From Acidimicrobiaceae bacterium (lineage in GTDB: Bacteria; Actinomycetota; Acidimicrobiia; Acidimicrobiales; AC-14), in the NCBI GenBank assembly GCA_039649175.1, contig JBBWZS010000020.1, positions 1,450 to 65,449 of the forward strand: a DNA stretch of 64,000 bases, in the 5' to 3' direction. The notes beneath the pieces were generated by a model. The model did not search any database, was not told the DNA's origin, and was given only the letters and a program-made list of their open reading frames with translations. The position numbers and the translations under genes were made by a program. Shown here piece by piece: positions 1 through 64,000 of this stretch (position 1 is its first letter; each line of letters begins with the position of its first letter).

Positions 1-672
1 CCGGCAGTGGTCGTCGACATGGAGCCACTCCCGCCGGTTCTTGGTGGAGGCGTACATCGGGAGGGGCTGGTCGTCGAGGGCCTTGACGGTGAAGAGGGGG
101 ATCACCTTCTCGGGGAACTGGTAGGGCCCGTAGTTGTTGCAGCAGTTGGTGATGGTGACGGGCAGCTCGAAGCTCTCGTGGTACGCCCGCACGGCGTGGT
201 CGGCACCCGCCTTGGAGGCGTTGTAGGGCGTGCGGGGGCGGTAGGGCGAGTCCTCGGTGAAGGCGTCGTCGGTGTCGAGATCGAGGTCGCCGTAGACCTC
301 GCACGTCGAGATGTGGTGGAAGCGGCCGATACCGGCCCGGCGGGCGCCCTCGAGCAATGTCTGCGTGCCGACCACGTTGGTGCGGAAGAACAGCCCGGGG
401 TCGAGGACGGCCAGGCTGTTGTGTGACTCGGCGGCGAAGTTGACCACCGTGTCGATCGCCTCGTCGGCCAGCACCGCGGTGACCGCGGCCAGGTCGCCGA
501 TGTCGCCCTCGACCAGACGCACGCTCGACCCCAGGTCGGCGAGGTTGTCCCGGTTGCCGGCGTAGGTGAGGGCGTCGTAGGCGACCACCACGTCGTCGGG
601 GCGCGTCGAGGACCAGTACCTGACGAAGTTGGAGCCGATGAAGCCGGCCCCCCCGGTCACGAGCAGTCTCAC
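1..672 (-). CDS. rmlB: dTDP-glucose 4,6-dehydratase (N-terminal about 224 aa; 3' end runs off the window)
   Basis: Hand translation of the reverse strand from GTG at 672: MRLLVTGGAGFIGSNFV... (Rossmann GxxGxxG), ...PYNASKAGADH (YxxxK), ...CCNNYGPYQFPEKVIP. Absent from the ORF track because it is open at the window edge. Confidence 0.85.
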   Translation of the reverse strand, partial: MRLLVTGGAGFIGSNFVRYWSSTRPDDVVVAYDALTYAGNRDNLADLGSSVRLVEGDIGDLAAVTAVLADEAIDTVVNFAAESHNSLAVLDPGLFFRTNVVGTQTLLEGARRAGIGRFHHISTCEVYGDLDLDTDDAFTEDSPYRPRTPYNASKAGADHAVRAYHESFELPVTITNCCNNYGPYQFPEKVIPLFTVKALDDQPLPMYASTKNRREWLHVDDHCR

Positions 673-711
673 CGGCCCCACGCTACCGGCTGGACCGCTC
701 CCGCCTGACCC

Positions 712-2175
712 TCAGCAGGACGGCTGGCTGGGGGCGCCCTTGGGTTGGGGGACACCCGACGGCGCGGTGGTGGCGGTGGTGGCGGGCGCGGCAGCGGTGT
801 CACCGGGAGCGGCGGGCGCGGGCTGGGCGCGGACGCCGCTGTAATCGGCGCCCACGGCCAGGGTCAGGTCGACGGTTCGCAGCGTCTTGTCCTCGGTGAC
901 GGTGGCGCCGGCCTGCAGGTAGCGGGCCAGCAGGTCGGCCTTGGCCTTCTGTCCTGTGGCGTAGCGGATCGTGGTGTGGGCGTACTTGAAGTTGTCGGCA
1001 TCGCCCTGGTCGGCCACGTTGAAGCCGGGCCCCCCCAGATCGGCGCCGGCCTTGGCCGCCGCCCCCTCGGAGCCGTTGCCGTTGAGCACCCGGACCCGCA
1101 CATCGCTGGGCCGGACGTCGCCGGCGCCGGTGGCGGGCGCGTTCAGGCCGTTGAGCCGGTCGATGTAGGTCTTGGCCTCGGCCTGGTTCAGGCGGAGCAC
1201 ATCGGCCCCGCCGATGGTGACGGGCGTTGTCGGCAGGGTGAGCATGTCGACGGTGTCGGGGTTCAACGACTTGAACCGCCGGGCCACGCGGACCAGGTCG
1301 CTGGTCGACATGGACGAGTCGATGGTGACGTCTTTGACCCCGATGCCGATCAGGCGGTTGAGGGTGAGGGGGTTGGTGAGCCCCGACGACACCGCCTTGC
1401 GCATCATGCGCCGGATGAAGTCCTGCTGGCGCTGGATGCGCCCCAGGTCGGAGGAGGGGTCGGTGCGCCACTTCCCCGACTCGAAGTACTCGTAGTGGCG
1501 GCTGCGCACCCACGACAGGCCGACGTCGCCGTCGAAGCGGATGCAGCCCGGGTTCTTGATGTCGAGACCGCTCATCGTGTCGCGCGCCGGTGCGGGGACG
1601 TACACGCTCACGCCGCCGACGGTGTTCACGATGTCGCGGAAGCCGACGAAGTCGACCTCCATGTAGTGGTTGATCTGGATGCCGAGGTTGTCCTTGATCG
1701 TCTGGATCAGGGTCTGCGGGCCGCCCGACGCGAACGACGAGTTGATGCGGTCGGACTTGGTACCGCCGGCGATCCTCACGTACAGGTCGCGGGGGATCGA
1801 CAGCAGCGCCGCCTTCTGGGCCTTGGAGTCGACGTGCAGGACCATGATCGTGTCGCTGCGCTGGCCCGACACCTCGTCCTTGCCCGCCTGTTGGGCCAGG
1901 TCGCCGCTGAGGCGGTCGCGACTGTCGGAGCCGACGAGCAGCACGTTCATGACCGAGCCCTTGTCCTCGGCCAGGTCGGACAGGTTCAGCTTGTGGATCT
2001 GGTTGAGACGCCAGCGCAGGTACGCATAGGCGCCGCCCGCGGTCACGACCGCGACCGAGAGGAAGATGCACGTCCCGATGAGGAGCCTCCGTGGCCACCG
2101 GCGGGTCTTCGGCCACGTCGGCCCCGGTTGTGCGGGTGGGCGGGGCCTGGCCGCCACGGGGGGGAGGGCTGCCAC
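712..2175 (-). CDS. LytR-CpsA-Psr (LCP) family cell-envelope phosphotransferase with an N-terminal TM helix and a LytR_C-like tail
   Basis: Motifs VLLVGSDSRDR, RSDTIMVLHVD, LLSIPRDLYV. TM segment LLIGTCIFLSVAVVTAGGAY. The exact start is uncertain. Confidence 0.85.
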   Translation of the reverse strand: MAALPPVAARPRPPAQPGPTWPKTRRWPRRLLIGTCIFLSVAVVTAGGAYAYLRWRLNQIHKLNLSDLAEDKGSVMNVLLVGSDSRDRLSGDLAQQAGKDEVSGQRSDTIMVLHVDSKAQKAALLSIPRDLYVRIAGGTKSDRINSSFASGGPQTLIQTIKDNLGIQINHYMEVDFVGFRDIVNTVGGVSVYVPAPARDTMSGLDIKNPGCIRFDGDVGLSWVRSRHYEYFESGKWRTDPSSDLGRIQRQQDFIRRMMRKAVSSGLTNPLTLNRLIGIGVKDVTIDSSMSTSDLVRVARRFKSLNPDTVDMLTLPTTPVTIGGADVLRLNQAEAKTYIDRLNGLNAPATGAGDVRPSDVRVRVLNGNGSEGAAAKAGADLGGPGFNVADQGDADNFKYAHTTIRYATGQKAKADLLARYLQAGATVTEDKTLRTVDLTLAVGADYSGVRAQPAPAAPGDTAAAPATTATTAPSGVPQPKGAPSQPSC

Positions 2176-2239
2176 GAGATGAGGCTATCCGCACCCGGGA
2201 AGGGGCACTGGGCACCTCGGCCACCCGTAGGCTGGGGCG

Positions 2240-3265
2240 ATGACCGCGCCCGCCGACTACGCCGTCGTCGGCGGGCGTCTGTTCAGCGGGCTCGACCACC
2301 TGTCGTGCGACCTCGGGGTCCTCGACGCACCGGCTCCCGGCGGGTGGGTGGTGGTGGTGCCCTTCGACGGCCCACCGGTGTGTGCACATTTCACCACCGT
2401 CGGGCCCGCCCGCCCGGCGCCTGTCACACCGTCCTGGCAGGGACCGGACCGGGAGTCGTGGACGTCGAGCCTCGACCGACACGCCTACGCCAAGCGGGTG
2501 ACCGTCATCCGCGACGCCATCGCCGCCGGTGACGTCTACCAGGTCAACTTGTGCCGGCGCCTCTCGGCCCCGCTCCCACCGGGAGCCGATCTGGCTGGCC
2601 TCGGGGCCCTCCTGGCCGCCCGCAACCCGGCGCCTCACGCCGCCCTGGTCTGGCTGCCCGCCGCCGGCGTGGCCGTGGCCTCGGCCTCGCCGGAGGCGTT
2701 CCTCCGCCGCCGGGGCCGGGCGGTGGAGTCCAGGCCCATCAAGGGCACGGCGGCTCCGGGGGGTGCCTTCGCCGCCAAGGACCGGGCCGAGAACGTCATG
2801 ATCGTGGACCTGGTGCGCAACGACCTGGGCCGGGTGTGCGAGCCCGGGACGGTGACGGTGCCCGCGCTGTGCCGCCCCGAGGCGCACCCCGGACTGGACC
2901 ACCTGGTCAGCACCGTCCATGGCCGGCTGCGCCCCGGGGTGGGCTGGGCGGAGCTGCTGGGGGCCACCTTCCCGCCGGGATCGGTCACCGGTGCGCCCAA
3001 GGGCGCCGCTCTCGAGATGATCGCCGGGCTCGAGCCCGTCGCCAGGGGCGTCTACTGCGGCTCGGTCGGTTGGGTCGACAGCGCCCGGGGCCACGGCGAT
3101 CTCAATGTGGCCATCCGGACCTTCTGGCTCGACGACGGCGCCATCCACTTCGGCACCGGTGCGGCGGTGACCTGGGACTCGACGCCCGAGGGAGAGTGGG
3201 CCGAGACCGAGCTGAAGGCGGCCACGTTGCTCGACATCGCCAGCACTCCGCCGGTGGCGGTGTGA
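2240..3265 (+). CDS. pabB: Chorismate-binding enzyme, aminodeoxychorismate synthase component I-like
   Basis: GDVYQVNLCRR, SPEAFLRRRG..SRPIKGT, ENVMIVDLVRNDLGRV, FPPGSVTGAPK, RGVYCGSVGW. Short form (341 aa). Confidence 0.8.
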   Translation: MTAPADYAVVGGRLFSGLDHLSCDLGVLDAPAPGGWVVVVPFDGPPVCAHFTTVGPARPAPVTPSWQGPDRESWTSSLDRHAYAKRVTVIRDAIAAGDVYQVNLCRRLSAPLPPGADLAGLGALLAARNPAPHAALVWLPAAGVAVASASPEAFLRRRGRAVESRPIKGTAAPGGAFAAKDRAENVMIVDLVRNDLGRVCEPGTVTVPALCRPEAHPGLDHLVSTVHGRLRPGVGWAELLGATFPPGSVTGAPKGAALEMIAGLEPVARGVYCGSVGWVDSARGHGDLNVAIRTFWLDDGAIHFGTGAAVTWDSTPEGEWAETELKAATLLDIASTPPVAV

Positions 3266-4086
3266 GCTCGGTCTGGGTCGACGGGGAGGTGCTCCCGGCG
3301 GACCAGGCCCGGGTGTCGCCCCTCGACCACGGGCTGCTCACCGGCGACGGCGTCTTCGAGAGCCTGCGGGTCTACGAAGGGGTGCCCTTCGCCGTCCGCC
3401 GCCACCTCGAACGCCTGGCCCGATCGGCCGCCGGCATCGGCCTGCCGGTGCCCGAACCAGCGGAGCTGCGGGCCGCCATGGACGCCGTCGTGGCCGCCAA
3501 CGAGCTCGACAACGGCCGCATGCGCATCACCGTGACCGGCGGGGTGGGTCCACTGTCATCCGACCGGGCCGAGGTGCGGCCCACCGTGATCGTGGCCGGC
3601 GGCGACCTCGTCGACTGGCCCGCCACCGCCGACGTGGTGGTGGCGCCGTGGCCCCGCAACGAGCGCGGCGCCCTGGCCGGGATCAAGTCGGTGTCCTACG
3701 GCGAGAACGTGGTCGCGCTCGCTTACGCGCGCGAACGGGGCGCGGGCGAGGCGCTGTTCGCCAACCTGGCCGGCAACCTGTGCGAGGGCACCGGCACCAA
3801 CGTGTTCGTGGCCGTGGGCGGGCGCCTTCTGACTCCCCCGTTGTCGTCGGGGTGCCTGGCCGGGGTGACCCGTGAGCTGCTGGGCGAGTTGGTCGACGTG
3901 GTCGACGAAGACGTGGCCATGGCCGCACTGGCCGATGCCGAGGAGGCATTCTTGACCTCCAGCACCAGGGAGGTGCAACCCATCCGCGCCATCGACGACC
4001 GCGACCTGCCGTCCGCCCCCGGCCCGCTCACCCTCGATGCCGCCGCCGCCTTTGCCGAGCTGGTGGCCGCCAACCCCGACCCCTGA
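3262..4086 (+). CDS. pabC: Class IV aminotransferase / aminodeoxychorismate lyase-like
   Basis: GTG at 3262 overlaps the pabB stop (GTGA). WVDGEVLPADQARVSPLDHGLLTGDGVFESLRVY, ERLARSA. It lies in frame inside track ORF 2551..4086, whose N-terminal part is shadow. Confidence 0.8.
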   Translation: MSSVWVDGEVLPADQARVSPLDHGLLTGDGVFESLRVYEGVPFAVRRHLERLARSAAGIGLPVPEPAELRAAMDAVVAANELDNGRMRITVTGGVGPLSSDRAEVRPTVIVAGGDLVDWPATADVVVAPWPRNERGALAGIKSVSYGENVVALAYARERGAGEALFANLAGNLCEGTGTNVFVAVGGRLLTPPLSSGCLAGVTRELLGELVDVVDEDVAMAALADAEEAFLTSSTREVQPIRAIDDRDLPSAPGPLTLDAAAAFAELVAANPDP

Positions 4087-4089
4087 TGT

Positions 4090-4551
4090 TCAGGCGGGCG
4101 CCGGTGCGCCCTTGGATGCCCAGAAGTCGTTGAGGGCGGCCTGGCACTTGACGTACCACGGGATGCCGAAGGCCAGGATCCACAGCGCCGTGGCCGGGCC
4201 CACCGGGCTCTGCTGGCCGTCGCGCTCGTACATGTTCTTGATCTCGATAGGCAACAGGAACAGGTTCACGATGCTGACGAAGGCCTGGAGGACGGCCCCC
4301 ACCGCGCCCCCGATGCCCTCGCCCGTGTGGCGCTTGATGTCCTCGAAGCTGTAGTACGCCCAGTAGATCCCGTAGAGCCCGAGCGTGACGATGGACAGCA
4401 GGATCTGCTTGCCGATGCTCCGTCGGGGCCCGACCGGCCCCGCCGGCGCCCCGTAGTTTCCGACCGGGTACGGAGGTGGCTGCCCCGGGGGCATCTGCCC
4501 GGGAGGAGGCGGCGGAGGCGGCGCGGGCGGCGGGGGCGGCAACGTGGTCAT
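4090..4551 (-). CDS. Proline-rich membrane protein, DUF4234-like
   Basis: LGLYGIYWAYYSFEDIKRHTG motif, two or three TM segments, poly-Pro N-terminus. ATG at 4551 is preferred over the TTG at 4587 used in the track. Confidence 0.6.
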   Translation of the reverse strand: MTTLPPPPPAPPPPPPPGQMPPGQPPPYPVGNYGAPAGPVGPRRSIGKQILLSIVTLGLYGIYWAYYSFEDIKRHTGEGIGGAVGAVLQAFVSIVNLFLLPIEIKNMYERDGQQSPVGPATALWILAFGIPWYVKCQAALNDFWASKGAPAPA

Positions 4552-4593
4552 ACCCGGGAGTGTGGCCGATGACCGGCTCGCCGACAAGGGGCA

Positions 4594-5430
4594 TCACGAC
4601 GGGCGCAGGTGCACCACGTCGCCGGCCAGGACCCGCGTCGTGCCCGCGCCTCCCGCTGAGGTGATCAGCAGGCTTCCGTCGTCGTCCACCGCCGTGGCCA
4701 CGCCGGCACAGACCTGGCCGCCCGGGAGGGTTACCCGTACCGCCTGCCCCAGGGTGACGCAGCGCCGCCGGTAGTCGTCCATCAAGGCCCGGTGGGCCAC
4801 GGCCGCTCCTTCGCCCTCGCCGTCGCCGACCAGCCCCCGCCAGCGCTGGTCCAGCCGGTGGAGGTAGGCGTCGAGCAGCCGGTCGCGGTCGACGGGTCGG
4901 GCGGCGACGGCCTCGGCGGTGACGGCGACTGGTTGCAGGTGCGCGGGCAGCGGGCCGGGCCAGCACACGTTGAAGCCGAGGCCGACCACGACGGCGGGGC
5001 TCCCGTCGGGCGCCTCGGCCAGCACCCCGGCCAGCTTGCGCTCGTCGGGAGCCCGCTCGCCGGAGCTCCGCTCGGGCCCGACCACGAGGTCGTTGGGCCA
5101 CTTCAGGCCGGGGGTGAACCCGGCCACGTCACCACACGCGTCGGCCGCCGCCAGCGCGCAGGCGAAGGTCGCCAGCGACGACAGGCGCGGGTCGGGCGGG
5201 CGCAGCACCACCGAGACGAGCAGCGACGAGCCGGGAGGGGCTTCCCAGGTGCGGCCTCGCCGGCCCCTGCCCGCCGTCTGGTGGTCGGCCACCACCACCA
5301 CGCCCTCGGGGGCCCCGGAGCGAACCAAATCGGCGGCGACACGGTTGGTGGAGTCCACGTCGTGGTAGCGGCGGACGTCGGTGAACCGGGTGGCAGACCG
5401 GTTGGCGTCGGCCGGCGGCACGCCTGCCAC
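4594..5430 (-). CDS. birA: Biotin-[acetyl-CoA-carboxylase] ligase
   Basis: VDSTNR, ADHQTAGRGRRGRTW, KWPNDLVV, KLAGVLAE. Start set at GTG 5430, because the upstream part of track ORF 4594..6144 is antisense to the carboxylase gene. Confidence 0.8.
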   Translation of the reverse strand: MAGVPPADANRSATRFTDVRRYHDVDSTNRVAADLVRSGAPEGVVVVADHQTAGRGRRGRTWEAPPGSSLLVSVVLRPPDPRLSSLATFACALAAADACGDVAGFTPGLKWPNDLVVGPERSSGERAPDERKLAGVLAEAPDGSPAVVVGLGFNVCWPGPLPAHLQPVAVTAEAVAARPVDRDRLLDAYLHRLDQRWRGLVGDGEGEGAAVAHRALMDDYRRRCVTLGQAVRVTLPGGQVCAGVATAVDDDGSLLITSAGGAGTTRVLAGDVVHLRPS

Positions 5431-5439
5431 GATAGGACC

Positions 5440-7197
5440 GTGTTCTCCAAGGTGCTGGTGGCCAATCGTGGTGAGATCGCCGTCCGGGTGATGCGCACGT
5501 GCCGGGAGCTGGGCGTGGCCAGCGTCGCCGTCTACTCCGACCTCGACCGCCACGCCATGCATGTCCGCATGGCCGACGAGGCGTGGTCCCTCGGCGGCAG
5601 GACGGCGACGGAGAGCTACCTCAACACCGAGGCGATCCTCGACGTGGCCCGGCGCAGTGGCGCCGACGCCCTGCACCCCGGCTACGGCTTCTTCTCCGAG
5701 AACCCCGACTTCACGCGGGCCGTCACCGAGCTCGGCGTGACCTTCGTGGGCCCGCCCGCCGGGGCCATGGACCTGATGGGCGACAAGATCTCGTCCCGCC
5801 AGGCGGCGGTGGCCGCCGGTGTGAAGGTGGTTCCGGGCACCACGTCCCCGACGGAGTCGGCCGACGAGGTGGTGGAGTTCGGCCGCGAGTACGGCTGGCC
5901 GGTGGCCGTCAAGGCCGCCTTCGGCGGCGGTGGCCGGGGGATGCGGGTGGTGGCCGACGCCGCCAGCGCACCGTCGGCCCTCGACGCCGCCCGGCGCGAG
6001 GCCCACGCCTACTTCGGGCGGTCCGAGGTCTACCTCGAGCGCTACCTCACCTGGCCGCGCCACGTGGAGATGCAGGTCTTCGCCGACACCCATGGTCACG
6101 CCGTGTGGATGGGCGAGCGCGACTGCTCCTGCCAGCGTCGCCACCAGAAGCTGGTGGAGGAGAGCCCCTCACCGGGCATGCCCGAGAGCGACAGGCAACT
6201 GCTGGGTGAGGCGGCGGTGGCGGTGGTCCGGGCCTGCGGGTACGTCAACGCCGGCACCGTCGAGTTCCTCTACCAGGACGGCGAGTCCTACTTCCTGGAG
6301 ATGAACACCCGCCTCCAGGTCGAGCACACGGTGACGGAGATGGTGTGTGGCGTCGACATGGTCGCCGAGCAGCTCCGGGTGGCCGACGGCGAGGCTCTCT
6401 CGTTCACCCAGGACTCCCTCCGGCGGCGGGGCCACGCCATCGAGTGCCGCCTCAACGCCGAAGACCCCGCCGGCGGCCGCTTCCTGCCGTCGCCCGGTTC
6501 CATCCACCGCATCTCGCTCCCCGGGGGCTACGGGGTGCGGGTCGACGCCGGCTACGCGGCGGGCGACACCGTCAGCCAGCACTACGACAACCTGGTGGCC
6601 AAGATCGTGGCCTGGGGAGCCGACCGCGACGAAGCTCGGCGCCGCCTCATCCGCGCCATGCGCGAGACGGTGGTCGAGGGCGTGGCCACCAACATCGACG
6701 CCCATCTGGCCATCCTCGAGCATCCCGACTTCGCCACCGGCACGCACTCGACCCGGTGGGTCGACGAGAAGCTCGACCTGTCGGCCGTGACGTCGTCGGC
6801 CTCGGGCACACCCGGCGGCGACGGTGGGACGGGCCTGGCGGCGAGCCGCGATGTCGATGTCGAGGTCGAGGGCCGCCGTTTCAAGGTCCGGGTGTGGGCG
6901 CCCCCCGGGGGGGCGGGGCTGGGGTCGGCGGCCCCCTCGGCCCGGGCCCGCCGTCGCGGGCCGGCACAGGGAACAGGCGCCGCCCCGGGACGGGTGACGG
7001 CCCCGATGCAGGGCACCATCGTCGAGGTACTGGTGGCGGTGGGCGACGCCGTCGAAGCCGGCCAGCCCGTCTGCGTGCTCGAGGCCATGAAGATGGAGAA
7101 CCTGGTCAACGCCGACCGGGCGGGCACCGTGGCCGAGGTCCGGGTGAGCCCGGGCGACACCGTGGGCGCCGGCGACGTGCTGCTCGTCGTCGGATGA
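5440..7197 (+). CDS. accA: Acetyl/propionyl-CoA carboxylase alpha subunit (biotin carboxylase + BCCP domain)
   Basis: GTG 5440: VFSKVLVANRGEIAVRVMRTCRELG. ATP-grasp core. C-terminal biotinylation motif EAMKMEN. Confidence 0.9.
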   Translation: MFSKVLVANRGEIAVRVMRTCRELGVASVAVYSDLDRHAMHVRMADEAWSLGGRTATESYLNTEAILDVARRSGADALHPGYGFFSENPDFTRAVTELGVTFVGPPAGAMDLMGDKISSRQAAVAAGVKVVPGTTSPTESADEVVEFGREYGWPVAVKAAFGGGGRGMRVVADAASAPSALDAARREAHAYFGRSEVYLERYLTWPRHVEMQVFADTHGHAVWMGERDCSCQRRHQKLVEESPSPGMPESDRQLLGEAAVAVVRACGYVNAGTVEFLYQDGESYFLEMNTRLQVEHTVTEMVCGVDMVAEQLRVADGEALSFTQDSLRRRGHAIECRLNAEDPAGGRFLPSPGSIHRISLPGGYGVRVDAGYAAGDTVSQHYDNLVAKIVAWGADRDEARRRLIRAMRETVVEGVATNIDAHLAILEHPDFATGTHSTRWVDEKLDLSAVTSSASGTPGGDGGTGLAASRDVDVEVEGRRFKVRVWAPPGGAGLGSAAPSARARRRGPAQGTGAAPGRVTAPMQGTIVEVLVAVGDAVEAGQPVCVLEAMKMENLVNADRAGTVAEVRVSPGDTVGAGDVLLVVG

Positions 7198-7512
7198 CGA
7201 GAGTGGCTCGACCGGCTCCAGTCGTTCAGCCGCCGGGCCGCTCAGGTGCGGGCTGCTCAGGCGCCGGGTCGTCGGGCGGCGCGCCAGCGGGCGGCGCCGG
7301 CTCCTGACCGTCGGGAGCTCGCCGGCCCCGATGGCCGAACAACCTCCCGATGGCGCCCATCAAGCGGGCGAAGGGGTCCGGAAAGATCCCCGGTTCGCCT
7401 TCGACGATCCCGTGCCTCACGGAGGCGATGCTAGGTCGAGCGGGCATCCGCGCCGCCGGAGGCCCTCTTTGGCAGACTTCTGGTCCGGGTACCCTCGAAT
7501 AGGAGCCAAACA

Positions 7513-7989
7513 GTGAATCGACGCGAGCTCGTTCAGGCGACCGCCGCACACGGCGATCTCGATGCGAAGATGGTCGACAGGGCCATCAAGGCCATGACCG
7601 AGGTGATCACCTCGGTGAACGCCAAGGGTGAGCCGGTCGCCATCTCGGGATTCGCCAAGTTCGCCCGGGTCGACCGCGCCGCCCGCATGGCCCGCAACCC
7701 GGCCACCGGCGCCCCCGTGAAGGTCAAGGCGTCGAAGAAGGCCAAGATCACCGCCCTCAAGGGCTACAAGGACGGCGTGATGTCGATCTCGGCCGCCCCC
7801 AAGCTGGCCAAGGGCGTGTGGCCGCCGGCCCCGCCGGCCAAGAAGGCGGCCTCCACGGCCAAGGCGGCACCCGCCAAGAAGTCGGCGTCCACGGCCAAGG
7901 CGGCCCCGGCCAAGAAGGCGGCCTCCGCGCCGGCCAAGAAGACGGCGGCAGCCAAGACCTCGCGCTCCTCCACCGCCCGCAAGCGGTAA
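7513..7989 (+). CDS. hupB: HU-type nucleoid protein with a Lys/Ala-rich (PAKKA-type) C-terminal tail
   Basis: N-terminal HU fold (ELVQATAAHGDLDAKMVDRAIKAMTEVI...FAKFARVDRAARMARNPATGAPVKV), followed by AKKAASTAKAAPAKK repeats as in mycobacterial HupB/MDP1. Confidence 0.9.
   Translation: MNRRELVQATAAHGDLDAKMVDRAIKAMTEVITSVNAKGEPVAISGFAKFARVDRAARMARNPATGAPVKVKASKKAKITALKGYKDGVMSISAAPKLAKGVWPPAPPAKKAASTAKAAPAKKSASTAKAAPAKKAASAPAKKTAAAKTSRSSTARKR
7800..7985. repeat. Imperfect in-frame tandem repeats encoding the AKKA/STAKAAPAKK tail of HupB
   Basis: Repeated gccaagaaggcggcctcc... / acggccaaggcggc... units are visible in the sequence. Confidence 0.7.
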
Positions 7990-8064
7990 CCACGCCGCTC
8001 TCTCGGGTTCCGGCATCTGGTTGCCGGTCAGCCCGGCCGCGTCGTCAGGAGAAACCGTGTGTCG

Positions 8065-9450
8065 TCAGGAGAAGCAGTAGGAGTCGGATGATGCGTCGCC
8101 GCCCTGGAGTCGCACCTGGTGGACCCGCAGGCCGCGGAAGTCGGTGACGAAGAAGTCGGGGTCGAAGGCGATCCCGCCCGCCGGATCGACGTCGAGCTTG
8201 ACCATCCAGGCCCCCACACCCTCGGGGTAGAACTGGTCGTCCCAGGCCCCGTAGAGGGAGTTGGTGAAATAGACCCGGCGCCCGTCGCGGCTCACCTCGA
8301 CCATCTGGGGCCCGCCCCGTAGCCGCTCGGGCGAGGACGGGTGCGGGGCGCCGTCGACGATGCCGCCGATGCGGACCGAGCCGGTGAGCACCGGGGCGAG
8401 GGGGTCGCTCACGTCGTATTGACGCAGCTCGCCCGTCCCCCAGCACGACACGTACAGGAACCTGTCGTCGACCGACAGGTCGATGTCGGTGACCAACGGG
8501 GGCACGGCGCCGAAGCCCTGCAGCAGCGGCGGCAGCACACTGGCATCGGCGGGTTCGGCCGGGATGTCGATGACCTTGGTGATCTGCCACTCGCCCGCGT
8601 CGATGTGCCACACCCAGATCGACGCCGACAGGTCCTCGACGCTGACGACCACTCCGAGGAAGCCGTAGGCCTTGTCGGGATGGTGGGCGGGCCGCAGCTC
8701 CAGGGCCATCTGGTACTGGTCGCCCAGGTCGAGGGTCTGGAGGTGGGTGCGCCCGGCCAGGTCCCAGATGTGGATGGCGTGGCCGTACTTGCGACCGAGG
8801 AGCAGCTCGGGGACGATCCCGTCCTCGATCATCGACGGCGTCCCCCACTCGCTGGTCACCATCACGCCCCGGTTGAGGTGCCACCAGAAGTCGTAGGCCA
8901 GGTACTGCGGACCCCGGTCGAGCTCCCAGCGCTCGAGCACGTCGAAGGTGGCGTGGTCGAGCAGGGCGATGCCGCCCGGGCCCTCCTCGCCCGCCCCGCC
9001 GAGAGCCGACAGGAACAGACCGTCGGGCCCGCAGTGCAGGGTGTGGGGCCGGGAGTACCCGGCCTTGGACGCGAGCTCGGCGGCGTCGATCACCCGGTCG
9101 AGGTGGGGCTGACGGGGGTCGGGCCGGGTGTCGACGACGTTGATGCGCGAGGACCGGATGCCGGGGACGAGCAACCAGCGCCGCTCCATGTGGTCGGGGT
9201 CGTGGCCGGTGTGGCACAGGGCCGAGCTGCAGGCGTTCCACCCGAAGTGATGCAGCTCGTCCCCCGCCTCGGGCATGTCCAGCCATCCCACCACGGTGGC
9301 GAACCCGGCCGACGACTTGTCGACGTCGACGACGGCCAGAGCGTCGGGTCGGCTGCCCTCGCCGCGGTGAAAGGCGGCCACGTAGGCCAGCTCCTCGGCG
9401 GGGGCGGCGGCGGCATCTTCGGGAGTCCGGTAGAACGTCGGATCGACCAT
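8065..9450 (-). CDS. Selenium-binding protein 56 (SBP56) family protein / methanethiol-oxidase homologue, cytoplasmic form
   Basis: MVDPTFYRTPEDAAAAPAEELAYVAAF, HHFGWNACSSALCH, RRWLLVPGIRSSRINVVD. 461 aa with no signal peptide. Confidence 0.85.
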   Translation of the reverse strand: MVDPTFYRTPEDAAAAPAEELAYVAAFHRGEGSRPDALAVVDVDKSSAGFATVVGWLDMPEAGDELHHFGWNACSSALCHTGHDPDHMERRWLLVPGIRSSRINVVDTRPDPRQPHLDRVIDAAELASKAGYSRPHTLHCGPDGLFLSALGGAGEEGPGGIALLDHATFDVLERWELDRGPQYLAYDFWWHLNRGVMVTSEWGTPSMIEDGIVPELLLGRKYGHAIHIWDLAGRTHLQTLDLGDQYQMALELRPAHHPDKAYGFLGVVVSVEDLSASIWVWHIDAGEWQITKVIDIPAEPADASVLPPLLQGFGAVPPLVTDIDLSVDDRFLYVSCWGTGELRQYDVSDPLAPVLTGSVRIGGIVDGAPHPSSPERLRGGPQMVEVSRDGRRVYFTNSLYGAWDDQFYPEGVGAWMVKLDVDPAGGIAFDPDFFVTDFRGLRVHQVRLQGGDASSDSYCFS

Positions 9451-9573
9451 GAAGGCCTCCTGGGATGTGAGCTGGGGTGTTCTCTTTCGCGAGTTCTAAC
9501 ACCGCAGGTCCACCGGCGCTCGAGAGCGAAAAAGTGCCCACGTTTTGAGCAACGCCCGTGTATCCTCTTGATT

Positions 9574-10938
9574 GTGAACAGTTTCACAAGTTCTCAGCCA
9601 GGGCCGGTTCGGGTGCCGTTCAGCGTGGTCGACGAGGCCGTCCACCTGCTGGAGACCGAGGCGGCACCGTGGAGCGTCGAGATGGAGCTCGCTGTCGAGG
9701 GCCACCTGGACGAGACCCGGCTCCGGACCGCCTTCGCCCACGCCCTGGAGGCCCACCCGATGGCTCGCGCCCGCAAGGTGGCGTCGCGCCCGGCCCTGCA
9801 CACCGACCAGTGGGAGATCGCCGCGGAGGCCGACCACGATCCCCTGCGGGTCGTCGACTGCGCCGACGACGACGCGCTGGCGACCGCCCGTGCCGAGCTG
9901 CAGAGCCTGGCCGTCCCCCTGGCCGAGGCCCCGCCCCTGCGGGCCCGCCTGGTTCGTCACCCCGGCGGCGACGTCGTCATGCTCAACGCCAACCACGCCG
10001 CCATGGACGCCTTCGGTGCCCTGCGACTGCTGCAGTCCGTGGCCCGGGCGTACGCCGGCGAGCCCGACCCTGCTCCGGCGCCGACCCACCTCGAGGCGCG
10101 CGAGTACCCCGACCGCCTCGCCGCCGGTGGGCTGGTCACCAGGCTGCGGCGGCGGCTGGCTCTGGCCGAGAAGCTCCGCGACGTCGTCACTCCCCCTGCC
10201 CGGGTGGCCCCTGACGGGGCCACGGGTGAAGCCGGCTACGGCTTCCACCACGTGTCACTGCCGGCCGCCCGGACAGAGGCCATCGCCGGCCTCGACCACG
10301 CCGGCACCGTGAACGACGTCCTCGTCAGCGCCCTGCACCTGGCCATCGCCGGTTGGAACGCCGACCACGGCCGACCGTGCGGCCGCATCGGCGTCCTCGT
10401 GCCCGCCAACCTGCGTCCCGACCACTGGCGCCACGACGTGGTCGGCAACTTCTCGCTGCCGGCCCGGGTGTCCACCACGCCCCGTGACCGGCGCAGCCCG
10501 CAGGCCGTCCTGCGGGCGATGACGGCCCAGACGGGGCGGAAGAAGAAGTCGGGTATGGGCACTGCCCTGGTGGTGGGCCTGGGCGCGGCGCGCAAGCTGC
10601 CGCTGTGGGCCAAGCAGGTCATCGTCGCCCTGATGCCGCTCACCGGCAACCGGTTGGTCGACACCGCCATGCTGTCCAACATGGGCCGGCTACCTGAGCC
10701 TCCGTCGTTCGGGCCCGAGGCCGGAGGCACCGTCGACGTGTGGTTCTCACCTCCCGGGCGTATGCCGCTCGGGCTCACGGTGGGCGCCGTCACCGTCGGC
10801 GAGCGGCTGCACCTGTCGTTTCGCTACCGGCACCGCCTCTTCGGCGCCGACGCCGCCCGAGCTTTCGCCGACCGGTACCTGGCCGAGCTGGACCGTCTCA
10901 TCGACCCCGCCCCCCCGACCGCCGCCCTCGCCTCCTAG
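9574..10938 (+). CDS. Stand-alone condensation-domain (HxxxD acyltransferase) protein
   Basis: NANHAAMDAFG (HxxxD(x)G-type motif) at the expected position, about 450 aa. The N-terminal 411 codons of track ORF 8341..10938 are antisense to the SBP56 gene. Start is GTG 9574 or TTG 9568. Confidence 0.65.
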   Translation: MNSFTSSQPGPVRVPFSVVDEAVHLLETEAAPWSVEMELAVEGHLDETRLRTAFAHALEAHPMARARKVASRPALHTDQWEIAAEADHDPLRVVDCADDDALATARAELQSLAVPLAEAPPLRARLVRHPGGDVVMLNANHAAMDAFGALRLLQSVARAYAGEPDPAPAPTHLEAREYPDRLAAGGLVTRLRRRLALAEKLRDVVTPPARVAPDGATGEAGYGFHHVSLPAARTEAIAGLDHAGTVNDVLVSALHLAIAGWNADHGRPCGRIGVLVPANLRPDHWRHDVVGNFSLPARVSTTPRDRRSPQAVLRAMTAQTGRKKKSGMGTALVVGLGAARKLPLWAKQVIVALMPLTGNRLVDTAMLSNMGRLPEPPSFGPEAGGTVDVWFSPPGRMPLGLTVGAVTVGERLHLSFRYRHRLFGADAARAFADRYLAELDRLIDPAPPTAALAS

Positions 10939-10947
10939 CCGGCGCCG

Positions 10948-12024
10948 TCAGGCGCCGCCGCCGCCGTCGACCACTTCCCTCTGGCCGACCACGTCGACCA
11001 CGTCGACCACGTCGACCACGTCGATGAGGACCTTGCCCACGGTGCCGTCGGCCACCGCGGCGTGGGCACGCCCCGTGTCGGCCAGGGGGAAGTGGTGCAG
11101 CGGCAACCCGGCGTCACGACCCACTCGCAGGGCGCCGGCGGCGACGGCCGCCGACACGTCGGCCACCGCCTGGTCCTTGGCCGCGGCAGGGACGGTGTAC
11201 ACGAGCACGAACTGGTACCGGGTGTTGGCCCTCATGGCCGAGAACACCGGGACGGCCAGCTCGTCGCCGTCACGCGCGTAGATCGCCACCGTGGCGTTGG
11301 GGGCGACGACCTGGCGGTCGAGCTCGGCGTTGGCGACAGGGGCCACCTCGACGATCATGTCCACGCCGTCGGGTGCCACCTCGCGGATGGCCGCCGCCGC
11401 GTCGCCGGCCCGGTAGTTGACGACGTGGTGGGCGCCGGCGGCGGTGGCCAGTTCGGCCTTCTCGGGAGAGCTGACGGTGGTCACCACCGTGGCGTCCGAC
11501 CACACCGCCAACTCGATGGCGGCATGGCCGACCGCCCCTGCGCCACCTGCCACCAGCACCGTGCGACCGGCCAGCGTCCCCGGGCCGAGATTCCCGGCTC
11601 CACCGGTCGTCAGGCAGCGGTGGGCGGTCAGGGCGGGGATGCCCAGGCTGGCGCCCAGGTCGAAGCCGGCCCCGTCAGGGAGGGCCACGGCCTGACGGGC
11701 GGGGAGGGCCACCAGCTCCTGGGCGGTGCCGTCGGCCCGTTTCCACGCCGCCTCCCACAGCCAGACCCGCTGGCCGACCCGGGCGGGGTCGACGCCGTCG
11801 CCCACCGCGATCACCGTCCCTGCCCCGTCCTGGTTGGGCACGACCTGGGGGTGGCGCAGCTCCTCGCCCGGGGCGTTCCCCTCCCTCGTCTTCCAGTCCG
11901 TGGGGTTCACCCCCGAGACGGCCACCGCCACCACGACCTCACCGGGGCCGGCGACGGGCTCGGGTCGCTCCACCAGCTTCAGGACCTCGGGCCCCCCGGT
12001 CCGCTCATGGACGATCGCTCTCAT
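10948..12024 (-). CDS. qor: Zn-independent MDR-family NADPH:quinone oxidoreductase with an unusual repeat-containing C-terminal extension
   Basis: MRAIVHERTGGPEVLKLVERPEPVAGPGEVVVAVAVSGVNPTDWKTREG, GGAGAVGHAAIELA. ATG 12024 is preceded by GGGAGG. The protein ends ...GKVLIDVVDVVDVVDVVGQREVVDGGGGA. Confidence 0.85.
   Translation of the reverse strand: MRAIVHERTGGPEVLKLVERPEPVAGPGEVVVAVAVSGVNPTDWKTREGNAPGEELRHPQVVPNQDGAGTVIAVGDGVDPARVGQRVWLWEAAWKRADGTAQELVALPARQAVALPDGAGFDLGASLGIPALTAHRCLTTGGAGNLGPGTLAGRTVLVAGGAGAVGHAAIELAVWSDATVVTTVSSPEKAELATAAGAHHVVNYRAGDAAAAIREVAPDGVDMIVEVAPVANAELDRQVVAPNATVAIYARDGDELAVPVFSAMRANTRYQFVLVYTVPAAAKDQAVADVSAAVAAGALRVGRDAGLPLHHFPLADTGRAHAAVADGTVGKVLIDVVDVVDVVDVVGQREVVDGGGGA
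10987..11022. repeat. Perfect 9-bp tandem repeat (gaccacgtc x4) in frame at the 3' end of qor
   Basis: Read directly from the sequence. Encodes (DVV)4 on the minus strand. Confidence 0.9.
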
Positions 12025-12119
12025 CGGCACCTCCCTCTCGTTCTGCGCGCGATTTCTAACCCACCGTGTTGGAGATCGCCCAGAGAACCGAATCGGGGGG
12101 CCGGCGGTAGGCTGGGGCC

Positions 12120-12938
12120 ATGAAGATCGGGATCGTCGGAAAGGGTGGGGTGGGCAAGACCACCCTCTCGTCGCTCATCTGCCAGAGCTACGCCGAGCGG
12201 GGGAAACGGGTGGTAGCCATCGACACCGACTCCAACCCCAACCTGGCCATGAGCCTGGGACTCGACGAGGACACCGCCAACCACGCTCCCCTCGTCCCCC
12301 GCTCCCTCGTCGTGGGCGGCGGCGACGGCAGCCTCACCCCCGCGGCCCTGCTCGACGAGTACGGCCTGCAGACACCCATCGGCGTCACCCTGCTCCACGC
12401 CATGCGGGTGGAGCAGGCCGGCGCCGGCTGCACGTGCATGTCCCACGCCACCGTCCGCAGCCTGCTGGAGATGGCCATGGAGGACGAGGCCGACGTCACC
12501 CTGGTCGACATGGAGGCCGGGCTCGAGCACCTCAGCCGGGCCGGGGGCACGCTGGCCTACGCCGACGTGCTGCTCATGATCATGGAGCCCACCCGCAAGT
12601 CGATCCTCACCGCGGCGCGCACCGTGCCCCTGGCCGAGGAGCTCGGCATCCCCCGCATGTACGGCGTGGGCAACAAGGCCCGCCTCCCCGCCGATGCCGA
12701 GTTCTACGAGAAGGTCTGCGCCGAGCAGGGCGTCACCCTGGCCGGTGTGGTGCCCTTCGACGCCGCCGTCCCCAGCGCCGACCGCAAGGGCGTGGGACTG
12801 GTGGCCGGGCAGGCCCCCGACGTGCGGGCGGCGGTGGGCCGCATCCTCGACGTGGTCGATTCCGAGGATGAGCACCAGGCCGCCCTCGACCGCCGGCGCG
12901 AGCGACTGCGCGGCCACATCGCCACCATCCGGGGGTAG
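12120..12938 (+). CDS. CooC/MinD-type P-loop ATPase (metallocentre maturation factor-like)
   Basis: MKIGIVGKGGVGKTTLSSL (deviant Walker A), VVAIDTDSNPNLAMSLG. Sits immediately next to fdhD. Confidence 0.7.
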   Translation: MKIGIVGKGGVGKTTLSSLICQSYAERGKRVVAIDTDSNPNLAMSLGLDEDTANHAPLVPRSLVVGGGDGSLTPAALLDEYGLQTPIGVTLLHAMRVEQAGAGCTCMSHATVRSLLEMAMEDEADVTLVDMEAGLEHLSRAGGTLAYADVLLMIMEPTRKSILTAARTVPLAEELGIPRMYGVGNKARLPADAEFYEKVCAEQGVTLAGVVPFDAAVPSADRKGVGLVAGQAPDVRAAVGRILDVVDSEDEHQAALDRRRERLRGHIATIRG

Positions 12939-12942
12939 CGCG

Positions 12943-13779
12943 TCAGGCGCCCACCACCCGGTCGCCGCCGGCGTACACGTTCATGGTGTCGCCCCGGAGG
13001 AACCCCACCAGCGTCATCCCCGCCTCCTCGGCCAGCTCCACGGCCAGGCTGGACGGTGCCGACACCGCGGCCAGGGCGGGAGCGCCGGCGATGAGGGCCT
13101 TCTGCACGAGCTCGAAGCTGGCCCGCCCCGAGGCCATCAGGACGTGCGACCGCAGGGGCAGGCGGCGGTGCATGGCCGCCCAGCCGATCACCTTGTCGAA
13201 GGCGTTGTGGCGGCCCACGTCCTCGCGAGCGCATACCAGGGTGCCGTCGGCGTCGAACAGGCCGGCGGCGTGGAGGCCCCCGGTGCGGGCGAACACCGCC
13301 TGTGCGGCACGTAGGCGGTCGGGGAGCCCGGCCAGCACCTCGACCGACAGGCGCAGGGGGTCGCCGGCCACGTCGACAGGCACTCGGGAGCGGACCGACG
13401 AGATGCTGGCCCGCCCGCACAGCCCGCACGACGAACTGGTGAACACCGCCCGAGGAGCGACGCCGGCCGCCGGGGCGTCGTCGGACACGGCCACATCGAC
13501 CACGTTGAACTCCCGGAGCGGGTCGACGGGTGCAGGCCCGGGTCCGGGTCCGCAGTAGCGCATGGCCCGCACCTGGTCACCCCGGTCGACGACGCCTTCG
13601 GTGAGCAGGAAGCCGGCAGCCAGCTCGAAGTCGTGACCGGGGGTGCGCATGGTCACGGCCATGGCCCGCCCGTTCACCCGGATCTCCAGAGGCTCCTCGG
13701 CCGCCACCACGTCGTAGGAGGTGCGCCGGGTGTCGCCCTCGATCCGCAGGAGAGGCCGGGGGACGCTGGCGCCGGGCAT
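12943..13779 (-). CDS. fdhD: Formate dehydrogenase accessory sulfurtransferase FdhD
   Basis: EEPLEIRVNG, MRTPGHDFELAAGFLLTEG, SSCGLCG, GGLHAAGLF, EDVGRHNAFDKVIGW, SGRASFELVQKA. ATG at 13779. Confidence 0.9.
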   Translation of the reverse strand: MPGASVPRPLLRIEGDTRRTSYDVVAAEEPLEIRVNGRAMAVTMRTPGHDFELAAGFLLTEGVVDRGDQVRAMRYCGPGPGPAPVDPLREFNVVDVAVSDDAPAAGVAPRAVFTSSSCGLCGRASISSVRSRVPVDVAGDPLRLSVEVLAGLPDRLRAAQAVFARTGGLHAAGLFDADGTLVCAREDVGRHNAFDKVIGWAAMHRRLPLRSHVLMASGRASFELVQKALIAGAPALAAVSAPSSLAVELAEEAGMTLVGFLRGDTMNVYAGGDRVVGA

Positions 13780-13906
13780 CGCCGGCGACGGTAGCTCAGC
13801 GGTCGAAGAATCGCAGGAGTACCGTGGCCGCTTCGAAGGGGCATCTGCGTCGGTCGGACGGCGATGGGAGGGCCACCGTGGGTACAGGCGTCGTGGGTCG
13901 CCGGTC

Positions 13907-16900
13907 GTGAGCGCCGCCGACCGGATCGCATCCTGGCCGGTGCTGCGCCAGTTGCGAGGCGGTGACCCACTCGGTCTCGGACCGGCGGCACAGTCGCCCC
14001 GGTCGGCCTCGCTGGTGCCCCGCACGGAGACCGCCGACAAGGTGGTGGACTCGATCTGCCCGTACTGCGCGGTGGGCTGCGGCCAGAAGGTGTACGTCAC
14101 CGACGGCCAGGTGACCCAGATCGAGGGCGATCCCGACAGTCCCATCTCGCGGGGGCGCTTGTGCCCCAAGGGCTCGGCCAGCCTCAGCCTGGTGACCGCC
14201 CCGGCCCGCGAGCAGAAGGTGAAGTACCGCCGGCCCTACGGCACCGAGTGGGAGGACCTCTCGCTGGTCGAAGCCATGGACCGCATCGCCGACCGGGTCA
14301 TTGCCACCAGGGCCGCAACCTGGCAGGAGCGTGACGACAACGAAGACCTCACCCTCAAGCGCACGCTGGGCTTCGCCAGCCTCGGAGGAGCGACCCTCGA
14401 CAACGAGGAGAACTACCTCATGAAGAAGCTCTACACCGCCCTGGGCGCGGTGCAGGTGGAGAACCAGGCCCGCATCTGACACTCCTCCACCGTCCCCGGT
14501 CTGGGGACCTCGTTCGGGCGGGGCGGCGCCACCACCTTCCAGCAGGACCTGCAGAACGCCGACTGCATCCTCATCCAGGGCTCCAACATGGCCGAGTGCC
14601 ACCCCGTTGGCTTCCAGTGGGTGATGGAGGCCAAGGCCCGGGGGGCGACGGTGATCCACGTCGACCCCCGGTTCACCCGCACGAGCGCCCTGGCCGACAT
14701 CCACGTGCCCATCCGGGCGGGCAGCGACATCGCCTTCCTCGGCGGCATCGTGAACCACATCCTGGCCAACGGGCGCGAGTTCCGCGAGTACGTGGCCGCC
14801 TACACCAACGCCGCGACCCTCGTCGGCGACGGCTTCGCCGACACCGAAGACCTCGACGGCCTGTTCTCGGGCTTCGACGCCGACAACAAGACCTACGACC
14901 CGGCCACCTGGCAGTACGCGGGCATGACCACCGCCACCGCCGCCGCCGGCCACCGCGAGCAGGCGATGGGCGAGGCCCACGGGCACGGGTCGAAGCACCA
15001 GGGGGCGGGTCGCCCCGACAGCGACCCGTCCCTCGAAGATCCCCGCTGCGTCTTCCAGATCCTCAAGCGCCATTTCTCGCGCTACACGCCGGAGATGGTC
15101 GAAGAGATCTGTGGTGTCCCCCCGGAGCTGTTCACCCGGGTGGCCGAGGCCCTGTGCGCCAACTCGGGACGGGAGCGCACCTCGGCGTTCGTGTACTCGG
15201 TGGGCTGGACCCAGCACACGGTGGGGGTGCAGTACATCCGCACCGCGTCCATCATCCAGTTGCTGCTGGGCAACATCGGGCGGCCGGGCGGCGGCATCCT
15301 CGCCCTGCGCGGCCACGCCAGCATCCAGGGCTCCACCGACATCCCCACGCTGTTCAACATCCTCCCCGGCTACCTGCCCATGGTGCCCGCCCGGGGGCCC
15401 GCCGACCTGGCCGCCTACATCGACGCCTACAACGCACCGGCGGGGTTCTGGGGCCACATGGACGCCTACCTGGTGAGCATGCTCAAGGCGTGGTGGGGCG
15501 ACGCCGCCACCGCCGACAACGACTATTGCTTCGACTACCTGCCGAGGATCGACGCCGACCACTCGCACTACCGCAGCACCCTCGACATGGCCGACGGCAG
15601 GGTCAAGGGCTTCTTCGTGGTGGGCGAGAACCCGGTGGTGGGCTCGGCCAACGGCCGCCTCCAGTGCCAGGCTCTGGCCAACCTCGACTGGCTGGTCGTG
15701 CGCGACCTGGTGGAGATCGAGACGGCGGCGTTCTGGTACGACTCCCCCGAGATCGACAGCGGCGAGGCCCGCACCGCCGACATCGGCACCGAGGTGTTCT
15801 TCCTGCCCGCCGCCGCCCACACCGAGAAGGACGGGAGCTTCACCAACACCCAGCGCCTCCTGCAGTGGCACCATGCCGCCGTCGAGCCGGCGGGCGACTG
15901 CCGCTCCGACCTGTGGTTCTACTTCCACCTCGGTCGCATCATCAAGGACAAGCTGGCCCACTCCACCGAGGCGCGCGACCGACCCGTCCTCGATCTCACC
16001 TGGGACTACCCCACCCACGGCCCGACGGCCGAGCCTGACGCCGAGGCCGTCCTCCGGGAGATCAGCGGGTGGGGACCGCACGGGGCCGTCGACGGGTACG
16101 CCGACCTGAAGGCCGACGGGTCCACCGCCTGCGGCTGTTGGATCTACTCGGGCTCCTACGCCGGCGAGGCCAACCAGGCGGCCCGGCGCAGGCCCGGGTC
16201 GGAGCAGTCGTGGGTGGCGCCGGAGTGGGGCTGGGCGTGGCCGGCCAATCGCCGGATGCTCTACAACCGGGCGTCGGCCGACCCCGAAGGCCGGCCCTGG
16301 TCGGCGCGGAAGGCCTACCTGTGGTGGGACGAGGATTCGGGCCGGTGGACCGGTGAGGACGTGGCCGACTTCGTCGCCACCATGCGCCCCGACTACCGGC
16401 CTCCAGAGGGTGCGTCGGCCGAGGACGCCCTGCGCGGCGACGAGCCGTTCGTGATGCAGACCGACGGACGGGGATGGCTGTTCGCGCCGACCGGCCTGGT
16501 CGACGGGCCGTTGCCCGCCCACTACGAGCCCCACGAATCACCGTTCACCAACTCGCTCTACGGCCAGGAGTGCAACCCCGCCCGCCTGATCCACTCCCGG
16601 CGCGGCAACCGCTCCAACCCCGGCGGCGGGCGGCCCGGGGCCGACGCCTTCCCCTACGTGGTGTCGACCTACCGGCTCACCGAGCACCACACCGCAGGTG
16701 GTATGAGCCGGTTCCTCGCCTACCTGTGCGAGCTCCAACCCGCCATGTTCTGCGAGGTCAGCCCCGAGCTGGCAGCCGAGCGGGGGTTGGTGAACGGCGG
16801 CTGGGCCACGGTGGTGACGTCCCGATCGGCCATCGAGGCCCGGGTGCTGGTGACCGAGCGCATGCCTGCGCTGCGCGTGCAGGGCCGCACCGTCCACCAG

Positions 16901-17116
16901 GTGGGCCTGCCCTACCACTGGGGGCGGCGCGGCCTGTCGCCCGGTGACTCGGCCAACGACCTGGCGGGCGTGGTGCTCGACCCCAACGTCCACATCCAGG
17001 AGTCCAAGGCGGCGTCGTGTGACATCCGCCCCGGCCGCCGTCCCCGAGGACCCGACCTCACCCGCCTGGTCGACGAGTACCTGGGCCGCGCCGGTATCAC
17101 GAGTGAGGGACCATGA
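13907..17116 (+). CDS. fdhA: Molybdopterin formate dehydrogenase alpha subunit, selenocysteine-containing (TGA at 14477-14479 read as Sec)
   Basis: Track ORFs 13721..14479 and 14588..17116 are in the same frame and joined through one TGA. Context is ...VQVENQARI-U-HSSTVPGLGTSFGRGGATTFQQD, the FdnG/FdhF-type Sec/Cys site. N-terminal 4Fe-4S motif CPYCAVGCG...CPKG. Start GTG 13907 gives SAADRIASWPVLRQL, which I recall as the usual N-terminus in actinobacterial homologues. Confidence 0.85.
14492..14508 (+). promoter_or_regulatory. SECIS-like hairpin 12 nt downstream of the fdhA UGA
   Basis: GTCCCC-GGTCT-GGGGAC: perfect 6-bp stem with a 5-nt loop GGUCU. From memory, the E. coli fdhF SECIS apical loop has the same loop sequence. 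Confidence 0.6.
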
Positions 17117-17958
17117 TCGCCCGACCCTCGCCGGGCGACCCGGCCACCGATGCCGGCTGGACGACCGACCAGCCCCGGCTCGGGTTCTTCACCGACACGT
17201 CGCTGTGCATCGGCTGCAAGGCCTGCGAGGTGGCGTGCAAGGAGTGGAACGGCGTGCCCGACGACGGCTTCGACTTCTCCGGCACGTCCTATGACAACAC
17301 CGGCGCGCTGGGCGCCGACACCTGGCGACACGTCACGTTCACCGAGAAGCTGGTGCCCGCACCCGGCGGTATCGGTAGCGGTGGCGGTGACGAGGTGCGT
17401 TGGCTGATGTCGTCGGATGTGTGCAAGCACTGCACACACGCCGCCTGCCTCGACGTGTGCCCCACCGGCGCCCTGTTCCGCACCGAGCACGGCACGGTTG
17501 TGGTGCAGGACGACGTGTGCAACGGGTGCGGGTACTGCGTGCCCGCCTGCCCGTTCGGGGTCATCGACCAGCGCCGGGGCGACGGCCGGGTGTGGAAGTG
17601 CACGCTCTGCTACGACCGCATCGGCGCCGGGATGACGCCGGCGTGCGCGCAGGCCTGTCCGACCGAGTCGATCAAGTTCGGCCGCCTCGACCAGCTCCGA
17701 GCCTCCGCCGACGGGCGGGTGACGACCCTGCGCGCCGGGGGCGCCCCCGACGCCCGGCTCTACGGCGCCGACACCACCGACGGCGTCGGGGGGATGGGGG
17801 CGTTCTTCCTCCTGCTCGACGACCCCGAGACCTACGGCCTCCCTCCCGACCCCGTCGTCACCACCCGCGACCTGGCTTCGATGTGGCGGACGGCGGGAGC
17901 GGCCGCTGTCGCCGTGGTGGCCAGCGTGGCCGGGGCCGTACTGGCCGGCCGCCGGTGA
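17113..17958 (+). CDS. fdhB: Formate dehydrogenase beta subunit (4x[4Fe-4S] ferredoxin-type, C-terminal TM anchor)
   Basis: ATGA overlap with fdhA. CIGCKACEVACKEWN, CKHCTHAACLDVCP, CNGCGYCVPACP, CTLCYDR...CAQACP. Hydrophobic tail AAAVAVVASVAGAVLAG. Confidence 0.9.
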   Translation: MIARPSPGDPATDAGWTTDQPRLGFFTDTSLCIGCKACEVACKEWNGVPDDGFDFSGTSYDNTGALGADTWRHVTFTEKLVPAPGGIGSGGGDEVRWLMSSDVCKHCTHAACLDVCPTGALFRTEHGTVVVQDDVCNGCGYCVPACPFGVIDQRRGDGRVWKCTLCYDRIGAGMTPACAQACPTESIKFGRLDQLRASADGRVTTLRAGGAPDARLYGADTTDGVGGMGAFFLLLDDPETYGLPPDPVVTTRDLASMWRTAGAAAVAVVASVAGAVLAGRR

Positions 17959-18010
17959 CCCCTACCCCGGCGTTCCGGTCACGTTTCGGTGGGTCAGGAC
18001 CCACCGAAAC

Positions 18011-18919
18011 GTGACCGGAACCGAGGATGGGGCGGTGCGGACCTACTACGGCCGTCCCGTGCTCAAGGCGCCGGTGTGGAAGTGGCCGATCCCCGTGTAC
18101 TTCTTCACCGGCGGGATGGCCGGCGCCTCGGCCAGCCTGGCCCTGGCTGCCCGCCTGAGCGGTGACGGGGCGCTGGCCCGCCGGTCCCTCGGGGTGGCGG
18201 CACTCGCGGCCGCCGCCAGCCCGCCGCTGCTCATCGCCGACCTGGGCCGCCCCGAGCGGTTCCTCAACATGCTCCGGGTCGCCAAGGCCACCTCGCCCAT
18301 GAGCGTGGGCACCTGGGTGGTGTCGGCCTTCGTGCCCGCCGCCATCGGCGCCGCCGCGTGCGAGCGCACCGGACGCCTGCGCCGGGTCGGCCGGGTGCTC
18401 GAGGCCGTCGCCGGTGCTCTCGGCCCGGTCATGTGCACCTACACCGGCGTCCTGGTGGCCGACACCGCCGTGCCCGCGTGGCACGAGGCGCACCGCGAGC
18501 TGCCCTTCGTGTTCGCCGGCAGCGCCATGGCCAGCGCGGGGGCCGCCGCCGTGGCCCTGTCGCCGGTGGACGGGACCGGGGCGGCCATCGCCCGCCGGCT
18601 CCTGGCCGCCGGCGTCGTGGTCGAGGGGGCGGCCAGCCAGGTGATGGAGCGGGCCCATCCCCATGCCTGTGCGCCCTACCGCGGTGCCGGTCGGGCCGCC
18701 GTCCTGGCCACGACCGCTCGGGCCCTGACGGTGGCGGGGACGGCCGTCGCCCTCACCCTGGGTCGCAGGCGGCGCCCGGCGGCGACCGCGGGCGGCGCCC
18801 TCGTCCTGGTCGGCGCCCTGTGCGAGCGCCTCTGCGTGAGCGAAGCGGGCGTCGAGTCGGCCCGTGACCCGCGGGCCACCATCGGCCCCCAGCGCAGGCG
18901 GCTCGACCAGGCGCGCTGA
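18011..18919 (+). CDS. NrfD/PsrC-type integral membrane (quinone-interacting) subunit of the FDH complex
   Basis: YYGRPVLKAPVWKWPIPVYFFTGGMAGAS and multiple TM segments. Lies directly downstream of fdhB. Confidence 0.8.
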   Translation: MTGTEDGAVRTYYGRPVLKAPVWKWPIPVYFFTGGMAGASASLALAARLSGDGALARRSLGVAALAAAASPPLLIADLGRPERFLNMLRVAKATSPMSVGTWVVSAFVPAAIGAAACERTGRLRRVGRVLEAVAGALGPVMCTYTGVLVADTAVPAWHEAHRELPFVFAGSAMASAGAAAVALSPVDGTGAAIARRLLAAGVVVEGAASQVMERAHPHACAPYRGAGRAAVLATTARALTVAGTAVALTLGRRRRPAATAGGALVLVGALCERLCVSEAGVESARDPRATIGPQRRRLDQAR

Positions 18920-18924
18920 CCCGG

Positions 18925-19197
18925 TCAGGGCTGGTCGTCGCTGGGCAGCAGGGAGCGGGCCACGGCGACGGCCTCGGCCAGGGCGTCGGCGGGCGTGGCC
19001 CCGGCCGCCACCCGGGCGGCGACGAAGCGTCCGGCCACGAAGGTCGACAACGGTGCGAAGCGCCGCTCGCTGCCGTGAGCCACCTCCCGGGCCAGGTCCA
19101 GCAGAGCCCCGACCTCGGCCTCGGTCAGGTCGGCGCCGAGGGCCATGGCGTAGCGCCGGGGCCACTCCGGCTCGGGGATGCCGGTGGGCTCGCTCAT
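18925..19197 (-). CDS. Small conserved protein usually found beside mobA (DUF6457-like, from memory)
   Basis: 90 aa. ATGA overlap with the mobA stop. High GC3 coding bias. Confidence 0.5.
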   Translation of the reverse strand: MSEPTGIPEPEWPRRYAMALGADLTEAEVGALLDLAREVAHGSERRFAPLSTFVAGRFVAARVAAGATPADALAEAVAVARSLLPSDDQP

Positions 19198-19796
19198 GGG
19201 CGGGCGCCGAGCAGGGCGCGGGCCCTGTCGAGGTCGGCGGGGCGGTTGACGTTGAGAGTCGCCGCGGGGTCGAGCGTGACCGCCACCACGTCAGGAGGGA
19301 GCAGCCGGGCCGCCGGCAGGCCGGCCAGCTCGGGGCCCAGCCCGTGCAGGCGGGCCCGCAGGGCCGGGCTCCGGTGCACAGCCAGCAGCGGGTGAGCACG
19401 ACCCCGCTCGTCGAGGGCGGCAACCGCTTCCACCGCCGGGTCGCACAGGGCGGCGGACAGCGCCTCGAGGTGCGCGGAGGTGAGCAACGGCAGATCACCG
19501 GCGAGCACGGCGACGGCGACCGCCGCATCTTCGTCGACGGCCCCCAATCCGGCGGCCACCGCCGGCACCGGCCCCCCGCCGGGCGCCGCCTCGGTCGTGA
19601 ACACGACCCCTTCGACGGCGGTGGCTCGCCTGGGACCGACCACCACCACCTCGTCGCACAGAGGCCGGGCGGCGGACAGCACCCGGTCGAGCAGTGAGCG
19701 CCCGCCCACCTCGAGGGCCAGCTTGTCGACGCTGCCCATGCGCCGGGCCGAGCCACCGGCCACCACGACGGCCGCCAACCGGACCGGGGCGCTCAT
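19194..19796 (-). CDS. mobA: Molybdenum cofactor guanylyltransferase
   Basis: MSAPVRLAAVVVAGGSARRMGSVDKLALEVGGRSLLDRV, LAGDLPLL. ATG at 19796; the longer track ORF to 20201 is an upstream extension. Confidence 0.85.
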   Translation of the reverse strand: MSAPVRLAAVVVAGGSARRMGSVDKLALEVGGRSLLDRVLSAARPLCDEVVVVGPRRATAVEGVVFTTEAAPGGGPVPAVAAGLGAVDEDAAVAVAVLAGDLPLLTSAHLEALSAALCDPAVEAVAALDERGRAHPLLAVHRSPALRARLHGLGPELAGLPAARLLPPDVVAVTLDPAATLNVNRPADLDRARALLGARP

Positions 19797-20013
19797 GACC
19801 AACCCGATCCTACTGGGACCGCAGGCGCCGGGCCCCCGCAACCCGGGAGTGTCACGGGGCCCCGGAACCTGGCGGCACCACCGTGCGAGCATCGGCACCC
19901 GAGGCGCCCGACTGGAGGCCGGCATGGGGGCCGGGCGACCGCCGCGCCGCAGACGGTGCGAACTACGCTCTCTCGCACCTGGACACACCGTCTGAGGAGA
20001 GGACCCACTCACC

Positions 20014-20445
20014 ATGCTTCGTCGATTGATCGCTCCTGTCTCCGCACTCGCCCTGGGGGGACTGGCTGTCGCCGGCGCCATGCCTGCCGGCGCCGCCACC
20101 CGCACGTTCACGGTTGCCCTGCACGGTTCCGAGGAGGTGCCCCCCGCCGATGGCGGCTCGGGCACGGCTCGGATCACCGTGGACAGCAGCACCGGACGCA
20201 TCTGCTACGTGCTGCTCGTGTCCAACCTCGGTGGTCCCGCCGTCAGCGCCCACATCCACCAGGCGCCCTTCGGCGTCGTCGGTCCCGACGTGGTGCCCCT
20301 GGAGGCCCCGGTCAACGGCCGTTCGGCCGCCTGCACCACCACCAGCAGGGCCGAGGCCAAGGCCATCCTCGCCCATCCCTCGGACTTCTACGTGAACGTC
20401 CACACCGCCGAGTTCCCGGCCGGGGCGGCGCGCGGCCAGCTGTGA
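20014..20445 (+). CDS. Secreted CHRD domain protein
   Basis: Signal peptide ...AMPAGAA. LHGSEEVPP, AHIHQAP.G, FYVNVHTAEFPAGAARGQL. Confidence 0.8.
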   Translation: MLRRLIAPVSALALGGLAVAGAMPAGAATRTFTVALHGSEEVPPADGGSGTARITVDSSTGRICYVLLVSNLGGPAVSAHIHQAPFGVVGPDVVPLEAPVNGRSAACTTTSRAEAKAILAHPSDFYVNVHTAEFPAGAARGQL

Positions 20446-20452
20446 GCAGGTC

Positions 20453-20488
20453 CTGACTGCGGCCCGGCACGAGCCGGGCCGCAGTCAG
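20453..20488. terminator. Bidirectional terminator-like hairpin between convergent genes
   Basis: ctgactgcggcccggc-acga-gccgggccgcagtcag: perfect 16-bp stem with a 4-nt loop. No U-tract, which is common in high-GC actinobacteria. Confidence 0.6.
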
Positions 20489-20494
20489 CGTGGT

Positions 20495-21073
20495 TCAGGC
20501 GCCCTTGGAGGTGCCGGCCCGGCGGGCGGCGGGCTTGGCGGGGGCCACCTTCGCAGCACGCGCCTTGCCGGCGGCGGCGGCCGTCCTGGGCGCCCCGGAC
20601 TTCGGTGAGGTCGTGGCGCGGGAAGTCGCGGCGCGGGTGGCTGTGGCGCGGGTAGCGGTGGGACGGGCACTCGTGGCGCGGGTGCGGGCGGCGGGGGCGC
20701 TTGCCGCCCGGGCCGGCGCCTTTGCCCTGGCGACGGGCTTGGAAGTGGCGCGAGGACGCGCTGGGGCCCGTCTGGCCTCGGGCTCGTGGGCCTGAGGCTC
20801 GACGGCCTCGGGCTCGAGGGCCTGAGGCTCGACGGCCTCGGGCTCGACGACCGCCTCGGAGTCAACCGCGGGGGGCGGTGGGGTGATGGTGTCGCTCGCC
20901 CGGACGGGTTCCCGGGCCGGCGCCTGGGACTGCGCACCGGAGAGAGCGTCGGCGAGGGTCCAGCCGGCGGGCGGCGGGTTCGACCCGGAGCGCACCAGCG
21001 ACTCGATCTGCTGAGTGGCGTCGCGCTCGATGTCTTCGCGCGACGTCTTTCGTCCGAACAGTGATCGCAGCAT
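20495..21073 (-). CDS. Hypothetical low-complexity protein (acidic EPEAVEPQ repeats followed by an Arg/Ala/Lys-rich basic tail)
   Basis: ATG 21073 (MLRSLFGRKTSREDIERDATQQIESLV). No recognisable domain. Confidence 0.5.
   Translation of the reverse strand: MLRSLFGRKTSREDIERDATQQIESLVRSGSNPPPAGWTLADALSGAQSQAPAREPVRASDTITPPPPAVDSEAVVEPEAVEPQALEPEAVEPQAHEPEARRAPARPRATSKPVARAKAPARAASAPAARTRATSARPTATRATATRAATSRATTSPKSGAPRTAAAAGKARAAKVAPAKPAARRAGTSKGA
20774..20847. repeat. Tandem 15/30-bp repeat (cctgaggctcgacggcctcgggctcga x2 plus a partial copy)
   Basis: Exact 27-nt copies at 20791-20817 and 20821-20847. Encodes EPEAVEPQALEPEAVEPQAH. Confidence 0.85.
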
Positions 21074-21280
21074 GGTGAGAAAACCTCTCTTGGGATGGAC
21101 AACACGACAACACGGCGCCGGCACTTCGGGGCGGATCGAAGAAGGGACAGGTCACCGCACGGCAGGAGAATCCCTGCCTCCCGTCCGACAGACCGCTCCG
21201 CGCCCTCACCTCCAGTATCGCGTAGTTCCGGCGACTACGAGCGTGATTTGTCGGCCCCAACCCCGATCATCGCGAGCGGG

Positions 21281-22963
21281 TCAACCCTTGGGTGGCGGTG
21301 ACCGCAGCTCGGCATCGGTCGGGGGTGCCAGGTTGCCGTAGGGCGGCACCACCACCGGTGCCTCCTTCCACTGGTAGGGGACGAGATCGGGGCCCACCCG
21401 GTGGCCGCCAGGACCACTGTCGACATCGCCGTCGTGGCGGAAGTGGGCGCCGTACCAGACGACGAGGTCCTGGCGCTCGACGGACTCGCCCGACACCATG
21501 CGGTCGAGGTTGGCCCGTGACAGCGCCGGGTCGGTCGTGAAACCCTGGCCGTCGTCGACCTCGTTGGGGTCGTAGCGCAGGATCCAGACGTCGCCCGCGC
21601 CGTACGTGTCGGCGGTGCCGTCACCGGGCCCGGGGCGGATGGCGTAGCCCTGCGACGCCCTGGTGTTGCGCACCCGCCAGTACCGGCCGTGTTCGGCGCT
21701 GCGGTCCCGGCGGACCTCCAGGCGGATCGTGTGCCAGTTGGCCGTCTCCACCACGGGTGGGTCGTTGTACTCCTGGATCACGTTGCTCTGGGCCTCGAGG
21801 ATGTCGAAGTCGAGGCGCCAGTAGACGTTGTGATGGTGGGCCTGGCAGGTGCACGGGTTCTGGGCGGCGGCGAACCCGAAACGGGGGCGGATGGTGCCGT
21901 CGGCGGCCAGCCGCCACTCGCTGACATAGCGGTACCAACCGGCCTGGAGCTGGCTGACGATCACCAGCTCGTCGCCGTCGAGCCACAGCGCCACGCCCCG
22001 GAAGTTCCCTCCGTCGGCCTGGCTCTCGAGAATGGTCTGCGGCGCGGTGGCACACAGCCGGAAGCCGGCGACAGCCTCGTCGCCTTCGGCGATGAAACAA
22101 CTCTCCTCGTGCTGCCAGTCGCGATAGGTGGGGCCGCAACCGGTCGCGGCCCCGCCGTCGCCGTAGGCGACGTTGAGGATGGGGGCGTGGGCGCGGGACA
22201 GGACCCGCTGGCCCTTGTAGTCGACGGTGCGCAGCTCGACTCCCGAGCCGTTGGTGCCCGACGACGCCGAGGGGCGCACCACGACCAGGTCCCAGAGCAC
22301 GGTGGCACCCCGGCGCACGCGCACACGGGCCTGGCCCACCCCGGCGGTCAGGGCACAGGTCGGGCCTGGGGGCGCCCCACACTCGGCCGCCGAGGGCGCC
22401 ACGATCCCCGCCGGCTCCCGGATGATCTCGGCGTCGAAGGTGCGCACGCCCACGATGCGGTGGCGCCCGCCGCCGCCGTCGCCGTCGGGGGTGCGCAGGC
22501 CCACGGCGATGACCCGGTCGACGGAGCCGTCGGCGTTGTGGATGTTGACCAGGGGTGGCATTGGTCGGTAGGCGTAGGCACCCTCGGGCTCGAGCAGCGC
22601 CGCCATCTCCGGATCGTCGCCCAGGATCGAAACCGCCCAGGTGTGCTCGTCCTCGCTCGGCGGCCACTGGTGGGCGGTCGGGAAGATCTCCGAGCTACCG
22701 GGGTCGTCGAGCCAGCCCTGGACCCGGGCGGACCGACCAGTCGTGGTGTCGTGCACCAGGGTGCTGAAACGGGGGCCGTCCCCATCGTCCTTGTCGACCA
22801 CATCGAAGCCCACCAGCCACAGGTCACCGGCCGGGAAGTGCTGTCGGAGCAGGGGATGCGAAAGGATGGCCTTGGTGGCGGCGGCGTGGGCGGTGGTGTA
22901 GGTCTGCTCGGCGACCACCTCGACTTCGAGGGGCTCTTTGTCCGCTGCGGCTTCCTCTGGCAT
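21281..22963 (-). CDS. Copper amine oxidase-like protein with a divergent active-site motif
   Basis: AHHHNVYWRLDFDI resembles the CuAO HxH...RLDxxIDG block. DLVVWYGAHFRH resembles D(I/V)VxWxTxGxxH (third His). GWYRYVSEWRLAADGTI aligns to GNY(D/E)Y...F..dGtI. ATG 22963 has a GGGAGG RBS. Confidence 0.6.
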   Translation of the reverse strand: MPEEAAADKEPLEVEVVAEQTYTTAHAAATKAILSHPLLRQHFPAGDLWLVGFDVVDKDDGDGPRFSTLVHDTTTGRSARVQGWLDDPGSSEIFPTAHQWPPSEDEHTWAVSILGDDPEMAALLEPEGAYAYRPMPPLVNIHNADGSVDRVIAVGLRTPDGDGGGGRHRIVGVRTFDAEIIREPAGIVAPSAAECGAPPGPTCALTAGVGQARVRVRRGATVLWDLVVVRPSASSGTNGSGVELRTVDYKGQRVLSRAHAPILNVAYGDGGAATGCGPTYRDWQHEESCFIAEGDEAVAGFRLCATAPQTILESQADGGNFRGVALWLDGDELVIVSQLQAGWYRYVSEWRLAADGTIRPRFGFAAAQNPCTCQAHHHNVYWRLDFDILEAQSNVIQEYNDPPVVETANWHTIRLEVRRDRSAEHGRYWRVRNTRASQGYAIRPGPGDGTADTYGAGDVWILRYDPNEVDDGQGFTTDPALSRANLDRMVSGESVERQDLVVWYGAHFRHDGDVDSGPGGHRVGPDLVPYQWKEAPVVVPPYGNLAPPTDAELRSPPPKG

Positions 22964-23112
22964 CGGTGCTCGACCTCCCGGAGTGCCCAGTTCGGGCGTT
23001 TGGCCGCCTGGGCCCGAGCGGCCTCGGAGCGGCGGCTCGGTGACGACATGCCTTTCTACCTCCCGGGCGACGCTCGGCTGTCCCTGCCCGACCGCAGGTA
23101 GGTTTGTCGGCA

Positions 23113-24408
23113 ATGCCCGACATCCCCGAGAACGGTCTGACCCGGCTGGTGCACCAGGTCACCGAGGTGGCCACCGGGCCCGACACCACGTTCGCCGACG
23201 GTCGCCTCACCGTCTCGGCCAAGGCCGCCCGCGAGTGCCTGGCCGACCCCGCCCTGGCTCACGTCGAGGTGACGTGGGCCTCCCCGGGCCAGTCGGTGCG
23301 CATCGTGAAGGTCCTCGACGCCGTCGAACCGAGGACCAAAGGGGCAGGTGGGGGTGGCATCTTCGCCGGCTTCGTCGGCCCCGACCGGGTCCAGGGCCGG
23401 GGATCCACGCACGTGCTGCGGGGGGCGGCGGTCGTGGTCGCCGGGTTCCTGCCCCGGGCCCAGGAAGCGGTGGTCGAGATGTCGGGCCCGGCGGCGGCCC
23501 TGTCACCCCTTGGCGCCACCCACAACCTGGTGGTCGAGTTCACCCCGGCCGAGGATGCTCCCTGGGAGGACGTCGACCGAGCCCTGCGCGGAGGCGCGTT
23601 GCGCCTGGCCGTGCATCTGGCCGATGCCGCCCTCGACACCCCGCCCGATGCCGAGGAGTGGCTGCCCGCCCCCACTCCTCCCACCGGCGGCGGCGGCCGG
23701 TACCGGGTGGGTGCCATCACCAACCTCCAGACCCAGGGCACCTTCAAGGACGTCTTCGTCTACGGCCGCAGCTTCTCGGGGGGCCTGCCCACCCTGATCG
23801 ACCCCGGCGACCTCGACGACGGGGCCGTGGTGAGCGGCCAGTTCGGGCACCCGTCGCTCAAGAACCCCACCTTCATGCATCAGAACCACCCCGTCGTCGC
23901 CGCCCTGCGGGCCCGCCACGGCGTCGACGTCGACTTCGCCGGCGTGGTGATCTCCCCCGAGCCGGTGGTCGCCAGCCAGAAGGAGTTGGTCTCGGCCCAT
24001 GCCGCCCGCCTGTGCGCGGCGGCGGGCTGGGACGCGGCCATCGTCACCAAGGAAGGCGGCGGTAACGCCGACGGCGACGTGGCCCTCAAGATGGACGCCT
24101 TGGAAGACGCCGGGGTGATGGCCGTGGGCCTGTTCGCGGAGATGGCGGGGCCCGACGGCACCGGACCACCCATCGTCGTGCCCCCGGAGCGGGCGACGGC
24201 CATGGTGAGCACCGGCAACTACGACGAGCGCCTGGTGCTGCCTGCCGTCGAGCGGGCCCTCGGAGGCGACGCGGTGGCCCTGGTCGACCGTCCTGCCACC
24301 GACGAGCTGCAGCTGCCGATCGCCGTGGTCTACTGCGCCCTGAGCCCCCTGGGCTGGGGCCACCTCACCTGCGCGCCCGAGGTCGGGACAGAGGTGTTGT
24401 CGGCATGA
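23113..24408 (+). CDS. Glycine/sarcosine/betaine reductase component B substrate-binding subunit (GrdE/GrdG/GrdI family)
   Basis: SPGQSVRIVKVLDAVEPRTKGAGGGGIF, GSTHVLRGAAVV, VEMSGPAA, TNLQTQGTFKDVFVYG, PTLIDPGDLDDGAVVSGQF-GHPSLKNPTFMHQNHPVV, IVTKEGGGN. ATG 23113; the track uses TTG 23104. Confidence 0.8.
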   Translation: MPDIPENGLTRLVHQVTEVATGPDTTFADGRLTVSAKAARECLADPALAHVEVTWASPGQSVRIVKVLDAVEPRTKGAGGGGIFAGFVGPDRVQGRGSTHVLRGAAVVVAGFLPRAQEAVVEMSGPAAALSPLGATHNLVVEFTPAEDAPWEDVDRALRGGALRLAVHLADAALDTPPDAEEWLPAPTPPTGGGGRYRVGAITNLQTQGTFKDVFVYGRSFSGGLPTLIDPGDLDDGAVVSGQFGHPSLKNPTFMHQNHPVVAALRARHGVDVDFAGVVISPEPVVASQKELVSAHAARLCAAAGWDAAIVTKEGGGNADGDVALKMDALEDAGVMAVGLFAEMAGPDGTGPPIVVPPERATAMVSTGNYDERLVLPAVERALGGDAVALVDRPATDELQLPIAVVYCALSPLGWGHLTCAPEVGTEVLSA

Positions 24409-25697
24409 GCCGGGTCGTGCACTACATCAACCAGTTCTTCGCCGGCGTGGGCGGCGAGGACTCGGCCGGCACCCCACCCACGACCCGCCCCGAAGCGGTC
24501 GGACCGGGCCGGCGCCTGGCCCAGCTCATCGGCCCCGACCACGAGGTCGTGGCCACCGTCTTCTGTGGCGACGACCACGCCTCCGGTGACCCGGCGGCCA
24601 TCGCCGAGATCATCGACCTCGTCCGCGCCGCCGAGCCCGACCTGGTGGTGGCCGGGCCCGCCTTCACCAGCGGCCGCTACGGCCTGGCCTGCGCCCGGGT
24701 GGCGGCCGCCGCCACCGCCGCCGGGATCCCCGTCATCGCCTCCATGCACCCCGACAACCCCGGCCTCGACGAGGCGGGCGGCGCTCCCGTCGTGGCCAGC
24801 GGCGAGGTGGCCCGCCAGATGGGGCCGTCACTCGACAGGCTGGCTGCCGCCGTGCGCCGGATGCTGGCAGGCGAGACGCTCACCGCCGACGACGGTCGCA
24901 TCGGCGCCGTGCCCCGCCGGTCACGGGTGGCCACCAGCGATGCCGCCAGCCGGGCCGTCGACCTGGTGCTGGCCCGCCTGGGGGGCGACGCCGCCGCCAC
25001 CGAGGTGCCCCTGCCCCGGTTCGACCACGTCACCCCGGCGGCGCCGGTCGCAGACCTGGCCACCGCCACGCTCGCCCTGGTCACCGAGTCGGCCCTGGTG
25101 CCCGACGACAATCCCGACCACCTCGAGTCGGCCCGGGCCACCAAGTGGTTGCGCTACCCCCTCGACGGCCGTGACTCGCTCACGCCCGGCGAGTGGCGCT
25201 CCGTGCACGGCGGCTTCTCGACGGTGTGGGCCAACGAGGACCCCCACCGCCTCCTGCCCCTCGACGTGGCCCGCCGCCTCGAAGGCGAGGGCCTCATCGG
25301 CAGCCTGTACCCGGCCTACCTCGTGACCGCCGGCAACGGCACGTCGGTGGGCAACGCCCGGCGCTTCGGTATCGAGTGGGCCGCCGACCTGCGCCACTCC
25401 GAGGTCCGGGCCGCCATCCTCACCGCTACCTGAGGCACCGGCACGCGTTGCGGGGCAACGCTGGCAAAAGAGCTCGAACGGGCAGGCATCCCCACCGCCT
25501 TGCTGTGCAACCTGGTGTCGATCGCCCAGCGGGTGGGTGCACCGCGCATCGTGCCCACCAGGGGCATCCCCTACCCCACCGGCGACCCGTCCCTCACCAA
25601 GGCCGACGAGAACGCCTGGCGGCTGCGCCTGGTCAAGACCGCCCTGGGGGCCCTGGCCACCCCGGTGAAGCAGCCCACCGTGTTCGAAGTGGCGTAA
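24405..25697 (+). CDS. Glycine/sarcosine/betaine reductase selenoprotein B family (GrdB/GrdF/GrdH), TGA at 25431-25433 read as Sec
   Basis: ATGA overlap with the upstream gene. MSRVVHYINQFFAGVGGED. Track ORFs 24405..25433 and 25500..25697 are in the same frame through ...AAILTAT-U-GTGTRCGATLAKELERAGIP, the classical GrdB 'LT(S/A)T-U-GTCTRCGAT' site. Confidence 0.85.
25443..25463 (+). promoter_or_regulatory. SECIS-like hairpin 9 nt downstream of the grdB-like UGA
   Basis: cagcgttg-cgggg-caacgctg: 8-bp stem with a 5-nt G-rich loop. Confidence 0.5.
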
Positions 25698-25724
25698 CCA
25701 GCCCACTGTGGCCATCCTGGTCTC

Positions 25725-27218
25725 ATGACCGATCGTGCTGTGATCAGCGGGGCCTCCCAGGTGCTGGCCCACGTCCCCGGGCTGGCCCGTCACGGGTCCA
25801 AGCCCCGGCGGGAGCTGGCCAAAGACGAAGGCGTGCAGAAGGCGTTCCTGGCCGCCCTGCGCAGCACCGGCGAGGCGGTGGCCTACGCGCCCCACCAGGC
25901 GTGGCTGGGGGCCCTCCACCCCCGTGACCTCCCCGAACGGCCTTGGGCCCGCCGGCCCGGGCAGAGCCCGGGAGGCAGTGGCGGCGTCGGCCAGGGAGCG
26001 GCCGAGGCCTCGGCCGGCGGGCCCGACGGCACCATGGTGGGCGAGGAGGAGTTCCTCGGGCTGCTGGCCGTGGTCGACGAGTTCGGCCTCATCACCCTCG
26101 ACCCCGAGGCCGCCGACCGGTCCGCCGCCGCCCTGGCCGCCCACCCCCTGGCCAAGGCCCTCGACCTCGACCTCATCGACCGGGCGCGCGGCGACGCCGG
26201 GAAGGTGGCAGCCGAAGACGGCTCCCTGCCCCTGCACGTCGGTGCCGACCGCCTGGTCGGCGCCGTCCGGGGTGCCCAGGCCGACGACGAGTCGCTGTCG
26301 GCCCACGTCCTGCTCGAGAACCTGGCCTCCAAGGCCACCGCCACCCTGGCCCTGCTCCACCTGCTGGCCGCCGGTGACGTCGACCCGACGTCGATCGACT
26401 ACGTGCTGTCCTGCGGCGAGGAGGCCATCGGCGACCGCTACCAGCGGGGGGGCGGCAACCTGGCCAAGGCCGTCGCCCAGGCGGCCGGGCTCACCGAGGC
26501 GTCGGGCGCCGACATCAAGAACTTCTGCGCCGCCCCGGTGCCCGCCCTGGTGATGGCGTCGGCCCTGGTGGCGTCCGGGGTCTTCCGCCGGGTGGCAGTC
26601 GTGGCCGGGGGATCGCTGCCCAAGCTGGGCATGAAGTTCCAGGGTCACCTGTCCCACGACCTGCCCGTGCTCGAAGACGTCCTCGGCGGCACCGCCGCCG
26701 TCATCGAGGCCGACGACGGCCGCTCGCCCATCGTCCGGCTCGACGCCGTGGGCCGCCACCGGGTGGCCGCCGGCGGGTCGGCCCCCCAGATCATGGAGGC
26801 CCTCGCCGTCGAGCCGCTGGAACGGGTCGGCCTGGCCATGACCGACGTCGACGACTTCGCCACCGAGCTGCACAATCCCGAGATCACCGAGCCCCAGGGC
26901 TCGGGCGACGTGGCCGCCCGCAACTACCGCACCATGGCCGCCCTGGCCGTGCGCCGGGGCGACCTCGAGCGCGACGACCTCGCCCGCTTCGTCACCGAGC
27001 GGGGCATGCCCGGGTTCGCCCCCACCCAGGGGCACCTGGCATCGGCGCTGTGCTACCTGCCCCACGCCCTGCGTCGACTGACCGCCGGGGACGCAGGTAG
27101 GGTCTGCCTCGTCGCCAAGGGAAGCCTGTTTCTCGGACGGATGTGCCAGCTTTCCGACGGCATGAGCATGCTGCTGGAGCGCAACCCGGCCGCCGAATCG
27201 CAGGGGAGGGCGACATGA
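25725..27218 (+). CDS. grdC: Glycine reductase complex component C, beta subunit-like (GrdC)
   Basis: The N-terminus AVISGASQVLAHVPGLARHGS...AYAPHQAWLGAL resembles my recollection of the GrdC N-terminus. Thiolase-like core with NFCAAP. 497 aa. Confidence 0.7.
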   Translation: MTDRAVISGASQVLAHVPGLARHGSKPRRELAKDEGVQKAFLAALRSTGEAVAYAPHQAWLGALHPRDLPERPWARRPGQSPGGSGGVGQGAAEASAGGPDGTMVGEEEFLGLLAVVDEFGLITLDPEAADRSAAALAAHPLAKALDLDLIDRARGDAGKVAAEDGSLPLHVGADRLVGAVRGAQADDESLSAHVLLENLASKATATLALLHLLAAGDVDPTSIDYVLSCGEEAIGDRYQRGGGNLAKAVAQAAGLTEASGADIKNFCAAPVPALVMASALVASGVFRRVAVVAGGSLPKLGMKFQGHLSHDLPVLEDVLGGTAAVIEADDGRSPIVRLDAVGRHRVAAGGSAPQIMEALAVEPLERVGLAMTDVDDFATELHNPEITEPQGSGDVAARNYRTMAALAVRRGDLERDDLARFVTERGMPGFAPTQGHLASALCYLPHALRRLTAGDAGRVCLVAKGSLFLGRMCQLSDGMSMLLERNPAAESQGRAT

Positions 27219-27556
27219 CCACCGTCACCGAGGTCACCAAGGACACCTTCGAAGACCTCACCGCCGAGGGCACCGTCCTCATCGACGTCTGGGGCCCGGC
27301 GTGCGTGCCCTGTGTGGCCCTGACCCCCCACGTCGAGCGCCTGGCCGAGCAGCGACCCGACCTCCAGGTCCTCAAGTTGGAGGCGCCCAAGAACCGGCGG
27401 CTGTGCATCGACATGAAGGTCATGGGCATGCCGGCGTTCCTGCTGTTCCGGGACGGCGCCGAGGTGGCCCGGCTCTCCGACCCCGAGCTCACGCCCGAAG
27501 CTCTCACGTCCTGGCTCGACACCACGCTCGAGACCCTGAACCCCGAAGGGGGGTAA
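27215..27556 (+). CDS. trxA: Thioredoxin with a W-G-P-A-C-V-P-C active site
   Basis: ATGA overlap with grdC and a GGGGAGGG RBS. LIDVWGPACVPCVALTPHVERLA...MPAFLLF. The CVPC redox motif is the one recalled for the Grd-associated thioredoxins of Eubacterium acidaminophilum and Clostridium species. Confidence 0.85.
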   Translation: MTTVTEVTKDTFEDLTAEGTVLIDVWGPACVPCVALTPHVERLAEQRPDLQVLKLEAPKNRRLCIDMKVMGMPAFLLFRDGAEVARLSDPELTPEALTSWLDTTLETLNPEGG

Positions 27557-27562
27557 CACACC

Positions 27563-28048
27563 ATGTTGAAAGACCGTCTGGTCATCGCCCTGGGTGAACG
27601 CGACGGCATCTCCGGCCCGTCCATCGAGGCCTGCGTCCGGGCTGCGGGAGGCAAAGTGGTCTTCGGGGCCACCGAGTGCTTCGTCTGAACCGCAGCCGGA
27701 GCCATGGACCTGCACAGCCAGGAGGCGATTCTCCGCCTGGTGGGTGAGCACGGCCCGCAGAACCTGATGGTGATCCTGGGCGCTCCCGATCCCGAGAGCG
27801 CAGAGATCGCCGCAGAGACTGTGGTGCTGGGCGACCCGTCGTACGCAGGACCATTGGCCGGGGCCCAGTTGGGCCTCGACGTGTACCACGTCCTCGAAGA
27901 CGCCATAAAGGCCGACGTGCCCGACGACGTCTGGGAGGAACAGATCGGCGTGATGGCCGATGTCCTCGACGGCCCTGGTGTGGCCACCGCGGTGGCCGCC
28001 ATGCGCGCCCAGGCACCCGACTCACCGGAGGCACCCGCCACCGCCTGA
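27563..28048 (+). CDS. grdA: Glycine/sarcosine/betaine reductase complex selenoprotein A, TGA at 27686-27688 read as Sec
   Basis: Hand translation: MLKDRLVIALGERDGISGPSIEACVRAAGGKVVFGATECFV-U-TAAGAMDLHSQEAILRLVGEHGPQNLMVILGAPDPESAEIAAETVVLGDPSYAGPLAGAQLGLDVYHV. This matches the GrdA signature CFVUTAAGAMD. The track shows only the post-TGA part (27704..28048). Confidence 0.9.
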
Positions 28049-28060
28049 CCGCTGCGCCAC

Positions 28061-28088
28061 GCGGGGACCGCCGGTCAGCGGTCCCCGC
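28061..28088. terminator. Hairpin between convergent grdA and the LLM gene
   Basis: gcggggaccgc-cggtca-gcggtccccgc: 11-bp perfect stem. The loop contains the stop codon of the minus-strand LLM gene. Confidence 0.5.
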
Positions 28089-29064
28089 CGGCGATGGCCG
28101 GCAACACCTCTTTGTCGTAGAAGCGCAGGAAGCCGTCCTGGTCCGGCCCGATCTGGTGGACCAGGATCTGGCTGTACCCGGCGGCTGCGAACGAGGCGAT
28201 GAGCTCGAGGTGACGGGCCGGGTCGGGCCCGAGGGCGACGGTGCCGACCATGTCGTCCGGTCGGGCCAGGGCGAGCACCCGGGCGAAGTCCTTCGGGTGG
28301 GCCAGCTCGGTCAGGGCCGACCCCTTCAGGGCCCCGTTCGGCCACCAGCGCGCCGCGGTGCGGCGGGCCTCGTCATCGCTGGCGGCCCAACACACGTGAA
28401 CCTGGGCAACACGCGGCTTGCCCGCCCCGCCCGCTCCCTCGAAGGTCTCCACGTGGCGGCTGGAGGGCGTGACCCCGAAGTAGCCGTCGCCGATGCGCCC
28501 GGCGAGGGCGGCACTGGCCTTCGACGAGCCGGCGACCACGATCGACGGTGGTCGTCGCGGCAGGGTGAACAGCTGGGCCTGCTCCACCGTGTAGTGGGTG
28601 CCCCGGTGGTCGACGGTGCCGCCCTCCCACAGCCGGCGGATGACGCCGACCGCCTCCTCCAGCATCTCCCGGCGCTCGTCGGGGCGGGGCCAGCGGGCGC
28701 CGGTGACGTGCTCGTTGAGCCGTTCCCCGGTGCCGACGCCGAGGAAGAAGCGGCCGTCGCAGAGCACGGCCACGGTGGCGGCGGCGTGGGCGATGATGGC
28801 GGGGTGCACGCGGATCAGGGGGGCGGTGACGCCGGTGCCGATGCGGAGCTGCTCGGTGGCCTGGGCGATGGCACCCAGCACCGACCACACGAACGGGCTC
28901 TGACCCTGCTCGGGCACCCACGGGTGGAAGTGGTCGGAGATGCCCGCCAGTCGGAAGCCGATCTCCTCGGCTCGTGCCGCGTTGCGCACCAGCGCCTTGG
29001 GGTCGTGCTCCTCGCACGACAGCCAGTACCCGAGCTCGAGGAGCGGGCGGGCTGCGTCAGCCAC
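28075..29064 (-). CDS. Luciferase-like (LLM class) F420-dependent oxidoreductase, G6PDH-related subfamily
   Basis: LELGYWLSCEEHDPKALVRNAARAEEIGF...ISDHFHPWVPEQGQSPFVWSVLGAIA, GRFFLGVGTGERLNEHV. GTG 29064 overlaps the upstream gene's stop by 8 nt. Confidence 0.8.
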   Translation of the reverse strand: MADAARPLLELGYWLSCEEHDPKALVRNAARAEEIGFRLAGISDHFHPWVPEQGQSPFVWSVLGAIAQATEQLRIGTGVTAPLIRVHPAIIAHAAATVAVLCDGRFFLGVGTGERLNEHVTGARWPRPDERREMLEEAVGVIRRLWEGGTVDHRGTHYTVEQAQLFTLPRRPPSIVVAGSSKASAALAGRIGDGYFGVTPSSRHVETFEGAGGAGKPRVAQVHVCWAASDDEARRTAARWWPNGALKGSALTELAHPKDFARVLALARPDDMVGTVALGPDPARHLELIASFAAAGYSQILVHQIGPDQDGFLRFYDKEVLPAIAGGDR

Positions 29065-29812
29065 CGCCGGTCTCCGCCGCGGCGTGGATCGCGTCGGGGC
29101 GGGCCACACCGACGAGGCGACCGGCCAGGGTCGTCACCACCACCCACGGGGCGGGGCTGTGCGCCAGGTTGGCTGACATCTCCTCGGCGCTCACGTGGGG
29201 CCGGTAGGTGCTGGGCCCCTCCTGCATGACCTCGGCGATGGTGCGGCTGTCCTCCATGCCCAGGGCTTCGGCCCGCACCAGGCCCAGCACCACCCGCTCC
29301 GACGGCGCCGTCACCAGGGCCAGCTCCCACCCGTCGACGCGCGCGCGCACGGCCGACACCTGTTCGTCGAGCGTGCAGGTGGGAACGGTCGCATCGGCCA
29401 GGCTCGACAGTCGGGGCTGATCGGCCAGCGTGCCCTCGAAAGGAAGACCGTCGCCGATCCACTCCATCTTCGAGCCCACGTAGTCGTAGACCTCGGCGAA
29501 CCCCAGGCTCTCGAGCCGCCACGCGGCTCGTGGGCTCATGTCTCAGAGCGAGTCGTAGCAGTAGACGATCACCGGCCGGCTCTGGTCGAGGCGTTCGGGC
29601 GCCAGATCGGCCAGCTCGGTGAGCGGCACGTGCACGGCGCCGGTGATGTGGGACTCGTCCCACTCGGCTTTGGGCATGACGTCGACCAGTTGGGCGCCGG
29701 TGCCCATCAGGCGCTGGACTTCGTGGCGGTCGATCTCGGTGGGCACGAGCAACTCCTTGGCAGTGGCGCAACGGGCGCCCGTACTCCCCTTCCCAGATCG
29801 GCCGTGGCTCAT
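29057..29812 (-). CDS. Rhodanese-CBS pair protein with an in-frame TGA (29543-29545) read as selenocysteine (C-x4-U motif)
   Basis: Track ORFs 29543..30364 (C-terminal part) and 29057..29539 are in the same frame: ...LVDVMPKAEWDESHITGAVHVPL...RPVIVYCYDSL-U-DMSPRAAWRLESLGFAEVYDYVGSKMEWIGDGLPFEG. The rhodanese fold continues uninterrupted across the TGA and is followed by a CBS pair. ATG 29812. Confidence 0.65.
29512..29530 (-). promoter_or_regulatory. SECIS-like hairpin 12 nt downstream of the rhodanese UGA
   Basis: mRNA CGAGCCG-CGUGG-CGGCUCG: 7-bp perfect stem with a 5-nt loop. Confidence 0.45.
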
Positions 29813-29887
29813 AACCTTGCGGGACCGGGTAAGCATCAGGTCTGGCGTCGGTCCGGACGTCACCGACCCGCTGATCGCAGGAGGATC

Positions 29888-30052
29888 ATGAGCCAGATTG
29901 GCGACCTGTTGAGCCGGAGCAGCTGCGCCCAGTGCGGGGCGAAGGTCTTCATGACCGACGAGGGCCGGGTGGCCTGCGAGGGTTGCCAGCTCCCCACCGA
30001 AGAGTGCACCTGTGAGGGTGCCGTCAAACCCGACACCCAGCTCCCCGTCTGA
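29888..30052 (+). CDS. Small (54 aa) Cys-rich zinc-ribbon-like protein
   Basis: GGAGGA RBS 2 nt before the ATG. CAQCG-x13-CEGC-x6-CTCEG. High GC3. Its 3' end overlaps the next gene by 35-41 nt, which lowers confidence. Confidence 0.45.
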   Translation: MSQIGDLLSRSSCAQCGAKVFMTDEGRVACEGCQLPTEECTCEGAVKPDTQLPV

Positions 30053-31151
30053 GGCCTCGGGCATCGCCGGCTCCGGAGACGAGGGACTCGGACGCAGGCG
30101 GCGGTGGCGCGCCTGGTCGATCGTGCGCCTGGTGGGCGGCCTGGCCCTGGCCGCCGTCGCCGTCAACCTGATCGCCGGCCGGCGCGCCGAGCTGGAGGGT
30201 GCCACCGCCATCCTGAGTGGGCTGCGGTGGGAGTGGCTCGTGCTGGCCTTCGCCATCGAGGTGACGTCGGTGGTGGCCTTCGCCGAGGTGGAGCGGCGCA
30301 TGCTCGGTGCCGGTGGACTGCGGGTCGGGCTCTGGCCGCTCACCGGCATCGCCCTGGCCGGCAACTCGGTGCAGAACTCCCTGCCCGGCGGTGTGGCCTG
30401 GGCCAGTGTCTTCGCCTACCGCCAGTTCCGGGCCCGGGGTGCCGACGACGTGCTGGCGGCCTGGACCATGGTGGCCGTCGAGATCCTCTCCGGTGCGTCC
30501 CTCGCAATCGTGGCCGGCGTCGGGGTGGCCCTGGCCGGCGACACCGCCACCGACCTCAACCTAGTGGGGACCATCCTCGCGGTGGCGGCGATTGCCCTCG
30601 CCGTCGTCCTGGTCGTGCGCCGACGCGGCGAGCACGTGCCCGTGACCGTGGGGTCCTGGGTGCTCAGGACGGCCCAGCGGGTGACCGGCCGCCCCCGGGG
30701 CGACGCCCACCAGATCGTCCTGCACGGGTGGCAACGGCTGGTGACGGTCACGCCCAGCCGGGCCGACTGGGCCATCGGCCTGTGCTGGTCGGCGGTCAAC
30801 TGGCTGGCCGACTGCGCGTGCCTGGCCATCGCCTTCCTGGCCGTCGGTGCCGCGGTGCCGTGGCAGGGCCTGCTCCTGGCCTACGGGGCCGGCCAACTGG
30901 CCGCCAACCTCCCGTTCACGCCCGGCGGCCTCGGCGTGGTGGAGGGCAGCCTGGCCATCGCCTTGGTGGCCTACGGCAACAACGAGGCGTCGACGGTGGC
31001 CGCCGTGCTGCTGTACCGGGTGGTGAGCTTCTGGGCCATGCTCCCCCTCGGCTGGACGGCTTGGGCCGTCCTGACCGCCCGGGCCCGCCATCTCGCCGAC
31101 GGGGACGCTCGACGCTCTCTCCTTCCCTCCGCCGCCGGGGGTGAGGGGTGA
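30012..31151 (+). CDS. Lysylphosphatidylglycerol-synthase TM-region-like (UPF0104, flippase-like) membrane protein
   Basis: Multi-TM protein with AYGAGQLAANLPFTPGGLGVVEGSL motif. Confidence 0.75.
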   Translation: MRVPSNPTPSSPSEASGIAGSGDEGLGRRRRWRAWSIVRLVGGLALAAVAVNLIAGRRAELEGATAILSGLRWEWLVLAFAIEVTSVVAFAEVERRMLGAGGLRVGLWPLTGIALAGNSVQNSLPGGVAWASVFAYRQFRARGADDVLAAWTMVAVEILSGASLAIVAGVGVALAGDTATDLNLVGTILAVAAIALAVVLVVRRRGEHVPVTVGSWVLRTAQRVTGRPRGDAHQIVLHGWQRLVTVTPSRADWAIGLCWSAVNWLADCACLAIAFLAVGAAVPWQGLLLAYGAGQLAANLPFTPGGLGVVEGSLAIALVAYGNNEASTVAAVLLYRVVSFWAMLPLGWTAWAVLTARARHLADGDARRSLLPSAAGGEG

Positions 31152-31558
31152 GGACCGGCTCGGTCCGAGGGCGCCTGGTGCTGGTGCTGGCCGCCACCGC
31201 CCTGGTGGGGGTGACGGCCTGCGGCGGGCCCCGGAACTCGCTGAACACCGACGCCAGCGTGTGCTTCCGCTCCCTGGCCGTGGCCAGTGGCGCCGTCCAC
31301 CACAAGGGCAAGCTGGTGGGCGTGCGCCGGGTCAGCGCCCGGGTGTTGACCCGGGAGATGCCCGAGGCCACCGTGACCGGGACCGCCCCGGTGTGCCTGG
31401 TGGCCTACCAGTCCGACTATCAGGCCGGCGAGGTGGCCGACGCCCGGCCGCCCGCGGCTGGCCGCTACGCGGTGGTGGCTGTCGCCACCGGTACACCCAC
31501 GCTGCTCGGGGCGCGGGTCACCGATCGGCTCCCGCTGCGGTTCCGGCACCGCACCTGA
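31148..31558 (+). CDS. Putative lipoprotein
   Basis: GTGA overlap with the upstream gene. Signal peptide plus lipobox LVGVTAC. Confidence 0.6.
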   Translation: MRTGSVRGRLVLVLAATALVGVTACGGPRNSLNTDASVCFRSLAVASGAVHHKGKLVGVRRVSARVLTREMPEATVTGTAPVCLVAYQSDYQAGEVADARPPAAGRYAVVAVATGTPTLLGARVTDRLPLRFRHRT

Positions 31559-31727
31559 GCGCGCCCCGTCGTTCTCAGGCACTTCACAGGTTCATCTGAG
31601 GGTCCTGCCAGCTTGGGTGGGCACACTGTCTGTGTCGGAGCAACCGGAGGCCGCCGTCCTCCCCCCACTGACCCGGTCAGACCGGTCGCTCCCGCCGAAG
31701 CCGGCGCCGCCTGCGGCGCCGGCTTCG

Positions 31728-32345
31728 CTATGGGCCCGGACCCGCCGACCAGGCAGTCACCACTGCGACCCACAGGTGGAAGCCCAGGGCGGGGACGATC
31801 TCGGCGATCGGCGCTCTGCCCGAAGCCGACAAGCCCACGCCGACCACACAGGCGGCGAGCTCGATCCGGCACAACCCGTAGCCCCACGCCCGCCGGCGCG
31901 ACCCGACCGGGAGCCCGGCGGCGAAGCGCCACATCAGCAGCGGCAGCGAGGCCCCGAGGACGAGGCCGCCGACGGTGTGGACGGCGTGCGACGGCCCCGG
32001 GCCCGTCAGCCGCACGCCGGCGGCAACCACCTGGCCCAACAGGCCGGTCAGGAAGACGACCAGGAAGCTGCGAGGCGAGGCGAACCAGTGTCCGACGAAC
32101 CAGGCGAAGCCCGCCATGAGCACGGCAGCGGCGACGAGCCCGCCGCGGAAGACCAACGCCGACCTCGGGTCCGTCCCCAGGTAGCTGACGGGGCGGTCGT
32201 CGAAGAACCCGAGCCCCGTCCGGTCCATGCCGGCGGCCACGCAGCCCCACAGGATGATGACGGCGGCCCCACCGCCATACCGCAGCTGAGACGGTGGTCG
32301 CCGCCGATCGACGCGCGTCGTCCCGTCCGCCCACTCCCGGTCCAC
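31728..32345 (-). CDS. Hypothetical polytopic membrane protein (DUF998-like)
   Basis: Five or six hydrophobic segments and coding-like GC3. No catalytic motif recognised. Confidence 0.5.
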   Translation of the reverse strand: MDREWADGTTRVDRRRPPSQLRYGGGAAVIILWGCVAAGMDRTGLGFFDDRPVSYLGTDPRSALVFRGGLVAAAVLMAGFAWFVGHWFASPRSFLVVFLTGLLGQVVAAGVRLTGPGPSHAVHTVGGLVLGASLPLLMWRFAAGLPVGSRRRAWGYGLCRIELAACVVGVGLSASGRAPIAEIVPALGFHLWVAVVTAWSAGPGP

Positions 32346-32386
32346 CGGATCATGTTGTCAGCGATCCACCCGACCCTCCGGTCGCG

Positions 32387-32566
32387 TCAGTCGCGGTTGT
32401 GGAGGGCGGTGGCGAACAGGCCGGCCACGCCCACGGCGATGAGCACCACGGGGAGCGCCCAGCGGATCGGGAAGCCCAGCCCCTCGTCGAGCAGGACCAC
32501 CACGGCCATGCCGGCAAACACCGTCCCTGCCACTAGGGAGATCACATCGAGGTCATGACGAGGCAC
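32387..32566 (-). CDS. Small two-TM membrane protein downstream of the PspC-domain gene
   Basis: GTG 32566 is preceded by GGAGG. VPRHDLDVISLVAGTVFAGMAVVVLLDEG...LPVVLIAVGVAGLFATAL. The longer track ORF start is not credible. Confidence 0.5.
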   Translation of the reverse strand: MPRHDLDVISLVAGTVFAGMAVVVLLDEGLGFPIRWALPVVLIAVGVAGLFATALHNRD

Positions 32567-33935
32567 GGCGAACCTCCAGCCGGCCGAAGCCGGTCCGGGC
32601 CGACAGGACGAGGCGGCCCCCGCCTTCGCGGCCCGGCTGGACGACGTGGCGCCCGTTGTCCATCCCGTCGGTCTGGCGCCCGAACAGGACCATGCTGCCG
32701 GCGCCCACGTGACCGTCGACGACCACCTCGGTGGCCTCGGGGACGACCACCTGGAGCTCGCCGGCACCCATGGAGGCGACGACCTTCCGGGTGGACCCCG
32801 ACAGGTCGACGGCGGTGAGGTCGACCACGAGATCGCCCGCCGCCAACCGGTACGGCGAGCGCAGCTCGGCCACCGACCGGGGTTGGTAGGACCGGTCGCC
32901 GACGCCGCCGCGCAGGGGGACGTCGACGGCGGCCGCCGCCGGTAGGGCCACGGCGAGGATCAGGCCCAGGGGGATGAGCCAGCGGGCCCTCCCCCGCCAG
33001 GCGCCGACCAGCAGGGCGCCCCCCACCACCAGCAGCGCCAGGGCCAGGCCCACGGTGACGGGGACGTCGACGGCACCGGTCGCGGTGACCAGGGCGAGCG
33101 CGCCGGCGAGGATCGCCAGCACGCTGAGGGTGACGGCCACCAGTACCGACCGCGGGCGGCGGGCACGGGCGGCCGGCGCCGGGACCGGGCGGGTCGGGAC
33201 GGTCGGGCCCGCCGCCGACCATGTCCGGTCGCCGCTGCCGGTGACGTCGACCTGGGTGGCGTGGGTGGTCGGGCTGGCATCGGTGGCCGCGGTGGCGGTC
33301 AGCGGCTCGGTGCCCGTGAGCGGTGTCGTAGCGGTCCGACTCTCGTCGACCGCGGTTCCGGAGTCGTCGCCTGCCGGGTCGGCGCCGGGGCCAGCACCGA
33401 GTGTCCTGGGGGGCTGCGGGGCCCACGGCGGTGGGGGCGGGCCGGCGGGCGACGAACCGGGCGGGGCCGCTGGCGGGGGCAGCGACGGCCCGGCGTGATC
33501 TCGTCGCGACCACAGGACGGCGGCACCCACGCCGAGGAGCACCAGGCCGCCGAAGCGACCACCGCCGCCGTGGTCACCGAGGCGGTCGAGCACCACGATG
33601 GCGCCCACCGCCAGCAGCACCGCAGCCAGCACCTGCGAGCTGTGGCCGTGACGGGCACGGTCGAGGATGGTGGCACCGCCCGACCGGTCGTCGGGCACCA
33701 GCAGCCACCCCACCAGGTAGAGCAAAACACCCGACCCACCGGCCAGGGACAGCACCACGAAGGCGACACGGAACACGACCGGGTCGACGTTGAAATGGCG
33801 GCCCAACCCACCGCAGAGGCCGGACACGATCTTGTCGTCGGTCGACCGGGTCAGGCGCGGGGGCGCCACCCCAGGCGGGCCTGCCGCGGGGGGAGGTGCC
33901 TGGGAGCCGGTGTGGGTGTCATCTGCGGCGTTCAT
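32553..33935 (-). CDS. PspC-domain membrane protein
   Basis: DKIVSGLCGGLGRHFNVDPVVFRVAFVVLSLAGGSGVLLYLVGWLLVP. Alternative starts at 33971 or 34031. Confidence 0.8.
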   Translation of the reverse strand: MNAADDTHTGSQAPPPAAGPPGVAPPRLTRSTDDKIVSGLCGGLGRHFNVDPVVFRVAFVVLSLAGGSGVLLYLVGWLLVPDDRSGGATILDRARHGHSSQVLAAVLLAVGAIVVLDRLGDHGGGGRFGGLVLLGVGAAVLWSRRDHAGPSLPPPAAPPGSSPAGPPPPPWAPQPPRTLGAGPGADPAGDDSGTAVDESRTATTPLTGTEPLTATAATDASPTTHATQVDVTGSGDRTWSAAGPTVPTRPVPAPAARARRPRSVLVAVTLSVLAILAGALALVTATGAVDVPVTVGLALALLVVGGALLVGAWRGRARWLIPLGLILAVALPAAAAVDVPLRGGVGDRSYQPRSVAELRSPYRLAAGDLVVDLTAVDLSGSTRKVVASMGAGELQVVVPEATEVVVDGHVGAGSMVLFGRQTDGMDNGRHVVQPGREGGGRLVLSARTGFGRLEVRRASS

Positions 33936-34049
33936 GGCCCCAGCGTGCGCCTGAAGGGGCCGTCCGTCCATCCGGGTTTTCCCGGGTCGCACCCGGACCT
34001 CCCCGGACCCGCGATCCGTGGGCGGCCCCATAGCCGCACGTCCGTCTTC

Positions 34050-35342
34050 ATGGGATCATCGGCTCTGGTGACGAGCGACGCGTCGGCGCACGACCCGACT
34101 GCAGCGGGCCGGCCCCCCCGGCTGACCCGGAGCGACGACGGCATTGTCGCCGGCGTATGCGCGGGCGTGGCCCGCTCGCTCGGCGTCGACCCCGTCGTCG
34201 TGCGGGTGGCCGTCGTCGTACTCACCCTGGCGGGCGGCACGGGGGCTGCGGCCTATGTAGCGGCGTGGCTGCTCCTTCCCCGGGACGGGCGCGACCACTC
34301 GCTGGTGCAGGCGGTGATCCGCAACCGCCGCTGGGACCTGGCCCAGGTGCTGGCCGCCGGCTCGGTGTGCCTCGGGGCCCTGCTCATCGTGCGCAACACC
34401 GGCTTCTGGTTCGACGACGCCGTCGTCTGGCCGCTGCTGCTGGCCGGCGTGGGACTGGCGTTGATCTGGCGGCAGGCGGGCGACGACGAGCGCCAGTCGT
34501 TCGTGCGGGTGGCCCAGGGGGCGGTGGGACGCCTGCCCCGTTCCGCGGTGCCGCCGATCGACCTGCGCTCCCGGCGCGCCGCCCTGGGCCGGGTCGTGGT
34601 GGGCGTGATCATGGTGGTCGCCGGCGTGGGCACCTTCCTGGCCGCCAGCGACGCCTTCTCGGCCGTGCGCCAGGCCCTGGTGGCCAGCACCGTGATCGTC
34701 GCCGGCCTGGCCCTGATCTCCGGCCCGTGGTGGCTGCGACTCGGTCGCGACCTGGCGAGGGAGCGCCGCGAGCGCATCCGTTCCGAGGAACGGGCCGAGG
34801 TGGCCGCCCACCTGCACGACTCGGTGCTCCAGACCCTGGCCCTCATCCAGCGCAACGCCGCCGACCCCCGTACCGTCGTCACCATGGCCCGCCGCCAAGA
34901 GCGCGAGCTGCGGGGATGGCTGTGGGAGACGGGCCGCCAGGCCTCCGCCGGTGAGAGCCTGACGACCGAGGTCACCCGCGTGGCGGCGGAGATCGAAGCC
35001 AGCCATGCGGTGAGCGTCGACGTGGTGGCCGTGGGTGACTGCCCCCTCGACGACCGCCTGCGGGCCATGGTGGCCGCCGCGCGCGAGGCCATGGTCAACG
35101 CCGCCACCTGGTCGGGCGTCGACACCGTCTCGGTCTACACCGAGGTCAAAGAGACCGAGGCGGCGGTGTTCGTGCGCGACTGGGGATCGGGGTTCGATCC
35201 CGCCGCCGTGGCCCCCGACCGCCACGGCGTGAGCGAGTCGATCTCGGGGCGCATGGTCCGCAACGGCGGCGCCGCCGTCGTCCGGTCGACCCTGGGCGAG
35301 GGCACCGAGGTCCAGCTGCGCATGTCGGTGGCCCAGTGGTGA
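34050..35342 (+). CDS. Sensor histidine kinase with an N-terminal PspC domain (LiaS-like)
   Basis: GIVAGVCAGVARSLGVDPVVVRVAVVVLTLAGG, H-box AAHLHDSVLQTLALIQR, HATPase C-terminus. Confidence 0.85.
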   Translation: MGSSALVTSDASAHDPTAAGRPPRLTRSDDGIVAGVCAGVARSLGVDPVVVRVAVVVLTLAGGTGAAAYVAAWLLLPRDGRDHSLVQAVIRNRRWDLAQVLAAGSVCLGALLIVRNTGFWFDDAVVWPLLLAGVGLALIWRQAGDDERQSFVRVAQGAVGRLPRSAVPPIDLRSRRAALGRVVVGVIMVVAGVGTFLAASDAFSAVRQALVASTVIVAGLALISGPWWLRLGRDLARERRERIRSEERAEVAAHLHDSVLQTLALIQRNAADPRTVVTMARRQERELRGWLWETGRQASAGESLTTEVTRVAAEIEASHAVSVDVVAVGDCPLDDRLRAMVAAAREAMVNAATWSGVDTVSVYTEVKETEAAVFVRDWGSGFDPAAVAPDRHGVSESISGRMVRNGGAAVVRSTLGEGTEVQLRMSVAQW

Positions 35343-35367
35343 GCCCCGGTGGCGACGGGGAGCCCAC

Positions 35368-36033
35368 ATGAGCGAGCCGGCGCCGCCCACGGGCGCACCC
35401 CGGCCCCGCATCTTCCTGGTCGACGACCACCATCTGTTCCGGTCGGGGGTCCGGGGCGAGCTGGGCGACGCCGTCGACGTGGTGGGCGAGGCGTCGGAGG
35501 TGGCACCGGCGGTGGAGATGATCATCGAGCGGCGGCCCGACGTCGTGCTTCTCGACGTGCACCTGCCCGGCGGTGGGGGCCGGGCGGTGATCGAAGGGGT
35601 GGCGCCGGTGGCGCCCGAGGTGCGCTTCCTCGCCCTGTCGGTGTCCGATGCCGCCGCTGACGTCATCGGCGTGATCAGGGCGGGCGCCCGGGGCTATGTC
35701 ACCAAGACCATCTCCGGCCCGGAGCTGGCGGCGGCCATCGGGCGGGTGGCCGGCGGTGACGCCGTCTTCTCGCCCCGCCTGGCCGGGTTCGTCCTCGACG
35801 CCTTCGCCGACGGCGGTGAGCCCACCGGCGACAGCGACCTCGACCAGCTCACCGCCCGGGAGAAGGAGGTGCTGCGCCTCATCGCCCGGGGCTACCCGTA
35901 CAAGGCGGCGGCTCGCGAGCTCAACATCGGGACCCGCACGGTGGAGACCCACGTGTCGTCGGTGCTGCGCAAGCTCCAGTTGTCGAACCGCAACGAGCTC
36001 ACCCGTTGGGCCGCCGAGCGCCGGCTCATCTGA
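35368..36033 (+). CDS. LuxR/NarL-family response regulator
   Basis: IFLVDDHHLFRSG...DVVLLDVHLPGG receiver domain. C-terminal LTAREKEVLRLIARGYPYKAAARELNIGTRTVETHVSSVLRKL. Confidence 0.9.
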   Translation: MSEPAPPTGAPRPRIFLVDDHHLFRSGVRGELGDAVDVVGEASEVAPAVEMIIERRPDVVLLDVHLPGGGGRAVIEGVAPVAPEVRFLALSVSDAAADVIGVIRAGARGYVTKTISGPELAAAIGRVAGGDAVFSPRLAGFVLDAFADGGEPTGDSDLDQLTAREKEVLRLIARGYPYKAAARELNIGTRTVETHVSSVLRKLQLSNRNELTRWAAERRLI

Positions 36034-36151
36034 CATTCTGCCGGGATTCTCGGCCGGCTGGGCCCTAGACTGGGGTGGCTGCGGACGAACGGAGGCGACG
36101 CTGTCCCCTGACCCTGGCGCCGACGGCAACGGGCCGGCTCCGGACATCGAA

Positions 36152-37114
36152 GTGGTGCCCCCCACGGGCCCGATCCCCCTCTCCCGGGGAGCGGCCGAAC
36201 GGGCGCTGCTGCGCGTCGACCACTACCCCCGCCACGCCGAGCTGACGGGCGTCCACCGGCTCACGTCCACCGGCACCGTGTTCCTCGATTTCATCGTCGT
36301 CGACGACCAGCCGTTCGTCTTCCAGCCGGGCTACTTCGTGGGGATCCAGGCCGAGGTCGACGGCATCGGCCTGCGCCGCAGCCCGTACTGCATCGCCTCG
36401 CCACCGAACGACGAGCGCAGGTTCCGCCTGCTGGTGCGCGAGGTCACCGAGGCGCCGATGTCGTACTACCTCACCGGCCTCAACATCGGCGACGTCATCA
36501 ACTTCCGGGGTCCCAGCGGGCGCTCGATGATCCCGAGGGACGGTGACCACGATCTGGTGTACCTGGCCACCGGGGTCGGGGTGGGCCCCGTCCTCGCCCT
36601 CGTCGACCACCTGGCCGCCCATCACATCGAGAAGAAGGTGACGCTGTACTGGGGCCTGCGCCTCACGTCCGACATCTGCCTGCTCGACGAGCTCGACGCC
36701 CTGGTGGCGCGCTACCCGTCGTTCAGCTACCGGATCACCCTCTCGCAGCCGCCTCCCGACTGGGACGGGTTGCGGGGCCGGGTCACCGAATCGGTGCCGC
36801 CGTTGCTCGGAACCCTGGGAGACAAACGGTTCTACCTGGTGGGCAACGGCGCCATGATCGCGGAGATGGAGTTCGCCCTGTCCGACCTGGGCGTCGACCG
36901 GACCCTGGTGCACCAGGAGGTGTACTTCAACGTGCGCTACCGGCCCGACCCCATGGCCCTGGCTGACATCCGCGCCCGGTTCGTGGCCAACGACTTGTTC
37001 TCGCCCCACAGTCACCAGGAAGCGGGCCTGCTCTACCCGGAGAACCCCATCTCCCGCCGGCGCCGGCCGAGCACGTCGATGGGCTCACCCGGCACTCCCC
37101 GCCGGCCCGAGTAG
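36152..37114 (+). CDS. Ferredoxin-NADP reductase-like FAD/NAD(P)-binding oxidoreductase
   Basis: RRSPYCIAS (RxYS-type FAD motif), LVYLATGVGVGPV, FYLVGNGAMI. Start codon is uncertain (GTG 36152/36155). Confidence 0.7.
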   Translation: MVPPTGPIPLSRGAAERALLRVDHYPRHAELTGVHRLTSTGTVFLDFIVVDDQPFVFQPGYFVGIQAEVDGIGLRRSPYCIASPPNDERRFRLLVREVTEAPMSYYLTGLNIGDVINFRGPSGRSMIPRDGDHDLVYLATGVGVGPVLALVDHLAAHHIEKKVTLYWGLRLTSDICLLDELDALVARYPSFSYRITLSQPPPDWDGLRGRVTESVPPLLGTLGDKRFYLVGNGAMIAEMEFALSDLGVDRTLVHQEVYFNVRYRPDPMALADIRARFVANDLFSPHSHQEAGLLYPENPISRRRRPSTSMGSPGTPRRPE

Positions 37115-37127
37115 CACCGGCGCACCG

Positions 37128-38231
37128 ATGGACGTGCTCGTCGTCGGGGCGGGCCTGGCCGGTCTCACCGCGGCCGCCGACCTGCACGCCGCCGGGTTGT
37201 CGGTCGCCATCGTCGAGGCGCGCGACCGGGTGGGCGGACGGCTGTTGACCCTCGCTCCCGACGGGCTGGGCCATGGCGCCTGGTTCGACCTGGGGGCCAC
37301 CTGGTACTGGGGCGACCAACCGCAGATCCGGGCCCTGGGCGCCGAGCTGGACCTCGAGTCCTTCGCCCAGTTCGCCGACGGCCGCGGTCTGGTCGAGGAG
37401 GCACCGGGGGACGGGCCCATCCCCGTCGACGTCCCCCCGGCTGCCCCTGCCGAGCTCCGCTTCGTCGGGGGTGCCCAGCAGCTGTGCCTGCGCCTGGTCG
37501 AACGCCTGCCCGCCGACTCGGTGATCCTCGCCACCTCGGTCACCGCCCTGTCCGCCGAGGGCCGCGGCGTGACGGCCGCGACCTCCGGCCCCGGGGCGGA
37601 GGCGGGGCGGGTGGAGGCGTCGTTCGCGGTCGTGGCCGTGCCTCCCCGCCTGGCCCTCGAGCGCATCACCTTCACACCGCCGTTGCCCGCCGAGGTGGCC
37701 CGGGTGATGAAGGCCACCACCACCTGGATGGCCCAGGCCGTCAAGTGTGTGGCCGTGTACGACACGGCGTTCTGGCGCCGGGCGGGATGGTCGGGCTTCG
37801 CCTTCAGCACCACCGGGCCGTTGCGCGAGGTGCACGACGCCTGCACCCACGACGGCTCCGTCGCCGCCCTGTGGGGCTTCCTCGCCGGCGACGACGAGGT
37901 GCGTTCCATCGGGCCCGCCGAGCGGGCGCCGTTGATCTTCGCCCAGCTGGAGCGCCTCTTCGGGCCCGCCGCCGGCGACCCCGCGCAGTACTTCGAGCGG
38001 GACTGGTCGGCCGATCCCAACACCATCGACGACGAGTGGTACTGGGTGGAGGGCGAGCCCCTCGATCACGGTCACCCGGCTCTGGGCGAGGCGTTGCTCG
38101 ACGGGCGGGTGGTGCTGGCCGGCGCAGAGACCGAGGCCGTGGGGGGCGGCCACATGGAGGGCGCGGTGCGGTCGGGCCACCGGGCGGCCGAGCTCGTCCT
38201 GGGCGCGGCGGGTGCCCGACATACGGAGTGA
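37128..38231 (+). CDS. Flavin-containing amine oxidase family protein
   Basis: MDVLVVGAGLAGLTAAADLHAAGLSVAIVEARDRVGGRL dinucleotide-binding motif. C-terminal ...LAGAETEAVGGGHMEGAVRSG. Confidence 0.8.
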   Translation: MDVLVVGAGLAGLTAAADLHAAGLSVAIVEARDRVGGRLLTLAPDGLGHGAWFDLGATWYWGDQPQIRALGAELDLESFAQFADGRGLVEEAPGDGPIPVDVPPAAPAELRFVGGAQQLCLRLVERLPADSVILATSVTALSAEGRGVTAATSGPGAEAGRVEASFAVVAVPPRLALERITFTPPLPAEVARVMKATTTWMAQAVKCVAVYDTAFWRRAGWSGFAFSTTGPLREVHDACTHDGSVAALWGFLAGDDEVRSIGPAERAPLIFAQLERLFGPAAGDPAQYFERDWSADPNTIDDEWYWVEGEPLDHGHPALGEALLDGRVVLAGAETEAVGGGHMEGAVRSGHRAAELVLGAAGARHTE

Positions 38232-38327
38232 GCGTGGCTCGAACTCGAGAGTGAGCAGCGGCCGGGCACCCGGCGGACCGGCTCGGTACCATACGATCCC
38301 ACGTTCAGGCAAAAGGGGAGGCCGAAC

Positions 38328-39068
38328 ATGAGGGTCAAATGGTCTGCAGCCGTCTTGGTGACACCTCTGTTGTTGCTGGTGCCGATCGTGAGCAGCGCCC
38401 CGGCTGGCGCCGGGCTGACCGCAGTGTGCAATGTCGGTCCCGACCAGCCGCCGATCCCGGCCACCATCACCGGCTCGGGGTTCATCCAGGGCACCTCGGG
38501 CGACGATGTGATCGTCGGCAGCGCAGGCGACGACACCATCGTCGCGTCGGGCGGCAACGACGTCATCTGTGCCGAGGGCGGCAACGACACCGTCAACGGG
38601 GGGGGCGGTGACGACACCATCTTCGGTGACGGCGCCGGTCCCAACGACCCACCACCGTTCGGCCCGGGTGGCGACGACCGCCTGGTCGGGGGCTCGGGCA
38701 ACGACCAGATCTTCGGGTTGGGGGGCAACGACAGCATCCAGGGCAGCGATGGAAATGACTTCCTCGTCGGCATGGGTGGTGAGGATCGAATCAGGGGTGG
38801 CGACGGGAAGGACACCATCTTCGGTGGTCCCGGCGACGACAACCTCGGTGGCGACACCGGCAACGACACCATCTTCGGGAACTTCCAGAGCGACACCATC
38901 TTCGGTGGAGGGGGATCCGACTTCATCAACGGTGACAACCCCCCCGGCGAGCCCGGCGGCCCTCCGGGCGGCCCTCACGAGACTCCCGGCGCCACGGACA
39001 CCTGTGACGGCGGAGGATCGATCAACACCATCGTCAACTGCGAGGTGGTGACGGGCGGCGTCGCCTGA
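38328..39068 (+). CDS. Secreted calcium-binding protein with hemolysin-type (RTX, GGxGxD) repeats
   Basis: Signal peptide, then repeated G(S/G)xG(N/D)DxI nonapeptides. Confidence 0.75.
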   Translation: MRVKWSAAVLVTPLLLLVPIVSSAPAGAGLTAVCNVGPDQPPIPATITGSGFIQGTSGDDVIVGSAGDDTIVASGGNDVICAEGGNDTVNGGGGDDTIFGDGAGPNDPPPFGPGGDDRLVGGSGNDQIFGLGGNDSIQGSDGNDFLVGMGGEDRIRGGDGKDTIFGGPGDDNLGGDTGNDTIFGNFQSDTIFGGGGSDFINGDNPPGEPGGPPGGPHETPGATDTCDGGGSINTIVNCEVVTGGVA

Positions 39069-39141
39069 TCCTCGGCGGCTGGCCGCCACACCCTTCCGAC
39101 GTGCATGGCGCGCCTGAGGCGGGCCCTGCACGGTTGGGATT

Positions 39142-40194
39142 TCAGGCGGCGTAGACGTCGATCTCGGTGGCTTTCACCGACACCCAGACCGGGCCTCCGT
39201 CCCGGAGGTGGAGGTCGGCAGCGGCCGCCGGCGTCACCTCGGCCACGATGGGCGGGGAGCCGGCGATCTCGACCCGCACGCGATCGGCCTGGAGATCGAG
39301 GGCTCCGGCCTCGCCCGCCCAGATGTTGCGGGGGCTGCCCTCGGGACGGCTGCGGTGCAGGGCGACGGCCCGGGGGTGCACCAGGGCGAAGACGGGCCCC
39401 CGCAGGTCGCCGGCCACGGTGAGCGAGCCTCCGGCGGTGAGGGTGACCTCGGCGCCCCGGGCCGTGCCCTCGAAGAGGTTGAGGCCCACCAGGGCGGCCA
39501 CCCACGGCGAGCGGGGCCGGGCCGTGACCTCCGACATGGGCCCCTGCTGGGTGACCCGGCCGTTCTCGACGACCACGAGGCGGTCGCCGATGGCCATGGC
39601 GTCGACGGGGTCGTGGGTGACCATCACCCGGACGCCGGCCGACCCGGCCAGCCGGGCCCGCAGCTCACGGCGTAGCTGGGCCCTGCCGGCGGCGTCGACC
39701 GCGGCGAGGGGCTCGTCGAGCAACAGGAGGGCGGGCTCGGTGGCCAGGGCCCGGGCCAGGGCCACCCGCTGGGCCTCGCCCCCCGACAGGGCGGAGGGGC
39801 GGCGGGAAGCGAGCTCGCCGACGCCCATCCGGTCGAGCCACTCCCGCGCCGACCGGCGGGCGCCGAACCGCCGCCGGCCCCTGGCCCGCAGCCCGTAGGC
39901 GACGTTGTCGAGGGCGCTCAAATGCGGGAACAGGAGGTAGTCCTGGAACACGACGGCGACCGGTCGCCGCTCGGGCGGCACGTGGATGCCGGTCGCGGTG
40001 TCGTCGAGCACGACGCCGTCGAGGACAACGTGGCCCCGGTCGATGGCGGTCAGTCCCGCCAGGGCGCGCAGCAGGGTGGTCTTGCCTGCGCCGTTGGGGC
40101 CGACGACGGCGACGATCTCGGCGGCGGTGGCGTCGAGGGCGACGGCGAGGTCGAGCGATCCCACCCGGACGGCCAGGTCAGCGCGAAGACCCAT
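39142..40194 (-). CDS. modC: Molybdate ABC transporter ATP-binding protein with a C-terminal TOBE/Mop domain
   Basis: GPNGAGKTT, LSGGEAQRVALARAL, LLLDEP. Operon context with modB and modA. Confidence 0.85.
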   Translation of the reverse strand: MGLRADLAVRVGSLDLAVALDATAAEIVAVVGPNGAGKTTLLRALAGLTAIDRGHVVLDGVVLDDTATGIHVPPERRPVAVVFQDYLLFPHLSALDNVAYGLRARGRRRFGARRSAREWLDRMGVGELASRRPSALSGGEAQRVALARALATEPALLLLDEPLAAVDAAGRAQLRRELRARLAGSAGVRVMVTHDPVDAMAIGDRLVVVENGRVTQQGPMSEVTARPRSPWVAALVGLNLFEGTARGAEVTLTAGGSLTVAGDLRGPVFALVHPRAVALHRSRPEGSPRNIWAGEAGALDLQADRVRVEIAGSPPIVAEVTPAAAADLHLRDGGPVWVSVKATEIDVYAA

Positions 40195-40975
40195 CTCCTC
40201 CCACCAACCTCCCCCGTAGGGCCACCAGCACGGCCAAGGCGACCCCCAGCAGGACCAGCGACAGGGCGATGGCGCCCTCGGGCCGGGTCTGGAGGGTGAC
40301 GTAGATGGCGCTGGGCATGGTCTGGGTGCGGCCCGGGAGGTTGCCGGCGAAGGTGATGGTGGCGCCGAACTCGCCCAGGGCGCGCGCCCAGCACAGGGCG
40401 GCGCCGGCGGCCACCGAGGGAGCGGCCAGGGGAAGGGTGACGGTGCGGAACCTCCGCCAGGGGCCGGCCCCCAGGGTCGCGGCGGCCTCGTCGTAGCACC
40501 GGTTGGCCTGGCGCAGGCCGGCCTCGGCGGTGATGACCAGGAACGGCATGGCCACGAACGCCTCGGCCACGATCACCCCTCTGGTGGTGAAGGGCAGCGG
40601 GAACCCGGGCAGCGACCCGAAGTGGCGTCCGAGGAAGCCGCCCCGTCCGAACGCCGACAGCAGGGCGACGCCGCCCACGACGGGCGGCAGCACCATGGGC
40701 AGCAGGACCAGGGCTCGCACCAGCGAGCGGCCGGGGAACGACAACCGGGCCAGGACCCAGGCCAGCGGCACCCCGAGCACGACGGCCACCGCCAGCGCGC
40801 CCAGCGAGCACTCCAGCGAGAGGCGCAGGGCCTGGCCCACCTCGGGAGTGGACAGCTCCGGGCCCAGCCGTGACCACGGCGCCCGTTGCAGCAGGCCGAT
40901 GAGGGGCACGGCGACCAGCGCCACTGCCCCCACCGCGGGCACGACGAGCCCCAGCGGTGGACGGGCCTTACTCAC
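40178..40975 (-). CDS. modB: Molybdate ABC transporter permease
   Basis: CysTW-type permease with the EAA loop ...ARALGEFGATITFAGN. Confidence 0.85.
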   Translation of the reverse strand: MSKARPPLGLVVPAVGAVALVAVPLIGLLQRAPWSRLGPELSTPEVGQALRLSLECSLGALAVAVVLGVPLAWVLARLSFPGRSLVRALVLLPMVLPPVVGGVALLSAFGRGGFLGRHFGSLPGFPLPFTTRGVIVAEAFVAMPFLVITAEAGLRQANRCYDEAAATLGAGPWRRFRTVTLPLAAPSVAAGAALCWARALGEFGATITFAGNLPGRTQTMPSAIYVTLQTRPEGAIALSLVLLGVALAVLVALRGRLVGGDGSSR

Positions 40976-41775
40976 GGGGCCCCGAAGCCGTGGGACGCCA
41001 GGGTGGCCTCACCGGCGCCGCCCACCAGGTCGTCGACGAACGCCTGGGCGCGGCGGCGGTTCGTGGTGGCGCGCACCACGGCAGCCGGATACCGGGTCAC
41101 CACGTTGGCATCGTCGGGGATCTCGACTCGTGTCACCTCGTCGCCGGCCGCGGCCGCGTCGGTGACGTAGACGATGCCGGCGTCGGCGTCGCCGGATGCC
41201 ACCCGGCGCAGCACCGCCTTCACGTCCAGCTCCCGTGACACCGGGTGCACCGTCACACCGGCGCGCCGCAGCGCCTCGGCGGCCGACCGTCCCGCCGGCA
41301 CCGCAGGGTCGGCGAGGACCACCCTCCGGTCGTCGTTGGCCAGGTCACCCAGCGAGGACACACCCTTGGGGTTGCCTCTTTGCACCACGATGGCCAGCTT
41401 GTTGTGCGCGAAGATCCGGGGAGCGTCGACCAGCCCGGCCGCCACCAACGGCGCCATGCTGGTCTCGTCGGCGGTGGCCACCACGTCGGCAGGGGCGCCG
41501 GCGCCGACCTGGGCCACAACCTGCTGGGACCCGGCGAAGCTGTAGGTGACGGCCAGGCCGGCGTGGTCGGTCGCCCGCCGCCAGCCGGGGTCGTCGAACG
41601 CCTCGGTGAGCGAGGCGGCCGCCACCACGGTGAGCGAGCCAGTGGCGCCATGCGTCGATGGCGGCGAGGCACCGACGTGGCAGCCGCCGGCGGCCAGCGC
41701 CGTGACCGCGAGCATCGCCGTCGCCACCACCGCCCGCGGGCGGGAACGGCGCCGGCCCCCTCTCACTCCGGTCAC
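40972..41775 (-). CDS. modA: Molybdate-binding periplasmic lipoprotein
   Basis: GTGA overlap with the upstream regulator gene. Signal/lipobox ...LAAGGC. LTVVAAASLTEAFD, FAGSQQVVAQV..GAPADVVATAD. Confidence 0.8.
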   Translation of the reverse strand: MTGVRGGRRRSRPRAVVATAMLAVTALAAGGCHVGASPPSTHGATGSLTVVAAASLTEAFDDPGWRRATDHAGLAVTYSFAGSQQVVAQVGAGAPADVVATADETSMAPLVAAGLVDAPRIFAHNKLAIVVQRGNPKGVSSLGDLANDDRRVVLADPAVPAGRSAAEALRRAGVTVHPVSRELDVKAVLRRVASGDADAGIVYVTDAAAAGDEVTRVEIPDDANVVTRYPAAVVRATTNRRRAQAFVDDLVGGAGEATLASHGFGAP

Positions 41776-42173
41776 TCCGGCGCCGCCACCTCGATGACCA
41801 CGTTGGTGGCCTTGATGACGGCGACGGCCAGCATGCCCGGCGCCAGGCCCAGCTCGTCGGCCGCCTCCCGGCTCATCAGCGACACCACCCGGTGGCGGCC
41901 GGCGTAGATCTCCACCTGGGCCATCACCTTGTCCTTGACCACCTCGGTGACGATGCCGGCGAAGCGGTTCCGTGCCGATCCCGACACGACGACACCCGAG
42001 TCGGGCCCCGACGCCTGCGCCGAGGCGAATTGGGCCAGCACCTCGCCGTCGACGACGCGGCGGCCGCCCGCGGTGCGGGTCGTGGCCAACTTGCCCGCAT
42101 CGGCCCACCGCCGCACGGTGTCGGGGCTGACCCCGAGCAACTCGGCTGCCTGCCCCATGCGATACGCCACCAT
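41772..42173 (-). CDS. Excisionase/MerR-type HTH plus TOBE (Mop) domain molybdate-responsive regulator-like protein
   Basis: MGQAAELLGVSPDTVRRWADAGKL (HTH), then ARNRFAGIVTEVVKDKVMAQVEI...AVIKATNVVIE (Mop/TOBE). Confidence 0.75.
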   Translation of the reverse strand: MVAYRMGQAAELLGVSPDTVRRWADAGKLATTRTAGGRRVVDGEVLAQFASAQASGPDSGVVVSGSARNRFAGIVTEVVKDKVMAQVEIYAGRHRVVSLMSREAADELGLAPGMLAVAVIKATNVVIEVAAPE

Positions 42174-42384
42174 GGCGGCAAGCCTAACCCGCAGTTGCTG
42201 CTTCGTTCCCTCTCTCCTCCCCATACCTGCGGGTCGGATGCATGTTGGAGCCGACGTTTGCGCCCACGGTCAGAAACCCGGAAGACGGTGGGCCTCAGCG
42301 GGGTTGTGATGAATGGCGGACGGGAGCCTCGGGTCGTCAGCCCGACGCCGAACCGAATCTTTGGCCGTACGACTCACGTGGAGC

Positions 42385-43332
42385 ATGCCCATGCCGCAAG
42401 GCAGCAGCGATCGTTCGAATACCGAGGACATCCTCCGGCGCTACCTGTGCGAGATCGGCCGCACACCGCTCCTCAGCAAGGATGACGAGCAGCGTCTGGG
42501 GCGGGTGATCGCAGACGGGCGCAGTGCTGCCTCGGCGTTGCGACGTCGGGGCCAGGAACTGCCCGCGGAACGGCGTGACGAGCTGGAGGCGGCGGTGGCC
42601 GAGGGCGAGAAGGCGGCTCAGACCTTCGTCGAGTCGAACCTGCGCCTGGTCGTCTCCGTGGCCAAGCGCTACCAGTCGTCGGACCTCCCGCTCCTGGACC
42701 TGATCCAGGAGGGCAACCTCGGCCTGATCCGGGCGGTGGAGAAGTTCGACGTGACCAAGGGGTTCCGGTTCTCCACCTACGCGACCTGGTGGATCCGTCA
42801 GGCCATCGGCCTGGCCGTGGCCAACACCGGCCGCACCATCCGCCTTCCGGTGCACGTCGGCGAGACGGTCGCCAAGGTCCAGCGGGCCCGGGTGGCCCTG
42901 GAGGCGGAGCTGGGCCGCCCACCGGACATCGAAGAGCTGTCAGCGCAGACCGATCTCTCACCGGCCCGGGTCCAAGAGGCGCTCCAACAGGGGCACCACC
43001 CCACGTCGATCTTCGACCCGATGGCCGCCGACCACGACCTCACCCTGGCTGACGTCATCGAGGATCCCAACGAGACCAGCGCCATCGACCAGGTCATCGC
43101 CGCCTCGCTGCCCGCCCAGGTTCGGGACCTCCTGAGCGTCCTCACCGATCGAGAGCGCGAGATCGTCTGTCTGCGGTACGGCCTCGATCGGGGGAAGCCT
43201 CGCACTCTCGCCGAGCTCGGTCACGCCTGCAGGCTCAGCCCCGAGGGTGTCCGTCACGTGGAGAAGAAGGCCCTGGCCAAGCTGCGCCGCCAGTGCACCT
43301 CGGCCGGCCTCATCGACCTGCTCGCCGGCTGA
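42385..43332 (+). CDS. Sigma-70 family RNA polymerase sigma factor (group 1/2-like)
   Basis: YLCEIGRTPLLSKDDE, NLRLVVSVAKRY, DLIQEGNLGLIRAVEKFD, FSTYATWWIRQAI, region 4 LTDREREIVCLRYGL. Confidence 0.85.
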   Translation: MPMPQGSSDRSNTEDILRRYLCEIGRTPLLSKDDEQRLGRVIADGRSAASALRRRGQELPAERRDELEAAVAEGEKAAQTFVESNLRLVVSVAKRYQSSDLPLLDLIQEGNLGLIRAVEKFDVTKGFRFSTYATWWIRQAIGLAVANTGRTIRLPVHVGETVAKVQRARVALEAELGRPPDIEELSAQTDLSPARVQEALQQGHHPTSIFDPMAADHDLTLADVIEDPNETSAIDQVIAASLPAQVRDLLSVLTDREREIVCLRYGLDRGKPRTLAELGHACRLSPEGVRHVEKKALAKLRRQCTSAGLIDLLAG

Positions 43333-43395
43333 CACCGGTCACGGCGCGTCGCCGCGCCTCCCCGGGGTGATTCCCGAGAACTGACCCCGATCCCT

Positions 43396-44304
43396 TCAGC
43401 GGGCCCGGGCGGGAGTGCGGGTGGTGGTGCGGGCGCGGGAAGGGCCGGCGGAGGGGCGCTTCGGGGCAGCCTGGCGCTTGACGCGACCGGCGGCCTCCTT
43501 GGCCTCGCCCTTGACCGCTTCGGTCGACCCCTTGGCCTGGCGCTTCACCCGAGAGGTCGCCCCCTTGGCCTCCTTGGTGACCGTCTCGGTGGCGTCGGTG
43601 GCCCGCTCCTTCACCGTGCCGACCGACGACTCGGCCGTGCCCTTGACCTGCCCGGCCGCCTCGGTGGCCGTCTCCTTGACCTTCTCGAGGCTCTGCTGGG
43701 CGCTGGATTGAAGCTCGCCGGCCACCGACTTGCCCGCCTCGGCCACGCTCTTGGTGATCGGCTCCAGCCTCTCCTTGGCCTTGTCGGTGAGCTGCTTCTC
43801 CCTGTCGGTGGGCGGAAGCAGGGCGGCGGCGAAGAACCCGCCGGCGAAGGCCAGGAGGCCGGCGGCGACGGGGTTGCCCTCGGCCTTGCGGCGAGCCCCC
43901 TGCGGGGCGTCGCGCACGTTGTCGACCACCGTCGAGGCCGCCGAACCGGCGCGCGCTCCCACGGTGGGGCTCTGGGCCCGGACGGTGCCGGCCCTTCCGG
44001 ACAGCTGGCCCCCGCCGATGCTGGCGCTGCCACTCCCGTTGCCACTGCCGTGGCCATTGCCGTTCCCGCTGCCGCTTCCGACCACGCTGCGCACCCCCTG
44101 GCGGACGGCGTCCGCCCCTCGTCGGGCCAGCCGGGCGGGGCTGACCTTCTCCTTCACGTCGTCGACCTTGTCGGCCAGATCGGCCTTGGCCCTGGCCACC
44201 ACCTTCTTGGGGGCGACTCGGTCGCCCACGGCCTCGAGCGTCTCGCCCAGGTCTTCGCGGATGTCGTCGATCTCGCTCCTGAGCTCCTCCGGGCTTCTGT
44301 CCAT
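43396..44304 (-). CDS. DUF3618-like stress-associated protein with apolipoprotein-like repeats
   Basis: MDRSPEELRSEIDDIREDLGETLEAVGDRV. One TM segment. Repetitive K/E/A-rich C-terminus. Confidence 0.65.
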   Translation of the reverse strand: MDRSPEELRSEIDDIREDLGETLEAVGDRVAPKKVVARAKADLADKVDDVKEKVSPARLARRGADAVRQGVRSVVGSGSGNGNGHGSGNGSGSASIGGGQLSGRAGTVRAQSPTVGARAGSAASTVVDNVRDAPQGARRKAEGNPVAAGLLAFAGGFFAAALLPPTDREKQLTDKAKERLEPITKSVAEAGKSVAGELQSSAQQSLEKVKETATEAAGQVKGTAESSVGTVKERATDATETVTKEAKGATSRVKRQAKGSTEAVKGEAKEAAGRVKRQAAPKRPSAGPSRARTTTRTPARAR

Positions 44305-44305
44305 C

Positions 44306-44773
44306 TCAGTACCTTCTTCCCCATGCGTCGCTGTAGGTGGGTTGCTCGGAGCTGTTGACGCCCCGCTGGAGTGAGTCCTTGGCCGTCTCCACGTCTTCCT
44401 TCACCGTCTCCACCGTCTGCTGCGGCACGGGGCGGACGGTGGACAGCTTGGACTTGCCCTGGACGGCCAGGACGCCGGCCACGGCCAGGAAGACCACACC
44501 GACCACGAGGAAGGCCACGCCCGCGGGCATGATCTCGGCCAGCCCCCACGCGGCGGCGAAGGCGAGCAGGATCAGGGCGACGAAGCCGACGGCGCCGGCG
44601 GCTCCGAACGCCCCCAGCCCCTTGCCCGCCTGGGCGATCTGCTCCTTGGTCTCGACCCGGGCCAGCTCCATCTCCTTGCGGACGAGTTGCTGGAGCTGAC
44701 CGGTGACGTCGGAGATGAGCTCGCCCAGGGACGGTTCGTCCTTGCTCATCGAAGCGGAGGGGCCCACGGTCAC
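44306..44773 (-). CDS. Actinobacterial 'holin-X'-family small membrane protein (not prophage-associated here)
   Basis: SLGELISDVTGQLQQLVRKEMELARVE followed by two TM helices. Confidence 0.65.
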   Translation of the reverse strand: MTVGPSASMSKDEPSLGELISDVTGQLQQLVRKEMELARVETKEQIAQAGKGLGAFGAAGAVGFVALILLAFAAAWGLAEIMPAGVAFLVVGVVFLAVAGVLAVQGKSKLSTVRPVPQQTVETVKEDVETAKDSLQRGVNSSEQPTYSDAWGRRY

Positions 44774-45606
44774 CTCGTCCGGGCGGCGCGGGCAATGGCG
44801 GCGCGCGCCGCGCTGCGATCGGCGGGGGCAGGAGCGCCGCCGCCGGCCCGCGCCGGCGTGGCCGACGCGGGCGTGGCAGCCGCCCGGGGGGCAGGCGGAC
44901 GTGAGACCGAGGCCCGGGCCACCGGCGCCTGGCGGGTGGGCGCGGGCGCAGCGACAGGGGCCTCAGCGGCGGCGCCGTCACCGTCGGCGGAGTTGGCCCG
45001 TACCGCGCGGCCGATGCCGAACCCGGCGATGGCGGCGCCGACGAGGAACGCGCCGGGGCGGCGGCGGGCGAACGCCTGGAGATCGTCGAGAACGCCCGTC
45101 ACCCCCCGCGTATCGATGTCCGACGCCAGCCCGTAGAGGCGATCGGCGGCGTCGTAGACGGCGTCGGCGGCGTTGGACACGTAGGGCTTGAGGTTCTCGG
45201 CGTCATCGGGACGACCCTCGACCAGCGCCTGCACCTCGTCGCCGATCATCGACAGCGTGTCGGCCAGGCGTCGGGACTGGGCCTGCGCCTGCTGCTCGAG
45301 CTGGGTCTTGGCCTCCTCGGCCAGCGAGCGGCCCTGCTCGAGGGCCTCACCGCCCACCTTGGCGGCCTGCTCCTTGACGGTGCCCGTCACCTCACGGACC
45401 TGGTCGGTGGTGACGGCCACCACCTCCTGGCCCTTCTCGGCCGCGGTTGACGCCACCTCCTGGGCCTGGTCGGTGGCGGCCGACGCCACGTCCTGGGCCT
45501 CGTCAGCGGCCCGCGAGCCCACCTTCGAGCCCGACCGGGCCGCGGCACGGCCTGTCGAACGGGTCCGCACGGTCGGGCTGACCGAAGTCGTCCGTCGTTG
45601 TGCCAT
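44770..45606 (-). CDS. Hypothetical helical-repeat protein; first gene of a three-gene stress-like operon
   Basis: 4-nt overlap with the downstream gene. Repeats ATDQAQEVASTAAEKGQEV. C-terminal TM segment FLVGAAIAGFGIG. Confidence 0.55.
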   Translation of the reverse strand: MAQRRTTSVSPTVRTRSTGRAAARSGSKVGSRAADEAQDVASAATDQAQEVASTAAEKGQEVVAVTTDQVREVTGTVKEQAAKVGGEALEQGRSLAEEAKTQLEQQAQAQSRRLADTLSMIGDEVQALVEGRPDDAENLKPYVSNAADAVYDAADRLYGLASDIDTRGVTGVLDDLQAFARRRPGAFLVGAAIAGFGIGRAVRANSADGDGAAAEAPVAAPAPTRQAPVARASVSRPPAPRAAATPASATPARAGGGAPAPADRSAARAAIARAARTR

Positions 45607-45776
45607 GTGTCGCTCCTTCGTATCGAGCGTCCTGCCTGGGATCAGGGGGGTCCTTGTTCGCCAGCTCGCTTCGCCGACACGTGACCTTCGGGCGAAACGC
45701 CCGTCGGCCCTGTCGAGGCTGACTGCTCAACCACAGATTTTCCTGCCCAATGCCGGCGCCGGTAAACCTGGTGTCG

Positions 45777-47171
45777 TCAGGCGAGCAGGCGGGACAGCTC
45801 GGCCCGGTCGGGCCCGGGCAGGTGCGGGCTCTCGAAGCCGGCGACGGCGTCCACCCGCTCGGCGAACCCGGGGCGGGCGAACACCTCGTCGGGCAGGGCC
45901 AGGCACCCGGTCACCTCGAGGAGGCCTCGGAACACCTCGGGGTCGCCCATGGCGGCGCCGAACATCGCAGCCGCCACGGAGCCGACCGGCGGTGGCTCCT
46001 CACCGTTGCGCAGGGCGCTCATCTCGGCCATGCGGGCCCTATCGGCCCGGATCTGGTCCCGGTAGAACGGGCCCACCTCGACCTCGGTCGTCTCGGCCCA
46101 CGCCCGGGCGAAGCCCACCGGGTCGTCGAGGTCCGAGCGCACGACGTCACGCAGGCACTGGGCGTGGAGGAGCCCGACGGTCATCCCCCTGCCGGCCGAC
46201 GGGTTCGTGCACGCCCAGGCGTCGCCGACGGCGGCGATCCCCGTGGCCACCGGGCGGCCGTCGATCACGAAACGGTGGTGGCGGTCGAGCACGCCGGCCG
46301 TGGTGAGCACGTCCGAGATCGGTTCGCCGTCGAGCCAGTGGGCGTACAGCGGGCAGGCGGCCACCACCGCGGCGAAACGGTCGGGCTCCCGCAGCCTCTT
46401 GAACAGCGGATCGGACGACGCCGCCCACACCGTCACCGACCAGGTGCCGTTGTCGCCGGGGATGGTCAGCACCGAGAAGGTCCCCAGGTCGGCCACCGGC
46501 GGCCCGACCATGGGCGGCGGGTTCGGACCGGTGAAGAACCGGGTGTGGTAGACGAACCCGCAGTCCTCGGCATCGACCTCGGGCCGGCGCGCCCCGATGG
46601 CGCCCAGCAGCTCACCCAGCCTGGTCCGCCGGCCCATGGCGTCGACCACCAGGTCGGCGGCGCAGCGGTCCCCGTTGCCGGTGACCACGCCGGTGACGTG
46701 CGGGACACCGTCGATGGCGCCGGGACCTGCGGTCAACCGGGCCACTTCGACGCCCCGCCGCACCGTCACGCCGGGCGTGTGCCGGGCGGCGTGAGCCAGC
46801 ACGGATTCGACGACCGGACGACGACCGGTGACGAACCGGAACCGGTCGTCGTCGGGCCGGGCTGACGGGTCCTCGACGGAGGGCGGCAACAGGTACATCG
46901 GGTTCATCGACACGCACCCGGCTTCCACCAGGGCGTCGACCGTCCCTGGCAGCTCCTCGTCGAGGATGGTGCGGAACCGGGGCAGCAGGATGTGGGCCTG
47001 GTGGAACTGGGCCACGCCGGTGCGCTCCCACTCGTCCCAGGCCTGCGATGCCACGTCGGGCGGCAGGGCGGCGTCGCGCTCGAGGACGAGCACCTCGTGA
47101 CCGTCGCGGGCCAGCAGCATGGCCGTCGACAGACCGATGACGCTTCCACCGCACACGAGCACCGAGGCCAT
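45777..47171 (-). CDS. FAD-dependent oxidoreductase/monooxygenase
   Basis: MASVLVCGGSVIGLSTAMLLARDGHEVLVLERD (GxGxxG beta-alpha-beta motif). ...GDAWACTNPSAGRG. Confidence 0.75.
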   Translation of the reverse strand: MASVLVCGGSVIGLSTAMLLARDGHEVLVLERDAALPPDVASQAWDEWERTGVAQFHQAHILLPRFRTILDEELPGTVDALVEAGCVSMNPMYLLPPSVEDPSARPDDDRFRFVTGRRPVVESVLAHAARHTPGVTVRRGVEVARLTAGPGAIDGVPHVTGVVTGNGDRCAADLVVDAMGRRTRLGELLGAIGARRPEVDAEDCGFVYHTRFFTGPNPPPMVGPPVADLGTFSVLTIPGDNGTWSVTVWAASSDPLFKRLREPDRFAAVVAACPLYAHWLDGEPISDVLTTAGVLDRHHRFVIDGRPVATGIAAVGDAWACTNPSAGRGMTVGLLHAQCLRDVVRSDLDDPVGFARAWAETTEVEVGPFYRDQIRADRARMAEMSALRNGEEPPPVGSVAAAMFGAAMGDPEVFRGLLEVTGCLALPDEVFARPGFAERVDAVAGFESPHLPGPDRAELSRLLA

Positions 47172-47454
47172 GGCCCCTAGCTCATCACGTGGCGGGAAGG
47201 TCGAGCGCCCGGCCCCGGGAGGGCCACCCGGGTGGGGCGACCGGCGGTGTGCGTGGGACGGTGGTCACCCACCGCCCGCCTCACACGCCCCGACGATCGC
47301 TCCTTCCCCCGGCGACTTCCGCCACCCGTGGCACGAAGTCTCGGGCACCCACCGACCCGGGTCAATAGTGGATTTGCACACCTATCGCGTAAATGACGTC
47401 ACCGGCCGTGGCATCCCGGGCGGCGCGACGCCGTCGTCTCTGGGCCCTGAGCTC

Positions 47455-48141
47455 TCAGCCGACGGTCAGGCAGGTGCCCAGCACGCAGACCCGGGCCAGG
47501 TAGGTCGGGGGCAACGGCGCAGGGCGGGTCACGAGGGGTTCGAGAGCCGATCCCGGTGCCACCGGAGGGGCGGCTGCTGCTGCGACGGGGGCCGAGGTGG
47601 TGGAGACGGCCGGCGCGGCGACACCCGCCGCGGGGTCCGGGGCCGCCGGTGAGGTGGGGGCGGCGGAAGGGGCCGGTGGTCGAGGCGACACCTGTGCGGG
47701 CAGCACGGCGTCCTGCGGCTGCGCCTGCGCCTGCGCCGAGGCAGGCGGCGGAGGCGACGGCGACGCGGACGGCGGCGACGTCACCGCAGGCAGATCTGCG
47801 GCCGGCGCAGGTGCGGGCCCGGTGCGGGGGCTGGTCGAGCCGGGGACGGGGGCGACGCCGCGCCGGGGCGAGGCGGGACCGAAGGCGAGGCCCCAGACCA
47901 GCGCGCCCACGACGAGGGCGACCACCACCGCCAGCGCGGCCGCCATCACCGCACGGGGACGGCGGCGCCATTCCTTCGCGCGGTCCGACGCGACGGCGTC
48001 GTCCCACTCCTGGAGGAAGCGCCCCAGCTGGCGGTGGGCGTCGAGGTGGGCCAGCTCGTCGCGCGGATCGGGCGAGCCGTGCTTGCACGTGGGGCACGTC
48101 CAGGTGTTCCGGGTCGAGCCCGCTGTCGAGACAGGAGTCAC
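47455..48141 (-). CDS. Hypothetical single-pass membrane protein with a CxxC...H..H N-terminus and a Pro/Ala-rich exterior
   Basis: WTCPTCKHGSPDPRDELAHLDAH, then TM segment AVMAAALAVVVALVVGALVW. Confidence 0.45.
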   Translation of the reverse strand: MTPVSTAGSTRNTWTCPTCKHGSPDPRDELAHLDAHRQLGRFLQEWDDAVASDRAKEWRRRPRAVMAAALAVVVALVVGALVWGLAFGPASPRRGVAPVPGSTSPRTGPAPAPAADLPAVTSPPSASPSPPPPASAQAQAQPQDAVLPAQVSPRPPAPSAAPTSPAAPDPAAGVAAPAVSTTSAPVAAAAAPPVAPGSALEPLVTRPAPLPPTYLARVCVLGTCLTVG

Positions 48142-48212
48142 TGCGACCGTATCGGCAACCCCGGCGGCCGACTTAAGGGGGATTTAGGAAAAGTTTTCCC
48201 GGCGCCCGCGCG

Positions 48213-51200
48213 CTACCGGGCGATGAAGTACTTGGCCCGGGGGTGGTGGCAGATGACGGCCGAGGTGGTCTGCTCGGGGTGGAACTGGAAGTCCTCGCTG
48301 ACGGCCACGCCGATGCGCTCCACCTCGAGCAAGTCGGCCACCTTGGCGTTGTCCTCCAGGTCGGGACAGGCGGGGTAGCCCCACGAGTAGCGCCCACCCC
48401 GGTAGTGCTGGCGCAACAGCATGTCGACCAGCTTGCCGTCGTCGTCGGCGAAACCCCACTCCTCGCGGATGCGCCGGTGCCAGTACTCGGCCAACGCCTC
48501 GGCCATCTCCACGCCCAGGCCGTGGAGGAGGAGGTACTCCTGGTAGCGGTCCTCGGCGAACAGGTGGGCGGTGGCCTCCGAGACCGCTTCACCCATGGTG
48601 ACCACGTGGAAGGCGGCGTAGTCGACCTCACCGGAGTCGATGGGCCGGAAGAAGTCGGCGATGCACAGGAACGGCTCCTGGCCCTGGCGGGGGAAGGAGA
48701 ACCGCAGCCACTCCGACGTGCGGGTGTCGTCTTTCCAGATGACCAGGTCGTTGCCGTCACCGTTGGCCGCGTAGTAGCCGTAGGCCACCTGGGGCACAAG
48801 GGCGCCGCTCTCCTTGGCCTTGGCCAGTTCCTCCCGCAGCGTGGGGCGCATGCGGGCCTTGAAGTCGGCGTCGGACTCGGTCCTGCCGGTGTCGGGGTCC
48901 TTGACGGGCCGGAACTGCCACTGGTGACGGAACAGGGCGGTCTCGTTGAGCCACCCGGCGATCTCGTCGATGGGAAGGCCCTTCACCACCCGGGAGCCGA
49001 GGAAGGGCGGCACGAAGATGGTGTTGTCGGTCTCCACCTCGGGTGAGCGCGCCGGGATGCCCTCGCCGCCCCCGGCGGGCGCCACCGATCGAGAACGGGA
49101 GGGGCCGACCCGCCCGGTGAGCTCCCGCCCGAAGTTGGGGTCGTCGCTGCCGGTGCGCTTGAGGTCCATCAGCTGGTCGAGGGTGCGCAGGCCCTCGAAG
49201 GCGTCCTTGCCGTAGAACAGGCGCCCGTCGTAGACCTCGCGCAGGTCGCGCTCCACGTAGCGGCGGGTGAGCGCCGCGCCGCCGAGGAGCACGGGGATGT
49301 CGGCCAGACCGCGCTGGTTCAGCTCCTCCAGGTTCTCGCGCATGATGAGCGTGCTCTTCACCAGCAGGCCGCTCATGCCGATGGCGTCGGCGCCCACCTC
49401 GGTGGCCTTGGCCACCATCTCGTTGACGGCCACCTTGATGCCCAGGTTGTGGACCTCGTAGCCGTTGTTGGTGAGGATGATGTCGACGAGGTTCTTGCCG
49501 ATGTCGTGGACGTCGCCCTTCACCGTGGCCAGCACCACCCGGCCCTTGCCCCCCTGGTCGGACTTCTCCATGTGGGGCTCGAGGTGGGCGACGGCAGCCT
49601 TCATGGCCTCGGCCGACTGGAGCACGAAGGGCAGCTGCATCTCACCCGAGGCGAACAGGTCGCCCACCACCTTCATGCCGGCGAGGAGGGTGTCGTTGAC
49701 GATGTCGAGTGCGGGTGTGGTGGTGAGGGCCTCGTCGAGGTCGTCGGTGAGGCCGTTGCGGTCGCCGTCGATGATGCGGTGGTGCAGGCGGTCGGCGACG
49801 GGCCAGCCGCTGCGGTCCTCCTTCTCCACCTTGTTGGCATCGACGCCCTCGAACAGCCCGAGCAGCTCCTGCAACGGGTCGTAGCCCTCCCTGCGGCGGT
49901 CGTAGATCAGGTCGAGGCACACCTCGCGCTGGCGCTCGGGCATGCGCGACAGGGGGATGATGCGCCCGGCGTGGACGATGGCGGCGTCGAGGCCGGCCTC
50001 CACGCACTCGTGCAGGAACACCGAGTTGAGGGCGTGGCGGGCCGCCGGGGTGAGGCCGAACGACACGTTGGACAGGCCCAGGATGGTGTGCACCCCGGGC
50101 AGCTCGGCCTTGATGCGCCGGATCCCCTCGATGGTCTCGATGCCGTCGCGCCTGCTCTCCTCCATGCCCGTCGACAGCGGAAGGGCGAGGGCGTCGAAGA
50201 GCAGGTCGGACGCCTCCATGCCGTAGCGGTTCACGGCGAGGTCGTGGATGGCCCGGGCCGAGCGCACCTTCCAGTCGGCGGTGCGGGCCTGGCCCTCGGT
50301 GTCGATGCAGGTGCACACCACGGCGGCGCCGTACTCGCGGGCGAGGGAGAAGAAGCGGTCGAAGCGGGTGCCGGGGGCGTCGCCGTCCTCCAGGTTCACC
50401 GAGTTGAGCACGGGCTTGCCGCCGATCCACTGCAGGCCCTGCTCGATGACGGCGGGCTCGGTGGAGTCGAGCACGAGGGGGATGCTGGCCTGGGTGGCGA
50501 AGCGACGGGCCACCTCGTCCATGTCGGCCACGCCGTCCTCACCCGTGTAGTCGACGCACACGTCGAGCAGGTGGGCGCCCTCTTTCACCTGGGCCTGGGC
50601 CATGGCCACGCACTTGTCCCAGTCGTCGGACAGCATGGCCTCGCGGAAGGCCTTCGACCCGTTGGCGTTGGTCTTCTCGCCCACCACCAGGAACGACGTG
50701 TCCTGGCGGAACGGGACGTGCGAGTAGATCGACGCCGCCCCGGGCTCGTGCACCGGCTGGCGCCGCGCGGGGGTGAGGTCACGGCAGCGTTCGACGACGG
50801 CCCGCAGGTGCTCGGGCGTGGTGCCGCAGCACCCGCCGATGACCTGCACACCCAGCTCGGACACGAACCGGGCGTGGTAGTCGGCCAGCTGGTCGGGAGT
50901 GAGGTCGTAGTGCATCTTGCCGTCGACCACCGACGGCAACCCGGCGTTGGGCAGGCAGGAGATGGGTACCCGGCAGTGCTGCGACAGGTGGCGCAGGTGC
51001 TCGTGCATCTCGCCCGGGCCGGTGGCGCAGTTGAGGCCGATGACGTCGGGGCGGACAGCTTCGAGGGCGGTGAGGGCGGCGGCGATCTCGGTGCCCGGCA
51101 GCATGCGCCCGGTGAGCTCGACGGTGACCTGCACCTGCAGCGGCACCTGGCGGCCGGCGGCGGCCATGGCCCGCCGGGACCCGATGATGGCGGCCTTGGC

Positions 51201-51725
51201 CTGGAGCAGGTCGAAGACGGTCTCGATGATGATGAGGTCGACGCCGCCCTCGAGCAGCCCGGCGGCCTGGACCTCGAAGCAGTCGCGCAGCTCGGCGAAG
51301 CGGATCTGGCCGAGCGAGGGGAACTTGGTGCCGGGACCGATGGAGCCCGCCACCCAGGGGCCCCCGTCGCTGCGGCGGTAGCCGTCGGCCACCTCGCGGG
51401 CGATGCGGGCCGCCTTGACGTTGAGCTCGTGGGTGCGCTCGGCCAGCCCGTACTCGGCGAGGGTGACGGGCAACGAGCCGAAGCTGTCGGTCTCGACCAC
51501 GTCGACGCCGACGTCGAGGAACGACCGGTGCAGGTCGGCGATCACGTCGGGCCTGGTGTCGACCAGGATCTCGTTGCAGCCTTCGAGGGCGGCGCCACCG
51601 AAATCGTCGGCGGTGAGCTCTCGCACCTGGAGGTTGGTGCCGGTGGCGCCGTCGTAGATGACAACGCGCTCGTTCACGGCTTGCAGGTAGCGATCCACCC
51701 CGGTCAGGCTACCGGCCGTTGCCAT
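48213..51725 (-). CDS. metH: Cobalamin-dependent methionine synthase
   Basis: 1170 aa. Hcy-binding, pterin-binding, B12 (GDVHDIGKN) and AdoMet-activation modules are all recognisable. Confidence 0.95.
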   Translation of the reverse strand: MATAGSLTGVDRYLQAVNERVVIYDGATGTNLQVRELTADDFGGAALEGCNEILVDTRPDVIADLHRSFLDVGVDVVETDSFGSLPVTLAEYGLAERTHELNVKAARIAREVADGYRRSDGGPWVAGSIGPGTKFPSLGQIRFAELRDCFEVQAAGLLEGGVDLIIIETVFDLLQAKAAIIGSRRAMAAAGRQVPLQVQVTVELTGRMLPGTEIAAALTALEAVRPDVIGLNCATGPGEMHEHLRHLSQHCRVPISCLPNAGLPSVVDGKMHYDLTPDQLADYHARFVSELGVQVIGGCCGTTPEHLRAVVERCRDLTPARRQPVHEPGAASIYSHVPFRQDTSFLVVGEKTNANGSKAFREAMLSDDWDKCVAMAQAQVKEGAHLLDVCVDYTGEDGVADMDEVARRFATQASIPLVLDSTEPAVIEQGLQWIGGKPVLNSVNLEDGDAPGTRFDRFFSLAREYGAAVVCTCIDTEGQARTADWKVRSARAIHDLAVNRYGMEASDLLFDALALPLSTGMEESRRDGIETIEGIRRIKAELPGVHTILGLSNVSFGLTPAARHALNSVFLHECVEAGLDAAIVHAGRIIPLSRMPERQREVCLDLIYDRRREGYDPLQELLGLFEGVDANKVEKEDRSGWPVADRLHHRIIDGDRNGLTDDLDEALTTTPALDIVNDTLLAGMKVVGDLFASGEMQLPFVLQSAEAMKAAVAHLEPHMEKSDQGGKGRVVLATVKGDVHDIGKNLVDIILTNNGYEVHNLGIKVAVNEMVAKATEVGADAIGMSGLLVKSTLIMRENLEELNQRGLADIPVLLGGAALTRRYVERDLREVYDGRLFYGKDAFEGLRTLDQLMDLKRTGSDDPNFGRELTGRVGPSRSRSVAPAGGGEGIPARSPEVETDNTIFVPPFLGSRVVKGLPIDEIAGWLNETALFRHQWQFRPVKDPDTGRTESDADFKARMRPTLREELAKAKESGALVPQVAYGYYAANGDGNDLVIWKDDTRTSEWLRFSFPRQGQEPFLCIADFFRPIDSGEVDYAAFHVVTMGEAVSEATAHLFAEDRYQEYLLLHGLGVEMAEALAEYWHRRIREEWGFADDDGKLVDMLLRQHYRGGRYSWGYPACPDLEDNAKVADLLEVERIGVAVSEDFQFHPEQTTSAVICHHPRAKYFIAR

Positions 51726-51822
51726 CGTGGACGTCGGCCTTCCAGATCGTGCGTGTCGGATAGGGAAAAGGAATCAGTGACATCGGGGTCGAATAGGTCA
51801 TGAACATGGCTCGTCAGGAGGA

Positions 51823-52245
51823 ATGGCCGGGATGACCACGATGATCCTGCTCGTGGTGATGTTCGCGGCCGTCGTGGTGCCCCAAGCGTGGAAGGCCCGG
51901 ACCGAGCGCCACCAGGACTTCCTCGACAGCATCCACCTCCACGCCGGAGTGGAGCGCCCACCCGACGGTCCCCCTCCGGCTCGCCGGCCTCCCTCCACGC
52001 TGGCCCGGCGGCGGACGGTCTTCAAGGCCCTCCTGGCGTCGGTGGGCGTGTCGGCGGTCGCCGCCGTCGTCTTCCCGGCCAAGGCGAGCCTCATCGCCCA
52101 ACTGGCCGTCGACAACTGCCTGCTGGCCTACGTGGGCCAACTCGTGCGCTGGCGCGACGCCCGCAGCCCCGTCCGGGCGCCCGTTCCGGCTCCCGACATG
52201 GTCCTGACGCCGTCGTCGGTACAGCCCGCCCTGCGCATCGGCTGA
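51823..52245 (+). CDS. Hypothetical membrane protein
   Basis: CAGGAGGA RBS and two TM segments. No known motif. Confidence 0.5.
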   Translation: MAGMTTMILLVVMFAAVVVPQAWKARTERHQDFLDSIHLHAGVERPPDGPPPARRPPSTLARRRTVFKALLASVGVSAVAAVVFPAKASLIAQLAVDNCLLAYVGQLVRWRDARSPVRAPVPAPDMVLTPSSVQPALRIG

Positions 52246-52252
52246 GCTTTTG

Positions 52253-52290
52253 GTGACGGGCACCCGGGTGCTTCGCACCGCGCCCGTCAC
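52253..52290 (+). terminator. Nested stem-loop directly after the stop codon at 52243-52245
   Basis: gtgacgggc...ggtgc-ttc-gcacc...gcccgtcac. Confidence 0.4.
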
Positions 52291-52377
52291 TGCCGTCGGG
52301 GGCCCCTGCCCCGCCGGCGTGTGAACCCGCGGCAGCCGCGATTCTGGTCGAAGGCGTGCCGGTAGGCTCGGCCGTCC

Positions 52378-52920
52378 GTGAAGATCTACACCCGAGCCGG
52401 CGACGACGGCACCACCGGATTGCTCTTCGGCGGACGGGTGCGCAAGGACTCGCCGGTGACCACCGCCTGCGGCGACGTCGACGAGGCCCAGGCGGTCCTG
52501 GGCGTGGCGCGCAGCGCCGCCGACGCCACGCCCGAGCTCGACGCCCTCGTGGTCGGCATCCAGCGCCACCTGTGGGTGCTGATGGCGGAGTTGTCCACCG
52601 CCCCTGAGAGCCGGGCAAAGCTGGTTGGCGGCCAGACGCTCGTGACGGCCGACATGGTCGCCGGCCTGGAACTACTCATCGACGACCTGGCGGCGCGCGC
52701 CGACCCCCCCACCGAGTTCGTCGTCCCCGGCCAGGCTCCCAGCGCGGCGTTCCTCGACCTGGCCCGCACCGTCGTGCGCCGGGCCGAGCGCCACTCCCTG
52801 GCGGTGGCCGCCGAAGGGTCCCAGGTCGTGCCCTACCTGAACCGTCTCTCCGACCTGCTCTGGACCATGGCCCGCTGGCGCGAGGGAGAGTCGCTCACCG
52901 CCCGCTCGCCGACGCCGTGA
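52378..52920 (+). CDS. PduO-type ATP:cob(I)alamin adenosyltransferase
   Basis: MKIYTRAGDDGTTGLLFGGRVRKDSP. Confidence 0.85.
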   Translation: MKIYTRAGDDGTTGLLFGGRVRKDSPVTTACGDVDEAQAVLGVARSAADATPELDALVVGIQRHLWVLMAELSTAPESRAKLVGGQTLVTADMVAGLELLIDDLAARADPPTEFVVPGQAPSAAFLDLARTVVRRAERHSLAVAAEGSQVVPYLNRLSDLLWTMARWREGESLTARSPTP

Positions 52921-52978
52921 CGGCCGGCGACCTGCGACCCACCGACATGACCCTGAAAGACCTGGAAGGAACAGCCTC

Positions 52979-54457
52979 ATGGGACTGACCTGCACCCTCG
53001 ACGCCGAGGCCCCCGCCGATGTCGCCGTGCTGGGCGTGCCCGTGTTCTCCGGCGGCGAGGTGCCCGCCGGCGCCGGGGCCGAGCTCGACGGCCACTGGTT
53101 GAGCGAGCGCCACTTCGAGGCCAAGCCCGGTGAGACCCTGGCCCTGCCCGCGGACGACGGCACCACGGTGATCGCCGTGGGCATGGGCGCCCGTGACGAC
53201 GTGACCGCCGAGACCCTCCGCAAGGGCGCCGCCGCCCTGGTGCGCGCCGCCTGGCACTCCCCGGCCGTGGCCACCACCCTGGTGGCTGCCGCCCCCGAGC
53301 TGGACGGCGCCGCCGCCGTCCAGGCCGTGGTCGAAGGCGCCGCTCTGGCCGCCTACCGCTTCACCCGCTACAAGGGCGACCCCCATCCGTGCCTGCTGGA
53401 GACGTTCACGGTCGTGGCCGAGGGCCGGGCCGCGGAGTCGGGCCTGCAACGGGGCAACCGGGTGGTGGCGGCGGTGACCATGGCGCGCGACCTGGTGAAC
53501 GAGCCCGCCGGCGCCATGACTCCCTCCCGCCTGGCCGACGTGGCCGCCGAAGCGGCTGCGGGTGGTCGCCTGGAGCTCACCGTCTGGGACGAGGTCGACA
53601 TCGCCTCCGAGAACCTGGGCGGCCTCGAAGGCGTGGCCCGGGGCTCGGACGAGCCCGCCCGGCTGATCCGGTTGGCGTGGGAGCCCCCCAACCCCCGAGC
53701 CCGCATCGCCTTGGTGGGCAAGGGGATCACCTTCGACTCGGGAGGCTTGTCGATCAAGTCGGCCGAGGGCATGGAGACCATGAAGACCGACATGTCGGGG
53801 GCGGCGGCGGTGCTGGCCACCATGGCCGCCCTGCCCGACCTGGCGCCCGACGTGGCCGTGCTGGCCATCGTGCCCGCCACCGAGAACATGCCCGGCGGTC
53901 ACGCCACCAAGCCCGGCGACGTGCTCAAGGCCCGCAACGGCAAGACCATCGAGGTGCTCAACACCGACGCCGAAGGGCGGCTGGTGCTGGCCGACGGACT
54001 GTCGCTGGCCGTGGAGGCGGGGGTGGACGCCATCGTCGACCTGGCCACCCTCACCGGCGCGTGCATCGTGGCACTCGGGCCCAAGATCGCCGGCCTCATG
54101 GGCAACCACGAGGGTTGGGTCGACCAGGTTCGCACCGCCGCCGACCGGGCGGGCGAGAAGGTGTGGCCGCTCCCGCTGCCCCAGGAGTACCGCCGTTCCA
54201 TCGACTCCGAGATCGCCGACGTGAAGAACATCGGCTCCGATCGCTACGGCGGGGCGCTCACCGCCGGGCTGTTCCTGCGCGAGTTCGTGGGCGACGTGCC
54301 CTGGGCCCACCTCGACATCGCCGGTCCCGCCCGCAGCGGAGACGATGACGGCTACGTCCGCAAGGGCGGCACCGGATGGGGCGTGCGCACGCTGCTGGAA
54401 CTGGTGTGCTCCTTCGACCCGCCCGTCCCCACGCACGGGTCGCCGCCTGCAGGCTGA
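52979..54457 (+). CDS. pepA: Leucyl aminopeptidase (M17)
   Basis: VGKGITFDSGG, NTDAEGRLVLAD, motif around GATLTGA. Confidence 0.9.
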   Translation: MGLTCTLDAEAPADVAVLGVPVFSGGEVPAGAGAELDGHWLSERHFEAKPGETLALPADDGTTVIAVGMGARDDVTAETLRKGAAALVRAAWHSPAVATTLVAAAPELDGAAAVQAVVEGAALAAYRFTRYKGDPHPCLLETFTVVAEGRAAESGLQRGNRVVAAVTMARDLVNEPAGAMTPSRLADVAAEAAAGGRLELTVWDEVDIASENLGGLEGVARGSDEPARLIRLAWEPPNPRARIALVGKGITFDSGGLSIKSAEGMETMKTDMSGAAAVLATMAALPDLAPDVAVLAIVPATENMPGGHATKPGDVLKARNGKTIEVLNTDAEGRLVLADGLSLAVEAGVDAIVDLATLTGACIVALGPKIAGLMGNHEGWVDQVRTAADRAGEKVWPLPLPQEYRRSIDSEIADVKNIGSDRYGGALTAGLFLREFVGDVPWAHLDIAGPARSGDDDGYVRKGGTGWGVRTLLELVCSFDPPVPTHGSPPAG

Positions 54458-54473
54458 CGTGGGAGAGTGAGAC

Positions 54474-55991
54474 ATGGCGGACGCGGACGCTCCCAACGGC
54501 GGCGGACGACGGCCTCCCAAGGCCCGTCCCGCGCCCGACCGCACGCCGAGCGCCCCCCGCCGGCCAGCAGCCAAGAAGGCGGCGGCGACGTCGGGCCCCG
54601 ACGACGTGACCGCTCCGCCCCCGCCTCCGGCCACGCGGCGGGCACCGGCCAAGAAGGCCGCGGCAACGACACCGGCGGGCGGTGAGGCCGGGGCGACGCC
54701 TCCGGCCACGCGCCGGACGCCGACCAAGAAGGTGACGGCGGCGGCCGGCGCGGGTGCCCCGGCGCCGGCCACCCGCCGGGCCACCGCCAAGAAGGCGGCC
54801 ACCACCCGGACCGATGACGTGGCGGCAGCAGCGGCTCCGACCACGCGGCGAACACCGGCCAACAAGGCCGCTGCTCCCGCCACCAGGCGGCCTCGGTCGG
54901 CCTCCGCCGCCCAGGCCCCGTCAGCAGCCGCGTCGGAGGCAGCCGCGTCGGAGGCAGCCACGTCGGAGGCAGCCACGTCGGAGGCAGGCGCGTCGGAGTT
55001 GCCGGCGCTGCCCCCGCCCTTCGAGGTGCCGCCCCCGCCCCCGCCGCCGGACGCCGTACTCACTCCCCCGCCGCCACCCGGGTGGGATGCACCTCCTCCA
55101 CCTCCACCACCTCCACCTCCGCCGCCTCCGCCTCCGCCACCGCCGCCCCAGTCAGCGGACGACGCCCCGGCACCGGCGCCGGTGTGGACACCGCCCGGCG
55201 GCGGTCCTGCCCAGAGCCCGACCACGCCACCGCCACCGCCCGCCGGCTCGATGGCGCCGCCACCACCCGGGGGCGGTTGGGCGCCACCGCCGGGAGCGGC
55301 GCACCCCGGTGAGTGGCGACCTCCCGGCAGCGCCCCCCCTCCCACCTGGCCCGGCGCCCCCCAATGGGCACCACCCGCCGCCACGCCGACCGAAGGGCTG
55401 GCCGTCGCCAGCTTCGTGGTCTCGCTGGCGTCGGTGATCCTGTTCTTCCTCGTCGTCCCCGCCATCGTGGCCTTCGTCCTGGGCATCATCGCCCTGCGCA
55501 GGATCAAGCGCAGGGCGCCGCGGGGCGGCCGGAGCCTGGCCATCGCCGGTGTGATCATCGGCCTGGTGGTCGCCTTGGGCGGCACTGCCTTCGACGTCGG
55601 CGTCGCCTACTTCGCCACCCACACCACGAGTTACGACGACTTGGCGCCGGGCGACTGCGTCAAGCGGCCCAATGGCGAGGTCGTCCTGCTCCGCCGCCAG
55701 AGCTGTTCGGGCAACCACGACCGTCAGGTCTTCGCGACCCTCGACGACCCGGCGGGTGACTCGGCGGCCTACCCGGGGCGCACCACCTTGCGGACCTTCG
55801 CTGAGAGCGAGTGCCTGCTCCGGTTCTCAGCACTGGCGACCGACGTCCCCAACCGGGCCGACCTGGGTGTGTTCTTCCTGGTCCCCAACCAGAAGTCGTG
55901 GGAGAACAGCGGCAACCGTCGGATCGTCTGCATGGTGGGCACCCGCGACGGGTCGTCGCTGACGCAACCGCTGCCGCTCGCCGCCAGGTAG
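54474..55991 (+). CDS. Pro/Ala/Lys-rich protein with DUF4190-type TM hairpin and a C-terminal septum-formation-like Cys domain
   Basis: PATRR(A/T)PAKKAA repeats, a 19-Pro run, IALRRIKRR...AIAGVIIG, then DCV...SCSGNHD...ECL...IVC. Confidence 0.7.
   Translation: MADADAPNGGGRRPPKARPAPDRTPSAPRRPAAKKAAATSGPDDVTAPPPPPATRRAPAKKAAATTPAGGEAGATPPATRRTPTKKVTAAAGAGAPAPATRRATAKKAATTRTDDVAAAAAPTTRRTPANKAAAPATRRPRSASAAQAPSAAASEAAASEAATSEAATSEAGASELPALPPPFEVPPPPPPPDAVLTPPPPPGWDAPPPPPPPPPPPPPPPPPPPQSADDAPAPAPVWTPPGGGPAQSPTTPPPPPAGSMAPPPPGGGWAPPPGAAHPGEWRPPGSAPPPTWPGAPQWAPPAATPTEGLAVASFVVSLASVILFFLVVPAIVAFVLGIIALRRIKRRAPRGGRSLAIAGVIIGLVVALGGTAFDVGVAYFATHTTSYDDLAPGDCVKRPNGEVVLLRRQSCSGNHDRQVFATLDDPAGDSAAYPGRTTLRTFAESECLLRFSALATDVPNRADLGVFFLVPNQKSWENSGNRRIVCMVGTRDGSSLTQPLPLAAR
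55092..55148. repeat. Run of 19 consecutive proline codons
   Basis: cct/cca/ccg codons counted directly in the frame of 54474..55991. Confidence 0.9.
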
Positions 55992-56001
55992 GTCGGGCCC
56001 G

Positions 56002-58029
56002 GTGGTGACCGACCTGGCGCTCCCCGCGGACACCGGAGACCGCCCGGCGCCGCCTCCACCCGACGCGCCAGGCCCGACCCTGCGCTATCGGGCGCCCCTC
56101 GACGGGCTGCGGGCGCTGGCGGTGATGGCGGTGCTGGCCTACCACGGCGACCTGGTGTGGGCACGGGGTGGCTTCATCGGCGTGGACGTGTTCTTCGTCC
56201 TCAGCGGCTTCCTCATCACCGGCCTGATCCTCGTCGACCACCAGAGCTACGGCCGGGTGCGCCTCGGCCGGTTCTGGCGTCGTCGGGCCCTGCGCCTGCT
56301 TCCCGCCCTTATCGTGGTGCTGGTCGGCGTCTCGGTCGCCGTCCCCCTCCTGGCTCCCGACCAGAACTGGCGGCTGGGCGACGACCTGCTGGCGGCGCTG
56401 GCCTATGTGAGCAACTGGCGCCTGATCTACCAGCACCAGTCGTATTTCCAGGCCATCGGGCGGCCACCGGTGCTGCAACACCTCTGGAGCCTGGCGGTCG
56501 AGGAGCAGTTCTACCTGGTGTGGCCCGTCGTCGTCGCTGTCGCCTTGCGCGCCGGGATCACCCGCCGGCGGATGGTGCGCCTCATCGTGGTGGCCGCCGT
56601 CGGGTCGGCCGCCCTGATGGCCGCCCTCTACCGGCCCGCCGACGACCCGTCGCGCGTCTATTACGGCACGGACACCCGCGCCGCCGCCCTGCTGGTGGGC
56701 GCCGCCGTGGCCTTCCTCTGGAACTGGGGCGGGGCCGGGCGGACCGCCGGCGGCCATGACACCGACGCGGGGGCCGAGTCGGCGCCGCCGGCCGCACCCC
56801 GCCGGGGGCGGGCCGTCGCCGTCCGTGCCCTCCTGGAGGCGGCCGGGGTGGCGGCGCTGGTGGGACTGGGCCTGTGCGTGAGGGGCCTCGACCAGCTGCG
56901 GCCCGGCCTGTACCGCGGCGGGTTCCTGGGCGTGGCCATGCTGGCAGCGGTGGTGGTCGCCGTGGGCGCGGCCGAGCGGCGCACGTTGGTGGGCCGGGTG
57001 CTCGGCTGGCGGCCCCTCGTGTGGCTGGGCCGGCGTTCCTATGGCGTGTACCTGTGGTTCTGGCCGGTCTTCATGCTCACCCGGCCCCACGCCGACATCG
57101 ACCTCACCGGTTACCCGCTGTTCGCCCTGCGCGCCTCCGTCACCGTGGCCCTGGCGACCGCCTCCTACCGCTTCGTGGAGATGCCGATCCGGTCCGGCGC
57201 CCTGGCGAGAACCTGGTCGGCACTGCGCTCGCGGTCGGGTCGTCGCGAGGCGAGCCGGGCCACGGCCTGGACCATGGCCGTCGCTCTGGCCTTCGCCGCC
57301 ATCGCCGCGGGGGTCGTCGTCCACCGCCGCACCCCCACCCCGGACGCCTTCTTGGTAGAGGGCCGGCTGGCGCTGCGCCAGGTGCCGGCCGACAGGACGG
57401 TCGAGCCGGGATCGGCGACGACCACCACCTCCCAGGATCCGACGACCACCGTCGCCCCGCCCGAGCCCACTCCCGCCCCTACCCCACCGGCGCCGGCCGA
57501 CACGGCGCCGGCGCCCACCGCACCCGCACCCGCGCCCGCCCACACTGCGGTGGTGGCGGCGACCGGGCCCCACGGCCGGGTCACCGCCATCGGCGAGTCG
57601 GTGCTGATGGAGGCCGAGCCCGAGCTGGCGGCGGCGGTTGACGACCTCACGCTCGAGGCCGCCGTCGGTCGCCAGATGGAGGGGACGATCAAAGCCGTCC
57701 AGGCCCTGCACGACGCCGGGGGGCTGGGCGACGAGATCATCGTGCAGGTCGGCAACAACGGCACCGTCACCAGCGACGAGTTCGAACAGCTCATGTCGTT
57801 GCTGTCGGGTGCCCGCCGGGTGGCGGTGGTCAACGTGAAGGTGCCCCGGGTGTGGGAGGAGTCGAACAACGACGTGCTCGCCTCGGGGGTGGCCAGATGG
57901 CCCAACGCGGTCCTGCTCGACTGGCACAGCCTCGGGTCGGCCAACCCCGATGTGTTCCTCGACGACGGTGTCCACCTGCGGCCCGACGGTGTGCGCCTCT
58001 ACACCCAGCTGATCCTGTCCGGCCTCTGA
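56002..58029 (+). CDS. Acyltransferase-3 family membrane protein with a C-terminal SGNH-like domain (OafA-type O-acetyltransferase)
   Basis: LDGLRALAVMAVLAYH, multi-TM N-terminal half, Pro/Thr linker, soluble C-terminal domain. Confidence 0.85.
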   Translation: MVTDLALPADTGDRPAPPPPDAPGPTLRYRAPLDGLRALAVMAVLAYHGDLVWARGGFIGVDVFFVLSGFLITGLILVDHQSYGRVRLGRFWRRRALRLLPALIVVLVGVSVAVPLLAPDQNWRLGDDLLAALAYVSNWRLIYQHQSYFQAIGRPPVLQHLWSLAVEEQFYLVWPVVVAVALRAGITRRRMVRLIVVAAVGSAALMAALYRPADDPSRVYYGTDTRAAALLVGAAVAFLWNWGGAGRTAGGHDTDAGAESAPPAAPRRGRAVAVRALLEAAGVAALVGLGLCVRGLDQLRPGLYRGGFLGVAMLAAVVVAVGAAERRTLVGRVLGWRPLVWLGRRSYGVYLWFWPVFMLTRPHADIDLTGYPLFALRASVTVALATASYRFVEMPIRSGALARTWSALRSRSGRREASRATAWTMAVALAFAAIAAGVVVHRRTPTPDAFLVEGRLALRQVPADRTVEPGSATTTTSQDPTTTVAPPEPTPAPTPPAPADTAPAPTAPAPAPAHTAVVAATGPHGRVTAIGESVLMEAEPELAAAVDDLTLEAAVGRQMEGTIKAVQALHDAGGLGDEIIVQVGNNGTVTSDEFEQLMSLLSGARRVAVVNVKVPRVWEESNNDVLASGVARWPNAVLLDWHSLGSANPDVFLDDGVHLRPDGVRLYTQLILSGL

Positions 58030-58110
58030 CCCGGGGCGCCGTGCGCGTATCGGCACTAGTGTTTGATCGCGGTTGAAATTTCCGGCGACAAATTTCAAGG
58101 GAGATGCGGG

Positions 58111-58788
58111 ATGAAGACCAGCCGTTTTTTGCGTGCCCGGGCAGTCGTGCCCGCCGTCATGCTCGTCGGAGGGGCCGGTCTACTCGTGACCCAGCTGGCC
58201 TCGAGCGCGCCGGCATCGGAGACACCACAGATCCAGAGCTTCCACCTGCGCGCCGCCAACAGCGGCAAGGACGCCACCGTCGCCGGCGGCTCGACGGCTG
58301 ACGGGGCCAGGGTCATCCAGCTGCCCGCCACCGCCCTCAACGACCAGGGCTTCGTGCCCCTGCCGTTCGGCACCGGCTTCGTCATCGTGAACGTCAACAG
58401 CAACAAGGTCCTCGACACCGCCGGCGGGTCGACAGCGGCGGGGGCGGCGGTCGTCCAGCACACCTTCGGCCCCACCGTCCCCGAGGTTGCCAGCCAGGTC
58501 TGGTTCCTCACCGCCACCGGGTCCAACGCCGTGTTCACCAACTTCAAGAGCGGCCTGGCCCTGGAGGTGGCGGGCGCATCCAGCGACGACGGCGCGCCCC
58601 TCATCCAGAACGCGAGGAGCGGGGCCGCTGACCAGAACTTCGCCGGCATCCCCGTCGGAGTCCCGGCCACCACATCGACATCGTCCACATCCTCGACGTC
58701 GTCCACCTCATCGACATCCTCCACGTCGTCAACATCGTCCACGTCCTCCACGTCGACGACATCCACGACAATGGCCGGCTCGGGCTAG
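58111..58788 (+). CDS. Secreted ricin-type beta-trefoil lectin domain protein with a (TSS)n tail
   Basis: Signal peptide. Repeated 'KVLD.AGGST..GA.V.Q' and Q.W-type motifs. C-terminal TSTSSTSSTSS... Confidence 0.7.
   Translation: MKTSRFLRARAVVPAVMLVGGAGLLVTQLASSAPASETPQIQSFHLRAANSGKDATVAGGSTADGARVIQLPATALNDQGFVPLPFGTGFVIVNVNSNKVLDTAGGSTAAGAAVVQHTFGPTVPEVASQVWFLTATGSNAVFTNFKSGLALEVAGASSDDGAPLIQNARSGAADQNFAGIPVGVPATTSTSSTSSTSSTSSTSSTSSTSSTSSTSTTSTTMAGSG
58668..58770. repeat. Imperfect 9-bp tandem repeat encoding (T-S-S)n
   Basis: acatcgtcc/acgtcgtcc/acctcatcg units read in the sequence. Confidence 0.8.
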
Positions 58789-58813
58789 TACGGCCATACT
58801 CTGTCGCTGAACC

Positions 58814-59404
58814 ATGAGAACAGGACGATGGCGCACCAGGGCAGTGGCACTCGCCGCCCTGGCGCTCGGCGCCGCGGGCCTGTCCGTACTTCCCTTCCCC
58901 GCCGCCGCGCCGGCTGACGAGGTCTTCGTCCCGCCGCCCGGGTTCGAGTTGCAGGCCGCCCACAGCGGCAAGGTGCTGCTCATCAACGGGTTCGCCGACA
59001 CCGACGGAGCGCCGGTGGTCCAGTTCTCGAGCAACGGGGGCCTCAACGAACGGTGGGCGCCCGTTCCCTTCGGCACCGGGTTCGTGTTCGTGGGACTGAA
59101 CGGCTACAAGGTGCTCGACGTGGCCGGGGCGTCGACCGACAACGGCGCCGGTCTCATCCAGCAGCAGTGGAACGGCAGCGCCAGCCAGGTGTGGCTGCTC
59201 TTCCCGTTCGGGCCCAACGCCTCGGTGTTCATCAACGCCAAGAGCGGCAAGGCCATGGACGTCGCCGGGGCATCCACCGCCGACAACGCCCCCGTGATCC
59301 AGTGGGACTGGCAGGCGGGCGCCAACCAGATCTGGCGGGGCATCCCCGTCGGCGTGCCCGAGACCACGTCGACGACGACATCCACGACCGTCGCCGCAGG
59401 CTGA
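58814..59404 (+). CDS. Secreted ricin-type lectin domain protein, tandem paralogue
   Basis: Shares PFGTGFV(I/F)V..N..KVLD.AG.ST..GA and GIPVGVP(A/E)TTST with the upstream gene. Confidence 0.7.
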   Translation: MRTGRWRTRAVALAALALGAAGLSVLPFPAAAPADEVFVPPPGFELQAAHSGKVLLINGFADTDGAPVVQFSSNGGLNERWAPVPFGTGFVFVGLNGYKVLDVAGASTDNGAGLIQQQWNGSASQVWLLFPFGPNASVFINAKSGKAMDVAGASTADNAPVIQWDWQAGANQIWRGIPVGVPETTSTTTSTTVAAG

Positions 59405-59427
59405 GCACCCGGACCAGAAGAACGGGG

Positions 59428-59461
59428 CGGCGGCCGGGGGGTCGTGGGTCCCCGGCCGCCG
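59428..59461. terminator. Hairpin between convergent genes
   Basis: cggcggccgggg-(10 nt)-ccccggccgccg: 12-bp perfect stem. Confidence 0.5.
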
Positions 59462-59475
59462 TCCGCTGCACGCCG

Positions 59476-60159
59476 TCAGGCGGCGGCGCCGCCCTCAGGG
59501 CCGGGCCCAAGGTCGAGACCATGGCCCTCTACGACGGCCAACGCCTGACGATGGCGTTCCCATGCCCACGTTGTTGCGTCGCGACACAACGACGGGTGGA
59601 ACTTCCACCTGGTCAGCTGTCGCTCGGTGGCCTCGAAGTCCTCGCCCAGCTCCACCAGGCTCAAGGCCAGGCGCCGGCAGCGCTGGCGCAACTGGTCGGC
59701 GGCGGGCATGCGCAGTTGGTCTTCCTGCCAGGCCTGATGGGCCGCCTGGAGGTCGCCGGGCAGCCGTTGCACCTGACGGCGGGTGAGGGGTGGCAGCTTG
59801 CGCCGCACGGCGATGGCGCCGTCGCCCCGGGTCTCGGCCAGGTCGAACTGGCAGCACCGGGCGAAGGCCCGCATGAACGGCGAGTGGCGCCCGCCCCGGC
59901 TGCCCAGCCCCAGGGCCTGGGCGGTGGGGGCGAGGGGAAGATCGAACCCGTCGGGGCTGGCTTCCAGGCCGGCAGCCAGTCGCCGCAGGAGCCAGGTGGT
60001 CGACGGACCGAGGATGCCGAGCCAGTACTGCTCGACGTAGTGGGACCGGGGGTCGTGGCCGAGGGCGTCGATGACGCTGTCGGGCCAGGGCTGGATGGCC
60101 AGGGTGTCGGGTGGGTCGGCCGGGGTGGTGCCGGGGTGGAGCGCAACCGCTGTGCTCAT
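59476..60159 (-). CDS. Conserved hypothetical protein
   Basis: ATG 60159 with an AGGAGG RBS. MSTAVALHPG...YVEQYWLGILGPSTTWLLRRL. No assignable function. Confidence 0.55.
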   Translation of the reverse strand: MSTAVALHPGTTPADPPDTLAIQPWPDSVIDALGHDPRSHYVEQYWLGILGPSTTWLLRRLAAGLEASPDGFDLPLAPTAQALGLGSRGGRHSPFMRAFARCCQFDLAETRGDGAIAVRRKLPPLTRRQVQRLPGDLQAAHQAWQEDQLRMPAADQLRQRCRRLALSLVELGEDFEATERQLTRWKFHPSLCRDATTWAWERHRQALAVVEGHGLDLGPGPEGGAAA

Positions 60160-60354
60160 GACGCCTCCTGGGCGCTGGCAACAAGAGAAGGGGAAGGCGA
60201 CCGAACAGCTTTTTCGTGCCTTTTCAGTATCTCCCATACTCTACTGACCGTCAACCGGACGGCAGCGGCAACGAGCGGAATGTCGACCCGCCGAGTAGGG
60301 TTTTCCTTTGAGACAGCTACTCCCGAATCCCGCACCTGCCGAGGACGTGATCGC

Positions 60355-61530
60355 ATGGCCACCTTCCGAGACCTGCTGGCCGAGGCCAAGACCCAGATCC
60401 GCGAGGTCGACACGGCCGAGGCCGAGCGCCTGACCGCCGAGCGACCGGGCACGGTCGTGCTCGACGTACGCGAAGCCGACGAGTACGAGCAGGGCGCCCT
60501 GCCCGACGCCGTGCACATCCCCCGGGGGTTCCTCGAGAGCCAGGTCGAGAACCGCATCGCCGACCACGACGCGCCGGTGGTCGTGTACTGCGCCGGCGGC
60601 ACCCGGTCGGCCTTCGCCGCCCGCACCCTGGGTGAGCTGGGCTACACCGACGTGGTCTCGGTGGCCGGCGGGTTCAACAAGTGGAAGAACGAGGGGCGCA
60701 GCTGGACGACGCCGCGCACCTTGTCGCCCGAGCAGCGCAACCGCTACCAGCGCCACCTGCTGCTGCCCGAGGTGGGCGAGGAGGGCCAGCAGAAGCTGCT
60801 CGACGCCAAGATCCTGCTCCTCGGGGCCGGGGGACTGGGCTCTCCCGCCGCCCTCTACCTGGCGGCCGCCGGCGTGGGCACCCTGGGCATCATCGACATG
60901 GACGTGGTCGACGAGTCCAACCTCCAGCGCCAGATCCTGCACAACCTCGACCGCATCGGCGACCGCAAGGTCGATTCGGCCAAGAAGACCCTCACCGCCC
61001 TCAACCCCGACGTCAACGTGGTCACCTACGACGTGCGCCTGGGGGCCGACAACGTGCTCGACATCATCGACGGCTACGACGTCATCGTCGACGGCACCGA
61101 CAACTTCCCCACCCGCTACCTGGTCAACGACGCCTCGCTGGTGAAGCGCATCCCCGTCGTGCACGGGTCGATCTTCCGGTTCGAGGGCCAGGCCACCGTC
61201 TTCCACCCCTACGTGGGCCCGTGCTACCGCTGCCTCATCCCCGAGCCCCCTCCGGCCGAGCTGGCGCCGTCGTGCGCCGAGGCGGGCGTGCTGGGCGTGC
61301 TGCCCGGCATCGTCGGCTCCATCCAGGCCATGGAGGCCATCAAGATCGTCCTCGGCCTCGGCGAGCCCCTCGTCGGCCGCCTGCTCGCCTACGACGCCCT
61401 CGAGGAGTCGTTCCGCACCTTCAAGGTCCCGCGCGACCCCGAGTGCCCGGCGTGCGGTCCCGATGCCGGAGAGATCGTCATCGCCGAGTACGACGAGCTG
61501 TGCATGCCCCACCCCCGCGCCGCCGCCTGA
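60355..61530 (+). CDS. Rhodanese-ThiF/MoeB fusion (MoeZ-like adenylyltransferase/sulfurtransferase with the rhodanese domain at the N-terminus)
   Basis: N-terminus: VVLDVREADEYEQGALPDAVHIPRG...VVVYCAGGTRSAFAARTL..GGFNKW. Then RYQRHLLLPEVGEEGQQKL, LLLGAGGLGSPAALYLAAAGVG, CYRC...CPAC zinc site. Confidence 0.85.
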   Translation: MATFRDLLAEAKTQIREVDTAEAERLTAERPGTVVLDVREADEYEQGALPDAVHIPRGFLESQVENRIADHDAPVVVYCAGGTRSAFAARTLGELGYTDVVSVAGGFNKWKNEGRSWTTPRTLSPEQRNRYQRHLLLPEVGEEGQQKLLDAKILLLGAGGLGSPAALYLAAAGVGTLGIIDMDVVDESNLQRQILHNLDRIGDRKVDSAKKTLTALNPDVNVVTYDVRLGADNVLDIIDGYDVIVDGTDNFPTRYLVNDASLVKRIPVVHGSIFRFEGQATVFHPYVGPCYRCLIPEPPPAELAPSCAEAGVLGVLPGIVGSIQAMEAIKIVLGLGEPLVGRLLAYDALEESFRTFKVPRDPECPACGPDAGEIVIAEYDELCMPHPRAAA

Positions 61531-61640
61531 GCGGCGACGGATCCTCGGCGAACTCACCCCTTCCCTCGCACGTCGGGCTGTGACATAGTCCGGATGGCGT
61601 TGGATCGGGACCCGGTCGTCGAGGGGGGAGAGGAAGCCTC

Positions 61641-62297
61641 ATGAAACGATTTCTGCGAATGCTGGGATCGGGAGCGACAGCTCTGGGCCTGCTTGCCGCC
61701 GTGCCGTCGGCGGCCGGGGCGGCAGAGGTCGCCACGACGACCTGCACGAGCACCCTGGCCCCCGGCACCTACGCCAAGGTGGTCGTGCCCGCGGGTGCGG
61801 TGTGCATCATCGACGGGCCCATCACCATCACCAACGGCCTGTTCATCCGCGAGGGTGCCACCTTCGTCCTCGGCAGCGAGGACCACCCGGGGCACACGGG
61901 CATCATCGTCGGGGGTGTCCACGCCACCAATCCCGCGTCGGTGCAGATCCACTTCACCGCCATCAACGGCGGTATCGAGATCCACGGCGGGTCGGGCCCG
62001 TTCGGGGGACCCTTCGACGTGACCTTCAACGCCATCGAGGACAACCAGATCAACGGGCCGGTGCTCATCGAGGGCTACAACGGCTTCTGGATGGGCTTCA
62101 TCCGCAACAAGGTCAACGGCACGGTGACCATGCGGAACAACGTGCTGGCCGACCCTGACGGCAACGAGTACGTCACCAACGTCATCAACGGCGACCTGGT
62201 CTGCCGCGGCAACTCTCCGGCCCCGCAGACGGGCGACTCGGAGGGCGAACAGAACATCGTGACCGGCGCCAAGATCGGGCAATGCCGGCGAGTCTGA
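61641..62297 (+). CDS. Secreted hypothetical protein, probably beta-helical
   Basis: Signal peptide ...PSAAGAA. Repetitive G/I/N-rich strands. Confidence 0.55.
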   Translation: MKRFLRMLGSGATALGLLAAVPSAAGAAEVATTTCTSTLAPGTYAKVVVPAGAVCIIDGPITITNGLFIREGATFVLGSEDHPGHTGIIVGGVHATNPASVQIHFTAINGGIEIHGGSGPFGGPFDVTFNAIEDNQINGPVLIEGYNGFWMGFIRNKVNGTVTMRNNVLADPDGNEYVTNVINGDLVCRGNSPAPQTGDSEGEQNIVTGAKIGQCRRV

Positions 62298-62337
62298 CCC
62301 CGTCGCGGTAGCCGTCCGACGGGCTAGCGTCGGGGCC

Positions 62338-63273
62338 ATGCGAGCTTCCCGGGCCATCGTCGTGGCCACGATGATCGTGGTCGCCATGGTCGCCGGCACG
62401 GGGACGGCGCCGGCGGCACCCCGGCCCTTCCGCTGGAAGCCACCGGCTTCTCCGGCCACGACAGCGCCGACCCCGCCGGGCGCCGCCACCGTCGCCCCCG
62501 CGGCCGAGACCGGTCCCCCGGCCCCGACCTGGGCACCGGCCGCCACCGCCGCCATCCACCCGGGTGTGCAGACGCTCACCGCCGGCCGCCAGTGCACGGC
62601 CAACTTCGTCTTCACCGACGCCACCGACGTCTACGTCGGCCAGGCCGCCCACTGCGCCGGCACCGGCGACAGCACCGACACCGACGGCTGCGGCTCCGCG
62701 TCGCTGCCGCTGGGCACGGCGGTGGAGGTGACGGGGGCGTCGCATCCCGGCGTCCTGGCCTACAGCTCCTGGGTGACCATGCAGGACCGCCACGAGACCG
62801 ACCCCACCATCTGCGCGTTCAACGACCTGGCTCTGGTGCGCCTCGACCCCGCCGACCGGGCGGACGTCAACCCCTCGGTCCCCCACTGGGGCGGCCCCGT
62901 CGACCTCGCCCCCGGCGACAGCGCCACGGGCTCGCTGGTCTACAGCTCGGGCAACTCCAAGCTGCGCTTCGGGCTCCCCCTGCTCATGCCCAAGCTGGGT
63001 TTCAGCCTGGGCGACCAGGGCGACGGTTGGTCGCACCAGGTGCTCACCCTCACACCCGGCATCCCCGGCGACTCGGGGAGCGCCGTGCTCGACGCTCAGG
63101 GCCGGGCCCTCGGGGTGCTGAGCACCCTCGAGATCCTGCCCCTCCCCGGCGTCAACGGCGTGGGCGACCTGCGCCACGAGCTCGACTACCTGCACACCCA
63201 GACCTCCAGCACCGTCCAGCTGGCGGTGGGGACAGAGCCGTTCAACGGCGCCCAGCTCCCCGTCGGCCCCTGA
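62338..63273 (+). CDS. Secreted chymotrypsin-fold (S1) serine protease
   Basis: GQAAHCAG (His), NDLALVRL (Asp), PGDSGSAVL (Ser). Confidence 0.75.
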   Translation: MRASRAIVVATMIVVAMVAGTGTAPAAPRPFRWKPPASPATTAPTPPGAATVAPAAETGPPAPTWAPAATAAIHPGVQTLTAGRQCTANFVFTDATDVYVGQAAHCAGTGDSTDTDGCGSASLPLGTAVEVTGASHPGVLAYSSWVTMQDRHETDPTICAFNDLALVRLDPADRADVNPSVPHWGGPVDLAPGDSATGSLVYSSGNSKLRFGLPLLMPKLGFSLGDQGDGWSHQVLTLTPGIPGDSGSAVLDAQGRALGVLSTLEILPLPGVNGVGDLRHELDYLHTQTSSTVQLAVGTEPFNGAQLPVGP

Positions 63274-63383
63274 CCCGGGCCGTTCCCCGACTTCCGTCCC
63301 GAGAGCTCTGCCGCCTAGGATCGACCTTCGTGCCCGGCGCCTGTGCCGGGCCTCCACGATCGAAAGGTGGTTCGAAGCGCGCC

Positions 63384-63941
63384 ATGACGGTAAAGAGCGG
63401 CAGTCACCCCATCGGCCCCGAGAACGGACAGCTGACCATCAACACCTATGTCGGGGGCATGGGGGCGAAGATGGGCCACGACCTCGTCCTCGAGGCCAAG
63501 CGGTGGAACGGCACCGTCAACCTCGACGCCGACAACCCGGGCGCCTCGAGTGTGCAGGTCACCGTGGACGCCGACTCCCTCGAAGTGGTGCAGGCCACCG
63601 GAGGCCTCAAGCCTCTCAGCGACAAGGACAAGGCCGACATCTCCCAGAACCAGGAGAAGACCCTGCAGTACGGCAAGCACCCGCAGATCACCTTCCAGTC
63701 GACGGCGGTCTCGGGCAGTGCCCCCAGGCTGTCGATGCAGGGCAACCTCACCATCGCCGGCAACACCAAGCCCGTCACCCTCGACGTGAGCGTCGACGAC
63801 GGCGCCGGTGGCGCCAAGGTCACCGGCGTCACCAAGCTCCAGCACAGCGACTTCGGCGTGAAGCCCTACTCCAAGATGGGCGCCCTGAAGGTCAAGGACG
63901 AGGTCGACATCCAGGTGGTCGTGAACCTCCCCTCGGCCTGA
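63384..63941 (+). CDS. YceI-family polyisoprenoid-binding-like protein
   Basis: ...HPQITFQSTAV...GNLTIAGNTKPVTLDV...DFGVKPYS. Confidence 0.8.
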   Translation: MTVKSGSHPIGPENGQLTINTYVGGMGAKMGHDLVLEAKRWNGTVNLDADNPGASSVQVTVDADSLEVVQATGGLKPLSDKDKADISQNQEKTLQYGKHPQITFQSTAVSGSAPRLSMQGNLTIAGNTKPVTLDVSVDDGAGGAKVTGVTKLQHSDFGVKPYSKMGALKVKDEVDIQVVVNLPSA

Positions 63942-64000
63942 TCACCGGGCGGATGCGCATGCCTGTTCGAGGGTGACGACGCCCCTCGAACAGGGCCTCC

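Follow-up and report, generated by a model that had tools for sequence, protein, structure and literature searches.

The locus and its reading frame

The minus strand of the window (the whole 64-kb stretch of DNA that was analysed) carries at 29057..29746 what appears to be one complete gene for a rhodanese-CBS selenoprotein. It runs from a GTG start (29746-29744) to a TGA stop (29059-29057) and comprises 229 codons, including one internal in-frame TGA (29545-29543) that is predicted to encode selenocysteine (Sec68). This delimitation is based on the translation, on the starts of orthologues and on a Pfam Rhodanese match that extends across the TGA. The first-pass annotation had pointed out that two minus-strand ORFs, 29543..30364 and 29057..29539, share one frame with just this TGA and a GAC between them, and that read-through gives a continuous product (...RPVIVYCYDSL-U-DMSPRAAWRLESLGF...), as the uninterrupted frame and the Pfam match confirm. 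It had also assumed a start at 29812 and a truncated product of 89 aa, and here it has to be corrected, as 29812 lies too far upstream. Orthologues and Cys homologues share the N-terminus M-P-x-E-I/V-D-R at GTG 29746 (MPTEIDRHEV in the window protein), and direct reading of the sequence reveals a Shine-Dalgarno-like AAGGAG (29753..29758, minus strand) 6 nt 5' of this GTG. Both features fit GTG 29746, which is almost certainly the true start, rather than ATG 29812. Therefore, a product terminated at the UGA would have 67 aa.

Downstream on the same strand lies a gene for an F420-dependent LLM-class oxidoreductase of the TIGR03557 family (28075..29064; 407 bits against a cut-off of 210). The GTG start of this gene (29064-29062) and the stop of the rhodanese-CBS gene overlap (GTGGCTGA), an arrangement suggestive of one operon with translational coupling. 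A scan of positions 27900-30200 detected no promoter-like site, and the terminator-like site that it returned inside the LLM gene is probably a chance match.

Rhodanese and CBS domains

The N-terminal half of the protein (residues 8-97; 29456..29725, minus strand) is a rhodanese homology domain, which PF00581 matches across the TGA with 60.5 bits, well above its cut-off of 22.2. The best PDB match is 3nhv (BH2092), with an rmsd of 1.6-1.7 A. Cys63, the canonical rhodanese catalytic cysteine (TGC, 29558..29560, minus strand), sits at the end of the central beta-strand and is followed by the active-site loop. In an AF2 model of a Cys orthologue (P0001, 65% identical; pLDDT 96.8), the strand spans residues 59-62, the loop 63-69 and the next helix 70-80. 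The in-frame UGA (29543..29545, minus strand) thereby becomes the final active-site-loop residue ahead of helix 70-80, at a position aligned with Cys in the Cys forms, and the earlier placement of the TGA inside this loop, five residues past the catalytic Cys63, stands. The rhodanese type 'YCxxxxC..S..AA..L', which had been invoked earlier, does exist, since PDB 3nhv reads YCWGPACNGATKAA.

The C-terminal half had been described as a CBS pair, and the family profile and fold matches agree with this. The pair, or Bateman module, covers residues ~111-225 (29072..29416, minus strand) and includes Cys124 (TGC, 29377-29375), which is at least 90% conserved among homologues. In the window protein itself Pfam CBS gives no match at E <= 0.1, and the pair is seen there only through the family profile and the fold; PF00571 is detected in 27 of 33 family members. 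The family profile matches the CBS structures MJ0100, PH1780, IMPDH and CBSX1/2, and the model superposes on the CBS pairs of MgtE, ST2348 and AcuB.

The UGA column among relatives

Homologues align across the junction, and the column of the TGA is occupied by either Cys or TGA, as the first reading had anticipated. Among 56 scorable related loci of Actinomycetota and Chloroflexota, 48 have TGA at column 68 and the other eight have TGC or TGT, a recurrence that we take to be more than chance. Of 72 full-length homologues, all have Cys63 and at least 90% have Cys68. The codon of interest is thus a UGA aligned with a homologous Cys, in a protein conserved on both sides of it, which is the pattern expected of a selenoprotein.

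The codon of Cys63 is TGC in all 46 Sec forms and in all eight Cys forms, and is replaced by TGA in a U-x4-U subclade. There, TGA occupies both the Cys63 and the Cys68 positions, in six independent contigs that differ in the residues between them (HDAL, HDSG, MDGL). The series C-x4-C, C-x4-U and U-x4-U indicates, as far as sequence comparison goes, that both positions of the extended rhodanese loop are chemically active.

The hairpin downstream of the UGA

A hairpin of the bacterial SECIS type begins 12 nt past the UGA (29512..29530, minus strand; dG -14.0 kcal/mol). It reads CGAGCCGC-GUG-GCGGCUCG, with its 5' arm at 29530-29523, the GUG loop at 29522-29520 and the 3' arm at 29519-29512. It had been reported before as 7 bp around a 5-nt loop, and both this and the present version of 8 bp around a 3-nt loop can be read at the same place. 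The element has a stem-loop at the proper distance and a G in its apical loop, the features that we take to define a bacterial SECIS, with no compensatory changes among relatives, and it presumably fits the bSECISearch consensus.

Comparative data suggest that the hairpin does behave as a SECIS. Across 46 non-redundant TGA forms, the codons GCC and GCG of the stem are fixed (46/46 each) and CGG and CTC nearly so (45/46 each), while the one other codon of the stem is either CGA or CGG and so forms an A-U or a G-U pair. The four fixed codons have the four lowest codon entropies among 46 conserved columns with at least four-fold degeneracy; for four columns named beforehand, the chance of ranking lowest is 1 in C(46,4), ~6e-6. 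This freezing of synonymous sites is confined to the TGA forms. Where Cys forms encode the RAAWRLE peptide, they do so with different codons, and their folding energies are -3.2 to -6.8 kcal/mol, against the -14.0 of the window gene. The hairpin has decayed in seven of the eight Cys forms; the exception (L019), which has TGT and keeps the hairpin, suggests a recent Sec-to-Cys switch.

Across relatives, 97.2% of the cells of the hairpin alignment are paired. The covariation test found no double (compensatory) changes and two single ones, both compatible with wobble pairing; as the element is near-invariant across two phyla, the support for it comes from conservation and not from covariation. 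Single-sequence folding was not significant (z = -0.85 and -1.23), in DNA of 72% GC. Rfam SECIS models are taken to cover particular SECIS types. Among these families, which include RF01990 (SECIS_4), a gathering scan of the window matched the grdB element and nothing at the rhodanese site, and a scan of 29350-29650 at E <= 10 gave no SECIS match; a miss by models of such limited coverage therefore leaves SECIS function possible. The sole match in the latter scan, radC, is attributed to chance.

Selenocysteine decoding in the organism

The same window encodes further selenoproteins, all on the plus strand. Formate dehydrogenase alpha (FdhA; gene 13718-17116) has its UGA at 14477..14479, followed 12 nt later by GUCCCC-GGUCU-GGGGAC, and NF041513 matches it with 1560 bits, the profile resuming at position 187 right past the TGA. 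The UGA of a GrdB-type selenoprotein B (25431-25433) and its SECIS (Rfam SECIS_4, 25434-25471) together span 25431..25471, as profile and Rfam matches show. By profile match, selenoprotein A (GrdA; gene 27563-28048) has its UGA at 27686..27688. With three genes that each carry a predicted in-frame Sec-TGA, the organism is evidently one that uses Sec. In 33 of the 39 confident ORFs of the window TGA is an ordinary stop, and the codon is therefore not reassigned.

It could be argued that the UGA is read through, but as an amino acid other than Sec. Delivery of Cys by a tRNA-Sec-like tRNA-Cys with a SelB-like factor is known from work on unusual tRNAs, and a near-cognate tRNA (Trp, Arg) might also insert its residue. 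From sequence, a SECIS-dependent UGA that specifies Sec looks the same as one that specifies Cys, and a search of the 64-kb window found neither selA and selD, whose absence would favour such a reading, nor selB and selC (tRNA-Sec). Against it, the UGA codons of FdhA, GrdB and GrdA in the window are classical Sec sites, and Cys insertion would have no advantage over the TGC codon of the relatives. Moreover, tRNAs that match Rfam tRNA-Sec (68 bits, anticodon UCA) adjoin the orthologue in three loci, at 0.4-1.8 kb (L022, L045, L056). Non-Sec read-through is therefore considered very unlikely. A 94-nt 'tRNA-Arg' that ARAGORN called ~0.9 kb downstream of an Ardenticatenaceae orthologue (L062/L063) was considered as an unusual tRNA-Sec and rejected, as Rfam confirms no tRNA there.

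Gene neighbourhood and a possible selenium switch

In about 24-27 related loci a TIGR03557 LLM gene adjoins the rhodanese-CBS gene in the same orientation; it lies downstream in one clade and upstream in another, of Gaiellales type. Several loci with enough flanking sequence, including the closest relative (L001) and those of Chloroflexota, have no such neighbour, so that the partnership is not a general one. The grd genes accompany the rhodanese-CBS gene in the closest relative but not beyond it, and this linkage is for that reason not counted as functional evidence. MerA-like, CopZ-like and ArsR neighbours occur in some lineages.

The overlap with the LLM gene raises the question of whether the UGA and its hairpin serve mainly as a selenium-responsive switch. 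Ribosomes would terminate at low selenium, and both the full-length protein and, through the GTGGCTGA overlap, the LLM enzyme would be turned off, as translation of the LLM gene may depend on ribosomes finishing the upstream gene. This proposal is compatible with Sec insertion, and the dominance of Sec forms in the family also speaks for it. Coupling cannot operate in the Gaiellales-type clade, where the LLM gene is upstream, nor is there an LLM neighbour to be controlled in the Chloroflexota loci. In addition, at least 90% of the full-length Cys homologues have Cys at the UGA column, and this position pairs with the catalytic Cys, as expected of a catalytic residue. A mainly regulatory role is accordingly given little chance, and a UGA that encodes a working Sec68 is preferred.

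Termination at the UGA and the annotation of the family

Public pipelines treat the UGA as a true stop and split these genes into a 'rhodanese' fragment of 62-80 aa and a 'CBS domain-containing' or 'hypothetical' protein of ~160 aa. For the present locus, this would mean a separate 67-aa rhodanese fragment and a 160-aa product starting at ATG 29539. Gene callers split the locus in this way in hundreds of records, and in the window an ATG does stand two codons past the TGA. Nevertheless, the split would cut the active-site loop of one compact domain, no ribosome-binding site precedes ATG 29539, and in many orthologues the 'ATG' position is CTG, CTC, CTT or TTG (e.g. L009, L020, L027, L054), of which CTC and CTT cannot initiate. 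Termination would also leave unexplained both the Cys at column 68 of full-length homologues and the freezing of the hairpin in TGA forms. It is thus highly improbable that the locus encodes two proteins. A nonsense mutation or sequencing error in a decaying gene, a scenario that one frameshifted-looking related locus (L021) might recall, is effectively refuted by the recurrence of the TGA at one and the same column in 48 related loci, drawn from many samples and two phyla, and by protein conservation on both sides of it down to ~38% identity.

On the preferred reading of a single selenoprotein, the split records give an idea of the size of the family. In the best 150 cluster representatives (50% identity), ~160-aa calls that start exactly at the Met after TGA-GAC and full-length forms stand at ~4:1, and Sec forms appear to outnumber Cys forms in that proportion among them. 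We judge that the TGA feature recurs in hundreds of relatives from soil Actinomycetota and Chloroflexota, which public annotation cuts in two. With these, the Actinomycetota of soil (Acidimicrobiia, Gaiellales-like and Solirubrobacterales-like lineages) and the Chloroflexota would gain a widely distributed selenoprotein family, and a family model together with the invariant SECIS would mend hundreds of misannotated records.

Proposed mechanism and function

Computed here are a continuous ORF and fold, a Cys/TGA column, a SECIS-specific nucleotide constraint and the use of Sec by the organism. The best explanation, to which a probability of roughly 0.85 is assigned, is that 29746..29057 (minus strand) encodes one 229-residue selenoprotein, made of a rhodanese domain and a CBS pair, in which the UGA specifies Sec68 by means of the downstream SECIS and a redox Cys-Sec pair is formed. 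Beyond the computed features, we infer the insertion of Sec itself, the chemistry of the selenenylsulfide, the substrate, the ligand of the CBS pair and the LLM link.

The current model proposes that the usual bacterial pathway reads UGA 29545-29543 as selenocysteine. A ribosome would pause at this codon, and the hairpin at 29530-29512, as a SECIS, would bring SelB-GTP-Sec-tRNA(Sec) to that ribosome. Sec68 would end the extended active-site loop C63-Y-D-S-L-U68 and, with Cys63, most likely form a redox-active selenenylsulfide pair that mirrors the C-x4-C of the Cys orthologues and the U-x4-U of the sister subclade. A persulfide, a perselenide or another bound substrate may be carried or attacked by one of the two residues and resolved by its partner. 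On binding a ligand, the CBS pair, in which Cys124 is conserved, most likely serves to gate or relay the loop chemistry. A selenium or sulfur relay or sensor, which the first-pass annotation had suggested, is a putative role. A probable partner of the protein is the co-transcribed F420-dependent LLM oxidoreductase of the TIGR03557 family, and this recurrent pairing points to an as yet unexplored connection of F420 metabolism with selenium or sulfur redox chemistry.

A bolder proposal, which is regarded as speculative and rather doubtful, is that the rhodanese-CBS selenoprotein is the core of an undescribed, mostly Sec-dependent and ligand-gated system for selenol redox or sulfur/selenium transfer. 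The co-transcribed F420-dependent LLM oxidoreductase would provide the reducing power for turnover of the Cys-Sec pair (a Sec-Sec diselenide in U-x4-U), or else the pair would turn over on a substrate of that enzyme. In some lineages the system may be linked to the supply of selenium (adjacent selC) or to metal or metalloid stress (MerA-like, CopZ-like and ArsR neighbours). If this were true, it would be the first F420-linked rhodanese selenoenzyme.

Comparison with known systems

The hairpin resembles the bacterial SECIS elements of the fdhF/fdnG and grdB types, which start 11-12 nt past the UGA and have 6-8 bp and a small apical loop with G first. Its spacing and stem size match those of the FdhA (GGUCU loop) and GrdB (GGG loop) elements of the window. 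It differs from these types in its GUG loop, in having no Rfam SECIS model match and in being near-invariant across two phyla.

Five forms of Sec-rhodanese (forms 1-5), among them TsoB (UxxxxU) and rhodanese_LYCAU (CxU), have been catalogued in a 2026 review (PMC13188914), in which the words CBS, Actinobacteria and Actinomycetota and the string CxxxxU are all absent. No description of a rhodanese-CBS selenoprotein was found in the searchable literature or in curated selenoprotein models, and no selenoprotein survey paper mentioning Acidimicrobiia was found. The earlier statement that a Sec-rhodanese fused to CBS domains would be new is consistent with this literature, and the protein is rated here, from its sequence features, as a new variant within the Sec-rhodaneses, a kind already known.

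TsoB (NCBIfam NF045694) also has a rhodanese domain with Sec in or near the loop, and its UxxxxU has the same four-residue spacing as C-x4-U and U-x4-U. It is, however, a rhodanese/DsbD-like fusion of 572 positions, as opposed to a rhodanese-CBS protein of 229 aa, and its model scores the window protein at 21.8 bits, over the rhodanese part only, far below the cut-off of 805. In rhodanese_LYCAU (NF041203) the canonical Cys is likewise kept and Sec is the second loop residue, but the motif is LYCAU (CxU) and not the YCYDSLU of the window loop; the score of 27.1 bits falls short of the cut-off of 115. The UxxS pattern of the 'form 1' Sec-rhodanese (PMC13188914; Geobacter WP_010941598.1) is also found in the U-D-M-S of the window protein, a comparison made by motif only.

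By both sequence and fold, the rhodanese half is matched best by BH2092 of Bacillus halodurans (PDB 3nhv, 3o3w; E = 2e-7, rmsd 1.6-1.7 A over ~106 columns). The extended loop is shared (YCWGPACNGATKAA), and the second Cys of BH2092 aligns with the UGA. BH2092 differs in having Cys instead of Sec and no CBS pair, and in being an uncharacterised single-domain rhodanese of a Firmicute, solved by structural genomics. The natural C-x4-C, C-x4-U and U-x4-U variants provide a testable hypothesis for the rhodanese class that 3nhv represents. Also close are the Cys rhodanese-CBS orthologues (JGI 'rhodanese-related sulfurtransferase/CBS domain-containing protein'), of the same length and architecture and 45-65% identical, with the loop YCYDxLCDMSPRAA, the conserved Cys124 and, in some (L015), the same LLM neighbour. 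They differ from the window gene in having TGC or TGT in place of TGA and, in seven of eight, in the decay of the hairpin.

The in-frame TGA and the reading frame

Two minus-strand open reading frames (29543..30364 and 29057..29539) share one frame and are separated only by a TGA (29545-29543) and a GAC codon, as the first-pass annotation proposed and as the window sequence and its translation bear out. Translation of 29746..29057 reads VPTEIDRHEV...RPVIVYCYDSL up to the TGA and DMSPRAAWRLESLGF...GGG from there to the terminal stop. The Pfam Rhodanese model matches residues 8-97 (60.5 bits against a cut-off of 22.2), running across the TGA. The original observation is confirmed. We put at roughly 85-90% the probability that this UGA is a selenocysteine (Sec) codon served by a downstream hairpin, and the sequence comparisons described below strongly favour the Sec interpretation.

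All orthologues and full-length homologues begin with M-P-x-E-I/V-D-R, coinciding with GTG 29746, and a Shine-Dalgarno-like AAGGAG (29758-29753, minus strand) lies six nt before this GTG, which is the likely start codon. The earlier choice of ATG 29812, with a truncated product of 89 aa, has to be revised: that ATG is probably unused because the relatives start at the GTG position, and a product ended at the UGA would therefore have 67 aa.

Cysteine and TGA in related loci

The joined protein, with U replaced by C, was used as the database query. It retrieves full-length matches of ~229 aa (45-65% identity) and matches of ~160 aa (60-93% identity), all of which start MSPRAAW... at the Met two codons past the TGA. 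Among 72 full-length homologues, the catalytic Cys63 is invariant and Cys68, the TGA column, is at least 90% conserved, as are Asp65, Asp69 and Cys124 to a similar degree. Column 68 was scorable in 56 of the 58 related loci with DNA from genome and metagenome collections (L032 and L039 were read by hand). Of these 56, 48 carry TGA and the other 8 a Cys codon, TGC or TGT; homologues span the junction with either codon type. The TGA forms come from metagenome-assembled genomes (MAGs) labelled Acidimicrobiales, Gaiellaceae, Solirubrobacterales and Actinomycetota, and their identity to the window protein is as low as ~38%. Chloroflexota members, from Ardenticatenaceae (GCA_027493995.1) and Chloroflexi (GCA_022561095.1), came to light in a further search and by looking up contigs. 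When 50%-identity cluster representatives were searched exhaustively, ~95 of the best 150 are calls of ~150-175 aa starting exactly at the post-TGA boundary and ~24 are full-length, which suggests that Sec is the commoner state in the family.

The downstream hairpin as a probable SECIS element

The hairpin CGAGCCGC-GUG-GCGGCUCG (29530-29512, minus strand; dG -14.0 kcal/mol) starts 12 nt past the UGA. In this GC-rich DNA its single-sequence folding is statistically unremarkable (z = -0.85 and -1.23), and what argues for it is the comparative signal. Across the 46 non-redundant TGA forms, codon choice in the stem is virtually frozen: Ala GCC and Ala GCG in 46/46 each, Arg CGG and Leu CTC in 45/46 each, and a fifth codon that is CGA or CGG, either of which pairs with the opposite U (A-U or G-U). 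For neighbouring Pro, Gly, Leu and Ser residues, 3-5 synonymous codons each occur in the same forms, and the four lowest codon entropies among the 46 conserved columns of the gene with at least four-fold degeneracy are those of the stem codons GCC, GCG, CGG and CTC. Cys forms with the RAAWRLE peptide encode it by other codons, such as CGG GCG GCA TGG CGG CTG, and their equivalent 19 nt reach just -3.2 to -6.8 kcal/mol. The exception is L019 (TGT, 6205-6260), whose hairpin is intact (CGAGCCGCGTCGCGGCTCG, -14.0 kcal/mol) and which looks like a recent Sec-to-Cys conversion. This freezing in TGA forms and decay in Cys forms back the proposal that the hairpin acts as a SECIS.

A count of hairpin pairs gives 97.2% of cells paired, with two wobble-compatible single changes and zero compensatory double changes or covariation, and none of the Rfam SECIS models matches the hairpin. 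The L021 orthologue (~6001-6360) is frameshifted between N-terminus and active site, and its hairpin contains a C-U mismatch; either the gene is decaying or its assembly is faulty. In L009 (~6440-6470) the CBS region is extended by a (Gly-Leu)n insertion, GLGLGLGLGL, and the hairpin variant AAGGCCGCGUGGCGACUCG has an internal mismatch.

Probable double-Sec forms and evolution

In L039 both Cys63 and Cys68 are replaced by TGA (...VIVY-TGA-CAC-GAC-GCG-CTC-TGA-GAC-ATG..., 784-801). The same double TGA occurs in five further independent contigs (L059, L060, L061, L064 and L065, the last from the Chloroflexi MAG GCA_022561095.1), and in these the site lies 18 nt before a called gene of ~170 aa. The motif is Y-U-x4-U-DMSPRAAWRLE, with HDAL, HDSG or MDGL between the TGAs. 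The hairpin is that of the single-TGA forms, and with 27 nt between the first UGA and the stem it is plausible that a single SECIS serves both codons. Nature thus offers a series of C-x4-C, C-x4-U and U-x4-U loops, which speaks for positions 63 and 68 acting as a chemical pair, and a diselenide active site is possible in the U-x4-U subclade.

At least six Sec/Cys switches are required to explain a rough, midpoint-rooted neighbour-joining tree of 121 sequences. The SECIS is near-identical at the nucleotide level across all TGA clusters and two phyla, and therefore the simplest reading would be that the Sec form is old and has repeatedly been converted to Cys; horizontal transfer may also have played a part.

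Selenocysteine use by the organism

General reassignment of TGA can be dismissed, as it is the ordinary stop of 33 of the 39 confident ORFs in the window. Three canonical selenoprotein genes of the window contain an in-frame TGA. Formate dehydrogenase alpha (13718-17116, plus strand; NF041513, 1560 bits) is split by TGA 14477-14479, and the profile picks up at position 187 directly past it. Its SECIS (UGA, 12 nt, GUCCCC-GGUCU-GGGGAC) resembles the E. coli type. The window also encodes FdhD (12943-14235, minus), the FDH beta subunit (17107-17958) and, in modB/modC (39142-41008, minus), components of a molybdate ABC transporter. A glycine/sarcosine/betaine reductase cluster (23044-28048, plus) encodes a GrdE/GrdG-like protein, a GrdB-type selenoprotein B (in-frame TGA 25431-25433, plus), GrdC-beta, a thioredoxin and GrdA (27563-28048, plus; in-frame TGA 27686-27688); its best NCBIfam matches tend to sarcosine or betaine types, under cut-offs. 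The GrdB SECIS (UGA, 11 nt, GCGUUGC-GGG-GCAACGC) matches Rfam SECIS_4, and the geometry of the rhodanese-CBS hairpin is like that of these two elements. The Sec-decoding mechanism itself is conventional. An ORF at 8065-9495 (minus) in this selenoprotein-rich region is a weak match (94.8 bits; the cut-off is 650) to methanethiol oxidase MtoX, which belongs to the selenium-binding-protein family.

No selA, selB, selD or tRNA was found in the 64-kb window. In three related, Gaiellales-like contigs a tRNA-Sec gene (minus strand; ARAGORN anticodon TCA; Rfam RF01852, 68 bits against a cut-off of 47) lies 0.4-1.8 kb downstream of the orthologue (L022 934-1026, L045 5063-5155, L056 2275-2367), with no selA or selB seen beside it. 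A 94-nt ARAGORN call of 'tRNA-Arg (ccg)' ~0.9 kb downstream of the Ardenticatenaceae orthologue (L062 9396-9489, L063 2290-2383, minus) is reminiscent of tRNA-Sec in length and position; Rfam finds no tRNA there, and it is probably a false positive.

Fold, genomic neighbours and possible function

A 72-sequence alignment served to model P0001, a Cys orthologue with 65% identity (pLDDT 96.8, pTM 0.87). In the model, strand 59-62 ends at Tyr62 before Cys63, loop 63-69 holds both cysteines and helix 70-80 follows. The closest PDB entry by sequence and fold is BH2092 of Bacillus halodurans (3nhv), whose loop YCWGPACNGATKAA shares the C-x4-C spacing and is two residues longer than the GlpE-type loop. 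Residues ~111-225 form a CBS pair, as first annotated; this follows from family-profile matches (MJ0100, PH1780, IMPDH, CBSX1/2), Pfam CBS in 27/33 family members and fold matches (MgtE, ST2348, AcuB). No PDB entry covers rhodanese and CBS domains together.

A TIGR03557-family F420-dependent LLM oxidoreductase (28075..29064; 407 bits against a cut-off of 210) overlaps the rhodanese-CBS stop with its GTG start in GTGGCTGA. An LLM homologue lies on the same strand, at most 80 nt away, in ~24-27 related loci: downstream in the Acidimicrobiales-type clade, including the Cys form L015, and upstream in the Gaiellales-type clade. Adjacency in two gene orders is good evidence for a functional link. 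The link is not found everywhere: the neighbour is absent in L001, L002, L008, L009, L011, L013, L016 and the Chloroflexota loci. A ferritin-like protein recurs in 12 loci. Further recurrent neighbours are an ArsR regulator, AhpC, a CopZ-like zinc finger and GH15 trehalase-like proteins. MerA-like reductases, with an HMA domain plus a pyridine-nucleotide disulfide oxidoreductase, occur near the gene in L011, L015, L017, L021 and L062/L063. The MerA-type genes are at 3020-4708 (minus) in L017 (TIGR02053, 586 bits) and at 2173-3861 (minus) and 13177-14838 (plus) in L062, where AhpC, a CopZ-like zinc finger and a CsoR-like repressor accompany them. Such company hints at a role in metal or thiol stress. 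The grd neighbourhood emphasised initially holds for the window and its closest relative, L001, and for none of the other related loci. A small Cys-rich ORF (29888-30052, plus) encodes 54 aa (MSQIGDLLSRSSCAQCGAKVFMTDEGRVACEGCQLPTEECTCEGAVKPDTQLPV), has the ribosome-binding site AGGAGG and is divergent from the gene. Its conservation is strong in L001 (96%) but weak in L009, and Pfam gives no match.

We infer that the protein would carry a Cys-Sec pair for redox or sulfur/selenium transfer, that the CBS pair would gate it, and that the F420-dependent LLM enzyme would often be its partner.

Comparison with known Sec-rhodaneses

Sec-containing rhodaneses have been on record since the Sargasso Sea survey, and a 2026 review (PMC13188914) lists five forms, with motifs UxxS, UxxG, CxU, UxxG and UxxxxU (the last being TsoB). 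The words CBS, Actinobacteria and Actinomycetota and the string CxxxxU are absent from that review; a rhodanese-CBS selenoprotein is unmentioned in the deep-Sep paper, the BSepDB paper and the Actinomarina selenoprotein preprint, and a literature search for rhodanese, CBS domain and selenocysteine together found no paper. The window protein scores far under the cut-offs of the two NCBIfam rhodanese selenoprotein models (27.1 against 115 and 21.8 against 805 bits), and NCBI and JGI records name the fragments 'rhodanese-like domain-containing', 'CBS domain-containing' or 'hypothetical'. The family is large and spread over two phyla, its annotation is systematically wrong, and one of its natural variants is double-Sec. 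The UxxS motif of the Geobacter 'form 1' is also present in the window loop as U-D-M-S, and the two may therefore overlap to some extent. We rate the rhodanese-CBS form as a member of the Sec-rhodaneses.
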